Shown here: positions 1 through 64,000 of the stretch, piece after piece
Layout of the letters: each line of letters begins with the position of its first letter
How positions within the stretch are numbered: the first letter of the stretch is position 1
Assembly (NCBI GenBank): GCA_043228905.1
Contig: JBHGNT010000014.1
Location: 8,928,001-8,992,000 of the forward strand
From: Azolla caroliniana
Lineage: Eukaryota; Plantae; Polypodiophyta
Direction: 5' to 3'
Length of the DNA stretch: 64,000 bases
Translations under genes and position numbers: made by a program
Notes under the pieces: model-generated
What the model was told of the DNA's origin: nothing
Databases searched by the model: none
What the model saw: the letters and a program-made list of their open reading frames with translations, nothing else

Positions 1-3000
1 GACATTCGGGAGGATCAGTTGGATCCGTCCCTCTCATCGTTGCAGTCATCCGAAGTAGAATCGGCCTAAACAATCGGTTTCTTGTGATCGGTATTCGGCA
101 TACAATCGGAAGCTAACTGGAGTCACTCCAAGAAGGTTCAGCAAACAAGTATCCAAAACCAAACCGACTCAGGTTCAAGACCGACTAGAATGATATCGGG
201 TGAGCCGACCGGCTGCACCCAACTAAGGTTCCTAGTCAACTCCGAACAGAGTCTTACCAACCGAAACCGAATCAGATGGCATCAACATCCGGCTCATCGG
301 AGATGAGTCTAAGGAGGTTCGACGGTTCGAACTTCAACTTCTGGAAGCAACAAATGCAGGACTATCTCATAGTCAAGGGTCAGATAGACCCGATTGAGAA
401 TGAAATCCTCCAAAAGCATACAAGGAAAACGAGTGGCTAAAGTTGGACAGAATTGTCCGCGCCACGATTCGGATGCATTTGTCGGAGATAGTGTACTTCA
501 CAATGCAATCATGCTCGACAACTTTTGAACTTTGGAAGACACTATCGGAAATTTATGAAAAGAAGGTCGCTGCAATGAAGATGTATCTGATCTGGCGCCT
601 CTACAACTTACGGATGAAAGAATCTGATTCAGTTCAGGCACACCTCAACGAGTACGAAAGCCTAAGCTCCCAAATATCTTCTCAGGGGACGGCAATAGAG
701 GATGAACTCAGAGTAATGATACTCATGAGTAGTCTCCCCTCTTCTTGGGAAACTTTCGTCACAACCGTGTGCAATGCTTCAACAACTGCCATTAAATACT
801 ACGAAATCACGAGCGCAATCCTGACTGAAGCAGTTCGGAGAAAGTCTTTCGCCAAAGACTTGGTAGATGAAGCTTACGTAGTACAAGGTTCGATTGACCG
901 ATCAAACAACCGGGGAAGAAGTTCTTCCCAACCGCCGAACAATCAGCGAAGCTAGAGCAAGTCCTGGGACAACTGAATCTACAACTACTGCAAGAAATAG
1001 GGACACATCAAAGCCGACTATCGGGCACTCAAAGCAAAAACAAACAAAGTTCAGAGAGCGGATCAAAAGAGTAGCCGGCATGAGGAGGTCAATTACGTCG
1101 GCTCTTCAACCGAAATTTTGACGACCAACCCAAACATATTGTCCATAGAGAACCCAGTCGAATCAGAAGTTCTGCTTACGATTGAGGAATCGAGCACATG
1201 GCTCTTGGACTCGGGTGCATCGTTTCATGTGACACCTCACCGATCTCAGTTTCGGCAATACTCGGACCGGCACTCCGACTCAGTTCGAGTAAGGAACTCG
1301 CAACATTGTGCCATAATCGGAATCGGCACCATAGAGCTCAACCTTCCGGGTGCCTCTACACTCGTGCTACCCAACATCTGACACGTTCCTGAGCTTTCAA
1401 GACCCTTGATCTCAGTCGGATAACTTGACGAAGCCGGCATCCATGCTGGGTTCTCATCAGGAGGGTGGACACTCCACAAAGGGAACCTCCTGCTTGCTCG
1501 AGGACCAAAGGTACACTCTTTTTACCCTTTATATGTCACACTCAAAGAGAGTGACTTATTTCTGGTTGATATCCCCGTGTCATCGTTATGGCACGGACGA
1601 CTTGGACACTTCAGCAAGGCTGACATAACACACCTATCCAAAGCCGGTTACATCCCCAAGCTCTCCTTCTCGGATCACCAATTTTGCGAGCATTGCCAGT
1701 ACAGCAAACAGGTAGCCACATCACACCCGACATCAGCACCAAGAGAATCGAGTCCCCTCGATTTGGTCCACTCGGACGTCTGTGGCCCGATACCACATTA
1801 GTCTCTCGGCGGTGCTTCGTACTTTGTCAGTTTTATTGACGACTCGACTTGGAAGGTGTGGGCTTACCCCATTAGAACCAAAGATCGGGTGTTCTCGATC
1901 TTCTCTGAATGTCTTGCAATGGTCGAAAACCAGATCGGTCGGAAACTAAAATGTCTCCGAACCGATAATGGAGGAGAATTCAAGTCTGACAAATTCGTCA
2001 AATTTTGCCGGGAACGCGGCATTCGACGTGAATATACGACACCCTATAGTCCAGAGCAGAACGGAATTGCTGAACGCATGAATCAGACGATTCAAGAACG
2101 CATAGTATCCATGCTCCAACACTCCGGACTATCGAATGGCTTCTGGGCGGAGGCTCTACTTATGGCAGTACACATAATAAATATATCGCCAAGTAGACCT
2201 CTACGACTTATAATCCCTCAAGAAACTTGGACTGGCAGTAAGCCGAATTATGACAAGCTAAGGATCTTCGGCTGCGAGGCGTATGCCCTCATACCGAAAG
2301 ACGGCCGCTAGAAACTCGTACCAAGATCAAGAAAATGCATTTTCCTTGGATATGGACTGGACAGCGAGATCGGATACCGACTCTGGACCCCGAGCACAGA
2401 CAAATCGTCTGAAGTTCGGACGTCATGTTCAACGAGCCGGCTATGCATAAAATGGCCGAAAGGCCTATTGAAGTCCGAAGGGTAATATTTTCCGAAGTGC
2501 GAACCCTTCATGAAGGCCCAACCCACAACACGAGATCGGTTTCATGGGTAACCGACACCTCTCGTCCGGAATCCACCGATTCAGCATAGCCGAATGGCTC
2601 GACTTTCGACCATTCGACACCTATACCCGGTGTGACCAGTCCAGTCATACCTCAAAGATCCGAGAGATTGTCGCAACGTCCAGAAAGGTACTCTCTCTCG
2701 GAATTTTCTTTACCGATGCCGGTGAACCGACATCTTACGAAGAAGCGTCGGCACCTGCCGACTCAGCCACCTGGCATCTGGCGATGGAGTCGGAAATGCA
2801 TTCCATTTGCGCAAGCAAGACTTGGGACTTGGTCGAATTACCGAAGAATCGACGTGCTCTTCCGTGTAAGTGGGTCTATCGACTAAAAGAGACGTCTGAC
2901 TCGACCAACCCAAAGTACAAGGCCATATTAGTTGCGAAGGGATTTTGACAAGAATATGACGTCAACTTCGACGAAATCTTTGCACCGGTGGTGAAAATGA

Positions 3001-4638
3001 CAACCCTTCGTTTCATGCTCGGCGTCATGGCTGCCGAAAACTTGGAGCTGATTCAGCTAGATGTTAAAACGGCATTCCTCCATGGTGACCTACAGGAGGA
3101 AATCTATATGGAACAGCCGAAAGACTTTGTGGCATCCGGCCAAGAACATCTAGTCTGCTGACTCAGGAAGATATTATACGGCCTAAAACAGGCACCCTGA
3201 CAGTGGTACAAGAAGTTCGACGACTTCATCCAGTCAGACAGCTTCTTCAAGAGCGATGAGGACCACTGTCTCTTCACCAAAATAGCTCAAGACGGGTCTC
3301 CCATCTTCCTCATCATTTACGTAGACGATGTGCTACTCTCCCGCCGACATGCCGGAGAGCTCACGGAACTCGTTCGGAAACTGCGGTTGAAGTTTGCCAT
3401 GAAGGACCTCGGTCCGGCAAGACACATGCTTGGTATGAAGATTAGTCGGCATCGCGATAAATGACAACTTTTCTTATCTCAAACCGACTGTACCTCAAAC
3501 GTGTCTTGGAACGCTTCAACATGCACTCGGCCAAGTCTGCTTCGACCCCACTCCCCATTAACCTTCAGTTGTCTCAGTGAGACTGCCCGACATCCGGTCC
3601 GGAGGGGGAAGATATGAAGTCGGTATCGTATGTACCGGCAGTCGGCTCCATTATGTACGCGATGGTCGCCACAAGGCCTGATATCTCTCATGCCGTAGGC
3701 GTCGTCGGCAGATTCACGCACAACCCAGACCGATCGCACTGGAACGCAGTCAAGCATGTGTTCAGATATCTAGTTGGCACAAAAGACCACGGCATTCTTT
3801 TTGGCCTGAACTCAACCTCAAGCGTAGTTGGTTACACCGACTCAAACTTCGCTGGCTGCGTGGATAGTCGGAAATCAGCAACCAGATATTGTTTCAAATT
3901 CGGCAATGGAGCAATGTCGTGGAAATCGAAACTTCGGGAGTGCACATCCACCTCAATGACCGAAGTGGAATATGTAGCTACGTCTGATGCGACAAAAGAA
4001 GCTTTATGGCTCGGTCGGCTGGCGCACACGTTTCAACCAGTCCACCTCGGCTCGGCTCCAGTTGTCTACAGCGATATCGACATTCAATATCACTTTGTTC
4101 GGGACTGCGTCATTTCAAGGAAAATCGGTCTCGAGAAGATATCCACAACCGATAATCTCGCAGATGGAATGACCAAGTGTCTTTCGGCAAATCGCTTCCG
4201 GTTCCTTCGGCACTAGATGGGCGTAATGAAAAATTGGTCCGGTTAAAAAGTCGGACACATAGCACAGGATGGTTCAGACAACCGACATCGGTTCTTTGAG
4301 AATCGGCTTCAGCTTTTCGACCCGACCGGTTCGGTCTTCTGTCTTCATATCTTGCCGACACGAACAAAACCGATATGTCCAATAAACCTTGTATATACCT
4401 GTAATTTAAGATAACCCCCCATGTACACACCCATTACGGGGGAGTGTCGAATACAAGTGTATAATGGCCGTATTCACACAGTCCCTTTGGACATCCCAAG
4501 TTTGGGCTATTTCTGTAAATAGCATAAAGGGCAGTTGCCCTAGGATAGTCACTATATAAAGTGACTTTGTAAGCTTTAGTAAAGGTTGGTTGTCATTTTG
4601 TAACTGTTTCTATTAAGAAATAAAATGTTTCTTTGTGC

Positions 4639-4690
<52 letters not shown>

Positions 4691-4776
4691 ATGTATCTTG
4701 TTTCATTCTCATACACAAGTCCTTCAACATCACAGATGTTGTTTGTTCTTCCGCACTGACGATCTTGTCCCCAACA
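1..4776 (+). mobile_element. Ty1/copia LTR retrotransposon (5' end outside window), decayed gag-PR-INT-RT-RH, PPT and 3' LTR
   Basis: gag from ATG ~276 (RFDGSNFNFWKQQMQDYL), protease WLLDSGASFHVT (~1200), LWHGRLGH, integrase DLVHSDVCGP/RTDNGGEF/EQNGIAER, RT (PCKWVY, QLDVKTAFLHG, YVDD), RNaseH (GYTDSNFAG, STSMTEVEY). Many stops/frameshifts. PPT ACGGGGGAG 4436-4444. Confidence 0.95.
4445..4776 (+). repeat. 3' LTR of copia element, contains (CT)n tract
   Basis: TGTCGA immediately after PPT, ends CCCCAACA. TATA-like TATATAAA ~4553. Right end truncates the ORF of the neighbouring gypsy element (TQAK|CWG). Confidence 0.85.
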
Positions 4777-5241
4777 CTTTGCTTGGGTAGCCAGGAGTTG
4801 TTGCCATTTTGAAGCTGTTTTGGGGGTCGATTTTGTCGGTCTTTCCATCTTCCTTTGTTTCATGGGCTCCACCGGTGGTGCTAACAGAGTGAGCCATTGC
4901 GCCACTGCCATCCACATCTTTTTGCCATCTTTTATTGAGATGATGGTAGCGCTCAAGCCATCGGCGATCATTACCGGCCAATCCACCTGTACTCCCTCGT
5001 AGGTAGCTATGATCAAACCGGCTCTATTCCTGGGCATCGCCGGTGGTCAGGGGTATGCATGACCATACTCATGGAGTACCCGAGCAATTTCCCGAAACAA
5101 TAGGTCTTCACCGCCTTGCGTGCGGTATGCCTTGCTGCCCAGGGAGTATTCACTGAAATACCTCGTCAGCAGCTCCTGTGAAGGGTTGTCGATCGAGTAT
5201 ATTCCCCCTTCCGGTAAGCTGGTCAAGGCTCGGATGGCTTC

Positions 5242-5828
5242 TGTTAGGAAATAGGTCCCTCCGGATGGGAAGTGAGAGGAATCGAATGACGAGTACCCGG
5301 CTACGGAAGACCCGGTAAAAACCGGATGACAAGTACCCGGCAAGAGCTGGATGATGAAGGCCTGGTGAGGAGTGCTCACCGGATGAATGGACATATTCGT
5401 AAATATGTTTTCTGAGAGTCCATCGGGGCTATATTTGTAAATAGCCGAAAAGTCATATTAGTATAAATATGACTTAGGGCAAACTTAGAAAGTGGTTGTC
5501 GTTCTTGTTGGCGCAAGATTAGAGCGCAACAGTGTACAGAGAGTGTGAGAGAGAGGAAGAGGTCGTTGCCTCTGTTGTAACCGCCTCCTGTGGCGAAGAT
5601 AGCAAGCTTGAGGTCGTTGCCTCGGTGCTTTACTATTGTAGATTCTGATATAGTGATAGTTTGCAATCTGTGGGTTACCGTGGTTTTTCCCTAGTTTGGG
5701 TTTTCCACGATAACATCTTGTGTTCTCTCCTCTTCACTGTGTCGTGCATTCATTGCCCGTTTTCTGTGTTTGATTCTAAGCTCAGTTGTGGCCGAGCGTT
5801 GCGCATAGGGAGTGTGTAGTTCCTGACA
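5242..5828 (+). mobile_element. Solo LTR (copia family seen at 31399 and 55045) with 5-bp TSD GCTTC
   Basis: TGTTAGGAA...TTCCTGACA termini. GCTTC at 5237-5241 and 5829-5833. Shares the start motif and the CCGTGGTTTTTCC..GGTTTTCCAC motif with LTRs at 31399 and 55045. Confidence 0.92.
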
Positions 5829-5885
5829 GCTTCCTCATTGATGAACTCTGTGTCGATGTCTTTGACGACATTTTTCGCATCTCCG

Positions 5886-6146
5886 TGCAACGGTGCTTCG
5901 ACTATCCTCAAGAATCCCTCTAGACCATGTTGCTTCAGCCATTTCTTAGCTGCTTTTGAGAGTACCATGCATTCCATGTCGTCATTGTCGTCGGTAGATT
6001 GTGGTAAGATTGTTGCATGCAACGGTGCTTCGACTATCCTCAAGAATCCCTCTAGACCGTGTTGCTTCAGCCATTTCTTAGTTGCTTCTGAGAGTACCAT
6101 GCATTCCATGTCGTCATCGTCGTCGGTAGATTATGGTAAGATTGTT
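5886..6146. repeat. 132-bp (44-codon) tandem duplication in accessory ORF
   Basis: TGCAACGGTGCTTCGACTATCC... at 5886 and 6018; peptide MECMVLS..KKWLKQHGLEGFLRIVEAPLH occurs twice. Confidence 0.9.
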
Positions 6147-9066
6147 ACGCTTGTGTGTTCTGCATGCTCTTGCCTAATCACTCGTAATCGCCTATGTGCG
6201 CTAAGATCTCTGTGTTCATGAAATGAAAGGGACTCTGCATGGCAAAGGTTTGCTTTCTCCATGTGTGACGCCTTTTCTTGATTCCCGCGCATGCATGTCC
6301 TGTACTAATATAGCAGTCGGTTGACACGTGGTGCGTTTTTTAAAGGGCTTTAATTAGCCACCCACCACATCTTTTCAAAGTGCCTATTCGCTCCTCGCCT
6401 CTGCATGATGACCTTTTTTATTTTTTTTACAATTGAGTTTTAGTTAACCAGAAGTATCGGGTCCACAATATGGTTTGAGTCGAAACCCATTGACCCATTT
6501 GCCCATTATCTCACCGGCGAGCGTTCTGAGCCGGTATGAACCATTAAATTCCCGCGTTATCCAATACGGTCTGGTCCACCGGAACCGTAGCTTTCCCGGC
6601 ATCTGACCCATCCAGGTCTGGAACACCAGTACCGGCTTGCCGATCCCGAACCTCTTCTCATTGCCCTTCCGGTGCCGATCCACAAACGCCTTCCTTCGTC
6701 GCTGCTCCAGTTCCAACTACATGAGACTTGCTATCCGATGCTCCTTGAGTTCGCATAATGTGGCTAACCGGATTTTTTGTCTACTCCTTTTCACTTAGTC
6801 GTTCTCTAACCTGTATCCGCAAACTCGAAACCTGAAATTCGATCGGCATCACTACTTCAAGCCCAAATGCTAACCAGAATGGTGTTGACCGGATACTCGT
6901 TTTGTATGTCGTCTGGTATGTCCATAGTGCACTATGCAGCTTGGTGTCCCAATCGGTCCAATTTTCATTGACGATCTTTCACAGGATGTTTTGGAGCGTT
7001 TTGTTTGTGGATTCGGCCAGTCCATTGGCCTGTGGATAATAAGGGGTACTGCGCTTGTGTACCACGACACAGAATGTTGTTAAGCTTTCCACTACTTGAC
7101 CGAGAAAATGTCCGCCTTCATCGCTAATTAACTCGATCGGGCATCCATACCGACACCAGACGTACTCATAGAAGAACTTTGTCGTTGATGCCATAGTGTT
7201 GTCCCGCAAAGCCTTGGCTTCTACCCACTTTGTGCAATAATTGGTGGCGACTATAACATATCTATTGTCGGTTCTCATTGTGGGAGGTTTAAACGGCCCA
7301 ACGAAATCCAGCCCCCATTTCTGAAATGGTTCTAAGGGTAGCACCGGCTGGTGAGGCATCCTTGCCTATTCTGTTGGTTGGCCCATCCGTTGACATAAAT
7401 CACAAACTTTCGCATAGCGAACCGAGTCCTTCAGTGTTGTCGGCCACCATAGCCCATTGTGCCATATCTTTCTTGTTGTAGCGTCCCCGGCATGGTGCCC
7501 TCCGGCAACGCCATAGTGCGCTTCTCGTAATATTGTGTCCTTTTCGTCGCTTTGCACTACTCGCCGCCATATGCCATCCGTGCCTTTGTGGTACAGGGTG
7601 TCCTGTAGTAGACAAAAATGTCGACTTTGTATCGTTAACCGCTTCTGCTCATCCCGGTTCATCTCCTTCGGTGGGAGTCCCGTGCTTAGGAATTGATGCA
7701 TGTTGGTTGGCCACTTGTCTTCGTCAACTACCGTGTTATCAGCTGCCATTTCTGTTGTTACTTTAAACAACTCGGCATCCGGAAACTCATCCGTGACTCC
7801 ATCACCGGTTTCGCCGGAATCTAACCGGCTCAAATAATCGGCAGCCACATGCTATATTCTCGGCCGGTGATATATTTCGAACTCAAACTCTTGTAGCAAC
7901 AATGTCCATCGGGCCAGCTTGCCAATGAGCGATGCCTTTGAGACCAAATATAATAGCGTTGAGTGGTCGACATGAAATGAAAATTTCCTTCCCAATAAAT
8001 AGTGCCTGAACTTGGTAACACTGTAAATCATCCCTAAGGCTTCTCTTTCCATTGTTGAATAATTTCGTTCCGCCTGGGATAGCTTCCAGCTAGCATAGTA
8101 AACCGGTCGGTACCATTTCGGTTCAGTCAGTTGCATTAGTGCGTTGCCGATTGCTATGTCGAACGCATCAACGAACACGTGGAATTCTTTTGACGAGTCC
8201 GGTGCTTGTGATAGTAGTACTTTCAGTGCCCAGTAAGACTCATCCTCCGTATTTGTCCATTGAAACGGTGTCCGGTGAACCGCGGTATGCAACGGTGTAG
8301 CCAGATCAACCAAATAATGGAGCATTCGGCTATGCCACCGGATTTTCCCTAGAAACCGACTCAAAGCTTTGGTCGTGGATGGTGCTGGTGCTTCTAAGAT
8401 TGCTTTGACCTTATCGGGGTCTCCTGGGATCCCTTCCTTGCTGACAAGATGGCCCAGCAATGCACCGCTTGTTACTCCGAACACACACTTTGCTGGATTA
8501 AGGCTTAACCGATAACTCCTGCATTTCTCAAGACATAGCCGGAGGTGTTGGAGATGTTCTCCTTCTCGGCTATACACGGCGAAGTTGTCCAGGAATACCT
8601 GCATGAATGTTGTTGCCGATTAGGAACATGGTCTGCGGTCACTCCTTCGACCTAGACCTCAAAGTGGGTGTAGAACAACGAACAGGTGTTTAAGCGTAAT
8701 GCGTAGGGGAAGAATCCCTGTAACCTATCAATGCATAACCGAGACGGCTACAACCGAATCCCTATCACGGGTTACACTTACGTACTTAAACGCTTAGGTA
8801 TTCAAGACACACATAGTGAATTAGTCGTAACTATACACAGGAAATCAGAGAAGATAGAATTCTATTATCAGGCGTTTCTTTACATTCCCAAAATTACACG
8901 CACCTCCATCAGAGGTTTTCTACCCTTTATATACGCAGGGTCTATTTAGCCGTTCACGCTTCCTACGTGAACCGTTACATGCGTTATGTTCTTATATAAT
9001 TTCTTATTCCTACGCTTTTGTCCGTCGGTTACTCTTCCGGCGGACAACACTTGGCACCCATCTCGT

Positions 9067-11839
9067 TAATCCTCTTCCAAAATGGCCCGGATGTTCGGCT
9101 CTGCTGCGGTGTCCGCATCCGGAGGTGACGTAGGGCCCGTAGGTGCATCGTGCTGTGGCTCCTCTGTTTGGTCGGCTGGTTTCTCTCGGAGTCGCCATCG
9201 CCATGTGTGGGCGGTTCGAGTACGGTGGGCTCTTCTTGAGCTAGTGGGTTGGGCTTCGTCGTCGTCGTGCTTGCAATCGGTTGTGGCTCTGCCTCCATTG
9301 TTACGTCCTTCGTGGTGTCAGCCGTTTTTGTATGTTCCGAGGAGTGGGGCGGAGATTCCGCCTAGTCCGCACCGTTCTCCATGTGGTCTGATGATAGATA
9401 GTGTGGGCTCATGCAGCTAAACCTCTTGTTGTGTAGTGGTTTCGCTGTCTGGTCCTGTGGGGAACTCCGCTCGTCGGTCCCCACTATTCTCCATCGTTGT
9501 CATCTCTGGTGATCGGGCCTGAGGTTCCTCTTCTTCAGTTGTGCCCGGAATTGGCGGCGTGTTGGATTCCTCGTTTGTGCGCGTGTTGCCGGCTTGTGTG
9601 ATTTGGTGAAATAGATCCTCCTGACTTTCACCAAAATCGTCTAAGAGCTGCACGAGTTCTTCGGAGTGTTGGTCTGCTAGCGCACAATAGTCTTGCGTTA
9701 GGTCCTCCCGTACGGCCGCAATGCTCTCCTCATTTAGTTTATAGAACCCTCGACCGTCTTTTCACCGGTTCTCCCAGTCCGCACGATATGCGTGCAATTC
9801 CACTGCTTGGGTTGCCCACGCCATCCATCCTTTGTCCAACGCCATTTTCAATTGTGTCGTGAACCTCTCCCGATTTGTTTGGAGAAGGATCCGCACGTTA
9901 TCTGTGATGGCCTGGCAACGGTTGTGTGCGTTTTCCATCGACTTCTAGAGATTAGCGATTTCCTGTTGTTTAACCGCTGCCTCTTCCTCATACGTGGCCT
10001 TCAGGCCCGCCCACAGCTGTGATTCCTTTGCATGTTGCTCTTCTAATTTCCCCATTTCATTGTTTAGGCGGATTTCGAGCTGATGCCTTCTGTCTTGTTC
10101 GACCACCAACTGCTCATCGAACCATACCTTCTTTTTTTCTAATAAGGCCCAGAGTCCCACTATTGCCGCCTCCGATTTCTTCGCGTCCTCCCGTAATTGG
10201 GCGTTGTCCTCTTTTGTCCGGATGTGTTGAGCTACCTCCGTAGCGAGTTTCTCTTCAAGGGTTTTTACTGCCTTCTGGCCGTTAGCCCGTATCTCCTTTT
10301 CTCTGTCTGAGGATTGGCGTAGTTCTGCTCGAAGGCGGTCAATTTTTTATTCCGCTAGTTGCACGGCCCTTTTTGCTTTTGAGGCGATGGCGGTCTGGGC
10401 CTCGATTTCTTCTTTTAGAGCGTCGATGACGTGGTTCGGTGGCGGGGTTGCGTGTTGCGCCGTAGTCGCGTGAGCTTCCAACTCCGCGATGCGTGCGTTG
10501 GCTTTTTGCAGTTCGGCTTGGGTTAGTTTAACCTTCTTCCAGACATTCTTATTTTTTATGGCCATCTCCTTGGCGCCCGTGCTGACCTTTGCTAGTTCCT
10601 GATGGACTTCGACTAGGGCTGTGTTTAAGGGGGGGTATCTCCATCCCCACTCGGTGTACCCCGGCGTTCCTCTGTCTGCCGACCTTGGCTAGCCGGTCCT
10701 CATCGTCGCTCTCCGTTCTTTGTGTTAGGGCACGCTCGATCATCTGGTGTTCCGCATGCTCTTCGACCATTCGTTGGGCGGCTTTTACCTGTTGCGTTGC
10801 CAGGAACTCCATGAGCTCAAAAGAAGTACCAAACTGCAAGAGGGCACTGAACTCGTGGGCCATGTCCGGAATATCCGGATATGTCAAAACGTCGCTTTCC
10901 GCCGTCAATACGGCTTTCCCTCGTTGGGACTGGGTCGTAATAATCGGTCGTGGCCCCCGGATGACTTCGAAGGTGGTATTGGGTTCCGCTGCTGCGGAGC
11001 CGTCACCTTCGGTCGGTGTCTCTGTTGCCGTGGGGGTGTTTTTTACCAAACCCTGCCCATCTTTCCTGTCCAATCTGCGCCGTTTTGGTATGGGGCTTTC
11101 CCGCCGTGTTTCGGTGTCTGGATCTGGGGCTGCTTCCATGGAACATGTCGGTTGTTTCTCCTGTGTTGTCCGTGTGTCCAGCTGGTCGGAAGGAGGTGTT
11201 GTCCTTGAGTCTGGCTGGGCGGGTTGGGATTCCTCTTCCCACTCAGGGGCCGATAACTCCGCTAACCTGCGTTTCGCGGATTGGGGCGGGGCAATGGGTT
11301 GGCTGGGCTGCGGTGTCGGCAGGCGTCGGGGTGGAAATAGTACCGTAAGGTATTGTTGGATGATCGGCCTGAGCTTTTTGCCTGCTTGGTACGCATGCAA
11401 GCCTTCCCTTAACGTTGGCCCTGTGATGACCCCCCAAGTCCACGGCACGTCCTTCAAAGGTATCGATAATGATGCCCGCCTTCTGCTTAGGCATCCCATA
11501 TGCGTTGACATGTACGCAGCCGACTTCTAGCAGGAACTTGGCAACTTCACGGAAGAAGGGATCCGGAATCTGCTTCATTCTATAGGCCTTGGCTAAGGAG
11601 GAATATGGACCAAAATACCGTTGCAGCGCCTATGCAGGAGGTATTTAGAAATGTCTTTCTCCTAGTGAAGATAGGTCCAACTTCTTCCGGATGGAAGAGT
11701 TGGTGACCGTGTCGATTTTAAGCTTCCTGGCGATGTCCATGGCATCCAGGTGCGGAGGTGCTTCTGCGACCCGGATGTAACCATCCAGGCATTTCTCCAC
11801 GAGCCATCGGTGTAGGGCAGTAGAGTTGAAGATCGGCAT
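9067..11839 (-). pseudogene. Decayed ~900-codon accessory protein: conserved N-terminal domain, Pro/basic linker, long coiled coil, acidic tail
   Basis: Consecutive frameshifted ORF pieces from MPIFNSTALHRW (ATG 11839) through FFREVAKFL..., ELQKANARIAELEA, QEIANL to stop ~9067. Similar to 4777-6150 and 35755-36660. Confidence 0.75.
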
Positions 11840-11997
11840 CGCCAGAGTAGGTTCGTGGGGAGGAGACGGGTGGTTGCGGTGAGTTGGAGCTCTGTGATAG
11901 GATGGGGGAGAAGGTGAGGGGGAGGAGCGATGGGAGCGATGATAGCTAGAAGATGGGTTTCTGCTGTGTGCAGAAAATCTTCTGTTTTCTTCTTTTT

Positions 11998-12015
11998 GTC
12001 CCACCAAGCGTGCCA
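11998..12015 (-). promoter_or_regulatory. Primer binding site, tRNA-Arg type
   Basis: TGGCACGCTTGGTGGGAC 4 nt inside the 5' LTR; resembles the complement of the plant tRNA-Arg(UCU) 3' end (from recall). Confidence 0.8.
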
Positions 12016-15000
12016 AAAGTGTTGCCGATTAGGAACACGGTTCGCGGTCAGTCCTTCGACCTAGACCTCAAAGTGGGTGTGGAACAACGAATAGGTGTTT
12101 AAGTGTAATGCATAGGGGAAGAATCCCTGTAACCTATCAGTGCATAACGGAGACGAATACAACCGAATCCCTATCACAGGTTACACTTACGTACTTAAAC
12201 GCTTAGGTATTCGAGACACACACAGTGAATTAGCCATAGCTATACACAGGAAATCGGAGAAGATAGAATTCTATTATCAGGCGTTTCTTTACATTCCCAA
12301 AATTACACGCACCTCCATCAGAGGTTTTCTGCCCTTTATATACGCAGGGTCTATTTAGCCGTTCATGCTTCCTGCGTGAACCGTTACATGCATTATGTTC
12401 TTATATAATTTCTTATTCCTACGCTTTTGTCCATCGGTTACTATTCCGGCGGACAACAAATGTCAGGATGAACTTTCCAAATATTTCCATGATTATTCGT
12501 TGGAAGGTCGCCGGCACGGTCTTGAGCCCGAACATCATTACCACTGCGACGAAAACTCCCCATTCGGTGATGAATGCCGTCTTGTCTTGGTCGTCGGGGT
12601 GCATCCTTATTTGATTGTAACCGCTGAAACTGTCTAGAAAGTTATACACTTCATGACCGGCTACCGCGTCCAGGACTCCATCCGTAAATGGAAGTGGAAA
12701 GGCGTCAATCACTATTGCCGCATTGAGTTTTCGGTAGTCGACGCACACCTGGATCTTACCGTTCTTTTTCGGCACGACGACTATGGGGCTTAACCATGTA
12801 GCTTTTTTCATTGGTCGGATAAAACTAACTCGTAGCAACTTGTCAATTTCCTCTTTGACCTTGGCCACATAGTTGGGGTTCATTCGGTAACGCCGTTGTG
12901 CTACTGGTTTGGCATCCTTACTGAGATGTATCTGGTGTTGGTACAACTGAGGATCCAGCCCCCGCATGTCTTCATATGACCAGGCGAATACATCCCGGAA
13001 TTCCTTTAATAAAGTGATCATCGTCGTCTTGTTGTCCGGTGACATTTCCTTAGCAATATGAACCGGTCTTGCGTCGTCCCCAGTTCCTAAGTTCACTTCC
13101 TCTAACTAGGATGCTTTCATGTGTTGGGATACCGCCATCTCCCTCTCCAGGGCTTCCTGTGCTTGTCATAATTCTCTGATAGCTTCCCGATCCGGTTCCT
13201 CACTGGCATCATCTGATTGCGTTATATATGGTGACACTGCTTCTGCCACATCAATTTCAAATAGGGGTACAATTTTTGGGTTTCCTTCTAAGTATTGGTC
13301 GACCTCTTCGTCCGCAAGCCCCGTGAGCATGTTTACCCCTTCCACATATAGCGGTGTCAACCCCTTGCCGGTACTTGCTCGAGGGTGGGTAGGTACCCTT
13401 ACTTTAGTCTTTCCTCACCGGAAGGTAATCATGTTTTTCCACCAGTTTTGTTTGATATGCGTCATTTTTAGCCATGGGCGGCCCAGCAACAGCGGGTAAG
13501 CCCCTTGCGCATTGACCAGGAGAACCACCGCCGAAATGCGGAATGTGTGTCCTCCGATAGTTACGTCTAGACCCCGTATCAAACTTGTATCTGCCATCCG
13601 GAGCCAAAACTGCCAAGGCTCCTATTCTTGGATTCCCAAGGTATTACAAGTCCGTAGACTGATCAAGTTCACGCCCAATCCTCCGTCCACAATCGTCCCT
13701 GGTAGTTCTCATCCTTTGACGATGGCGGTGATTGTCGGACTGTTCATGTCCACCACTGTTGGCCCTTCTTCCGGATTTGAGAAGAACGCAGGAACCGGCA
13801 ACAGAATTGATGTGGTCATTCCAGATTTCAGCCCTTCCATAAACCGGGGCACTAGTTGTAATAACCGACCCAATGGCAGCGTAATCTGACATTCTTGTAA
13901 CGCTTGCCATGTTGGGTTTTTCGGCTGAATCGTGTTGGTGGCCTCTTTCGGCTTCTCCTTTTGTTGTTCAAGCTCAGCCACATTCTGCTCATTTTCCTTC
14001 TTCACCCACTCAGTGGCTTGCTTTCGGATTGCCTCCTGTGTTTCCCACTCCGTTGTTTTGCCTTTTGCCCTAGTGGTGACTTGTTGTATGTCGGCGACTT
14101 CTTCTACCAGCATATTTACGGCTGGTCTTTTCTCGTAGCTTTTAACCGGACATTGATTATTGTAATGTCCTTCTTGTCGGCAATAGTAGCAGTACGCTTT
14201 CCGGGTGTTGATGGATTTGGCGTTCACTCCGATACCTAGTTGAGGTCCTATTGGTGGTCGGTTGGGTACTTGGTGTGCCCTTGTCCGGCTGCCACTAGCG
14301 GTCCTCCTTTCCAACATTCCATTATTTATTGAAGCATTTTTTGTTCTGGTAACCCTGTCGGGACCGATTTTCATAATTGCCTTGATCCTCCCTCCGTTGG
14401 TTGTAATCGGGAGAGTGATCTCGGTTGTATCACTCATATCGTTCACCGTTGTAATCCCGGTAGCTATCCTGCCGGTCTCGGTCGTGAGCGTCCTTTCTGT
14501 CACTGTTCCAGATATCTTGTGACAGCCAGTAACGCTCATCTCGCTGCCAGCGTTCTTCTTCTTCCTCCCGGTTATTCCGAGGTTTGATTTGCCATACCGG
14601 TGCCGCTTGCCTGTTCAGCAAGTTATATTCGCATAGGTCTATTGTGTGTGCCCTGGAATGGCATAACATGCACTGTGTCTGCATGGTACATTCTATTGTT
14701 GAGTGCCCGGCATTGAGACAAGTCGTACATTGTATAGCTTGCCGAAAACGTAGGTCGTCTTCTGTTGGTAATGTACACTGGAGTGCCCCCATTGTTAGCC
14801 ACGAGCTTGTTTTCTCCATCTCCCTGACCCGTTCTATGACTTGGTCGATCATGCTGGTGCGGAAATCAATCACTGCGCACACTGTACGCAGGGGTTCCCA
14901 GAGTGTTGCTAGGAATATTGCTTTAACCTCTGCCTCTGGTGGTGCCCGATTGAGCTGACTGTGCATTCGCTGGAATCGGATCACGAATTGCTAAATGGTT

Positions 15001-16530
15001 TCCGTAGGTTCCTTCCGTATGGTGTAGAATAGGTTGACCATCTCCCATTGATCCACCTCCTTGTTGAAGAACTGTAAAAATCTGGTTTTTAAGTCCTTAA
15101 ATGTCGCGATGGTGCCGGGAGTGTGCGTCAAGCGCCATCGCGCGGCTGGTCCTTCCAAAGTCATGCCAAACTCTGCAATCTTTACACTACGCACACCGTA
15201 CACAAGGGTTCCTTGAGTGTGGCTAGGAATATTGCTTTAGCCTCTGCTTCCAGTGGTGCCCAATTTAGCTGGTTGTGCATTCACAGGAACCATCGCGCGG
15301 CTGGTCCTTCCAAGGTCATGCCAAACTCTGCAATCTTCGAACGTTCTGCTCGTCGGCGGTCAAACATTGCGATACATGGTTTGCTTCCCATGTTTGTAGA
15401 AATGCATAGACATGAGCTTCTGCATCCGGATCATCCCGGTACTTGGGATATTGGAACGGCATATCGTCGTCCGGTGTCGGAACACAAGCTGGTGGTGTTG
15501 GAGGTCTCCCCTCCTCTTATTTCGGTGTCAGAGGTCTTTCCACCACTTGCCAGTCTAGGGCTTCCAATTCTATTAAGTCTGGTTCTGGTGTCGGCAAGGT
15601 ATCCGACTACTCGTCCTCCGGTCCGTTTGGGGTGTCGTGGCTGCTACGGTAATTCGAATGGGCATTGCATTCGCCGTCTGAATCCGATTTGAAGGCCGAG
15701 AACGGTTCCGAATCGCCTCCCCTTGTTGCTAGTGCTTGCAGAATGGATTCCACATCCCGGAGATTGCTCAAGCTGCTTCCTTCGTCCGGTTGGGAATTCT
15801 GCTGCCCTCGGAGTGACTCCACAACCACTCGCCGGATTACTTTGGAAAATGAACAATCCGCACGGATCTCTTCAAATGCCTGCTGGAAAGCCTCTCGCTT
15901 TCGCAATCATTCGGCAAGTCTTCTCACTCGCTCCGTAACTGGGTCGTTTGTTGGTCTAGTCATCCATGCCCGTCGTTGTTCGCTGCATTTGTGCAGGAAT
16001 CGTGGTCGCCAAAAACTGTGTTATCGCTAGGGCTAGACAATGGCCTAACATAAGGTGTCCCTTTGAGACACTTCACCCAAGGGGTGTTGGGGTGAGATAA
16101 AGTTAGACCAACTATTAATGAAACCCTAATTGGTTACTAAGCGGCAAGATCATTAGTCACAATACACGCGTAGGATAAATTATACTTAGCCCAGAACGGT
16201 AATTAACAATGATTAAGATACAGAACAACAGCACTCTATTAATTATCCGCTACTAATTACAATCTAACCGGGCCCTTTTATAGGTCTCCGGCTCTAGGTA
16301 CAAACCAGTGCCAACCGGCAACCGGCTACGAACCGGTCCGGATCCAGATCGGCATACCGATTCCAGGTCCATCCGTTCGCATCTCAAAATCATAATAATT
16401 CTATAGTATATATATAATCAGCTCCTGGATATTAATTATCCCCTTCTTCCATTTTGGACTTTCCTTGCCGGCCGGTTAACAAATAATGGTGATGTGACCG
16501 GTTCTAATGTCTTTCCCTCCATGGGCTATA

Positions 16531-19500
16531 AAAGAGTGGGAATGGGTCAGAGTCCACGACTCCATCATGGACTTGGTGAAGCGGAAATGGCTTTCGACAG
16601 AGCTGGAGCCGGAGAAGCCGGTGGAGGTGCGAACGACGCACCTGGAAGATATGGCCCAGGAGGATGAGTTGGCGGAAAGCCACTATTCGAGGTTGCATTG
16701 GGCTAGAGCCACCACGGAGACCCCCGTTCGGATCGGAGACTTCAGGAGCCGGTGCTGGCGTTGGTAGACCACGGTTCGGAGATCAACCTGATCTCCATGG
16801 ACTTCTATAAGAAGGGTAAGTGGCCGATCAACACCAAGCACGGGTGGAAAATACAAGCGGCGACGCGCGCCACGAAGGAACTACACGGGACCTGCCCAAA
16901 TGTACAAGTGAAGATCGACAATGTCGAGATCGATCAGCACTTCTTCGTGCAGGAGACATCCTCATACCCGGTGATCCTCGGCGAACCGTACATCACGGTG
17001 GCACGCATGCAAATGAAGGTGCTAGATAATGGTTCGGCGTACGCCCAAGTGAAGAGCCAAGATGGGCGGCACTCCGTCCAATTTCTAACGGTGCGACCGA
17101 ACCACGAGCGCAACCGCGAAACCCTCAGCGGCGAAGACCGAGGGGATTTTTAGAGAGGGCTATCAAGGCGTGGGGCTGCGATAGTCCGGACACCCCGAAA
17201 AAACCCCACAATTGTAGCATAGGAAGGAAACCCTGTACTATAGAGAAGAAATTCTGGTTCTCCGACAACAGAGGTTGTACAATAACCGGCATTAGCGACC
17301 GGGAGAAGAAGCGGGCGTGCGGAGTCCTAGGCCCCGATGAAGTGATAGGCAGTGCCATGAAGGCGGTCTCTTTCAATGACACCTTGGGAGATCTGAGGAA
17401 CGTGCTTGAAAAAGGCCTCAGTGAAGACCGGATGATTCCGGTTAGTTCGAAACGGATGTACGAAGTCATCGCCGACTTCAGGAAAGGGGCCTTCCCGTGT
17501 TGATACAAGGTACAAGACTGTGGACCGGAAGGTAAGCCCAGTCACAACACCCTTGCCGGAGGGCAGCGAGTTATGGATGAAAGGGGTCACATCGGACCCA
17601 AGTTTACGAGATCCGGCCGGCATAGGACACCAGTTCACCGACATAACGCTACGGAAGCTCAAGGTCAGTGGGGGTGGCTTTCTAATGCCGGTGGGGGAGG
17701 AACGGTTTCGGAGAATGCTCAGGAGGCACGGGAAGGCCTTCGCATTCTCACTGGAGGAGATCGGGTGCGTAGACCCGACGGTCGTTGAAGCAATGGTTAT
17801 CTTCATTGTACCACATGTACCGTGGAATCTCAAGCCGATTCCAATACCCAAAGCTCACATCCCGAAGTTGATGGAGTTGTTGAAGCAGAAGGTGAAGATA
17901 GGCATCCTCGAGCCGTCGAGTGCCCCGTATTCAAATCAGTGGTTTACCGTGCCAAAGAAGAACGGCACGTTGCGCTTCATTCAGGACCTGCAGTCGATCA
18001 ACAAGGCGACCATTCGGAACGCTGGAATCGAACCGACCATTGACGAGTTCGGGGAGGCCTTCACCAAAAGGTCGATTTACTCGATCGGGGACCTGTACTC
18101 GGGGTATGACCAATTCCAACTAGATGAAGAGAGCATGGATATTATGACGATGCGGACTCCTCTCGGCCTGGTGCGGATGTGTACCCTTCTGCAAGGAGGG
18201 ACGAACGCGGTAGTGCACATGGTGAATGCGATGAATAAGGTGCTAAGAGACTATATCCCGGACATTACCATGCCCTTCTTGGACAACATCCTGATCAAGG
18301 GATGTCCGGTGGAAGATAGGGACAAAACGATTGAATCGGATGGGTGTCAGAAATTTGTTGCGGACCACATCGGCGACTGCGAGAAGGTGCTACAAAGGCT
18401 AGAGGGCGCGCGGCTCACCTTCTCTGGGAGAAATCGGCTTTAGGACAATCAGAAATCATGGTTATCGGACACCTGTGCTGGCCTTATGGTCGGAAACCGT
18501 CTCCAACCAAGGTAGAAGCCATCTCCACAATGAAGGGAGACTGCAAGTCGATTACGAAAGTCTGGAGGTTCTTGGGAGCTTGCGCGTTCCACCACATCTG
18601 GATCCCGCATTACGCCCACATCGCGGAGCCACTCTATGGGTTGTTGAAGAAAGGGCGCAAAATCGAGTGGAGCAGGGAGCATACGGAGTCGGTCCGAAAA
18701 ATGAAGGAAACACTTGCTGCGGCACTGCCGCTCAGGAAAGCGGTTTACAGAAAGGATGTTCCAATTTTTGTAACCGTAGACACGAGTCCGACCAGGATAG
18801 GATGGGTGATCAACCAGGAGGATGAGAATGGTATGAGGTTCCCCATCCAGTTCGGTGCGAAAGTACTCAGCGAATCGTTGTTCTATCCAATGACGTCTCA
18901 CAAAATTGGAACGGATCGAATAGATAATGATAAGTTTCAAGCAACATATTATAGATAAGGAAATCCTTGAATGGAGAGCGGTTCCATTTCCATCTACTTC
19001 TATGAACCAGAAGCCTGAAACGAGTGAATCGCTCCTGCAAGTCTTCTATTACAATGTTTTGATACAAGTGAATGGGAACAAATGTCTGTGGATATTGCGG
19101 ATGTATATGCATAAACTAAGTTTCTTTGACGTATTCGGAATGTCGCTCCTCATCCGGAGGGGATTTATTGCACTGCTTGACAGATGATTTAGTCATCGAT
19201 TTCGGATCATACCCACGATAGATAAAAAAATTCAGAATTTTTTTGTTTGAGAGATGTTTTTCGCGCTCCCTTCTCATACCGTAAGTGACATAAAGCCTAT
19301 GCACCAGTTCTTGCTTCGCCAACAAACAACGATGTGGGGAAGGAATATTAGGATCCGGCTGGAACAGAAGCATGGGATCCCAGACAAAGCGCCCCCCAAG
19401 AATCGAGTCGGTTCATCGGATCGATTCCATTGTGTTTCATATTGATTGGACGAGTCGGAGATTCCCAATTCCAAAAATTGCTCACGTAACGAGAGAGACA

Positions 19501-21205
19501 GCAAGGATATGCTTAGGTTAAACGCGAACTCTAGGGTATCATTTCGGCGGTCAAGGCCGACAGAGACTACCTGATCGGGATAGAGGTAATAATAGAGACG
19601 GACTGCCTACCGATCCTCGGTATGGTTTCCGGATGCACGACACCGGACCTAGCGATGCTCAGGTGGATCATGTACATTAAGTCCTTGAACCCAGAGATAC
19701 GACACATTTCCAGGAAGGACAATGCCATCCATGGCTGACATGCTTTTGAGAGCGAGGTTTGATGATGAGGGCGGCATGGTTTCGGAGGATGAGGAAGTCG
19801 GCGTGGACTTCTTCAAGACGGCTTACGTGACAACGAGAAAGGGGAGCACTCTGGCGCTTAACGAGTTCGACGAGGGCAAGTACGACGGGGAGTGGCTCCA
19901 GATCGCCGGGTTCCTAAAGACGATGACACCAGACGTGGCGTGGACAAAGGAAGAGGCTAACCGGATCCGGAAGAAAGCGTACCTATTCTTCCTACGGGAC
20001 AGAAGCATATGGAAGCACTCGAAGAAGCGAGACAGCATCCCACTCTAGGTAGTGGCGAGGAAGGAAGAGCAGGAGGCATTGCTGACGGTGTACCACGAGA
20101 GTCCTTGGGACGGACATCGCGAGACATGGGCCATGTTTGAGACGTTGAAGGAGAAGTATTGGTGGTCGGGACTATACCGAGACGTGCATCAGTTCGTGAC
20201 GACTTGTGAAAGTTGCCAGATGCACTCCATAATCCGACATCATGATGAGCTGCACCCGAGTTACCCGCCGACTGTCCACTTCAAGTGGATGGTGGATCTG
20301 GTGACGATGGCGATGGGAGTAGGGCAAATGTGGTACCTGGTGCTAGCACGAGAGGACCTGATGAATGAGGTGGAGGGTCGCGCATTACAGAACAAGACGA
20401 TCGCGGCCGTGTGCCGGTTCCTGATCGAGGAGGTGGTATGCCGGTACGAGTGCGTAGGGAAGATCATAGCTGACTTGGGAGAACTGGACGCACAAGAGGC
20501 CAAAGAGTTGTTTAATCAGTTGGGGGTTAAACTCTCACTCACCACGGTGTACAATCCGGAGGCGAACAGGAAGGTGGAGGCGGGCATGGGCCAATCGTCA
20601 AAGCGATAGTACGGGCATCTGGAGGCCAAGTCGAAAATTGGCCGCGGCTCCTACCTTATGCGTTGTGGGCAGACCGAACTGTGCGTAGTTAGGTAACCGG
20701 GTTCATGACAGCAAAGCTTATGTATGGCAGAAGCCGATCATGCTGATGGAGTGAATGATCTCCTCGTGGGCCGTGGTGGGCTAGAGAGACAACATGAGCC
20801 AGGAGGAGCTATTAGCGGCACGAATCCGACAGTCCGAGAGAAGACTGGAGGACGTGGACAAGCAACGGCAAAGCTACGTATGACGAGGGCAAGCAACAAG
20901 GGACGATTCGACTAGACTCACCGGGTGCGACCGAAGAAAATCGAGGAAGGTGATTGGGTTCTAGTCTACGACAGCAGCCTCGACAACTAGCACAAGGCGA
21001 TGCAAAAATTTGCGAGGAGGTGGTTCGGGCCTTACGCAGTGACGAGCGCCAACGACCACGGCACCTACCATCTCGCGGAGCTCGACGGAACAAGGATAGC
21101 CGTGGTGGTGGCCGGGAAGAGGATCAAGGCGTTCAAGAAGCGGCATGAGGATGAACCGGACCCAGAGAGCGTGGATGACAGTAACGACCGGATTGAGGAG
21201 GATGA
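16531..21205 (+). mobile_element. Ty3/gypsy pol (PR-RT-RH-INT), decayed, atypical/fungal-like motifs
   Basis: Protease LALVDHGSEINL; RT PYSNQWFTVPKKNGTLRFIQDLQ...DLYSGYDQ...GGTNAV...PFLDNILIKG; RH VTVDTSP; integrase HESPWDGH..CESCQ, KWMVDLV, RWFGPY. Confidence 0.9.
18874..19495 (-). other. ycf2: Nuclear plastid DNA insertion (NUPT): ycf2 3' fragment
   Basis: Interrupts gypsy RNaseH at KVLSE|RQQGYA. Minus-strand translation EQFLELGISDSSNQYETQWNRSDE...EDLQERFTRFRLLVHRSRW...NMLLETYHYLF resembles the Ycf2 C-terminus (FELLIHRQRW...NTLSESYQYLSNLF in seed plants). Confidence 0.75.
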
Positions 21206-21804
21206 CCAGAACGTGCGACAAACATTACGCCATCTCCTAACCAGAACGTGCGAGCAAAACCGAACATCATGGACATCTTGGAGGATGAATAGAGGGATGG
21301 GTCTGACGTACCATGGCACTGTCCCACAGGCATGCCAGGTGTTGTCTGCCAGAATTGTAACCGCCGGACAAAATGCATAAATATATTAGAAGCGTTAAGA
21401 AAAGAAATGTAACAGTTCACGCGAGAAGCGTGAACGGCTGAACACCCTGTGTATATAAAGGGCAGAAATCCTCTGTAAGAAGTAGCGTGTAATTTTTAAG
21501 CGGGAGGTTTTCTTTTCTAATAGAATCTTATCTTCTCTAATATTCGGTGTCCGTGCAACCCGTGTTGTCTTGTGTAATCTTTGTACTATGCGTAAGTGCA
21601 TCTTTGAAAGCGTAGGGTAAGAGTCAGTGTAGTAGCGCACTCAGGTTCTCGGTCGTAGCCATGAACCTTCACCCATAGGATACACGTTATTACGCAACCG
21701 ATGAAGTACGGCTCACGCCTCGTGTGACGGCCTACCTTGCCATGCAATCACCTTGAGGTCTATCTCGAAGGTTTGAAGATAGACAGTGTTCCATATCGGT
21801 AACA
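21206..21804 (+). mobile_element. 3' end and LTR (21340-21804) of an element related to 8611-12458, fused to the gypsy integrase end
   Basis: TGTTGTCTGCC...ATCGGTAACA aligns with the reverse complement of the 8611 LTR (TATATAAAGGGCAGAAA, TTGAGGTCTA). The sequence before it resembles the accessory ORF end. Confidence 0.8.
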
Positions 21805-22039
21805 AGAACCAAGGCAAATACATAAAGCAAGGAACTTGGGGCATAACCCTCACAAATGCACATATGCACATAACCAAGCTCTCTCGCTCTCGCACCCCCT
21901 GCTTAGAAGCTTTCAAACTCTCTCGCCCTCAGCCTCAACACTCTCAAATCTTTGCTCACTGGGGAATGGAAGTCGGTGTTGTTTCCCAAGCTAGCAGGCT
22001 TCACAAATTTGGGCCTTCCGGCCACTAAATTTCAGCAAT

Positions 22040-25000
22040 CCGAATAACACCTATTTCGATTGTAGTTTTGGAAGCCTCTAGTAGTTGACGTGATCGATCT
22101 GCTTGTGCCATGATTTGACGCTCTGGAGTCAACGTACCACACCTCATCCGATTGTGAGATGGTCTTTTTCATCGAATTTTCCTCGTGTTTCATCACGAAG
22201 GTTGGCCCTTCTCCAGTTTTGCCGATTTCTGATCCTTTTGATCCTTCAGCATAGTGCGACCGTTGCCGATTTCCATGTTCCACATTGCCAGATCTGGATT
22301 TTTTCAAATCGGCATGATTCTTCCAGCACTCTCTCCCAGTGGCTTTTCTTGCCACAGTACCAGCATTCCTTTTCAGCCTTTGGTTGTCGGTTTCCGGCGT
22401 CGCCTTGAGTACCCCTGCTTGTGGAGGGTCCGAAACTGCTGTTAGAGCTACCTACTAATATAAGCATATGATAAGGATAAATAGATAAGAGAGGAAAGAG
22501 AAAAAGAAGGGTGTTGATCCACCTAACAACCGCCGAGCGAAGGGATCGAGATGCACTTGAGCCTCGATTGGCATTCCATACCACCGCCGTGGCGTCAAGC
22601 CGTACCTAGTGTTGGCGTGCTCGCTACAAGAGTTGACCCACCACAATGACAAAGTCTTGACGTGGTCGATAATGTCCCCAATGAGGGTAGCTAGGCCTCA
22701 TATTTATAGCTAGACCAAAGCCCCCAAGGCAAGTTCACACTTGGCCTAATGGGTTGTCTCAATCCCAAGGATTAAAAGTAATCCTTTCCTTCTTTACATT
22801 CTCGTTTAACCCTCACACTTTATCCACATGTATAGAATACTACGGTAAAACTTACCACGGAATATGGTCATGCCCGTAACATACTCCCCCTCTTTAAAGC
22901 ATTGCACTTTTGCAATGGAAAGTTAGGGAAGTTAGTTCTAAGAGTATTTTCGCGTTCCCATGTGACATCTTTGATAGATTTATCCATCCATTTAATTTTA
23001 AATTCTCGGATTATTTTAGAACGCAAATTTTTCGTTTTAACATCGAGAATTCTTTCTAGTACATGTGGTTTAGAAGATAATTCTTTAGAAGTAACCAGAG
23101 TTTCAATTGTGACGGTATTGTCACCAGAACCAAGAAGTTCTTTTAGACGACTTACATGAAAAACTAGATGGATTTCAACGCCATCAGGAAGAGCGAGACA
23201 ATAGGCTGATGAACCAATGCGTTTAAGGACTGTAAAAGGTCCACAAACCCGTGGGGCTAACTTAGCGCACTTACCCATAGACAATGTCTTAGAATTGTGA
23301 GGTACACATAGAAATACCTTCTCTCCAAGGTTGAATACATCAGGTTGCCTATGATGATCCGCAAAAAACGTGCTCTATCTTGAGCTGTTTTTATATTATC
23401 TCGTGCAATATGCAACATATATTGCATATCCCGAAGAAAGTTTTACGTAAGTTTCACAACTCATCATGATGTATATTAACATCAATCGGGGCTCGAATTT
23501 GATTTACTCGTTTTGTCTATCCATCAGATTGAGGATGATCCATGGAGCTCATGCTCAATGTAGTTTCTAACGTCTTAAAGACTTGCGTCCAAAAGTCGCT
23601 AGTAAACTTTGGATCTCGATCACTCACGATATCCATCAGTAACCCATAAAAATGAAATAACTCGGTGTTGATCAGACAACCTCAATGAAACAACTTGTCA
23701 ACGAATTGGTAAGCCAATTTAGGAGCTGTTACTGTCGTTTTTGTGGTAATGAACCACAACCCAGATGGCAACAGGACCTTTTTGGGTGCGAGGAAGGCTA
23801 ACAATAAAATCCATGGATATACTTTCCCACATATTGTTGGGAACTTCCAAGGGATGTAAAACTCCAGCGGCTTTAAGTCGCTCGGCTTTGTTAACCTGAC
23901 ACTGGTGACATTTTGTCACATAGCTATGTATGTCAAGACGCATCTTAGGCCAATAGAATTGAGTGGAGATGAGAACAAGTGTGTGATGTATTCCAAGGTG
24001 CCCTGCTGAGGGTGCATCATGGTATACCGACATTGGGCAAAATCAAGTTTCTTACTCTCGAATGCTATTGGTTTACCATCTTGATATAAGACATCACCTA
24101 TAGCATAATCGGTTTCAACGTGAAAAGGTTTTGAAAGATCTAGTAAAAGAAGTGAAGGAGCCTTACAAACAAGGTCCTTGAGTTCCTTAAAGGCGAGGTC
24201 TAGTGTAGCATTCCATACAATAGGTTATGTAGACTTACGTGTTTCACCTTTCAGAGATCAATAAATGGCGTTGTCAATGGGAATAATTGGGAATAATACT
24301 ACGGTAAAACTTACCACGGGATATGGCCATGCCCGTAACAATTGTTGTCGGCACCACCGTTGTGCCTTCTTCCTGCTCTTGTAGACCACCTCCGTTGTGT
24401 GCCAATCCACCTCGTCCTCCACGCCCACGGGGCCGATCTACCTCCGTGTACAACATCCGATTGTCCGATTGAGTGGTCCTTTACCCACTCGCGTGGTTTT
24501 CTTCGATCATTAGCATCAATTGCAAGTCGAAAAAGGGCGGTGGCTTCTCCCGTGTACATATCGCTGTCTGGATTGGCTCGTACCTCTACACTAGATCACT
24601 GAGGCATATTTGTGCCATCTCGTCTTCGTCCACCATCACATTGATGAACCCTAGTGCATTGCATATCTCCTTATCTTCGTGGTGTAGTCGGTGACCGACA
24701 TGTCCCTTTGCCAAACATTGTTGAGCTCCTGCCGGAGCTACAACTTTCGTGTCATGGTACTTGTGACAAAAATCTTTCTGAGATTTTCCCAGGCTTCCTT
24801 CAACATTTTCGCATCTTTGATGTAGCCGAGCATCTAGTCGTGCACACAAGACGCAAGACAGTATGGCACTCTGCTCGTTGCTTGTTCCCATACCAAGAAG
24901 TCCTTGTGTGCTGACTTTAGCGCTACCTCGTTTGCTCCTTCAACATAACTCCTCCAGTGCTCGTGTCCAAGCATGTACTGGTGCATCTTGTAAGACCAAG

Positions 25001-25582
25001 ACGCGTAGTTGTTTCTGTCGAGCTTCTCCGTCGAAAGTGAGCTTGCCATGCTTCTATCCATTTCTTCTTTTGTCTGTTCTTACCGGGTATTAGGGTTTGC
25101 CTTTGTTACAACTCTTGTCGACAAGAGATGATACTCAACCCTCCCGCTTTGATACCATGTAAAAATAGTGTGTGGAAGCTTGTAGACACAACTAGTTCTG
25201 CCAGATAGCAACAGAAAACAGAATGAAGGTTTAATGGAAAGCTTGAAACATAGAGAGTACGCGGGAGAGACACTGAGAGAGAGAGAGAGAGAGAGAACAG
25301 AACACAACATCTATTTCGAAGAAATACTCAATAGTAAATACTCTGTACATAGAATGTGCTCAGAGAGCACTTTTATTCAAGTCCTTAAAAGGACTGATAG
25401 AAGTACAAACAAGTACTTCAATGCTCATAACTGAGCTCTGATGCAAACTCCTAAAAATATGTCTATCTACTAGGCTAGGATTGTAGGCCTCTAATGGCCT
25501 ACTGGTTCACACTGATCTAGATACCAATCCGGCTCTGGCTTATTCAGTCGATCCGGATCATGTTGAGCTTGTCCGCTCAATA
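22040..25582 (-). mobile_element. 5' part of a Ty1/copia element (LTR 25158-25582, PBS, gag, protease start), split by a chromovirus
   Basis: PBS TGGTATCAAAGC (tRNA-iMet type) 25146-25157 abutting the LTR; gag EKLDRNNYASWSYKM; CWYCGKKSHW knuckle; WYVDSRASNH. LTR homologous to 41635-42112. Confidence 0.88.
22440..24340 (-). mobile_element. Internally deleted chromovirus (Ty3/gypsy) with INT and chromodomain
   Basis: 3' LTR 22440-22881, PPT AGAGGGGGAG, chromodomain (ERILDVK...FKIKW...DVTWE), HDAPSAGH..CHQCQ, WESISMDF. About 50 bp of the other LTR remain at 24293-24340. Degenerate TSD ACTGC/ATTGT. Confidence 0.85.
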
Positions 25583-26876
25583 AAGTACATACACTAAGTA
25601 TTTGGAGACCAAGCAAACATATTTACCATGTCCATTTAAGATATTGTTGATATTAAGAATGTCATCCAAGAATACTAGAATAGATTGTCTAAGTTGATCT
25701 TTAAACATGTGGTTTGTATCAATTGATGCCATTTGCCCTACGAGGACAATAACATATCCTCAACAATACAAGTTGTGCCTCTGCATTTTCTACAATCTGA
25801 AACATTGTTTCCATGTAACTTAGCTCACACTCATTACGATATGAGAAAAGGCATTAGCCACTAGTGACACTTTGCCTCATACAAGTTGGAGAGTTTGAGT
25901 ATCACACTTTGATACAATGCTCTACCTTCGATCACATCCAATTATACTTTCCACATATCTTCAACCAAACTCAACCTACACAAATTTCCCTACAAATTCA
26001 CTAACAAAGCTCTTAAATTTTGACATATATTACATGAAAATATTATAATTTTGGTCTCATAGGTTATATTTGACCTCCAACAAAAATAATAAAATCTATA
26101 GGTTATATTTGACCTCCAACAAAAATAATAAAATCTGTCTCTCTTTCGTATTCAAGAAAACTTGTGTTGCTAGAAGACAAACTTCACGTGTGTATGTTCA
26201 TGTATATGTATCCAAACTAGATGAGACACAAAAGTTTTCGTACTTCAATGCCCGGATGGAATGAAATAGTAGTAACAATGAAGGTCTAAACTAATCTTCA
26301 ATAAAGCAAAGGAAATCAATGTCGATGGCCACAAAGTTTATGATATTGTGCCATCTTATCCGCATCAAAGAAGAGAGGAGTGTGGATAGGCATGTATAGA
26401 TAGATAGTGACATAGATCATGCGTATGTGACCAATGAGGTATGTATGTTATCATCTAAGATGGGGACAATTCCTCCCTCCCAAATGTGGCACAAGCTAAC
26501 ATGCATGTATTCTGATGACTTGGTGGAGCCTTTCTCCTACACCCCCTGTTTCAGTATCTGATATAGAAATTCATGATTCCAACCACATTTCCGTTCTGCC
26601 ACACCATGCTCTATCCCCACATACACAATAACACTCTAAGAAGAGCAAAACCTTGGACTATTTTAAGAGATTCACAAGAAGAGACGCAACATAATACAAA
26701 CCTGCAGTCCAGGTCATGCTCTGATTGCTCTATATCCATGACAAACCAGAGATAGCATGTATGTGCTGAGGAATGAAAAGAATGGAGGAGGGTGTCTTAG
26801 TCGACCAGGAGCCTGGAGGGGAAAGACAATAGTTGGAAAAACAAATCATACAAATGATTAACATAGGCACATTATA

Positions 26877-28835
26877 TCATACAAGATGCCGCAACAGATG
26901 CAACAGCATCGCACTCCAAGTGTCGATCGCCCCTGGTAAGCACCAATGCAGACAGTCATTCTGCACCTTGGCATGCTTATCATGTGCAAACGGCTGGAAA
27001 TTCCTGTACGGACCCGGATGTGCATCGGGCCTCAATAATGAAGCATGTATAGTGTCGGCGATTTTGAGCTGGAAACTAAATTCTGACCTCTTGAGCAGCG
27101 TTTTACCAAACTCTTCAAGTTGAATCTTGTACATCTCTGCTGTCATACCTTCAAGAGCCACAGAGCTGCTGTCGAAGGGAAGAGTCCTGGTGCAGTTTCC
27201 ACCATTATCCCAACGCCCATTCTCAAAATGGTCAGGTGTAAATGTTCGGAAAAACACGATCCCCTTGTACTTGGATGAAATGAGATAGTCGAACACAGTC
27301 CTTAATGTGAATCTATATCCATAGTAGAACCCCACTTCTGAGACATTCAAGCTGAGGCTGTTGTGGCCACCGATCAACTTGTTTGCTTTGAAGTACACCG
27401 AGGTTTTTAAGAACCATTGCCCCGAAGATAGGACAATGTAATCATATTTGTGCAAGGAAGATGCCCAACTTTGGTCTACCTTATCCAAATGCAGTTTCTC
27501 TATGCCCTTTGCAAAGCCCTCAGCATCATCTTCAGTGCCTTGAACAAGGAACGGAGCCCATATAATGGCCAAAGTGAAATTATAGGATCGGAAATACCAC
27601 TGGATATTCTGATCTAGATCATCCCGGTACAGGTTTTCAGGAACCTCAACCTGTGCTTCATCACAGAGAGACATGCAGGAAGTTAAAAACACATACTGTT
27701 TAATTCATCTACCCAATAATCTGAACATCCAATAATTTACCACCACCACAGGGGGCATGTGTCAAGAGAACTTCTCTCAAAATCATGGATTCTTTCAGGC
27801 ATGAAAGTAGAAGTTGAATGGGAGGAGGAGGTTGGGTACCTGGGACAGTGAGCAGAGGAAAGATTGAAAATGGTTCCGAGCTATGGAGTCTCCAATAAAT
27901 GCCCAGGATTTCCCAGTGACGAGAGTTAAGTAGTGCTTGGCATCAAACAAAGGTAGATCGCAATCATTAGGCTTCCATCGCCAATACAAGTACTCGTGAT
28001 CCGGTCTTCCATTTTTCAGGCAATTTTGGTGCTCTTGGATGAAATGGCAGGTGGTATTTGTGTATCCCGGCCCAGCCGGGTTTGGGATCCAGTCTCCTCT
28101 CCAGATGTTGCACCCCCCTACAAAATGAATCCCCATATCATCTCTCAAACACCGTGAATGAGTTGGAATAATCAAGTAGGATTTAAGGTTAAAAAAGCAT
28201 CTTAAGTTAGCAAGCTGAGATTTGAACGAGAGTGAAGCTACTAAGCTTTGGCTGCCATCATCACTCTTATGGTCCACTTATCATACATATCCTCTCTCAC
28301 TCTCACTCAAAAGTAAATGGCCAAAATCAAGGCAAAGCTTCAGGTTCATTCAGCAAAAAACATCTAAAACTAACACAAAACGATGAGCACAACAGGTACC
28401 TACCTACCTACTGAGACCTCGTAAATTTTATATTATATAAGCTACTGAGTCCTAAGTAGTCTTTTGGTGAGCAAAGGACGGCTTACCCACATTGAAATCG
28501 ATAAGATTTGTAAGATCTGGAGGAGGAGGAGGAGGTAGATGTGGCGGTGGCGGTGGGTATTGAGGATCGGCAAGGCTTTGGCTTTGGCTTTGGCTTTGGA
28601 TGGAAGAAGCAGAAGTGGGCGTACTGGAGAAGAAGAGAATGCGAGCAAAGATGATGGGCAGGGCGAGCGCCAAGCAAGCAATGATGAGCAGCTTCTTTAG
28701 CTTCCAAGAAGAAGAAGAAGAAGATATTATGTTTGCAGCTTTGATAGGAGGAGAAGGAGGCGAGGATGCAACATCTAGACCACTTACAAGGGAATAGCCA
28801 CCACCGACGACGCCCACCATCTTCTTCAGCTCCAT
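26877..28835 (-). CDS. TRICHOME BIREFRINGENCE-LIKE polysaccharide O-acetyltransferase (TBL/DUF231), 3 exons: 28835-28487, 28117-27840, 27650-26877; 466 aa
   Basis: GT-AG introns with matching phases, 1401 nt open. N-terminal TM helix LLIIACLALALPIIF, Pro-rich stem, GCNIWRGDW/CLKNGRPD TBL domain, catalytic GDS (FIGDSIARN) and DxxH (NDCLHWCLPG). Motifs resemble the AXY4/TBL22-27 group. Confidence 0.93.
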
Positions 28836-28899
28836 GCCTACCTGCAGATCTACAATGTCTGTGCAGACAGGAATAGGAGCAAACGGCCCTCCCCAACCA

Positions 28900-28927
28900 A
28901 TACAGACAGACAGACAGACAGACAGAC

Positions 28928-28959
<32 letters not shown>

Positions 28960-29660
28960 GGTAGGGATGGGATGGGGTATGGTATTGTTTGGTCTGTGTG
29001 CTACTTACTTACTAACACCTAAATCTAAAGGAACAGGCAGGCAAGCAACACACAACACACAGAGTATGTATGTATGTATGTATGTATGTATGTATGTATG
29101 TATGTAGTGGTAGTGGTAGTGGTGAAGATGTAGGAGGGGGGGGGGGGGGGGTCCCAGCGATGGCACATCAGCAGCAGCAGGCAGCAACACCTTTACATAC
29201 TTTTTTTAATCTCTATATGTAGCCATTATGTATAGCTAGGCTGTCTATGTCGATTTCTCTTTCTTTTTTGCAGCTACATCCTTCAAAGTTCATACGCTGT
29301 GTGCTTTATTTAATACTTTCATTTTGTGCTTTGTTTTTTTGTTTTGGGTGTGGAGAGAGAGAGAGAGAGAGAGCAAGTTGCCCTGCCCTGCCCCAGTTCT
29401 AAACTTCTAAATTTCTAATCTGAATCAAGATTCTCTGTATATGTATATGTATACAGTATATGTATGTACATATAAGAGGAAGAAGATGATGATGAAGCCT
29501 CCCCAACCTTTTTAAGCAGTATCGCCTTGCACACACAATTCTTCATTTCTGAATCAATGAAGAAAGCCAGATTAGTTAGTTAGTCATAGGTTGCTCGAAG
29601 AATGCGAGTAGGCCTCCCTTACCTATCATGTATACATACATACATGCATGCAACATTGAC
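28900..29660. repeat. Microsatellite cluster in the TBL 5'UTR/promoter region
   Basis: (CAGA)n, (GT)n, (GA)n, (TATG)n, GTAGTG repeats, G-run and (TACA)n. Confidence 0.85.
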
Positions 29661-31398
29661 ATATGTATACATACATACGGACCGAGACAACATTATCTTA
29701 TGCCGACCCAACCCCTCCCTTAGAAGTTAGGACCCAAGAAGAAAGCTCCGGATTAACTACCAACTATCACTTCAAAACAAATAAAAGATGCCTTTCCATC
29801 ATCCCTAGTTGCCCCGCCCCGCCATGCCATAATCAGCTAATTTATCTCCGTGTGACCTATAAAGTCGATTGATTCTATTACCCCCATTCACTAATCATTA
29901 TAAACATTTCACTATACGTTTACTAATCATCCATAGATTACAATGGTGTACATATGGATGCAATCATCCATGCCATGCTCCTAGTTTTCTCCAAATTATA
30001 AACTCTACTTCAACGTACATGACAAATTATCATTGTAGGTTTTCTTCTGTTATCACATTGCTTTGTTTTTCAAGCAAGTGAGGTTTTGAGGAAACTGTCT
30101 CACTTCGTTATCTTGTCCGTACTCCCCATTAATTTTGTTTTAAACACCCAACCAAAGCATAAAGAATGGCACAAACATGCAAATACAAACAATATCAAGA
30201 TAGATGTCTCATTCACCTCCCGATCATAGATAGAGACAATATGGTGTCTTCCTCAAGCTTACAAAATAGCAAATGACAAGTCAACCACATCTCCATCCAA
30301 CAATGTGATAGCTCACAACCACTTTAACCACATCTCTCAAGTGCAAGAGCCTCATAACCAAGGGCTAAAGTTCAAGAGTATTGATCCATCAATAAATATA
30401 AAATGAGGTTGTATAGCCAAATTTTATAGGATTATCTTTACACCTTCCACTTAAGAGGGGATCGCCTACTGTGAAAACTCATCTTCATGCCCAATTACCT
30501 AACTTACCCCCTTTATTTTGACTATTATCCATAGAAATGTTTAGAACAATATAGTTCATCAATTGATTCCTAAGTTATCACGGTGATTACCAAGCTACTT
30601 CATAGTCAAAATGTTGCTACAAGTCAATAAAAAAAATCCTTGTCTAGGTTAATAAGAAGCAACTCAAGTTTTGGTGGAATATTATTGTGTCTTGTAAAAA
30701 TTTTGTTTGAAATTACGATAATGCTCTACAAAGCCGCCACACACAATGTAGAGGTGTAGCACAATGAAACTACAAAGGTTGTAGTATTACATCAAAAGAA
30801 TTAATTAATGATTTCCAACACAATGAAAAGGTCTAGCACAGAGACCGAAGGTTGAGCACAAGAGAGTGGGATGGCATACAACATTTATATTTTATATCAC
30901 AATTAATCCTCTGGTCAATTACTCACTCAATCAATCACTCAGTCACTCACTCAACCACAACACCTAGTTTTCCTCCTTATGTAATTAGGGCTAGCGAGTT
31001 CACACTTGTCTAGCCATTTGTGGCTATTTGACATTTTCTTTAATGTATACCATTTAGAACAATCTCCCTTCAACAAATACATGTTTACTTTGATTACAAC
31101 TCCCTTAACTTCTATTGATGAGGCCAATTATATTTCCTTGAGAATATGGTTGTCAATCTATATAAATTCGTTCACCCAATCTACATATAATTCCATGCTC
31201 TATCAATGATGCAACATTTGCACAAAGACCATATGTTGGCATGTTTCTAGTGAATCGGAATAACCAATAACATGTCGTCCACATAGACATATGCCCACAA
31301 AAGGACATTACTATGATGGGGAGGGACATGTAGATGTTGTGCTATGAACAAGCCTCGACCAAAATCTTGAGATATTGAAGATTAGGCTATCATGTAAT

Positions 31399-32656
31399 TG
31401 TTAGGAATTTGTCCCTCCTATGGGAGATGTCAACAGTCGATATCAAGGGAGAAGTCAACAACCGAATCGACAAGCCGAACACCGGATGGTCGACTAGTTT
31501 AGGGTTTAGGATGGTCGACTACATTGGATGGATGTTCCAAGTCGGGTCGAAGACAAGGCCGATAAGTCGGGCTGATTAATTATTATTATTATAATATATA
31601 ATAATAATAACATGTCTCTCCTATAAATAGGAATAGCTAGGGCAAACTTATTATGAGGTGTATAGAGGTTTTGTTATAGAGAGCTGAATAGAGTGAGAAA
31701 GAGAAGAAGTGAGACGCGAGAGAGCGTGTGTGCAGGTATAGTTGAGTGAAACTATTTAGAACCCTAATTGGGAATATTCTGTTCAGCAGAGTCGTTGTAA
31801 TATGTCCCCTCTCTTGTATTCTCTGTATATAGCAGAAGATCTGTTGCCCCGTGGTTTTTCCTCGTTTTAGGGTTTCCACATAAAACGTGTGTACTGTGTA
31901 TTTTCGGTTTTCTATTTTGTATCTTATGGTCCGTTTCTCAACAAACTGGTATCAGAGCTTGAGGTGCTAGAATGGAAGGAGGTATGAGCAGTTTCCCATG
32001 AATGATAGTCCTAAACTCACACAACTACTCCGACTGGAAGATCAAGATGGAAGATATTCTGATAGTCAAAGATCTATACAAACCCATAGACAAGCGTGAA
32101 ATACCCATAGGGGTATTGGCGTATGAATGGAAAATCCTAAACAGGAAGGCGGTGGCCACCATCAGACAACATGTAGACGTGAGTGTCCTACAACATGTGG
32201 CAAACGACACAAACGCCTATGAAATGTGGCACAAACTATCGGGGTTGTACGAGAGAAAGAATGCCCTCAACAAAACTTCTTTCATGAGAAAGATTGTGAG
32301 ACTGAAGTACAGAGATGGATAAAGCATGGTTGTACACATTAACACCTTCATGGGGTTGACGAATCAACTTGTAACAACAAGGTTTCCATTAGATGATGCT
32401 ATGTAGGCCTGGTTACTGTTATGTACCCTGTTAGACAACTAGGAGAATCTGGAGGTGTCTCTCAGTATCTCGTTCCAAGAAGAAAACTTGTCCTTACAAG
32501 TGGTAAAGACAAGTATCTTAAATGAGGAGACAAGAAGGAAGGGCAAAGGTGCCATGTCCCAATCGGAGGCAATATATGGCACAACATTCAGGCAGAGGAA
32601 GAAGCAAGCAGAGAACTCCATAAAGGAGAGACAAGCCATCATGCTTTTACTGTGGA
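31399..32656 (+). mobile_element. Ty1/copia 5' LTR (31399-31943), PBS and decayed gag, truncated
   Basis: TGTTAGGAA...CTCAACA; PBS TGGTATCAGAGC 31947-31958; gag LNSHNYSDWKIKMEDIL. Confidence 0.9.
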
Positions 32657-32726
32657 TGTAAAGAAATGGGAGGCGTAGGTGACGATGTGCGGTGGAAGTG
32701 AACTATGTGTGTATATGTAAGACAAG

Positions 32727-32803
<77 letters not shown>

Positions 32804-33280
32804 GAACAAGAAGCTATTCAGCAAATGATGAAATTACATCCAACAGTAACTAAGTTACAAATGGTTGGTTTAAATACCAACTAACCTAGGGCAATTGCCC
32901 TTTCTACTATTTACAAAACTAGCCTAGTATGTCTAGTTGCTAGTGTGAAAGCCATTTCATTGGGGAAGTTGGGTTCGATTCTCAACACACCCCTTCGAAC
33001 ACAACTTCCGGTCGCTAGAGAGATTGTCTCGTTGTTTTGGCTCATTTAAGCTTTTTGGATTTATTAGGTCCATAGTTGGATGGTCAGTCGGCTTTGATTG
33101 TTTCGAATCCTTGTTTGATTTGTGTGGCTCATCTTCGACTCTCCTTGGCCAGCTTGTGTCCACTGATCAACTAATCGGCTACTATTCAACTACTGCATTG
33201 TACTCGTCGGTTGATGTACTCCCCCTTGTTATCTCCTTCTCGGGGATACACCTTCGATTACTCCCCCTTGAGTAATCAGG
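32657..33280 (-). mobile_element. 3' LTR (32657-32987) with (GA)n and 3' region of a copia element related to LTR 4445
   Basis: TGTAAAG...CTCAACA, purine tract GAAGGGGTG adjacent. Shares GGGCA(A/G)TTGCCCTAGG with LTR 4445-4776. Confidence 0.7.
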
Positions 33281-33289
33281 TCAAGGGAT

Positions 33290-36200
33290 TGTGGTTACGT
33301 AGGAGGGTACGATAGGGCCAAGTAGGCTGATTAGTTACACGATACTCGGCCACAACCGGTATTTTCCTTACGACTTAAGAATAGCCGAAATGACAGTACA
33401 AATTACAGAAACAGACACAGAGGTGACCCAATAAGTACAGTAACCATTCGGTTAAGTGCGTGCCCACTTAAGTGCACTATTCTATTAAGTGCGCTTTTTA
33501 TAGGCATAAAAATCCAGATCAAGAAAATTACATTGTTTCAGGACAAAATTACATCAAACAAAATTAGAACTAAGTTCCAAACTTTCAAAAACAAGAAAAT
33601 CATCATCAAAAATAGAAATTGTTCCATACATTATTTCTACCTCTCCAATCATTAGGAATGCCAAAGCACTAGGAAAATAAGTGTTATCATATTAGATGCA
33701 CAAGCAAAATTCCCTATTAGAAGGTTTATTTCGTATGTTGAGGATCCAACTAATGCACAACCAACAAAATGTTCTATTAGAAGGTTGATTTCTTATGTTC
33801 GAGGAGCTAATTTCATGTAAAAAGCCCGATCATCATGAAAAAAATCACGATTTCTTATGTTAGAGGAGCTAATTTCATGTAAAAAGCCTGATCATCATAA
33901 AAACAATTCATGATTTCTTATGTTAGAGTAGTCAATTTACAAATAAAATTGATAATTAAAATAACATTGACAAAGATTTACAAATCAATCTTTGAAGAGA
34001 ACCAACAATTTATTCAATTATTGCAATGTTTATTTTGAAATTTATGTTACAAATCAATGCTTTCATAGAAACCTTCACAAATGTTTATAAAAAGCTTCAC
34101 AAATTTCTATTACAAATCATTTTTTAATAGAAACCTCCATAAATGTTTGTAAAACCATTCATAAAATTCTGTTACAAATCATTTTTTAGAAGAAACCTTC
34201 ATAATGTTTTCCAAATATTGACTAATTTCTATTATAATTATACATATTTTCAGAAAACATACATGATACAAATTTCTACTATAATTATGCATATTTTCAG
34301 AAAACATGATTTATAAATAGTCGCAACAAATTTTGGCAGTGATGTATGCATCAACGGTGAACAACAACGTGGGGAGCAACATGGGAGTGATTAGAGTATC
34401 AACATTGTCGTGCCTTTCGGCTCCGGATCGTTGTGTGAGTTGGGTGGGAACCGCCGAGGTTTTGGACTAGGAGGAAGAGGAATACAACTTAAGGCTAGTT
34501 ATGAATAGTAGAAAGAGAAGTAAGATAGCAATCTCGTGAATCCCACGAGTTTAGTGTATTTAAAACAATATTTAGATTATAAGAGTAATTTAGATGGCAA
34601 AATTCGTGAATCCCACGAATATAGTAGATTGATCAATCCTTGTATATTAATCAACAACCTTATACATATTTCTCTCCTCCTTATATAAAGATGGAAGAGG
34701 CTAAGCATGGCTTCATGCTTTTTCACAAAAAGTGTCCATGCACACTAAATGTGTATGTGATGCTTTGTCATTTCCTAAGTATAGGGCTCATGCACGCTAG
34801 ATGTGCATGAGTCACTTATAATGTCACGTGTAAATAAAATATTCACACTCTAAAGAATACATGATTTTTACCTTTTAATAAAGGTATGTGTAAATAAAGG
34901 TCTTATACGTATTAAATCTATATGTATAATATTAAAGATAAGTTATTACAATGATAAAGTTGAGGTTTATCTGCGTGGAGGTGTAGGGTTTGAATCTTGC
35001 CCTATGCACGTGGTAAATATTTTGATATATTATTTATTTATTTATATGTATCTAAAATCGGATATATTATTTTATGGTTTTCACGTAGTGTGTGGAATAC
35101 ACTACGACAACGTGGGTATGATCATAATCATGGAGTGATTAGAGTGGATGTAGGTTCGGTGTTTTCTGAAAATGTACAGAGAGAAACATTTTTGGGGGAA
35201 AAAAATTTCATGTAAAAAGGCCTAAGTGCGCGGCTCGGTTAAGTGTGCACTTTGGCACTTAACCGAATGGTTAATGTATGTATATTGATTACGAAATAAA
35301 ATTGATTACAAGGCAACACATGGCGATTATACTCGTCACACTCTCTTATATTATAACATATGCATATATATATTCACCCTTTTTCTTCTATTATTCCATG
35401 ATTTATATAGCCTATTGTGCTTCAAGAACTTTCCCTAATTAACGGCCTTTATTCTCGGTTGCATATATTTTGTTCTACCTTCCTCTGCTATGCGTGCTTG
35501 GCCGATTCCCTTTTTACCTACTTGACCTACTCATCTCTTTAGATTTGTTTCACACCTCATGCCCTTTTGTCCCACGGATAACACATGGCACGCCCTGGGA
35601 CAGTGCCTTGCACGTCGAACTCAAAAAGCACTAAATTTTTTTCGAAATCGTGAAATTGAAAAGAGCCGAAAATTGATATTGTACAGTTAAGTCTTCTTCC
35701 AAAATTGATGTGATGCCCTCCGGTTCTCCGACTACCCCAGTTTGAGATCGGCCTTCAAATTGGCCCTTTGCTCCGTGGTCTCTTGGGATTTCGTTCGTTG
35801 TGCCAACTCGGAGTCGCCTCCTCCTGGGTTAGCTCGGCCGTAAAATCGAGTTGTTGGTCTGTAATTTCCGTCGTGGCGCCCGTAGCCCCTTTCTCTTGCT
35901 TTGTCTCTTTGGTTTGTTCAACCACTTGTTCCCTTTCCAAGCTTAGGCGTGGCCCCTCTTCTTCTTTTGGCTCTTGGGTTGTTACCTCGGTCGTCAAGGC
36001 CCTTGTTGTGGCTTCTGCTTCTTTCTTAACTCGAAGGTGTTCGTGTTTATAGCCTTTGGTTTCAATCATGAGCAATAGTTGATCATCATTAAATTCCTCG
36101 AGGAGGTTTCCAATGGCCATGGTGTGTGTTCGGGCCAAAGCTTGTAATTCCTCAGTGTGGTCTTCACGGAGGATCTTAATGTTATTCTCGTCCATCTTGT

Positions 36201-36660
36201 AAAAACCACGACCCTCTTTTTTCCGATTTTCGGCGTCTGCTCACAAGATTTGCAATTCGGCTGCTTGAGCCGACCATTCATTCCATCCTTGAGCTAGTGC
36301 CGCTTCGACTTTTTGATTCAGCTTTAGCTGGTGCTTCGCCACTGGTGCCTTCACTCGGGTTTCGCCCATTTCATATTTGGCCCGGAGAGTGTTCATTTCC
36401 TCTTTAGCCGTCACAGCACCCCGTTCGAGCTTGGCTTTGAGGATCTCGCACGATACGGTAACTCCGACGATCTTTTCTTCCATTTCCTTCATATGTAAGT
36501 CATAGTGTCAGAGGAGTTGATTTGAATTATCGGCTAACTCCTGCAGATATCGGTCACGTTGATGTTTGAGTTCTAGTATCTAGGAAATTTGCAATTGGTG
36601 GAGGGACTCCAACAATGTATATTTCTCCTGCTCAACTTCTTTTAACAATTGATCATGCAC
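33290..36660 (-). mobile_element. 3' end of an element of the 8611 group: accessory-ORF C-terminus and 3' LTR (inner end 35583), LTR split by a mariner-type element
   Basis: ORF pieces 35755-36492 (GRGFYKMDENNIKILREDHTEELQALA) match the 8611 ORF (KLNEESIAAVREDLTQDYCALA). LTR end CTTTTGTCCCACGGATAACA. Left boundary approximate. Confidence 0.7.
33438..35276. mobile_element. Non-autonomous Tc1/mariner (pogo-like) DNA transposon with TA TSD
   Basis: TA|CAGTAACCATTCGGTTAAGTGC ... GCACTTAACCGAATGGTTAATG|TA. Subterminal TAAGTGC repeats, AT-rich interior with ~60-bp tandem repeats, no transposase ORF. Confidence 0.88.
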
Positions 36661-37342
36661 AGGTTGTGTAAGATGGGGTTTGCGGCCTCCAAGTCCGACT
36701 CTTCATTGTTCATCAGGAAGGGTCCAAAGGGTCAGGTATGCATCCTACTATATGTCGACAACTTGGTCGACCGGACCTGAACTCATTGAAATCGGCCAAG
36801 TGAAGTCCCAACTATTGAGAGCATTTGAGATGAAGGACCTGGGGGACCTTCATTACTTCCTCGGGATTGATGTGATCCGAACCCCCAAAGGCATATTGAT
36901 CAACCAACGCCATTATGTGCTGAATATGCTATTCAAGTTCAGGATGACGGATTCCCGACTGGTCTCAACACCCCTTGATCGGAATTTGAAGCTACGTCTT
37001 GACTCCGGATTGACCTATAAGGAGAAACGGTTCCGACAAATTGTTGGAAGCCTCATATACCTGACCATCAGCTATTCGGTTGGAGTTATAAATCAATACA
37101 TGCAATGATCGACCGTCGGGAACCTTTAGTGTGCACATCAACTATTGAGATACGTGAGTGGCACTAAGGATCGGGGACTGTCGTACCGACATGCTATAAT
37201 CAAACAGTTAGTTTGTTATACATATGACGACTGGGCTGGTGATGCGTGAAATCGTTGGTCAACGTCCGACTTTACATTTTCTCTTGGGAGCACAATTGTT
37301 GCGTGGAGCAGAGAAGCAGTAGATAATGGCTCCGTCAAGCAC

Positions 37343-40300
37343 TATTATCCGTAGGAGTTGTACGGGGCGTTATAAGGGTAAAACACGTTAAAGGGGTTGT
37401 TCGGTATGTGTAATGTATATGAGTGTGAGGATGAGTGAGTATGTGTGAGCAAATGCACAATTATGTGCATGTGACAAGAATGTAACGGTCTCTTTTTGTA
37501 ATGGACATATTATTTACCGTTACATTATGTATTATATAACCCCTTATGGGGCATGTAATGAGAGATAGTTTTTTCCCCTCTCATTTTGGTGTCATTTCCT
37601 ATTTTTCTCTCTCTCTAGCTCTCTAGCTCTCTCCCTATCGTATATCGTAACCCCCTTGAATGGCTTCACCCCCCACCCCAACAACACTTTTGGCACACCG
37701 GGTGGGTGGAACGACCCCCTTAAGAAGAAATCTCTCTCCCTCTCCCTCTCCATCACTAATCTAATCTCTCCCTCTCCATCACTAATCTAATCTGTCTATC
37801 CCTCTCTCCCTCTCTCCCTCTCTGCTTGTCTCTGTGTCTCTGTGATAGAGAGTGTGCTTTGTGCATGGATTTTGAGTGTGAGAGTCAACCCGTGATGGAG
37901 ATCTCCACGTTATTCCCTTCAGAGGAAGTCTATCTCTCACTCTCCCCTTCTGTGTTTCTGCGTCTACATGTGTGTGTATCTTCAGCCTTCTTCTCTTTGT
38001 TGCTGGTGCCGTGCTGCCATCCCTCTTTCGGTCAAGTAGAAGGCCTAAAGACGGGAGAATAGAGCATGTAGAGTTACATAAGGAGGTTCCGTGTCTTATG
38101 CTCTTTCGGTTCTTCTTGGTTGCGTCTTGCCTCTGCTGAGGTCTTGTCTTCTTGCCCTAATCCACTTGCAGCCTCGTCAGTTGCAGAGGCCCGATTCGAT
38201 GGCGACAGAAGATGCACGTATGACCGCTCTCCATCATTGTTGCTCCTGACCATCAAGGAGTGCATCACATCCAGTAGATGCACTGCCTTGTCTCTGTCAA
38301 TCTCCCTGTTGTAGGCGAACGTCTGCACCTTGGACCTATAGAAGGGAAGCATCCAGTAGGCGAGAGCCACCAGGTAGAGATCAAGCAACTCCCGTGCCTC
38401 CTCCTTAGTCTCACAGACTGCATCGATCCTCACCCCTACCAGATGAAAGCGAGTGGGATCTGGTTCTTGATGAGGAGGATGTCTTCCATGATGGCTTTGA
38501 CGACATGGATGAGATGTCTGCGGATCAACCGAAATCAAATACAGAGAACAAAACAAGAGTGACATTACAACCAACTATCTAGAGGTGGATGATTGTGCAG
38601 TTGTCTGTTATGTCTTTAACAAGCAACATGATTCAACGTCACCAAGATCTAATAGACATGGTCCCTTCTACTTCTTCTTCTGTGAGCTCAGCTATGGCGG
38701 AGTCAGACATTGTAGGCATTCATGTTGATCATTTGCAAGTCGATCTGCCTATAACCGTAGTTGTGTTGCCAACAGTTGCAGTGATGGACATCACTATCAA
38801 TCACGAATTAAATCTGCTTGAGAGCAAACAACATGAGAATAATTTCTGTGCTTCTAATACCTCAGCTTCCCTGGCAAAAGTTATAGCAGGTGTCGATTCA
38901 TGCCTGAATTTCAGTGCTCCATCAGAGATAACGATGATAACGGAGGAGGCAGGTGACATAGGAAAAGCTTCTCCTTTCTTAGCAAGATCTGTGTTGCGAA
39001 GGAGCCTAGCAGAGTGTCTGCATGTAGCAGCCGATGAGGAATGGTCAGCTCTGGAAGGTGTGGCAAGAGTAAACTCGTTGCTGAATCTTCCTAGGTTTCT
39101 CTAGAGAAGACGATCGGAGATAATTAGGAGGGCCAATTGAATCGAGCAAGTCTACAGAATTGAAGAAGAAGATAGTTTCCTGAAGAGGAACAAGAAGCAA
39201 CAACAGTAGAAGACGATGGCTATGACTGATGGCGGCAAAGCCGGAGAGACATTCTGGTAGCCGGACTGAGACATCCCCAACAGAGTTGGCCGCCAAATCG
39301 CAGCTGCCAAGCTTGCCGAAGTCTGGCAAATAGCCAAAAGGACATAGATGGCCTCTGAAGCTGAGGCCAAAAGAATAGATGATGCAAAATTGGTTGTTGA
39401 GGCTGAAAAGAGAAGATGGCCGAGACCTGCCGTCGAGAGTATGGCCGAGATGCGCGGCCGAGAATACGGCCGAGACACATGAACGAGAAGATGGTCGAGA
39501 TGTGTGGTCGAGACACGTGGTTGAGAGCACAAACGAGAAGCGCGGATGAGAGTACGACCGAGATGGGCGGTCGAGACTCGTGGCCTCAGAGTACGACCAA
39601 GTGATGGCCGAAAAACGACGGCCGAGACGCGCGGCGAAGAGCATAGTCGAGACGCGAGGCCAAGAATATGGCCGAGAGTACGGCAAGACGCGCGACCGAC
39701 ATCACAGCCGAGATGCACGGCCCAAAATACGGCTGAGACGCGTGGCCGAGATGCGCAGCCCAAAATATGACTGAGACGTGCGGCCAAGAATATGGCCGAG
39801 AGTACGGCAAGACGCGCGACCAACATCACAGCCGAGATGCGCGGCCCAGAATACGGCTGAGACGCATGGCCGAGATGCACAGCCCAAAATATGACTGAGA
39901 CGTGCGGCCAAGAATACGGCCAAATCGCGCGATCGAGACGAGTGGCTGAGAGTACGGCCAAGACATGGCCGAGAAACCGAGACACAGCCGAATGATTGCC
40001 ACGAAATTGTCCAGAAACGACCAAGCGACGGTTCGGTTGCCATCGGACCGACACGATAGACAGACAAAGACAACCTATGGACTGCAACAGCCGGCCGAGA
40101 GAGCCAAACAGCCAGCGGACATAGTTGGCTGGTGGAGACGACTACCGGATAGAAGGAGAGAGGAGGCCAAGAGAAGACAAACAAGAAGAAACGAAGAGGA
40201 GGAAGAAGAAGCAGAAGAAGAGAAGAATGCACAAGAAGAAAAGAAAGAAGAAAAAGAGGATACAGAAGGAAACGAAGAAAGAGAAGAGGGGTATGAAGAG

Positions 40301-41088
40301 AAAATTTCAAAAGCTCAAGGGCATGAGATGAAATTTCAAAAGCTCAAAGGCATGACTTGAGATTTCAAAAATTGGAGGGTAGAATGTCGAATTTCAAAAA
40401 CACAAGGACCGAAAATAAAATTTCAGAAAATTTGAGGGCAAAACTTTTAGAGACCAAGGGTACAAAATACAAAGCTCAATTCACATGACGAAACCAAAAA
40501 ATACACATACATGTAACATAATCATGAAAGGCCCATGCCGCAATGGAGGAGCCAATTGGTGTGTGATCCAATTGAGCAACATGCTAACTGAATGAAAAGG
40601 TTTGAGTCAAGCAATGCTCCGATCGAAGTTATCGATCGTACAACTATGATCCGGTCGACGGATTTCCGACCGTTGAGACGACCGATGGAGTTCTGATCGT
40701 TAATAGTTGCCATGGCGAGTGGGTTCACCGTGCGATGCACTGTCCCACAAGCGTGCCATGTGTTACCCGTAGGAGTTGTACGGGGCGATATAAGGGTAAA
40801 ACACGTTAAAGGGGTTGTTCGGTATGTGTAATGTATATGAGTGTGAGGATGAGTATGTGTGAGCACATGCAGAATTATGTGCATGTGACAAGAATGTAAC
40901 GGTCTCTTTTTGTAACAAACATATTATTTACCATTACATTATGTATTATATAAACCCCTTATGGGGCATGTAATGAGACATAGTTTTTTCCCCTCTCATT
41001 TTGATGTCATTTCCTATTTGTCTCTCTCTAGCTCTCTCCCTATCGTAACCCCCTTGGGAGAATGGCTTCACCCCCCACCCCAACAACA
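37343..41088 (+). mobile_element. Complete non-autonomous LTR element with TSD AGCAC and PBS-like sites inside both LTRs
   Basis: LTRs 37343-37686 and 40761-41088. AGCAC at 37338-37342 and 41089-41093. TGGCACACCGGGTGGG at 37691 and GTCCCACAAGCGTGCCA at 40742-40758. No gag/pol motifs. Confidence 0.93.
39410..39990. repeat. GC-rich minisatellite (GGCCGAGA-based subunits, 124-bp higher-order period)
   Basis: CAAGAATA(T/C)GGCC recurs at 39661, 39785 and 39909; many GGCCGAGA(C/T)G subunits. Confidence 0.85.
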
Positions 41089-42409
41089 AGCACTGAGGCT
41101 GAGTATTGAGGCGCTACCGTCGTGACCTGTGAAGCCATTTGGCTTCGGCGGCTACTGCAAGACCTACGGATCGAAGTATCGAAAAAGTCAGAACGAGTAG
41201 CTATGGTGGTAGAGTCAAGAAGGATAGAGCCGACTAGAAGATGAAGACCAAGACCCAGACATGGTATTATGTGGTCAAGGTCGTAAATGTTGAAGATGAA
41301 TTGGAGGTAGTTGAGTCGGTTGAATAGTTTGATTCAAAAGAGCCAGATCAATTGAAGACCAAACGGATGAGAAGGCAGGGAAGTCGACACGGACAAGAGG
41401 AGCCGACGGGTCAAGAAGCATCGAAGTCACAACAACGAGGGAGCTAAGATGGGCCTTATGAGCAGACAAGCCTACTGGAAGGGTCGAGGTGCGCGGAGCC
41501 AGACGGGTTGTGGAAAGTGGGACCAAATGAGAGGAGGAGCGCGAGTAAGGCGTGCAGACGCTAGGAGGAGCCGGAGACAAGGACCGTCAGATACTGACAC
41601 CATGATCCGACCTCAAGTTGATATTGAGGGAGAGTGTTGAGAGGACAAGCTCAACATGATCCGGATCGGCTGAATAAGCCAAAGCCGGATCGTAATCTGG
41701 AACAAAGAATTGGATCAGTATCTGGAATGAAGAGCCGGATTAGCATTCGAAACCAGGAGCAGGATCGTTATCTGGATCAGTGTGAACCGATAAGCCGTTA
41801 GAGGCCTACTTTCCTAGCCTAGTAGATAGGCATATTTTTAGCAATTAGCGTCAGAGCTCAGTTATGAGCATTGAAGTACTTGTCAGTACTTTTATCAGTC
41901 CTTTTAAGGACTCGTATAAAAGTGCTCTCTGAACACATTCTATGTATAGAGTATTGAGTACTTTTTCGAAATAGATGTTATGTTCTGCTCTCTCTCTCTC
42001 TCTCACGCATACTCTATATGTTTCAAGCTTTCCATTAAATCTTCATTCTGTTTTTCTGTTGCTATTCGACAAAACCGGTTCTGTCTACAAGCTTCCGCAT
42101 GCTATTTTTACATACTTGGTTCAAGAAAAAGAACAATTTGCAATCATACATGCACTTAAGTCATAGTGACATTACTTATGTGGAATTCATGTTGTAATAG
42201 TTAGGGACCATCAATCCTTGAAATATTTTTGTGAACAAGACATCTAGGGTCTTAAGGCACAATGGGTAGATCTCATTCGCAACTTTGATTTCTCTATACA
42301 ATATTGTAAAGGACCATGAACACTCTTGCTGATGCATTTAGTGGTATTCATGATCATCCTTAGCTTCACTTGAATTAAATATGATCCATGAACATCGTTA
42401 GCTTCACTT

Positions 42410-45400
42410 TGTAAAAGAATACGTTGTGCGGAAGCGTGTGCGTAAACATAGAGTACACAGTTCGGGAGTATAAGACAGTTCGGTAAAACATAGAAAACGC
42501 AGAGATGGGTATGGAGGGGGAGAGACAGAGTGAGCAGATAACAGAAACTCAAATTCAAAAATAATGCTCTGTACTGTACATACTTCGTGCTCAATGAGCA
42601 CCTTATATACAAGCCCTGACAATCGGGCTGACACAAGTACTGATAGTACTTGAATGCTCATAAATGAGCCTCGACACTCAATCCCAAAATTATTCCTTAT
42701 GAGGAATATCTCTCTAACGGCCTTTCGGTTTACGCACCGATACGACCAAGTTGTGCGTACTAACTTACGCGTCTAGTCTACGCATTGGGTTACACGCCGT
42801 ATTACACACCCAATGTTGACCTTGTCACTCAACACTCCCCCTCAAGCTCAACTTAAGGTTCCACTTGCTCCGCCGGATCTACGCTCCGGTTCCTTCTAGC
42901 TTCACGCCTCGTTCGCGCTCCTTGACCCGTTCGATTCCGCGCGCTTCAACCCTTTCGGTCGGCTTGTCTGCTCGTTCGGCCCTTCTAAGCGCCCTTGCTG
43001 TCGCGGTGTCGGCGCGTCCTTCGCTGCCCTTTTCTCCGCATGGCCTCTAGTTGATTTGGCGTATCTGAATCGAACATTTTGATTGAATCCAACGCTTCCG
43101 ATTCAATTCCGCTCTCATTTGAATTGGCTGTCTCCAATTCGTCTCCAATCTTCTCGCCCTTGGTTGGCTTCGGCTCTTCCTTTCGACTGTTCCCCTTATG
43201 TCCGCTTTCGGAATCTTCCGTGGGTCCGCCCTCGGCTTCTTCAGCTGATCCGAAATCAGGTTTGTCATCCGACTCGGCGTTACGGTCTTCGTCTTCCGGA
43301 ACTTCTCTCCCTCTTCCATTGTCATTCGGGATGTCTCTCCCCCTCAAGTTCGGCAGGTCGAGGTGATGCAACCCAAGCGCACCCGAGAATTGCCGCAACT
43401 TGTCCAAACCAAGAGGCTTGGTGAAGATGTCGGCGTTTTGCCGATTCGTCGGAACATACTGAAGTTCGACTTCACCGAAGAGGATATGCTCAGGACAAAA
43501 TGGTAGTGCACCTCAATGTGCTTAGTCCGGGCGTGGAAGACGGGGTTCTTAGTTACCTGGATGCTGCTTAGGTTGTCGTAGTGGATCGGATACCTCCACC
43601 TGCAGATCCTTAAGTAGTCGCTTCAACCATATGGCTTCGCATGTCGTGACAGTCGATCCTCTATACTCGGCTTTGGTGCTCAACAATGCAACTGTCGGTT
43701 GCTTCTTGCTACTCCACGTGATCGCGACACTCCCAAGAGAGAACATGAAACCAGACATGGATCGGCGATCGCCGACGTTTTCGACCCAATAAGCATCGGT
43801 GTAACCGACCAACTGCGTGGCAATATCGTCCCGATATAGTGGCCCCCGGTCCTTAGTGCCACTGACGTACCGGGGTACGCATTGTGCGTACTGAAGGTGC
43901 TCCTCGGTCTGTCGCGCCATGAACTGACTGATCACCCCGACCGGGTAGCTGAGATCTGGTCGGGTGATGGTCAAGTATATAAGGCTTTTGACTATCTGTC
44001 GGAACTTCATCGGGTCGCATACCTTTCCGGAATTGGGGTGAAGCTTGACGGTTCTATCCAGAGGAGTCGAGACGGACTTACAGTCGGCCATCCCGAATTT
44101 GAAGAGCATACTCAGCACGTAATGCCGTTGGTTGATCAGTATGCCTTCGGGGGTGTAGATCACTTCGATCCCGAGGAAGTAATGAAGGTCCCCCAGATCA
44201 TTCATGTCAAATGATGCCGCAAGCTGGAGCTTCATGTGGTCTATCTCACCTAGGTCGGCGTCGGTGATGACCAAGTCATCAACATAAAGTAAAATACTAA
44301 CCGACTCGAGTCGACCTTTCCGGTGTCGCGAAAATACGATGAGGATACGTGAACTTTGAGGCAGGACCCCGGGGCCTCCGACCAAAAGATATCAGATTCG
44401 TATGATTATATTAAACAATTAATACAAAATGAGAAAGATTCACAAATTTCATTAATAAAGGGAAAGAAAGATTACAATCAATCTCAAGATTGAGATTACA
44501 AAAGTTTTATCTTAAGGAGATTGCTAGAATAATAAATTAGAAGAAACTAAGATATGGATTCCATAGAGATTTAGGGTTCTTGGCTTTGATAAGAGATTAT
44601 GGTTATATAAGTATTATGGCTTCCGTAGGGAAGATTAGGATTAGGTTATATGAGTGTTATGGCTTCCGTAGGGAAGATTAGGGTTTATGAGAGTTATGGC
44701 TTCCCTAAGATAAGGGAGTTGAGAAGGAAAAGAAAATTAATATGGAGAGAGTATGAGTGTAGGAAAAAAAATGGAAATTTATATGGAGTTCTCCCTTGAT
44801 CATCTGCATGTCCACTTTTTGTTGCATGGCCTCTACTTTTAGTTGTTTAGCTTTTTCTTTTAGTTGCATCACTTTTTCTTTTAGTTGCATGCGACCGTCC
44901 ACATGACCTTTACTTTTTGCATGCACTCCAACTTTAGTTGCTTGTGTCCACATGGCCTTTATTTTAGTTCTCTTCACTTTGCTTTAGTTTGTTGCATGAT
45001 CCAATCTTCCGTCCGTCCGCGTCCAACCTCGTTCGGTAGTCGGTTCCGCCTGATCGCCAAATCCCTCGCCGGCCTGTTCCGATTTTGCTTGCCGGCTGGT
45101 TCCGGTTCCGATTTTGCTTACCGACCGGTTTTCGGATTCCGGTTTTGCTTACCGACCGGTTCTCGGATTTGCTTACTAGCTGGTTTCCGGATTTGCTTAT
45201 CGGCCGGTTTCCGACTTTGCTTGCCGACCGGTTTCCAGTTTTGCTTGCCGGCCGGTTTCCATATTTGCTTACTGGCCAGTTTCCGAATTTGCTTACCGAC
45301 CGGTTTTAGGTTTTCATACCAGCCAATTTCCGGTTTGCATACCGGCCGATTTCCGGATTTGCTTACCAACCGGTTTCCAATTAGCTTGCCGGTCGGTTCC

Positions 45401-48400
45401 GGTTTGGTTCCCATTACCGGCCAGTTCCATTTTATTGCCAGCTGGTTTTGGGAACTTAGCCACATTCATCCGTCTAGACAAAGTGGCCAAAGTGCTCTTA
45501 ACACAAATGAAAAATGAGGGAGCTCAAGGTGTTTATATAGCCATGGCCTTAAGTTTCCTATCTATGTGGGATAGTTCTAATTTCCCTATCTTCTTAAACT
45601 TCATTTTCATATAACTTGATATGTATTTCTCCATTTTGTATATAGTAAAATACGTTTTGAAGCTCTTGAGTACATTCATCTTTCTATAGTAAGCTACTAA
45701 TCTAATCTATAATAATTATTTCATTATTATTTTTTACATAGTGTGAGAAGATTCACACGACACAGGATGAACAACGAGGAGTCTAATTTTGACGTCGGAA
45801 AGCCCATCTGACGCAATCATTGTGTGATCTTCGCATTCCAGGTACGCGGGGCTTGCTTTAGTCCGTAAAGGGACTTCTTCAATCGGCACACCACCGAAGT
45901 GTTCGTTCTGGAGTGAAATCCGGGGGGTTGTACCATGTACACCTGTTCCTCAAGCTCACCTTACAGGAACACATTCTTTACATCCATCTAATGTAAGTGC
46001 CACCCCTTTGCCATAGTGACCGCGAGCAAAACACGGATGATCGACATCTTCGCGACCGGCGCAAACGTCTCATTGTAGTCGATGCCGTGTTTCTGCGCGT
46101 AGCCTTTCGCTACTAACCGGGCCTTGTATCGGTTGACTGAGCTGTCAGTGTTGTACTTGACATTGTACACCCACCTACTAACCGGGCCTTGTATCGGTTG
46201 ACTGAGCTATCAATGTTTCACACCCTTCGGTGTGTCAAGCAGGTCCCAGGTTTCATTCTCCGACAATGCGCACATCTCTTCCTCCATTGCGGCACGCCAA
46301 TTCGCGTCCTTCGCCGCTTCCGCGTAGCTCTCCGGCTCACGCACTTCCGATACACGTGACATGTACGCATAGTGATGTGCCATGTATTCGTTGTAACCGA
46401 ACCGCACAACAGGGTTCTTCTGGCGAGTAGATCGGCGTAATTGCTCATTAGCCGATGTTGAGGTTTTCTTGGCCGACGTGGATTTCGCTCTCAAAGACCC
46501 GTTGTCACTTCCCTCGAAGTTGAACTTGCGTCGATCCGACTCGTTCCTATCCGTACCGGAATCCGACACCGTCTTCTTCCCTTTTTCTTTGCGCGTAGGT
46601 TGTCTCCTCGGCTTCTTGCGCGGGGAATGCACGGCCGAGTCTCCACTACTCACCGGCTCTTCATCATACTAATCGAACCGACTCAGTCGTCCATTCGGTC
46701 TGCTAACCTGAAACGAAATCAGACTCTCTTTGCGGGTCCCGATTTCAGGCTCATCCGGAGGCATCTCGGCCTCGCTGACCTCATCATCAAAACTCGGATT
46801 TGAGGCGAGGTCTAGACTTGGAGGCAAGTACCAGGACGCGCACTTGTTTGGTGCGAGGGTTATAACACTTATAACCCTTCTACTCGTCCGAGTAGCCGAC
46901 CAAGATACACTTCTCGGCTTTCGCGTCCAACTTCCTTCGTTTCTTCTTTGGCACGTGCACATACGCGATGCTGCCGAAAATCCTCAAGTGTGCCAAGTTC
47001 GGCTTCTTCCCGAAATACAGCTCATGTGGCGACACTCCTCCATTAGCAGAAGTCCGATTCTGTAGGTAGACAACCGTCTTCACGGCTTCGGCCCAATAGA
47101 ATTTTGGCATATGCTTTTCTTCAAGCATTGCCTTGGCCGCTTCTTGAATTGTCCGATTCTTCCGCTCGGCTACGCCGTTTTGCTCCGGCGTATATCTACA
47201 TGAGAATTCGCGTCGAATTCCCTCCTTTCATAGATAACATGTGAACTGGTCGGAGAAGTAATCCTTACCTCCATCGGACTATAGGCATTTGATCTTACGC
47301 CCCATTTCCCTTTCCACGAGGCTCTTCACCTCCAGGAAACATGCGAAAACTTTGCTCTTCTTTGCGATTGTGCATGCCCACGTGTGCCGAGTGAAATCAT
47401 CGATGAAGGTTGCAAAGTAACGGCTTCCACCGAGACTCATGTTCTGTGCCAGTCCCCACACATCCGAATGGATCAAATCGAGTGGATTACGACTCCGATT
47501 ATGCTCGTTGGGGAATAGAAGTTGGTGTTGTTTTCCCATCTAACACGCCTCGTAGACTTGGCCATTCCGGCCACGAAATTTCGGCAACCCGAAAACAATG
47601 TTCTTCGTCTGCATTTCACGAAACCGTAGGAAATTTACATGGCCGAACCGCTTGTGCCACAAGTCGATATCCGATTCGACCCTTTGTCCTTTTGTGTCCA
47701 ACGCGGTTCCGACTTGATTGGTGTCGAGGATAAACATCCTCCCTTCACGGCGCCCTTGCGAGATTACTTTGCCTACCTCTTCTATGAAGCAGCCGAGGTG
47801 CATGAATCGAATTTGCATACCTTGGTCGACGATCTGACCGATTGACACCAAGTTCTTCGTTATTGTCGGGACATGCAACACGTTCATTAGCTTCCCTTTC
47901 TGCCTGATGTGACTGAGGGGAACTTTGCCAACATGTTTGATGGTATGCGGGGTGTCATCTCCCGTTTCGACAACCCCTCGTGATTCCGGCTTCTCCAATT
48001 ACGAGAACCATTCCTTATGGCTCGTCACATGATTTGACGCTCCGGCATACCACACCTCGTTCGATTTCGATGTGTTCACGACCATTGAATTGGCTTTATA
48101 CTACATTACGAAGGCAGGGCCCACTCCATTTCCAGCTCATTCAGAGCCTTCTGCATAGTGCGATCTCTGACGCCTCTCTGCGTCTCTTCGGCTCGATCCG
48201 GCTTTGTTCGAATCGGCTTGCTTTTTCCAGCACTCGCTCTCCCTGTGGCCTTTCTTGCCACAGTTCCAGCATTCCAGCGCGGTTTTCTCTTGCCGTCTTC
48301 CGACGCCGCCATGACTCCCCCTGCTTGCGGAGGGTTCGAAATTACTTTCGGCATCTCTATTATGCCGTACATTCTGCTCTTTTAGGCTGCCTCAATTGAG

Positions 48401-49597
48401 CGCTGATCTGCCTCGTCCACCACGACCACAGGGCCTATCATCCTCCGTGTAAAGCATCTTGCCATCGGTGTGCACACTTGTCGATGCACCCGCGTGGTTT
48501 TCTTCTATGAGCAACATTGACTGAAGCTCGAAAAACGAAGGCGTAATCTCCCTCGTGCAGACCGCCGTTCGGAAAGCTCCGAACTTTGATGCCAAGCCAC
48601 CAAGACAAACCTGGACCATTTCATCTTCCTCGACGTTCATGTTGATGGAGGCGAGAGAGTCGCAGATTTCTTTGATCTTGGTGGTGTAATCAGCCACCGA
48701 CATATCTCTTTGTCGTACATTGCTGAGCTCCTGTCTGAGCTGCAGCTTTCTAGCCATTGTGCTGGCGGCGAAAATCCTTTTGAGATTTGCCCACGCGTCC
48801 TTCGGCGTCTTGGCATCCCAAATATAGCTCAAAAGCTGATCGCTCACACAGGACGCGAAGCAGTACAACACTCTCCGTGCCGCTTGTTCCCAAGCCGGAT
48901 AGTCCCAGTGTGTCGAGTTAGGTGCCACATCGTTTGCTCCTTCGACATAACTCTAGTAGCCATGGCCGAGCAGGTACTGGTGCATCTTGTAAGACCAAGA
49001 TGAGTAGTTGCTTCTGTTAAGCTTTTCAGTCGAAAGTGAGCTTCCCATTCCTCCGTCCATAGTACTGTCTTTTTCTTCTCTGAACGCGAACAACTTCAAC
49101 TCTGTTTCGTCACTAATTTTTCTTGTCGGCTGCAGAGGACTTCAACCCTCGCGCTCTGATACCATGTAAAAGAATACGTTGTGTGGAAGTGTGTGCATAA
49201 ACACAGAGTACACAGTTCAGGAGTATAAGACAGTTCGGTAAAACACAGAAAACGCAGAGATGGATATGGAGGGGGAGAGACAGAGTGAGTAGATAACAGA
49301 ATCTCAGATTCACAAATAATGCTCTGTAGTGTACATACTTCGTGCTCAGTGAGCACCTTATATACAAGCCCTGACAATCGGGCTAAAACAAGTACTGATA
49401 GTACTTGAATACTTGAATGCTCATAAATGAGCCTCGACACTCACTCCCAAAATTATTCCTTATGAGGAATATCTCTCTAACGGCTTTTCGGTTTATACAC
49501 TGATACTGTCAAGTTGTGCGTACTAACTTACATGTCCAGTCTATGCCCTAGGTTACATGCCGTATTATGCACCCAATGTTGAGCTTGTCACCCAACA
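42410..49597 (-). mobile_element. Full-length (decayed) Ty1/copia element, TSD CACTT
   Basis: LTRs 42410-42834 and 49165-49597; PBS TGGTATCAGAGC 49153-49164; PPT 42835-42845; CACTT at 42405-42409 and 49598-49602; gag, PR, INT (DLIHSDVWG), RT ([15 protein letters not shown]), RH. Confidence 0.95.
44324..45762 (-). mobile_element. 1.44-kb solo LTR inserted in copia RT, apparent 4-bp TSD CCGG/CAGG, internal minisatellites
   Basis: TGTCGCG...CACGACA termini; removal restores DSSLFIRKG. ~22-bp CCGGTTTCCGGATTTGCTTA repeats at 45070-45440. Terminus resembles the end of LTR 62497-63394. Confidence 0.85.
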
Positions 49598-49890
49598 CAC
49601 TTGAATTAAATCTGATTTGTATGAGCACCTTGAGGAAAAGTACATTGTTGACATTTTCTTCAATCAATTCTATGTTAGAGTGGAATAGATGTGATAAACT
49701 CTAAATATTAAAGAGAAACCTTCCACATTGCAAATGATTTGATCTACCGTAACTGAAAGGTTTATATCCCCAATTTGCTTGAGGTAGAAAAGAAAATCCT
49801 TTTCAATTGTCATGAAACACCATTAGAAAGGCCTCGCTGGATACATGATATGCTTGTTCTTATTTCTACTCAATTTTTTGGTATAAAATG

Positions 49891-52800
49891 TGTCAGAACC
49901 AAGAGAGAAGGTAAAGTGATAGAAGAGAGATATAAAGAGATCACAAGAAGAGGAATGAAATGATAAGAGAAGAATAAATGTATTAAAGTAGAATAAGAAT
50001 GGATACAAGATAGGCGATGAGAGCTTAAGACTGGTGTTGATTCAAATAGGTTTTGAGAAGAATTGTATGTCCATATTTATAGGTTCCTATAGAATAACCT
50101 AGTGATTTCTATAATGTTCTAGACCTAGAATATTCTAAAATGTTCTAGGATATTCTAGAATGTTCTAGAACATTTACAATATCACTCTATTACAAGATGT
50201 AGCTTTTATAATTTCATATAATCATATGCTATCTTAATGGTTAGGTTCTTGATTATGTATTACAAGGTCTTGGGTTCAAGCCCAAGTGAAGCTACATAAT
50301 GTTCACGGATTCATGACACTATCCCTCCTCTTAAAACGACGAGTGGAAGGAATTGTTAACAATGCAGGGCCGAGTTTGTTGGGATAGCGATGATGGAAGC
50401 CGTCAATAAGAGCCTGAGCATTACAAAGATTATCGACGGGTTCCCATGTGCGATCGCTCGGAGTATAGCCTAGCCAATCAACTAGATAATACAACTTATT
50501 GCGCACAATCTTTGAATCAAGAATGGAGGCTACCTCATACTCTGGGCCATCAACAAGTTGGAGAGGAGGCGATGGCGGCACGACACGATTGGGAATCGAG
50601 CTGGTGTGGTAAGGTTCCAAAAGAGAGCTGTGAAAGACTGGATGAAGCCGCAAACTTGCAGGAAGATCAAGACGGAATGTTGCATCATTAATCCACTTCG
50701 TGATGACAAAAGGACCCAAGCGTTTATAATCTAGTTTATCACACGGTCGAGTACTCTTTATGTGACGGTGTAACAATCATACCCGATCACCAACCTTGAA
50801 TGGAGACGGAAGATGATGTCGATCTGCATGGGCCTTATGTTGGGCTTGAGCTTTCTGAAGATGTGAAGACAACTCAGACTGAAGGTGTTGTAGTCGGTGG
50901 AGGTGTTGCTCTACATTAGGGTTTGGTGAGATCACTGGAATGTCCAATAGACACCATCGAGGATGGTTGCCAGTATAGGCATAGAAAGGTGTGACCTTGG
51001 TAGAAGAGTGTATGGTGTTATTGTATGCAAACTCTGCAAGATGCAATATATGACTCCAATCATCTTGTTGATAACTGATGAAACATCGAAGATACTGCTC
51101 AAGTGTTTGATTTGTGCGCTCTGTTTGGCCATCAGTTTCGGGATGATATGCTTAAGAGAGTTTGCAAGAGATTTGGAGCCCGTCACATAGGTGCTTCCAA
51201 AAGTGAGAGATAAATTGTGGTCCATGATCACTAATTATTGCGAACTACTTCACGCATAATGATATCTGCTGTTTCTTGACTATTGATGCTTTTTACAAAG
51301 GGTAGAAAATGTGCCATCTTGGTAAATCGATCCACTACGGTTAAAATAGCATCAAAACCTTGTGAAGGTGGCAGATCTGTAATGAAATCCGTAGTAATTG
51401 ACTGCCATGGCTTGCTCGGAGTCGGCAATGGTTGTAACAACCCATAAGGATGATGCATAGGCATTTTAGCTCGACAACATGTGTCACATGTGCGAACATA
51501 ATCTTCAACGAATTGTTGTAAATGAGGCCACTAAAATGATCGCTTCATTAGCTCCATGGTCTTGGCAATACCAAAGTGTCCGGCCATACGGGCATCATGA
51601 CAGTGCTCCAACACTTGAAGGCATGGTGATCCATCAGGGACGTAAAGTAGATTCTTGTTGAAAAGTAAGTTATCTTGCCACTTGAACTCCTTATAGCGTC
51701 GAGATGTCCCTGGAAATGTGGAGCAAAATGCATGATTTGGACCAAGGTGGGTGAAGACATCCTTAGCAAAAACATCAGAGTTAAGTTGTTGGCAAATAGT
51801 ATCAAGAAGACTTGAATCCAATGGCATGGCACAAACCGTGGTTGCTTGTAGCTTTGTTGGACCAAGGAGAACTTGCTTTTGATTGTCGAAAGCTAGATCT
51901 CTAGGGCGAAGTGCCAAATATGAGCATCGAGATAGAGCATCTACTCGCCCTTGTTGGTTCCCTGGGTGGAAAATGATCTTGAAATAAAAATGAGTTAAAA
52001 ATTGCACCCACTGAGCTTGTCGCCTATTTAGCACTCGAGCCATTTGAAAATATGTAAGATTTTTGTGGTCACTATAAATGATGATTTGATGAGACGAACC
52101 TTCCAGGAAATGTCGCCATTGCGCAAAAGAGTCGACCACATCTAGTAACTCTTTGTTATGCACCTCGTAGTTGATCTCCGCAACATTAAACTTTCTTGAG
52201 TGAAACGCCACTGGATGTAAGTGCCCATCTTCACCTGGTTGTGATAGGATGCTCCCCAATGCAAAGTCGGATGCATCTGCCTCAATGATAAATGGCTTTT
52301 CTAGATCAACATGAGCTAAGACAGGAGCTGATGCGAATACCTCTTTCAACTGAGTAAAGGCTTTGTCTGCTTCAGGATTCCAAACAAATGCTTGATTTTT
52401 CTTGGTGAGTTGAGTAAGCGGCAATACAATCTTCGAATAATTCCATATGAATTTGCAGTAGAAGTTGGCAAATCCAAGGAAACACTGGACATCGCGAATG
52501 GAACTTGGAGATGTCATTCCAATACTGTTTGAACTTTTGTTGGATCCATGAAGATACCTTTGGATGAAATGGTATAACCCAAGAACTCAACTCCTTTGCA
52601 ATCAAAACTGCACTTCTCTAGTTTGGCATAAAGACCATACTCTCTTAAGTGTTGGAGTACCTTCCAGACATGTATATCATGCTCCACTTGTGTTCTAGAG
52701 TAAATCAATAAATCATCTAAATAGATGATAAGAAAGATATCTAGAAAATCTCGGAAAATGTCATTTGCCATATGTTGAAACACGACAGGAGCATTTGTGA

Positions 52801-54590
52801 GCCCAAAAGGCATAACTGTATACTCGAAATGGCCATATCGAGTGCGAAATGCAGTCTTCCACTCGTCTCCCGGTCAATACGAACAAGATTATATGCAACC
52901 CTTAAATCAATCTTGGTAAAATGCTTTCCCCACCAATGTGCTCTAAAAGACTGGAAATTAAAGGTAGAGCATGCCTATTTCTTATTGTCACTTTATTTAA
53001 TCCCCGATAATCCACGACCAAACGAAGTGAGTCATCCTTTTTCTTCACGAAAAAGATAGGAGCACCAGCTGGAGACTTTGAATGTCGAATAAATCCACTT
53101 GCAAGATTCTCGTCAATGTATGCTCGAAGAACCTCAAGCTCTGTTAGTGACAGATTGTAGATCGAACCCCATGGTGGCCCTTCTCCTGGCTGTAGATCAA
53201 TGGGACAATCGTATGGCCGATGCTTTGGAAGTACACTAGCTTTGCCTTTGTCGAAGACATCAACATATTCTTGGTACTTTTTAGGAATGTAGATCTCTGA
53301 CTTCCCTTGAGTGTCACTAGAAGGTGTAGCTGATATAGCAAATAAGAATAAATCTTCTTTTGCTCCTTCTTGGCATAATTGTTCCAGGGTAATGGTTGAA
53401 ATCTGATGAAGAGGAACAACATGTTTGGTAGAGGATGAATTGGTAACACTATGTTTTTCAAGGGGAGGATCTTGGGTTCGACCCTTGACTACTATGTTTC
53501 CTTTTGAAGGGCAACTAATATCTCATCATCTCCAATCAATTCTTGGGTTGTGTAGCTCGAACCATGGCAAACCAAAGACTAATGGATGCTCAGGGCTACG
53601 GATTATGTTAAAGGACACTACACATCCTAAATCACCTAAGAGTATGTGTATTGGCTCAAACTCCTCGAATATCTTTTTAGAATCTATGGGACGTCCATCA
53701 ATCACTACTACGGAAACTGGGCAAGGAAGTTTATGCAAGGTTATTTGATGTTTTCGGGCAAAATCTCTATCCATGAAATAAGAATTGGCTCCGATATCTA
53801 AGAGAGCTGGGACATGAAGTTGACAATTTGGTGTCCTAACTTGTACTTGGCTTGAGAAAACTCTACTAACATGCTTGGAAGAGATGGAACCCACACTAGG
53901 TTGTACAGATCTAGGACTGTCCAACCAAACGACTCCGATTTTGGCCGGACTTATTTGTTTGACTCCTCTTCTAATTGGCTTATGACCTCAAACTTATTGG
54001 ATAGAGTTGGATTACTAGAAACACTAGTTGGCACAGTTTCAACAATGCTAGACTCATTTCTATTATCATAGTTAATGTGATGTACCTGACGTCTCAGTCT
54101 ATGTGGACAATGAATGGCAATATGTCCTGGACCTCCACAATATAAGCATAGTCGATTTGCTCGATGATGTTGTTTCTCTTCATCTGATAAAGGTCCTCGT
54201 CGTCGGGTCATATCAATCTCCATCGGTGTTGGGCTATCCATTGGTGTTGGGCTACGTGCTTGCCATGGAGTTGGGACGGGGCTATATTGTTGCCTTGGAA
54301 ATTGTGCCGTCACTGATGCATAAGTTGTCGTAAATCTTGATCTTGTTTGTTGTTGTTGTTGCTTGGACCGACGCTCAAAAAGCCGATTATCACACTGTAT
54401 TGCTCAGTTAATAGCTTCTGTACGGGATTTTGGATCCTTAGGGAAGGTAAGAAGTAAATCTTTTACATCTCCATGGAGGCTCGAATGAAACTGCTCCATT
54501 AGAGCTTGTTCGTCCCAAGGAATATCACTTGCAATGAGACGAAAATTGGCTGCATATGTTGATGATGACTGCCTTTTCAAAAGCGTCATG
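49891..54590 (-). mobile_element. Chromovirus (Tcn1-like Ty3/gypsy), decayed, 5' truncated; 3' LTR 49891-50318
   Basis: Group I chromodomain EYEVASILDS..YLVDWLGY..TWEP; [16 protein letters not shown]; RH EADASDFALG; RT MPFGLTNAP..YLDDLLIYS; PR ALLDIGA; gag CLYCGGPGHIAIHCP; PPT GAGGAGGGATAG. Confidence 0.92.
50107..50172. promoter_or_regulatory. Heat-shock-element-like nGAAn array in chromovirus LTR
   Basis: GAAtaTTCtaAAAtgTTCtaGGAtaTTCtaGAAtgTTCtaGAAca: alternating pentamers in register, the last four perfect. Confidence 0.65.
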
Positions 54591-54619
54591 GTGCAAGGGT
54601 AAGCTGAAGTACAAAACCA

Positions 54620-55573
54620 AAGTGGATTGATGGGTGGTTTGGTTCATCCATCCTTGGAAGGCATTGATGTGCTCCGCCATACTAGAGTCATCCTGATACC
54701 AAAGCCTCACGATTTTTCGAAATATTGAGACTCAGTTTATGGCGTTCTTGTTTTCAAACATGACGTCGATCTTCTTCCATAGGACATCTGCTTCTGTTTC
54801 GTCATTGAAGTTTTTGTATAGACTCATGTCTATAAAACACCTTATGTATGCGGCCGCCTTCAGATGCAACACTTCCCAAGTCGTTGCATCGATCTTGTCT
54901 GGTCTTTTATCTCCGAATTGCAACGACAGTCAGAGGTCTTTGCACACTAGCATGTCTCTCATCTTCGACTTCCACATTGAGTAGTTGGAGCCGGTTAGGT
55001 TAAGCATGCCGCTGAACGAGTCATCCATCGCTTTGATACCACTTTGTTAGGAATGGACTAACCACAACAGGTTTCACGTTTGTATTTGTGTGCAGAAACC
55101 AAGAACTAGTACATAGACGAAAAACATGAAGACACAGAGACATCGATATTTTATGAGGAAAAGCCAAAATGGGAAAAAACCACGGGGGTCCACAAACCCT
55201 GAGAAAACAGATCACTATAGTAGAGAGGAAGTACAAAATACGGAACTTGGAGGCAATGACCTCGAGTTCTCCTTCGTTTGACAGACGACTACAAGGTTAA
55301 ACTCTCACTCACGGTTACAGAGGCAACTACCACGTTCTCACTTTACAATAATGATCAACCCCCATCTATAAAGTTTGCCCTAGTTTCATATAAACCAAGG
55401 CAACTTTCTGGCTATTTACAAGTATAGCCCCCAAGAGGCATTTTAGACTATTTACAATTATAGTCTTCCGAAACGATTTCAGTTTTTGATTTTGATTTCC
55501 ATTATTGGCCTCGGCCGAAATACTCACCAACACGGTACTTCTCTTCCCATCCGAAGGGACATGTTTCCCAACA
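54620..55573 (-). mobile_element. Copia 5' LTR (55045-55573), PBS (55030-55041) and gag start; partial related LTR follows at 55574-55950
   Basis: TGGTATCAAAGC; gag LTGSNYSMWKSKMRDML; LTR terminus matches the 5242/31399 family. Confidence 0.85.
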
Positions 55574-57258
55574 AAAACCCTGAATGGAAAAAACCATGGG
55601 AATTCGCAAACTTCAAACTAGATCACTATAGCAGGAAGGAATACAAGATGAGTCTCTAAGGCAACAACCTTGAGATCCTCTTCGTTTGATCATGGTTACA
55701 AAAGAGTTTCTTGACACTCACACCCTCTCTTACTCCTACTCACTAGTTACACACACAATGATACACACTACAACTTTGTCTACATCAACAACCACAACTA
55801 TTCAACAATTACAATCATATAATACATTATAACTACTTGCCCTAACTATATTTATACTCATATACATATATGACTATTTACAAAGATAGCCCAATCGAAT
55901 TCGGTTATTGGCCGAATTGATTATCCATCAGTTATCAGTCAACCGATTTTTTGTTGTTGTAGGTTTAGGGTTAATGATGTAATGATCATGATGACGACAG
56001 AAATGGTGATGGCATTGAGAATCATTGTGGGGTTCTTGGCGAGATTGATAAACATTGTGGGGTGGGGGGTGGTGCCTAGAATGGCTCCACCCCCCTCCCA
56101 AGGGGATTCAATGTGAGAGAGGGAGAGAGAAGAGAAAAGGTGTCAAAGAGAGAACATATTCATTATTCATTCATTCCCCATAAGGGGGTTAAATAGTTAC
56201 ACTGAGGTTAGATACATAGGCATGCAAGCCCCCCTAACCATGCACACTAACCACTCACTCACACCTCTTCTTATTTGTCCACATGCACACACGTGTGCAT
56301 GTGTTCACATACGTATCTACTCAGACTCACAATTACACTTAATAATTGTATACATTACACATACATACAACAACATTAAGTTTCTTCGCCCTCACTCAAC
56401 TCTCCATATATCTCGTACGGTAACACATTGTGGCATGCACGTGGGACAATGCCTTGCATGTTGATCCCACATGCCTTCATCATCTCTAATCGACTGGAAA
56501 CTTCATCGGCCTTCTCATTGATCGACTCCCTCAATTGGAACGCTTGACTCGAACATCTCCTTCGGTTAGCGAATCTTCCTCGACATGAACATCTTGTTCT
56601 GTCGACACATGAACTTTGGTATCATCCTTCGGGTCTTTAAAAAATGTTGTGTATGTGTATTATTTCGCTCATTGATTTTGTGAATTGTTGTGACTCGATC
56701 TCGTCCAATTCGTCCATGTTGAGTTTTTAAAATTATGTATTATACCCTCAAGTTTTCTAAAATATTGACAATACCCTTAGGTTTTTGAAAATTTTATAAT
56801 GTACACTCGAGTTTTTGAAATTCTGGCGGTTACCCTGAAATTTTTAAAATTTCACCGAATGCCCATGTGTTCTCTTTATTTTTTCATTTCATTTTGTTAT
56901 AATTTTAGGATTGCTTTTAGGTCATTTTTCTTCCCTTTTTGTGTTTGTCTCCTTCTTTGCTTCTTCCTCTTTTTCTGTTTTCTCTCTTGTCGTTTTGTGC
57001 ATCTTCATTGTCTTCTTCGAGTCACTTTCTTCCTTCTTCCTTATTGTTTTTCTCTTCTTCTTCTTCTTGTTTTTCTTTGTTCTTCTTCTGCTACTGCTTC
57101 TCCTTCCTCTTCCTCTTTTTCTTCTTCTTGTTTTTCTATGTTCTTCTTGTTCTTCTTCTAGTGTTGCTTCTCCTTCTTCTTCTCCTTCTCCTTCTCCTTC
57201 TTCTTCTCCTTCTTCTTCTCCTTCTTCTTCTGTTTTTCTCTATTCTTCTTCTACTGCT

Positions 57259-60200
57259 AACACGTTTACGTTTACAAGTGGAAGGATCACGCATTCCACT
57301 TATACATTCCTTTTATAATCTTGTGATTTTAGGCGATTTTCAGAAACTTGATACACCAGTATTACATGTTTTAAATAGCATGTAAAATTTGTTAATTTTT
57401 TGAGATTTAACAAGTTTCAAAATGATAATATTTAAAATTGAATAGTTTTTCAATAAATGCTTAAATGTTGATGGTTTGAAAATATGAAATGTAGTTAACC
57501 TAAAGAAAATCACAATGGTTAACTTAAGACACAAGTTAAGATTAATGGTTTCACCATCTTGAGAAGATGTAGGTTCCATAAGTGGAAGTTACATGTATTG
57601 TTAGACTTCAAATTGTTTTAAGTATAAGAGGTAACATTGTAATCCTTAATGCCATCATCTATAAATTTAGTGCTCATCAACATCCATAAATTCACAACTC
57701 AAGAAATGTATACAATATTTATAAACAATTTTGATAAATCCATAACTCCTAAACTGTAGATGATATTCATAAATTGTCAAAACTGCAAAACTTAGATGTA
57801 AACATTAATATATCAATTTGAACATATCACATACTTATCAAGGTATCCACAATGCTCTCCTCTTCTTCATTTTGAGAGTTCCCCTACAAAATTTGTGAAG
57901 TAAATGGCATTTGCAAGGTTCAATTACCATCAACACAATTATTAATGGTTTTTTGTTAATCAAGGAAGCACATGTTCACCGTAAGGTATCTTGTTGTGCA
58001 ACATAATTCTATACAACATCGATATGCATCTTTTACTCTTGTCAAAATAGATATTTTAATTCAATTCGAGTTCATGTAAACCCTAAACCTCTTTTATTTG
58101 AAAAAAAAGAAAGATTTCTAAACATGAACTCCATACATTTTATTGAGTTGATGTAAAAAACAGAGTTTTCGTCACAATTCCATACAATGTATCAAATTTA
58201 TGTTCAAAGTTTTTTTTCCCGAATTAAAAAAATAAAATAAAATAAAATAATAAATCGAACTTGACTTGATGAAAAACCAGATTTTTCACCACAATTCAGT
58301 ACAATGTACCTAGTTTATGTTTAAAGTAATTTTTTCTGATTTTTTTTGGAAAAAAAAAAACTTTAAACAGGAATTCGATACATTGTATTGACTTGTGATG
58401 AAAACTCTGGTTTTTTCATCATTTGAACTTTCTTTTTTTAAAAATAACCAAAAGGACCCAAAATAAAAAGAAAAAAACCAAGATTGTTTATTTTAAAACC
58501 CCCCAAAAAAACCTTTAAACATGAACTCGATACATTGTATCGAATTCATGTGAAAAAGTCAGCTTTTTGACACGAACTCGATACAATGTATCGAGTTGGT
58601 CTTGAAAAATTTGTTTTTCAACACGAACTCGATACATTGTATTGAGTTCGTGTCGAAAAGCTGATATTTCAACATGAATTTGATACGGCGTATCGAGTTC
58701 ATGTCAAAAACTGAGTTTTTCAATATGAACTCGATACGGCGTATCGAGTTCGCGTTGAAAACTCTGTTTTTAAACACGAACTTGATACGGCGTATCGAGT
58801 TTGTGTTTAAAAACAGAGTTTTCAACGCGAACTCGATACAATGTATCGAGTTCATGTTTAAAGTTTTTTTTATTTTTTCTATCTATTTTGGGTCCTATTT
58901 TTTTTTAGTTGTTTTTGAAGTGATGAAAAAACTAGAGTTTTTATCACATGTCGATACAATGTATCGAATTCATGTTTAAAGTTTTTTTTTTCCAAAAAAC
59001 AAATTAAAAATAAATAAATAAAATATCAAAAAATTTGAATTTTTTTTGAAAAAATTACTTTAAACATGAACTCTATACATTGTATTGAATTGTGCTGAAA
59101 AACTGGTTTTTTCATCAAGTCAAGCTCAATTGTTTTACTTTTTTAAATCCGAGAAATTTTTTTTGAACATGATTTTGATACATTGTATGTAAGTATGATC
59201 AAAACTTTGTTTTTTACATCAACACGATATAATGTATGAAGTTCATGTTTAGAAATCATCTTTTTATTGAAATAAAAGAGGTTTAGGGTTTACATGAACT
59301 CGAATTGTACTAAAATCTCTATTTTTACAAGAGAAAAAGATGCATATCGATACTGCAAAGAAGTATGTTGCACAACAAAACAACTTATGGTGAACATGTG
59401 CTTCATTGATTAACAAAAAACCATTAAGAATTGTGTTGATGGTAATTGAACCTTGCAAATGCCATTTACGTGGTGTATAAAATATTCTCGTGGTTCTTAA
59501 TCACCGCGTCAAGCACTTAATGTTGATCTTCATACTTTGGTTCATCTACAACAGAGAAACATTTATGTGGAACTAAGGATGACAACACAAGCATAACTTA
59601 AGTGACAAGGAAACTTGCAAGAACTCAAGGTGGGGATGTTAATAGCTACACATGTAGATGACCATTAGCTAGGGCACCAATTCTGCATTGGTAAAGTTTT
59701 GGACGCGGTGATGGATTAAACATTTGTAATACATCTATTATTGACATTAGTGAGGTGGATATCATTGTGTATGACTTTACACTAACAAAAGTTGGATGTT
59801 TAAGGATGAGAACGATAGACATAATAAAAAAGATATTACCAAGACTAGAAGATAGCTCAAATTGAAGGTGAACAAGATTTAGTGCACACAATTTGGAGAC
59901 ACCATTTAGTGAAGACAATGATTTGATTGGTACATTTGAAAATGAGGAGGAAGAGTCACAATTGTATATTAGCTATAGTAGTGATTCTCAAGAAAGGAAT
60001 GATGATAGTGAGGCAAATAACTCTTAAATGTATTTTTTGTGCAACGATATGTAAGAAATTTAGCCAATATTTTATCGAATGAAATAAAAAAGTCAATTGT
60101 TTTCAAATCTTTCGCTTATGATTTTGTTAGGATCTAAAATACTACTAGTTGTAATTTCTTCTTAAAAATACAAAATTTCGTATTTGGCCAAAATTTGGCA

Positions 60201-60375
60201 TTTTTCAATTTTACCAAATGGTGAAAATTTTAGCGTTTTCATCAAGTTTTTGAGAACATGTGATACTGGCATCAAGGTGTTTTGTGAAATGGCAAAAAAA
60301 GCCCCAAAATCAAATGTAATATTCCTTATCCTTCCATTTGTGCGCAATCCTTCCACTTGTGAATGCAAACGTGTT
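57259..60375. mobile_element. 3.1-kb DNA-transposon-like element with imperfect TIRs and a large internal palindrome
   Basis: AACACGTTTACGTTTACAAGTGGAAGGATC ... AATCCTTCCACTTGTGAATGCAAACGTGTT; TGCT flanks both ends. Confidence 0.75.
57900..59469. repeat. 1.57-kb inverted repeat with a core of seven ~51-bp palindromic units
   Basis: GTAAATGGCATTTGCAAGGTTC (57900) pairs with GAACCTTGCAAATGCCATTTAC (ends 59469). Units of CA(C/T)GAACTCGATACnnnGTATCGAGTTC(A/G)TG at ~58519-58860. Confidence 0.92.
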
Positions 60376-61130
60376 TGCTGCTTCTCCTTCCTCTCCTTCC
60401 TCTTCTTCTTCTTTGCTGCTTCTCCTTCCTCTTCCTCCTCCTCTTCTTCTTCTTTGTTGCTTCTCCTTCCTCTTCCTCCTCCTCTTTTTCTTCTTTGTTG
60501 CTTCTCCTTCCTCTTCTTCTTCTTCTTCTTTTGTTTTTCTCTGTTCTTCTTCTACTTCTCCTTCTCCTTCCTCTTCCTCTTCCTCTTCTTCTTCTTCTTT
60601 GCTGCTTCTCCTTCCTCTTCTTCTTCTTTTATTGCTTCTCCTTCCTCTTCTTCTTCTTTTATTGCTTCTCCTTCCTCTTCTTCTTATTTTATTGCTTCTC
60701 CTTCCTCTTCCTCTTTGTCTATTTCTCCTTCTGCTCATTGTTGTCGTTGGTCCTTCATCCGGCCACTTCTCCTGCCGCCGCCGTTGTTCGACTATCGTCT
60801 GTTTGTTTGTCATTGCCGTTGTTAGTTGTTAGTTTGTCTCTGTCTCAAGCTCCATCGTCATCGCTTTTTTGACGTCTTGAGTTGTTTGTCCGTCTTCATC
60901 GTCATTTTGGCCATTCCGGTTGTCGTCCGACCATTCTGGCCGTTTGAACTGCTCTTCGGCCACAGTTTGGTCACTCTTCGGCCACTGGTCATTCCACGCT
61001 ACTCGAGCCACTGAAGCCACTCAGGTTGAATTCTGGCCACTTCGGCCATCATTGTCGGTCATCAACCCCATCTCTGTTCGGCCCTCCAGCAGCCTCTCTA
61101 GCTGTTGTCTTGGTCGCCGCTCCAAAATTA

Positions 61131-62496
61131 CACTCAATACTCTGTACATCGAATGTCTCAGAGAGCACTTTTATACATGTCTTTCAAAGGATTGATAGAA
61201 GTACTGGCAAGTACTTTAATGCTCATAATTGAACTCTGGCACTAACTCCTAAAAATATGCGTGTCTACTAGGCTAGAATTGTAGGCCGATCCAGATAATG
61301 TTGACCTTGTCCTCTCAACACTTCCCCTCAAGCTCAACTTGAGGTTGGATTGTGGTGTCTGTCATTGCCAGTCCTTGCTTCCGGCTTCTGTGGTGTCTGT
61401 CATTGCCAATCCTTGCTTCCAGCTTCTCCTGGCATCTTCTCTCCTCGCATGTGCTCCTCGACTCGTTTGATCCCGCTTTCCACAACCCATCCAGTTGCAC
61501 CTTGACCTTCTCGGACAGCTTATCTGCTCATCAAGCGCATCTCAGTTCCCTCACTGTAGCGGTGTTGGCGCCCCTCGACTCGTCAATTTGGTGTCGGCTT
61601 CGACCGCCTTCTATTCCGCTTGGTCTTCAAATGATTCGGCTCCTCCAAATCGGATTGTTAAACTTGAATCGGCTGCCTCTAATTCGTTCCTGTTTTTGTT
61701 CGAATTGGCTATCTCCAATTTGTCTCCAACCTTCAGGACCTTCATCACATCAAACCATGTCCAAGACTTGCCCGTTTTCTTCCAATCGGCTCAGTTCTTC
61801 TTGACTCTGCCGCCATAGCCGCTCATTCTGACTTTATCAGATGTGTCGACTTCGTTAGTCGACTCGGCTCCCTTTTTCTCCTTGTCTCCCCTTTTCAGTT
61901 TCGTTCTCCTTCTCTCCGGCTACGTCTCTGGTCCTTTACCTGTTCTCCCTGTTCTTGTTTCTTTTCTCCCCCTCAAGTGCGGCACGTCGAGATGTTGTAG
62001 CCCATTCATCTCCGAAACGTGCTGCAACTTGTCGGACCCGAGTGGCTTTGTGAAGATGTTGGCAACCTGTCAATCAGTTTGAACATACCGAAGTTCGACT
62101 TCACCGCTCAGGACCCGCTTGCGCAAAAAGTGATAATGCCCCTTGATGTGCTTTGTGCGAGCATGGAACACGGGGTTCTTGGCCACCTACAAGCTACTGA
62201 TGTTGTCGCAGTAGATCGGGATCAGAGTCGGTACTTCGATCCAGAGGTCCTACATCAGCCACAGAAGACATATGGCTTCACAGGTCGCGACGGTAGGTCC
62301 TCAATGCTCAACAAAGTCATTGTCGGTTGCTTCTTGCTGCTCCATGCAACAACCACCCTCTCGAGAGTAAACTTAAAACTGGACATTGAACGATGATCCA
62401 ACGCATCACCAGCCCAATCGGCATCTATATAACCAACTAACTTTTTGGTTATACTGTGTTGGTACAACAATCCCCGATCCTTAGTGCCGCTCACGT
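61131..62496 (-). mobile_element. 3' end of a copia element (RH, 3' region, PPT, partial LTR to 61320)
   Basis: SGTKDRG..GYIDADWAGD..WSSKKQ; PPT GAGGGGAAG; LTR homologous to 25158/41635. Confidence 0.85.
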
Positions 62497-64000
62497 TGTC
62501 ATGATGTTTTCAACACATAGTGCGAAACCACCCACAAAAGAGAATAAAATAGTAGTCCAAATAAATTAATGTTGTTAAATCAACTATAGTAATAAATGAA
62601 AGGATAAAAAGTTAGAAGCGGTTTTCGAAAGTAGACAAAAATAGAGAAAAAGATAGGAAAAGAAAAGCTAGCCGTGGATATGAGGAGCAAGGTCGAGTAA
62701 AAAGCTCGTAATTTCCTCGTCCAATGTCCAAATTAGAAAAGGAAAAATGCATATGAAAGCTAACAGAAATAGCTTTCTATAAGTAGCTTGCATGTCAGAT
62801 TGGACATTACGGAACAAAAATAGTGATAAAAAGAAAACTCGACTCATATAGAGAAACGTTTGGGAAAAAGAAAGAAAGAAAGGAAGCAAGCGATCCTAAA
62901 CTTATAAATAAGAGCTTATTTTAAGAAGAAGGGGGAGGGGATTTGAAGAAGAGAAAATTTATGTTTCCTCTCTCATACTCTTATACCCAAAAAGGGGATA
63001 GAAAAAAAATCATGTAACAAAATAGATCCATTATAGTGATGATTTCGGAATAAAAAGCTTTCCATGTTTCCTCTCTCATGATCTCTTTCTTTAAACTTTT
63101 CTTATGTATAAGTAAAATTAAGTGTTATTCATGCTTGCTTACTCTAAGCCTTCTTACTCATAAGAATAATTAAGTATTATTCAATCTCGCATAATCTCCT
63201 ACTCGAAGATTTGCTTATGTATAAATGTAATGAACTATTATTCGATCTCTTATACTACCAATTTACTGTTATTAGAGGGAAATATTTTGTCTTTAAGCTT
63301 AAAGTGCATTAAGCGTTAAGCCCTAAATCCTTTCGGTCCCGAACCCCAAAGGTTCCGCCTCACGATCCGCACTTACTGGCGGATTTTCACGACATAATAA
63401 AGTGGTGAACACGACGTGAAGAGGTGGTAGGAAGGATTCAAGTGCTTGAAATAGAAGATTAGAAGATAGATTCTTCGACAAACATCCAAGTTGATGAAGT
63501 GGCGAAGTTGGTAGCTATTGTTGAGCATATGATGAGAGCTCATGATAATGATGCAAGATTAAACAAGGCCATTGACCGGATCATTGATATAGCGGGCCAA
63601 TTTGGTGGAAGAAATATTACGGATTTCCTCATTATATACAAGACAGAGATGCTACAACGAGATGTCATCAAAGAGAAACAAATATCAAACTTCAAGAGTG
63701 TCATGGAAAATGGGTTACAGGGCCGTATAAGGGAGATTCAAGCCACACAAACAACATGGGCGGGATTCGAAAGGGCACTTTTGACCGAATATATGCTTGA
63801 AAATGAATCAAGGATGACTCGGCACACATTGATGAAGTGGATCCAGAAGAAGCGGAAGAAAATAAATGCATTGGGGGTGTACAACGAATTTGACCAAATG
63901 TACAATCGTCTCTCAAGCACAGACCAAATATTTCTCGAAGGAGATAAGGTTCTATACTTCTTAAATGCGGTGGATGTGAAAGATAGACGAGAACTAGGTT
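62497..64000 (+). mobile_element. 5' end of a Ty3/gypsy element: LTR 62497-63394, tRNA-Trp-type PBS 63403-63420, decayed gag start
   Basis: TGTCATGA...TCACGACA; TGGTGAACACGACGTGAA resembles the complement of the plant tRNA-Trp 3' end; gag-like GQFGGRNITDFL...WAGFERALLTEY. Confidence 0.82.

What the first reader, a model, noticed from the sequence alone, without database searches (positions are those of the whole stretch)
8611..12458. Non-autonomous retroelement that kept only the accessory gene and inserted into the RT of an autonomous relative
Seen: a 3.85-kb element with LTRs, PBS and TSD whose interior is a single ~900-codon ORF starting ~160 nt after the PBS, with no gag or pol. A diverged homologue of that ORF lies after the integrase in the element it interrupts. 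Inference: a satellite or complementing partner (bipartite system) in which one component supplies gag-pol and the other an accessory factor. Retention of the ORF suggests selection.
Basis: partly seen in the sequence, partly recalled or inferred. Interest (0 to 1): 0.72.

Follow-up and report, generated by a model that had tools for sequence, protein, structure and literature searches.

The report
Gag-pol-deleted retrotransposon keeps VANC-like gene
This is a decayed copy of a common plant jumping gene that lacks its replication genes, likely through a one-off copying slip, and keeps only an extra gene found across its family, whose protein is predicted to fold like a known transposon anti-silencing factor.

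Summary
The 3.85-kb element is real: 439-bp LTRs (94% alike), 5-bp TSD, tRNA primer site, no gag-pol, inserted in a Ty3/gypsy RT. Its ~925-codon ORF is broken (at least 5 stops, several frameshifts). A bipartite system is not supported. In relatives the ORF is the normal 3' extra gene of complete gag-pol elements: integrase lies just upstream in 28 of 37 testable loci, a primer site in 0 of 54. Contigs from three DNA runs continue into autonomous-type sequence on both sides of the junction. The host's LTR is unrelated. The deletion starts at the end of a full 18-nt primer site, which fits a faulty second-strand jump during reverse transcription. The gene is strongly conserved in complete elements (dN/dS 0.12-0.16; 0.01-0.03 in the N-terminal domain). 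Two AlphaFold models of that domain match VANC21 best (Z 6.5 and 7.1; next 3.9 and 2.7), a modest lead to a DNA-binding anti-silencing role. The family has a tRNA-end copy in place of a polypurine tract. This scan noted that trait before in this genome, and VANC-fold retrotransposon genes in other genomes.

The parts
12020..12458 (-). 5' LTR of the inner element (439 bp, TG...CA)
11998..12015 (-). 18-nt primer-binding site, complement of a tRNA-Arg-type 3' end; complete relatives keep only 12-14 nt of it
11998..12001 (-). Deletion junction: primer site joined to DNA that follows the integrase in complete elements, with a 2-nt overlap; gag-pol and likely the first ~10 codons of the ORF are missing
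9066..11839 (-). Decayed extra ORF (~925 codons; at least 5 stops, several frameshifts)
11330..11839 (-). N-terminal ~170-aa helical domain, most conserved part, predicted VANC21-like fold (modelled on intact relatives)
9600..10520 (-). Likely coiled-coil region and conserved C-terminal block of the ORF
   Evidence: coiled coil judged by eye from charged heptad-like sequence
9050..9057 (-). Remnant of the tRNA-end-like site that replaces the polypurine tract; 31 nt shorter than in the related copy at 21.3 kb
8611..9049 (-). 3' LTR
8606..8610 (.). Target-site duplication, left copy
12459..12463 (.). Target-site duplication, right copy
12464..16481 (-). Host element: 5' LTR (~16019-16481), gag, protease, first part of RT
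6459..8610 (-). Host element: rest of RT, RNase H, integrase
4822..6100 (-). Host's own 3' extra ORF (diverged subfamily, like P0080/P0074), split by an insertion and truncated
21240..21804 (+). Last codons of a related extra ORF, full tRNA-end-like site and related LTR, abutting an unrelated pol gene

Best explanation
The element is a decayed, gag-pol-less derivative of an abundant plant Ty3/gypsy family whose complete members read LTR-PBS-gag-pol-extra ORF-LTR; it likely arose in one faulty reverse-transcription cycle and likely kept the extra gene passively. Inferred steps: plus-strand strong-stop DNA, ending in an 18-nt copy of the tRNA primer, jumped onto an unfinished minus strand at a 2-nt microhomology about 160 nt before the conserved ATG. 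That removed gag-pol and likely the ORF's first ~10 codons. Family proteins supplied in trans then integrated it by chance into a related element's RT, where it decayed neutrally. Shown: the gene is strongly conserved in complete elements. Predicted: its N-terminal domain has a VANC/PMD-like fold; the protein would be a nuclear, coiled-coil DNA-binding factor that helps the family escape silencing (about 35% for that specific role).
For: Complete architecture in L036 (1886-aa gag-PR-RT-RH-INT, then a 976-codon open frame) and in other long loci. Integrase within 1.2 kb upstream in 28 of 37 loci with 800 nt or more upstream. Of the other 9, 7 keep spacer-like DNA beyond this element's breakpoint and none has an LTR match upstream. 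No primer site upstream in 0 of 54 loci examined. Alignments to four relatives (L019, L022, L050, L066) begin at element position 460, the primer-site end. Eight complete-type loci carry only 12-14 nt of the primer site, this element 18. In 3 of 3 DNA runs, contigs leave the window's sequence at the junction into autonomous-type DNA: 25/16/16 contigs on the LTR side, 3/5/8 on the ORF side. Five stops observed against 2.8-5.4 expected at the LTR mutation rate. dN/dS 0.12-0.16 in 6 unsaturated pairs of 8 tried. HIV-1 deletions whose junction is a tRNA copy are described (PMC12657518, passages). Fold: VANC21 first of 48,161 chains for both models, Z 6.5/rmsd 4.1/175 aligned and Z 7.1/rmsd 4.1/172 aligned. 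No transmembrane segment; a basic NLS-like motif in 3 of 4 intact proteins.
Against: No genome was held, so deleted copies could not be counted. Relatives come from other samples and were chosen by similarity, best 80 of 133. Only 2 nt of the primer site lie beyond both parents, and a later small deletion could also give them. A GT sits in the complete primer site and an AG 3-5 nt before the breakpoint, which also fits splicing. Post-insertion decay is expected of any copy and does not test earlier selection. The VANC Z-scores are under the tool's caution level of 8. Foldseek gave E 2.8 (TM 0.47) for one model and did not list VANC21 among the rows shown for the other. No PMD, DUF1985 or Transposase_32 HMM hit in 89 members, no sequence hit to VANC21, Atlas scores 0.80-0.87 are leads only, and the two models share one alignment.
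Confidence: 0.62

Rival explanations
1. Retrocopy of a spliced subgenomic RNA: the family would express the extra ORF, env-style, by splicing from a donor in the primer site to an acceptor before the ORF, and that RNA was packaged and copied.
For: Complete primer sites continue into GTGAG/GTGAT/GTATC, a donor-like context. A conserved CTAG lies 3-5 nt before the breakpoint. Splicing of a 3' extra ORF is reported for barley Bagy2 (review PMC7264820).
Against: The acceptor lacks a U-rich tract. It would fall inside the likely coding N-terminus: a conserved Met-x-His/Arg-Arg start lies 59-111 codons upstream in 33 of 50 loci (the open-frame control is weak, as another frame is open in 39 of 50). 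A purine run plus TTAAA-like box in 33 of 46 spacers suggests an internal promoter instead.
Confidence: 0.15
2. One reading: an amplified non-autonomous subfamily that keeps the accessory gene under selection and supplies it in trans to gag-pol elements.
For: The element transposed as a unit (TSD, two LTRs). The ORF shows purifying selection against its closest relative, dN/dS 0.05 over 126 codons. A VANC-like factor could act in trans.
Against: Complete elements already encode the gene. That dN/dS reflects shared ancestry with complete elements. No relative shows the deleted layout (0 of 54). The host LTR is unrelated. The second-strand priming site is largely deleted in this copy.
Confidence: 0.11
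3. A complete element inserted first and lost gag-pol later by a chromosomal deletion.
For: The copy is old and decayed and has another microhomology-type deletion near its 3' LTR.
Against: The break falls exactly at the primer-site end, and the site is longer than in complete relatives, which a DNA-level deletion would not predict.
Confidence: 0.12

Closest known systems
Athila (non-chromovirus|OTA|Athila; Neumann et al. 2019, PMC6317226, passages and supplementary file 5 read)
   Same: One gag-pol ORF without aRH or chromodomain, 5-bp TSD, long extra ORF after pol, primer site a few nt from the LTR.
   Different: tRNA-Arg-type primer site (Athila: Asp 72%, Asn 12%); no polypurine tract; extra ORF has no ATHILA or Transposase_32 HMM hit and no transmembrane segment; RT tree not built.
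Tat/Ogre extra ORFs with PMD plus coiled coil (PMC4408406, passages; PMC6317226)
   Same: Extra ORF with a PMD-like lead followed by a likely coiled coil; tRNA-Arg primer as in Ogre and TatIII.
   Different: No aRH domain; ORF in sense after integrase; no PF10536 hit.
VANC21 of VANDAL21 Mutator elements (PMC5735166, passages; PDB 9lnk/9lnj; VANC-MAIN structural link in PMC13547354, passages)
   Same: Best structural match of the N-terminal domain; accessory, non-catalytic, with coiled coil.
   Different: Carried by a retrotransposon; about 10% identity; no target-motif array seen in a simple 8-mer count; function untested.
Defective HIV-1 proviruses from aberrant second-strand transfer (PMC12657518, passages)
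   Same: Internal deletion whose junction is defined by a copy of the tRNA primer.
   Different: There the copy runs past the normal stop; here it appears to end at 18 nt and extends a naturally short site.
Non-autonomous LTR derivatives such as LARDs, TR-GAG and Dasheng (recalled, not read)
   Same: LTRs and primer site kept, polymerase functions lost.
   Different: Those are amplified families; amplification is not shown here, and the retained gene is the 3' accessory ORF.

Membership tests
LTR retroelement insertion | Paired TG...CA LTRs, primer site, TSD | tested here: met
Bipartite / satellite-helper pair | Shares LTR and cis signals with the proposed partner (host) | tested here: not met
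   LTR score 17-20 against shuffle maxima 28-29
Bipartite / satellite-helper pair | Gag-pol partner lacks the accessory gene | tested here: not met
   complete relatives carry both; window chimera rejected
Bipartite / satellite-helper pair | Deleted form is multi-copy | tested here: inconclusive
   no genome held; contigs show only autonomous continuations but cannot show absence
Bipartite / satellite-helper pair | ORF under selection among deleted copies | not testable with these tools
   only one deleted copy in hand; it is broken
Athila (parent family) | No aRH, no chromodomain | tested here: met
   Pfam on the 1886-aa polyprotein
Athila (parent family) | 5-bp TSD and 3' extra ORF | tested here: met
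   table
Athila (parent family) | tRNA-Asp/Asn/Ala primer site | tested here: not met
   site complements a tRNA-Arg-type end
Athila (parent family) | RT/RH/INT phylogeny with REXdb references | not tested
   reference FASTA too large to read
Tat (TatI-III, Ogre, Retand) | aRH domain | tested here: not met
env-like ORF | Transmembrane segment | tested here: not met
   maximum 19-residue hydropathy 0.9-1.3 in 4 intact proteins
VANC / PMD / DUF1985 | Shared fold | tested here: inconclusive
   top match, Z 6.5 and 7.1 over 172-175 residues, below Z 8; Foldseek weak
VANC / PMD / DUF1985 | Pfam domain match | tested here: not met
   0 of 89 members
VANC / PMD / DUF1985 | Repeated target motifs in non-coding DNA | tested here: inconclusive
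   8-mer counts in 5 regions gave at most 2-3 copies
VANC / PMD / DUF1985 | Sequence-specific binding and demethylation | not testable with these tools
   needs experiment

The most novel reading that the evidence does not exclude
The family's 3' gene is a VANC-type, sequence-specific anti-silencing protein carried by an LTR retrotransposon of a seed-free plant, and tRNA-jump derivatives like this one put it directly under the LTR promoter, forming helper copies that keep the family unsilenced in trans.
Probability: 0.12. Interest if true: 0.78.

Novelty: new variant of a known kind. Interest (0 to 1): 0.4.

Why it matters
As a single broken copy it is ordinary. Two things carry value. The function of plant retrotransposon extra ORFs is an open question (PMC7264820), and this family offers intact, strongly conserved genes with a concrete, testable lead: a VANC/PMD-like DNA-binding fold, so far tied to anti-silencing in DNA transposons. 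The junction also records how the primer is copied in a lineage that has a short primer site and a tRNA-end copy in place of the polypurine tract. I found no paper describing a VANC fold in such an ORF or an accessory-gene-only plant LTR family (searches). The VANC21 structure paper was not held and may mention it.

Tried and rejected
No whole genome was held, so no copy count. Early lead that the gag-pol element at 16.5-21.8 kb is an ORF-less partner with the same LTR: rejected, because its pol is 23-26% identical to the family's, 0 of 46 relatives of that pol end in the ORF's terminal motif, and the DNA before the LTR matches the ORF's 3' end. None of the 24 contig pieces listed (of 1504 laid) bridges the junction, and the depth arithmetic leaves little for positions 12000-12001; contigs cannot show absence and these runs hold at most 36% of the element's words, so this is not used as evidence. 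Summed depth is not a copy number. No RNA holder listed; the one RNA-labelled run laid gave 0 contigs. No relatives in viral contigs, none for the tRNA-end pattern there. No Rfam hit in L036 or L005, no tRNA gene in the window. Foldseek against viral models found nothing. Weak Pfam hits (VP30, HR1, Myb) were below cut-off and set aside. Paper search for the primer sequence gave 0. Not held: Tanaka 2026 VANC21 structure paper, Vicient 2001. Neumann additional files 1 and 3 were too large and may list this lineage. Two cross-subfamily dN/dS pairs were saturated. No complex prediction was run.
Full report
Observation. The element lies on the minus strand from 12458 to 8611. The LTRs are 439 bp and 94.3% identical (K2P about 0.06), end in TG...CA and are flanked by the same 5 bases. 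It splits the RT of a Ty3/gypsy host: an intact related polyprotein aligns on both sides without loss. A primer site follows the 5' LTR after 4 nt, and an ATG lies about 160 nt further. The ORF span is about 925 codons, but it is broken. The longest open frame is 325 aa, three in-frame segments hold 5 stops in 803 codons, and frames change near 11440, 10630 and in the tail. The host's post-integrase homologue is real but only 30-40% identical and truncated. The window is from a land plant (a PC-Esterase gene); unchecked scan notes call it a fern.

What the ORF is. The N-terminal part found 19 relatives, with intact members of 803-970 aa. A wider search gave 325 hits, including a 1072-aa protein of the host's subfamily with the same N-terminal domain, C-terminal block and terminal motif. 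A metagenome scan gave 133 loci, of which the best 80 were kept. The long ones show gag-PR-RT-RH-INT directly upstream; in L005, L024, L025, L035 and L036 the RT is 72-82% identical to the host's. L036 holds a 1886-aa polyprotein without aRH or chromodomain hits, then the extra ORF. Integrase lies within 1.2 kb upstream in 28 of 37 loci with enough DNA. Seven of the other 9 keep spacer-like DNA past this element's breakpoint and none shows an LTR upstream. None of 54 loci has a primer site upstream. The ORF is therefore the ordinary 3' extra gene of complete elements.

The junction. Alignments to L019, L022, L050 and L066 begin at element position 460, the last 2 nt of the primer site. Upstream of that point these relatives continue into the post-integrase spacer. 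Eight complete-type loci have only 12-14 nt of tRNA complement; this element has 18. The same 3' end occurs in 2 bacterial tRNA-Arg genes among 30 matches; the plant tRNA itself was not seen. In 3 DNA runs, contigs break away at the junction on both sides into autonomous-type sequence, and 14,000-18,000 mostly diverged contigs per run lie on the 5.9-kb region in three of the four runs laid, so complete elements of this family are common in that organism. A primer site lengthened to the tRNA copy limit and joined through a 2-nt overlap is what a misplaced second-strand jump would leave; a related mechanism is described for HIV-1 (PMC12657518, passages). Splicing is the main rival, because a donor-like GT and a nearby AG exist. 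Against it, the break seems to fall about 10 codons inside the likely true N-terminus (weak frame control).

No partner. The host LTR scores no better than shuffles against this LTR. The LTR at 21340-21804 is related (score 135 against a shuffle maximum of 24) and follows a pol gene with no extra ORF, which first looked like the predicted partner. That pol is only 23-26% identical to the family's, 0 of 46 of its relatives end in the ORF's terminal motif, and the 80-100 nt before the LTR match the ORF's end. It is a chimeric junction.

Selection. Among intact complete copies, dN/dS is 0.12-0.16 overall and 0.011-0.029 in the first 170 codons (6 usable pairs of 8). This copy gives 0.05 against L022, which reflects shared ancestry. 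Its 5 stops match the 2.8-5.4 expected from the LTR mutation rate. Retention of the ORF needs no selection after the deletion; amplification of the deleted form remains uncounted.

Likely function. AlphaFold models of two subfamilies (29% identical) are confident (pLDDT 84 and 82). VIA-align ranks VANC21 first of 48,161 chains for both, over nearly the whole domain: Z 6.5, next 3.9; Z 7.1, next 2.7. Foldseek supports this weakly for one model and does not list it for the other. Atlas leads are PMD, DUF1985, Transposase_32 and ATHILA at 0.80-0.87. Pfam and PDB sequence searches find nothing. VANC21 binds a short motif and demethylates its family (PMC5735166, passages), and VANC resembles MAIN structurally (PMC13547354, passages). 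With no transmembrane segment, an NLS-like motif and a likely coiled coil, a nuclear DNA-binding protein is the best reading; anti-silencing is a plausible, untested role.

Second-strand priming. All 14 loci that reach the 3' LTR carry a near-copy of the tRNA 3' end 2 nt before it and no polypurine tract; a fifteenth contig ends before the site. Three such sites are in the window. This element has lost 31 nt of it, so it is probably unable to move again. I saw this trait, before the look-up showed many earlier scan notes on it. The VANC-fold match also preceded notes on similar genes in other genomes. These notes are unchecked and are not counted as support.

Papers seen: PMC6317226 passages and supplementary file 5; PMC7264820 main text; passages of PMC13547354, PMC12859917, PMC11728184, PMC5735166, PMC12657518, PMC4408406, PMC1142308; others as listings only. 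Verdict: a real but probably accidental non-autonomous derivative; the lasting interest is the family's conserved VANC-like gene.

Noticed in passing
window 37342-41088 (+): A second 3.75-kb LTR element without detected gag-pol: ~340-bp LTRs 89% alike, 5-bp TSD, similar primer site after the same 4-nt spacer, full tRNA-end site before the 3' LTR, and an internal 25/38-nt tandem array at 39417-39950.
   Followed up: partly
window 16500-21804 (+): PR-RT-RH-INT of a different Ty3/gypsy lineage (relatives in Riccia) joined at about 21240 to the 3' end and LTR of the extra-ORF family; a chimera or nested-deletion product.
   Followed up: partly
window 35570-36580 (-): C-terminal part of another extra-ORF homologue followed by a tRNA-end-like site and a short LTR start.
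   Followed up: partly
L005, L019, L024, L036, L066 spacers: A purine run of 18 nt or more (35 of 46 loci), often followed by a TTAAA-like box (33 of 46), lies between integrase and the extra ORF: possible internal promoter or central polypurine tract.
   Followed up: partly
window 57900-59469: 211-bp inverted arms around an array of 51-bp palindromic repeats; looks like a non-autonomous DNA transposon.
   Followed up: no
window 26877-27704 (-): Host gene exon of the PC-Esterase (TBL-like) family, E 4.5e-67.
   Followed up: no
window 50303-54403 (-): Decayed chromovirus-type Ty3/gypsy with chromodomain.
   Followed up: no
window 5886-6146: 132-bp tandem duplication at the start of the host's extra ORF.
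   Followed up: no

Follow-up and report, generated by a model that had tools for sequence, protein, structure and literature searches.

In yeast Ty3 and other LTR retroelements primed from a polypurine tract (PPT), a purine-rich stretch of the element's own RNA serves to start the plus strand; PMC5371799 and PMC3185511 treat this priming as common to retroviruses and LTR retrotransposons. Extended contacts between a tRNA and an element are described for the split primer-binding site (PBS) of Ty1 and Ty3, where the acceptor stem and the T arm pair with two separate blocks, divided in Ty1 by a small internal loop; as described in PMC5371799, this pairing takes place on RNA and primes the minus strand. 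Helenus TRIMs are LTR elements with a tRNA-derived sequence, which lies inside the LTR, serves as a Pol III promoter and leaves a normal PPT in place (PMC10886601). Among plant non-chromoviruses, the Athila, Tat, Phygy and Selgy lineages are characterized by a tRNA-Arg PBS, an extra 3' ORF and a 5-bp target-site duplication (TSD); the sections of Neumann et al. 2019 (PMC6317226) at hand make no mention of a tRNA-like 3' site.

The locus presented here lies in a window of 64,000 nucleotides from Azolla caroliniana, plant DNA crowded with nested LTR retrotransposons whose named protein homologs come mostly from liverworts and a fern and make a seed-free host likely. Immediately before a 3' LTR it carries a split copy of positions 49–76 of tRNA-Arg(UCU). 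On balance, its letters are best read as belonging to a plant Ty3/gypsy element of the non-chromovirus type, at whose 3' end this copy has replaced the PPT and a host tRNA-Arg would prime the plus strand. The feature is real, conserved and unusual. LTRs, a tRNA-primed minus strand and a primer signal directly upstream of U3 are shared with PPT-primed elements, but mixed-base, tRNA-matching sequence stands here in place of their purine-rich RNA. Compared with the split PBS, the site has the opposite orientation, is found at the 3' LTR and would act on minus-strand DNA. The tRNA-Arg PBS, the extra 3' ORF and the 5-bp TSD recur here as in the four plant lineages, whereas the tRNA-like 3' site is additional and the closest full-length relatives lack a second RNase H. 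In contrast to Helenus, the site is located outside the LTR, is devoid of the tRNA 5' half and takes the place of the PPT; ARAGORN and Rfam returned no tRNA gene or Rfam match within the window.

Coordinates of the features in the window (position 1 is the first letter of the window).
Feature	Position	Strand	Remark
tRNA-Arg(UCU) positions 49–58 copy (T stem 5' strand and T loop)	21297–21306	+	7/10 letters match in this copy; compared with the tRNA fragment in L055
14-nt insert with 4-bp hairpin, between tRNA positions 58 and 59	21307–21320	+	13 nt in the four other copies
tRNA positions 59–76 copy including CCA, without position 66	21321–21337	+	minus strand reads as a primer-binding site
2-nt spacer, CCA to LTR	21338–21339	+	spacing compared across intact sites
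3' LTR, TGTTG to TAACA	21340–21804 (end ~21804)	+	TATA-like word 21452; no PBS behind
C-terminal remnant of accessory ORF, stop 21290–21292	21205–21292	+	only remainder of the element's internal region
Broken PR-RT-RH-IN of a different Ty3/gypsy lineage	16600–21200	+	relatives use an ordinary PPT
Second site copy	40719–40760	+	before 3' LTR 40761–41088
Third site copy, without two tRNA positions	35584–35624	-	downstream of accessory-ORF homolog 35953–36405
Fourth site copy (tRNA-like 56431–56447)	56426–56470	-	5-nt spacer; LTR related to 40761 LTR
Sites on the 3'-LTR side	21321, 40742, 35586 (-), 56431 (-)		L055 18-mer match
True PBSs behind 5' LTRs	11998–12015 and 37691 onward	- and +, respectively	4-nt spacer, 18-mer match
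Complete sibling element	8611–12458	-	LTRs 94% alike, 5-bp TSD, tRNA-Arg PBS 11998–12015
Likely autonomous lineage member	4750–16480	-	5' LTR ~16020–16480; PBS 16002–16011, different tRNA end; 3' end lost

The letters at 21314–21339, the TGTTG start of the LTR at 21340 and the TATA-like word were verified. The site is larger than first described: the 41 bases at 21297–21337 copy tRNA positions 49–76; a hairpin of 13–14 nt separates position 58 from 59, position 66 is absent, and the copy ends 2 nt upstream of a true 3' LTR. The insert breaks the likeness at position 58, a modified adenine at which reverse transcriptase stops on a tRNA. The spacer between CCA and LTR measures 2 nt in 4/5 intact sites and 5 nt in one, against 4 nt at both tRNA-Arg(UCU) PBSs of the window. 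The T-arm block (49–58) is matched in 7–8 of 10 letters, at a fixed distance, in all five copies; at least 7/10 matches are reached in 1.2% of trials at random window positions, and the block is absent beside both true PBSs of the window. One stem pair of the insert hairpin is broken on the plus strand of the 21307–21320 copy by a letter found in ~1% of the contig depth. At 21332, 87% of the depth in the public run X1 carries the letter of the tRNA, which indicates that the 21297–21337 copy has decayed.

The end of the accessory ORF and the TATA word had previously been taken to mark the PPT position, and both hold: the ORF stops just upstream of the site, and the 3' LTR that contains the TATA-like word is not followed by a PBS. 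The complete sibling has a 3' LTR (8611–9049, minus strand) that matches this one over its entire length; the 21340 LTR is related to both sibling LTRs (8611–9049 and 12020–12458, minus strand); the full-length match and the missing PBS identify it as a 3' LTR. It has no partner LTR in the window. The C-terminus of the accessory ORF resembles those of the sibling, of the 35586 element and of L090, a contig that holds a fifth copy of the site. The copy at 21205–21804 is a dead, 5'-truncated fragment.

The pol region upstream (16600–21200) was considered as the parent of the 21340 LTR and ruled out, because its relatives have PPTs without the motif and the contig depth drops at the junction. Relatives of the integrase ending near 21200 were collected in one metagenome scan, with 80 loci fetched and 79 anchored. 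The motif was found within 1,500 nt downstream of the integrase in 0/79 anchored loci, a negative result for the upstream-pol lineage that is no test of the motif-bearing lineage. A G-rich tract was present by pattern in 60 of the 79, with a mean of 70% purine, and most of these relatives have a hairpin of their own, such a tract and an LTR that starts differently. At 21196–21219 the contig depth is as low as 84, with peaks of more than 100,000 to both sides. The absence of the motif from the relatives, their own G-rich tract and the drop in depth show the locus to be a fusion of two lineages near 21205, and a 14-nt direct repeat (21205–21218 and 21240–21253) marks the junction.

Two further observations concern the upstream-pol lineage (L031–L109; window 16600–21200). 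A hairpin with a 6-bp stem and an 8-nt loop, with two-sided changes visible between families, is found just before its G-rich PPT, no more than ~150 nt past the stop of the integrase frame; a PPT-using lineage thus also has a hairpin next to its plus-strand primer. In the window, its RNase H region is broken at 18878–19490 by ~600 nt of unrelated, AT-richer DNA.

The typical marks of the 3' junction of an LTR retrotransposon (TG...CA ends, paired LTRs and a TSD) are found in the relatives 37343–41088 and 8611–12458, the copy at 21340 having its 3' LTR alone. Element 37343–41088 has a 5' LTR (37343–37686), a PBS from 37691 and the site before the 3' LTR only, flanked by a 5-bp TSD; this TSD and the pairing of the LTRs exclude that the site is the PBS of an inverted nested insertion. 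The element is non-autonomous, no retroelement domains being found in it, and long minus-strand open frames run over tandem repeats of 25–63 nt at 39152–40343. The sibling speaks against a need for the site in priming: ~31 nt of its 3' site at ~9050–9063 are missing, yet its LTR ends are exact. In runs X1 (11 and 9) and X2 (10 and 8), contigs are found in which an intact site follows upstream sequence of the sibling type. As such contigs run into the intact site and the sibling LTRs differ by 6%, a deletion after insertion is plausible.

No purine tract precedes the LTR at any of the five intact sites. The longest purine run is 2–4 nt and purines make up 53–60% of the last 15 nt before the LTR; no run longer than 4 was found in the last 20 nt, and in none of the five does a purine-rich tract stand directly before the 3' LTR.

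The LTRs behind the five sites fall into four groups, with local scores of 59–310 within groups and of 18–29 between groups, against shuffled maxima of 20–31. That the 21340 LTR belongs to a family other than that of 37343 had been noted before and is borne out by a score of 19 between the 21340 and 40761 LTRs, for a shuffled maximum of 23. The site is kept across four LTR groups with no clear likeness to one another. Public runs under four organism labels contain it (451, 512, 24 and 14 contigs). In X8, a run under another organism label whose share of words from the region is 0.00, the pieces listed extend over 21311–21350 only and their loose ends bear the T-loop word. The depth in X1 reaches 122,540 at 21316–21339 and is mostly 3,000–6,000 along the LTR body; a second peak of similar height, 116,365 at 21460–21483, is centred on the TATA word, which shows that any shared word produces such a peak. 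Junctions of true PBSs, when read in reverse, may add to the peak at the site, but those have no insert, and the insert is covered too.

The last 18 nt of the tRNA, taken from L055 as an independent query, gave six matches in the window at a score of at least 10, for 0.43 expected (30 shuffles, maximum 2). All six adjoin a TGTT LTR end at 2–5 nt: two are the true PBSs and four are sites before 3' LTRs. The tRNA 3' half in L055 comprises the T arm, CCA and an anticodon that reads TCT; its Rfam hit to tRNA has an E of 0.007 and scores under the gathering threshold. In 59 of the 80 scanned metagenome loci, ARAGORN had no hit.

It is presumed that the plus strand is initiated as follows, and we lean towards this series of events (annealing of a tRNA on minus-strand DNA, priming, removal of the tRNA and trimming of 2 nt) from the letters and from models of pairing. 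RNase H would clear the RNA from the minus-strand DNA. A host tRNA-Arg would then anneal in two blocks (59–76 and 49–58), the minus-strand hairpin being looped out between them as in the Ty1 split PBS. Reverse transcriptase would extend the CCA of the tRNA into the plus strand, RNase H would remove the tRNA primer, and the integrase would trim the two spacer bases, as at a PPT-primed end.

When the tRNA 28-mer and the minus strand were co-folded, the same two-block duplex with the 4-bp hairpin looped out was predicted for 5/5 copies, with a net energy of -18 to -31 kcal/mol (RNA energies were used as a stand-in). Compared with the tRNA, the copies display 15 substitutions, including 9 G>A, 1 T>C and 1 C>T; ten (the 9 G>A and the T>C) are tolerated as wobble pairs in the duplex of the tRNA with the minus strand. 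The wobble argument is weak: along the entire compared stretch no change is more frequent than G>A anyway (52 against 34 C>T in run X1), a different tRNA isodecoder may account for three of the G>A (cf. the PBS at 11998), and the search words favoured intact C runs.

The main rival to priming by a host tRNA is a primer made of the element's own RNA. The tRNA-like T-arm hairpin would leave the hybrid by folding, escape RNase H, be cut after CCA and be used like a PPT by a reverse transcriptase that recognizes the shape of a tRNA. This is possible but doubtful. The host tRNA and the element's own RNA have the same letters, so that the sequence alone does not separate them. The position and the 2-nt spacer would be identical, no invasion of a hybrid by a tRNA would be needed, and the minimum-energy fold of the plus strand consists of the T stem and the inner hairpin with a freer 3' tail in 3/5 copies. 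However, where the 5' strand of the T stem has changed, the CCCAC side does not follow: 0/5 pairs change on both sides and 79% of the cells are paired, one row being misaligned by a base. The inner hairpin is likelier on the minus than on the plus strand in 3/5 copies and about equally likely in one; on the minus strand its probability is 0.74–0.98 in 4/5 copies (RNA energies), and in the 21307–21320 copy it is 0.00 on both strands. The letters of the T loop are kept, for which pairing with a real tRNA gives a direct explanation. At all five sites the fold is no better than that of shuffles (z +0.2 to -1.4), and the score of the full structure, T stem plus hairpin, is matched by 42/500 shuffles (n = 5 copies).

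Alternatively, the site might be the PBS of an antisense transcript starting in the 3' LTR, the element being copied from either RNA strand. The layout is symmetric, with an LTR end, a short spacer and a PBS on both strands, and strong pairing (-37 to -48 kcal/mol) is predicted between the tRNA and the site as RNA. This is nevertheless unlikely, for the TATA-like words point one way only and sense replication would be left without a plus-strand primer.

Somewhat less probable still is pairing of the site with the element's own 5' PBS, for circularization, as a minus-strand self-primer or as a shield against tRNA fragments, with unspecific priming of the plus strand. The two are complementary in families that use tRNA-Arg(UCU) (-19 to -34 kcal/mol), but in element 37343–41088 the pairing with the PBS of another family is stronger (-34) than that with its own (-19), no partner for the T-arm block is found next to the PBS, and the exact TGTT ends need an exact primer end. 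The L090 family is informative in this respect. The LTR that follows its site and the window LTR 16020–16480 are 78% alike, and in both cases (L090 7659–7668; window 16002–16011, minus strand) the PBS begins with a different, short tRNA match, which may be that of another arginine tRNA. Pairing of this PBS is poor both with the site (-10 kcal/mol) and with tRNA-Arg(UCU) (-9). Since the PBS has a different tRNA end and pairs poorly with it, the site appears to track one tRNA and not the PBS of its own family, although L090, a contig assembled from short reads, may join, or have collapsed, different copies. The two ends of an L090-type family may use different tRNAs.

The preliminary description had seen in the site a tRNA mimic forming a selected, acceptor-like minihelix that ends in CCA and would be cut by RNase Z or RNase H. 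The copy of the tRNA 3' end stands, as does its conservation across diverged LTR families and four organism labels; the minihelix, by contrast, is very unlikely. The TGGCAC/ATGCCA stem is indeed the minimum-energy fold of the 24-mer, although its z is a modest -1.7 and lies between 0.0 and 0.4 once flanks are included. In a 200-nt context its probability is 0.74 here and 0.00, 0.37, 0.00 and 0.27 in the four other copies. Five inner pairs hold in 23/25 cells, one with a change on both sides, but covariation of the stem is at the level of shuffles (227/500), the closing T-A pair exists in 1/5 copies and 23% of the X1 depth at 21314 has a letter that breaks it. The end of a tRNA acceptor is single-stranded. 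The CCA of the site is base-paired in the fold (probability 0.99 in context), and the site is upstream of the LTR, inside the transcript; an acceptor mimic has an unpaired NCCA at the 3' end of its RNA. GCAC, the proposed stem partner, does precede the 40742 and 35586 sites, the latter on the minus strand, and a fourth site was found at 56431–56447 on the minus strand. GCAC pairs more consistently upstream, in the 4-bp hairpin, with 19/20 cells paired and two pairs changed on both sides; at n = 5, covariation is suggestive of this upstream pairing, the two-sided changes being transitions, which DNA methylation also produces.

That the site is a functionless relic, descended from a single ancestral capture of a tRNA cDNA, is highly improbable: such capture does occur, to judge from L055, and the sibling has lost most of the site, but the site has been kept while the LTRs diverged beyond recognition, it is the sole part present in run X8, and there is no other primer candidate at the LTR edge. 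At L055 1165–1211, the 3' half of tRNA-Arg(UCU) with CCA stands within a retrotransposon pol region and looks like an inserted, reverse-transcribed tRNA, which suggests how the site could have arisen.

The likely autonomous member of the lineage is the element at 4750–16480, linked to the site through the likeness of its LTR and accessory ORF to L090. It encodes gag-RT-RH-IN without a second RNase H. Like its homologs, it has the order RT-RH-IN of non-chromovirus Ty3/gypsy elements, no chromodomain and a placement with Athila and Tat. In a quick tree of 44 rows, P0230 having been dropped for short coverage, its RT-RH is found in a clade with Tat proteins bearing an additional RNase H and a Fagus protein (99 SH-aLRT), and groups with Calypogeia and Riccia proteins with a weak support of 80. 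This tree, built without named REXdb references, does not separate Athila, Phygy and Selgy. The second RNase H (PF13456) was not found in P0128, P0130 and P0140, the closest full-length relatives, and was found in the control P0232. Membership in the Tat clade, which PMC6317226 defines by an additional (archaeal-type) RNase H, was therefore rejected.

In the literature searched, which leaves most subscription papers outside its scope, no description was found of tRNA-primed plus strands or of an inverted PBS at a 3' LTR. Viral sequences scanned with a strict pattern gave 0 matches. A loose pattern gave 30 loci, none of which matched the upstream pol protein or had a tRNA gene at the match; the two that were translated look like phage. 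Two protein scans of viral sequences yielded no relatives. GTDB contained one pattern match with no LTR end behind it, which is taken as chance.

Taken over the families, the pattern favours, by a modest degree, a plant Ty3/gypsy clade, widespread in at least one seed-free plant group, that would have dropped the PPT, have both cDNA strands primed by host tRNAs and use a split site independent of the family PBS. If true, a high-copy lineage priming with a tRNA, or with tRNA-shaped RNA of its own, would be an exception to PPT priming. Under tRNA priming, reverse transcriptase would be able to load a tRNA on DNA and have it removed exactly, and a short in-vitro assay could then test the primer specificity of reverse transcriptase and RNase H. 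Such elements would be missed by annotation tools that score PPTs, or mis-oriented, as both ends look like a PBS.

Elsewhere in the window, an element at 57900–59469 has terminal inverted repeats of 211 nt that enclose palindromic 51-nt units arranged in an array; L096 contains a similar one. A host PMR5/PC-esterase (TBL-like) gene is found among the nested elements at 26877–28277 on the minus strand.

Follow-up and report, generated by a model that had tools for sequence, protein, structure and literature searches.

The window, that is, the whole 64,000-nt stretch of the Azolla caroliniana contig analysed here, is repeat-rich land-plant DNA made up of nested copia, chromovirus and non-chromovirus fragments and one PC-esterase gene. 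This host gene (26877-28277, minus strand) encodes PMR5N and PC-Esterase domains and is surrounded by repeats. ARAGORN found no tRNA over the window. An AT-rich foldback element at 57900-59469 has terminal inverted arms of 211 nt and an array of 51-nt palindromic repeats. We found the following LTR elements and element parts around the locus of interest:

4771-16481, minus strand: non-chromovirus gag-pol element hosting E1; 5' LTR at 16019-16481, 3' end outside the window
8611-12458, minus strand: E1, complete non-autonomous element with the accessory ORF only; target site duplication (TSD) AATGT
21296-21804, plus strand: E4, tRNA-arm site (21296-21337) and 3' LTR (21340-21804)
37343-41088, plus strand: E3, complete non-autonomous element; TSD AGCAC; primer binding site (PBS) from 37691 after CTTT
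56426-56471, minus strand: E5, tRNA-arm site (56431-56471) with a 5-nt spacer

Another copy, E2, contains the site under study. Its 3' LTR, the site itself and the end of its accessory ORF are what remains of it:

33227-35583, minus strand: 3' LTR, TGTT...AACA, split by a DNA transposon (33443-35271)
35584-35585, minus strand: spacer of 2 nt separating CCA from the TG that opens the 3' LTR
35586-35601, minus strand: copy of a tRNA 3' end (3' side of the T-stem, acceptor strand and CCA) in element sense, 16 nt
35602-35614, minus strand: 13-nt insert, a hairpin of 4-5 bp with a 3-nt loop, which splits the tRNA match in the T-loop
35615-35625, minus strand: 5' half of the T-arm of the tRNA, matching at 9 of 11 nt; stem decayed in this copy
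35755-36657, minus strand: C-terminal portion of the accessory ORF, containing in-frame stops; matches P0121 710-946, E 1e-32

The preliminary description of this DNA had placed an LTR end, a short spacer, a PBS-like sequence and AGTGCC at 35584-35607, and this layout was confirmed: the LTR ends at 35583 and is followed by a 2-nt spacer, by TGGCACGCCCTGGGAC at 35586-35601 and then by AGTGCC. On the plus strand the 16 nt look like an inverted PBS, 2 nt shorter than an 18-nt PBS, and they lie at an edit distance of 2-3 from phage tRNA-Arg(TCT) ends. The LTR boundaries of the sister elements were fixed via their 5-bp TSDs. The DNA transposon inserted into the E2 LTR has 17-nt TIRs and TA flanks, and inside it there is a solo LTR (~34406-35109) that is 80-85% like the ends of locus L026. 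On its other side, the accessory ORF of E2 meets a fragment of a copia RT near 36716.

As had been anticipated, the ORF at 35755-36657 (minus strand) proved at the protein level to be the C-terminus of the family encoded at 9067-11839 (minus strand), with 43% over 82 aa and E 3.6e-22; both match P0121. We recovered 696 relatives of this accessory protein at E<=0.001. Compared with Pfam, it gave no family above the cut-off and no match to Transposase_32 or ATHILA ORF-1, and its leads in the Atlas, clusters of these same two names at 0.83-0.85, are weak.

A homologue is also present in the gag-pol element hosting E1, which contains gag, RT, RH and IN (stop at 6444-6446), followed by an accessory ORF on the same strand. 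The homologue starts ~340 nt past the integrase stop and lies in two parts (~6100-5822 and 5235-4771), related to P0121 with E 1e-23 and 1e-5, respectively. An LTR end with a PBS was sought in 6140-6450, between integrase and accessory ORF, and was not found. The element's own PBS, of the TGGCGACCAC type, begins at 16011 after a spacer of 5-7 nt. Its full-length relatives P0128 and P0130 have the order gag-PR-RT-RH-IN, and the nearest named relatives of the RTs in the window are from a fern and a liverwort (54-58%), which makes a non-seed plant the likely source. The accessory ORF has been rearranged in this element, with a tandem 132-nt duplication at 5886-6146 that repeats its start and an LTR-like insert at ~5480-5830 that splits it.

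The site lies just before the 3' LTR, on the sense side of the accessory ORF, as the preliminary description had argued. This orientation is supported by the ORF on the gag-pol strand, by contig ends in sequencing run X1, by the metagenome locus L062 and by the polarity of TATA-like boxes. In run X1, seven contigs join the start of the gag-pol LTR to the inverted site, with a 2-nt spacer and TGGCAC...GGGAC as the majority sequence; the agreement of 0.69 is as expected for a mixture with random flanks. For the same junction, the rows listed for X4 and X5 are without the motif and X6 gave none, that is, one run of four was positive. Locus L062 has the accessory ORF end, the site and an LTR that resembles that of the gag-pol element at 71% over 143 nt. 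Of 9 LTR segments, 6 have TATA-like boxes reading in the proposed sense and 0 have them in the opposite sense. A contig from a run guessed to be RNA matched E1 in three pieces and was set aside; it ends inside the LTR and shows neither strand nor ends.

Further sites of the same class are located at 56431-56447 (+), 40742-40758 (-) and 21321-21337 (-), with a remnant at 9052-9057. The pattern ACA-N2-5-TGGCAYGC-N1-4-TGGGAC occurs five times in the window and 0 times in each of 100 dinucleotide shuffles, a result that shows recurrence only, the pattern having been drawn from the sites themselves.

The LTRs of E1 are 439 nt long and identical at 414 of 439 positions, and its PBS (11998-12015, minus strand) follows a CTTT spacer. 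Of its 3' site only TGGCAC (9052-9057) is kept, and the deletion of ~30 bp that had been proposed to account for this is visible as 31 nt missing behind 9057 relative to the sister copy E4 (21290-21339). Other copies of the E1 family carry the full site at that position, in 14 contigs of X1 and in 5 and 35 contigs of X5 among the rows listed, where no row from X4 or X14 shows this continuation.

Element E3 has its tRNA-arm site at 40718-40758, a 2-nt spacer and its 3' LTR from 40761, and its 5' LTR begins with TA. The interior of this copy (37700-40720) gave no match to the accessory protein. It contains low-complexity frames and tandem repeats that in part resemble 56724-57061, and both end sites are kept. 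The LTR of E4 is 71% like that of E1 over ~217 nt, and the segment preceding it at 21340 appears to encode the accessory ORF end. This copy is joined directly to an unrelated pol (~16530-21240), the whole (16530-21340) being a chimera or deletion product; a 14-nt direct repeat lies near the junction (at ~21206 and ~21240). The pol was considered as the owner of the LTR at 21340-21804 and rejected, its relatives having a TGGTGAACCC-type PBS, a G-rich polypurine tract (PPT) and the site in 0 of 42 loci.

The fourth copy announced at 56431-56447, here E5, is present, but its spacer is of 5 nt. PBSs behind a CTTT spacer, as described for the class of true PBSs, were found at 12015 and 37691, whereas the PBS of the gag-pol element, with its spacer of 5-7 nt, has another sequence. 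All three PBSs (12015, 37691 and 16011) start with TGG 4-7 nt after the LTR.

The term inverted PBS understated the site, which is a longer tRNA 3' arm standing at the position of the PPT. It spans ~40 nt and matches the last 29 nt of tRNA-Arg(UCU) in four copies in the window and one in the metagenome locus. In element sense it reads GTGGG-TTCGA, an insert of 13-14 nt, GTCCCAC...GCGTG-CCA, 2 nt and the LTR. The A(G/A)TGC noticed earlier behind the 3' site is there, but it is one arm of a hairpin, behind which the tRNA match resumes. The final 18 nt of the five copies are at an edit distance of 2-3 from tRNA-Arg(TCT), and the 11 nt preceding the insert match it at 11, 9, 9, 8 and 7 of 11 positions; the copies are related to one another, so these are not independent tests, and the reference tRNAs, called tRNA-Arg(TCT) by ARAGORN, come from phage contigs and not from the host. 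Every copy lacks 1-2 nt relative to the tRNA. A pattern derived from L062 with a free gap found one viral-contig locus, again tRNA-Arg(TCT) according to ARAGORN. With a looser pattern, 14 loci were matched, called by ARAGORN as tRNA-Arg(TCT) (2), Ile (7), Cys (2) or no tRNA (3), so Arg is not the sole tRNA type with this T-arm motif.

An 18-nt inverted PBS cannot supply the resumed T-arm half of the site. Because the match includes CCA and exceeds the 18 nt that a PBS covers, the site looks, judging from its sequence, captured from a mature tRNA rather than inverted from a PBS. The insert falls immediately after the TTCGA of the T-loop, whose final A we take to be position 58, m1A58. It can be drawn as a hairpin of 4-5 bp with 93% of the stem cells paired, compared with 34-53% when the structure is slid along, the structure having been derived from the same sequences. 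The E5 hairpin has an A-U pair where other copies have G-C; a single compensatory change occurs over the five sequences, no more than shuffles give (104/500). Folding z-scores are strong in two of the five copies (-3.3 and -2.1) and weak in three (-0.3 to -0.9), E2 included.

A polypurine tract before the 3' LTR, usual in 'most' Ty3/gypsy elements, is lacking in all five intact sites, where 7-9 of the final 15 nt preceding the LTR are purines, the longest run of them being 2-4 nt. As controls we used the gypsy family fetched with the pol at ~16530-21240, for which 42 of 80 loci had sequence after pol. With tracts picked by a G-rich pattern, 35 of these 42 had 10-13 purines and runs of 5-12, and the other 7 gave no match. 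The tRNA-arm site was present in 0 of the 42; a loose match in locus L024 was dismissed as spurious. In this control family (L001-L070, with the TGGTGAACCC-type PBS), a conserved hairpin GCACAT...ATGTGC with paired variants stands directly 5' of the G-rich PPT, and it is present in most of the 35 loci listed.

The 3' site keeps one tRNA type independently of the element's own PBS. The gag-pol family combines a TGGCGACCAC PBS with a TGGCACGCCC-type 3' site, the PBS of E3, a third variant, differs from its 3' site, and in locus L073 an E3/E5-like LTR is followed by a TGGCGACCA-type PBS. In the E1 family, PBS and 3' site share one tRNA type and are for the most part complementary.

Based on these data, we favour, among five readings, one in which these PPT-less non-chromovirus Ty3/gypsy elements bind a host tRNA at the split tRNA-Arg(UCU) 3' arm for priming the plus strand; this may well be the case, and it is ranked above priming by the element's own tRNA-like RNA, another role of the arm, pairing with the PBS and a reversed orientation, in that order. 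RNase H would clear the RNA and the minus-strand DNA would expose the site, in which 16-17 nt could pair with the tRNA 3' end and 11 nt with the 5' half of the T-arm. The short hairpin would be looped out between the two annealed parts, right after the T-loop A, and the CCA end of the tRNA would start DNA synthesis 2 nt before the TG of the LTR. Plus-strand synthesis starting there would define the linear cDNA's left end in the manner of a PPT, and the PBS at the 5' LTR would prime the minus strand as usual, with a different tRNA in some families.

Several features are in favour of priming by a host tRNA. The 2-nt spacer is shared by E2, E3, E4, the E1 remnant and L062 (5 nt in E5), a C opens the spacer at either LTR end, so that the termini are symmetrical (AACA-C), and the insert right after the TTCGA of the T-loop fits an annealing in two parts. 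Against it, the gap of 1-2 nt relative to the tRNA implies a bulged primer, the copied T-stem is able to self-fold in competition with the tRNA, most of the site is gone from E1, and the link of the gag-pol element to the site consists of the seven contigs from one of four runs and of L062.

The primer of the plus strand could instead be the element's own tRNA-like RNA, spared by RNase H and cut after CCA, an explanation that we consider possible though rather unlikely. Position and spacer fit it equally, the RNA can fold as a T-stem with the hairpin (its pairing being as given above) and ends in CCA, no second packaged tRNA is needed and the 1-2 nt gap would be tolerated. However, the folded RNA would compete with pairing to the DNA template, and an RNA of mixed sequence should be cut by RNase H. 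The LTRs beside the sites are mostly unalignable, and a self-encoded primer leaves the likeness to tRNA-Arg in five copies with such LTRs unexplained, as it does the position of the insert at the T-loop A. We give somewhat less credit to a different role of the tRNA arm, as a packaging or dimer signal, an RT-loading site or a decoy against tRNA-fragment silencing, with an atypical RNA remnant or an upstream purine run as the primer. E1 and E4 do have a purine-rich run ~35-60 nt upstream, and the hairpin kept just 5' of the PPT by the unrelated pol family indicates that a structure at this place can serve otherwise. Nevertheless, the purine run falls where the ORF encodes its acidic end, and it was not seen in E2, E3, E5 and L062, a start so far upstream would leave an extension of ~40 nt for the integrase, and the CCA stops exactly 2 nt from the LTR.

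The remaining two explanations are far less probable. Pairing of the 3' site with the element's own PBS, by which the RNA would be circularised or the minus strand self-primed, agrees with the complementarity in the E1 family, but it is disfavoured because the 3' site does not follow the element's own PBS, as the gag-pol family, E3 and L073 demonstrate, and it would leave the plus strand without a primer; we regard it as very improbable. Hardly any weight is left for the reverse orientation, already named in the preliminary description as the case to be excluded, in which the 2-nt-spacer site would be the true PBS and the accessory ORF antisense. Plant LTR elements with extra ORFs in reverse are known, for example some OTA elements (PMC6317226), and the 2-nt site fits tRNA-Arg(UCU) better than some of the PBSs do. 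Yet the accessory ORF shares the gag-pol strand, in the gag-pol family the site and the gag-proximal PBS flank opposite LTR ends, and the TATA polarity is 6 versus 0.

With TG...CA LTR pairs and 5-bp TSDs, E1 and E3 conform to Ty3/gypsy elements (E2 retains the 3' LTR only). No second RNase H (the aRH of Tat elements, that is, TatI-III, Ogre and Retand) was detected at E<=0.1 in P0128, P0130 and the window ORFs scanned. The elements are Ty3/gypsy non-chromoviruses without aRH and with a forward extra ORF at the 3' end, and by their organisation they are Athila-like in plan. They share with Athila and other OTA elements (PMC6317226; 10.64898/2026.03.20.713144) the lack of a chromodomain, the extra ORF, the 5-bp TSD, a non-Met PBS after an AT-rich spacer of 3-6 nt and non-autonomous deletion derivatives. 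In Brassicaceae Athila, on the other hand, the PPT junction is conserved and the PBS is of the Asn/Asp type, according to the ATHILAfinder preprint (10.64898/2026.03.20.713144). Phygy and Selgy have a short interior filled by the polyprotein, whereas here a long extra ORF follows the integrase.

In canonical Ty3/gypsy elements and retroviruses, an element-encoded PPT primes the plus strand, as described in PMC5371799. These elements resemble Ty3, as presented there, in their TG...CA LTRs, the PBS after the 5' LTR, the gag-PR-RT-RH-IN order and the short TSD, and differ from it in that the PPT position holds a tRNA-sense copy with no purine tract. The pairing of tRNA 3' end and T-arm in two segments recalls the bipartite PBS of Ty1 and Ty3, that of Ty1 being divided by a small loop, but those segments complement the tRNA on the genomic RNA, for minus-strand priming (PMC5371799). 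Drosophila Gypsy, too, has a further tRNA site close to the 3' end of its genome, and its two sites bind the tRNA on RNA (PMC1635307). Here, the element RNA has the tRNA's own sense, and therefore only the minus-strand DNA could bind the tRNA. Helenus TRIMs are also LTR elements with tRNA-derived sequence; according to PMC10886601 the tRNA part forms a Pol III promoter within each of the two LTRs, PBS and PPT are kept and the elements are <1 kb, unlike the single internal 3' arm with CCA outside the LTR, without PPT, in elements of 3.7-3.8 kb. A tRNA arm replacing the PPT was not found described in the literature searched, with most subscription journals outside its coverage.

Taken together, the elements quite possibly represent a land-plant LTR lineage without PPT in which host tRNAs prime both strands, sometimes two different ones, with a bipartite inverted site derived from mature tRNA-Arg. 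Plus-strand priming from a PPT is regarded as the general rule in LTR retrotransposons and retroviruses. If our reading is true, a high-copy lineage would be a natural exception to it, with a Ty3/gypsy RT able to begin both strands from tRNA ends, and this would be a new way of copying such elements, shared by several related families of plant elements. It is also plausible that PBS-based strand calls by LTR annotators are reversed, notably for copies without pol, as the preliminary description had suspected. The elements carry a PBS-like site at each end and lack a PPT, so the strand calls for such copies may be wrong; in E3 the 3' site is nearer to the tRNA-Arg(UCU) end than the real PBS (edit distance 2 against 5, with phage tRNAs), which makes a reversal conceivable.

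Searches elsewhere were also carried out. The site pattern was run on viral contigs (45 and 0 matches) and on prokaryote genomes (16), with no such element among the matches listed, and protein scans of viral contigs found nothing. Rfam gave nothing on the L062 site, and the site motif had no match in five Neumann supplement files in text form, a set that possibly leaves out the.fasta file. Thirteen viral contigs (L083, L084, L085, L088, L092, L098, L103, L106, L112, L113, L115, L120 and L122) have in common a stretch with a PBS-like 18-mer, which is probably unrelated to the elements; it is conserved and intergenic-looking, with no long repeats nearby.
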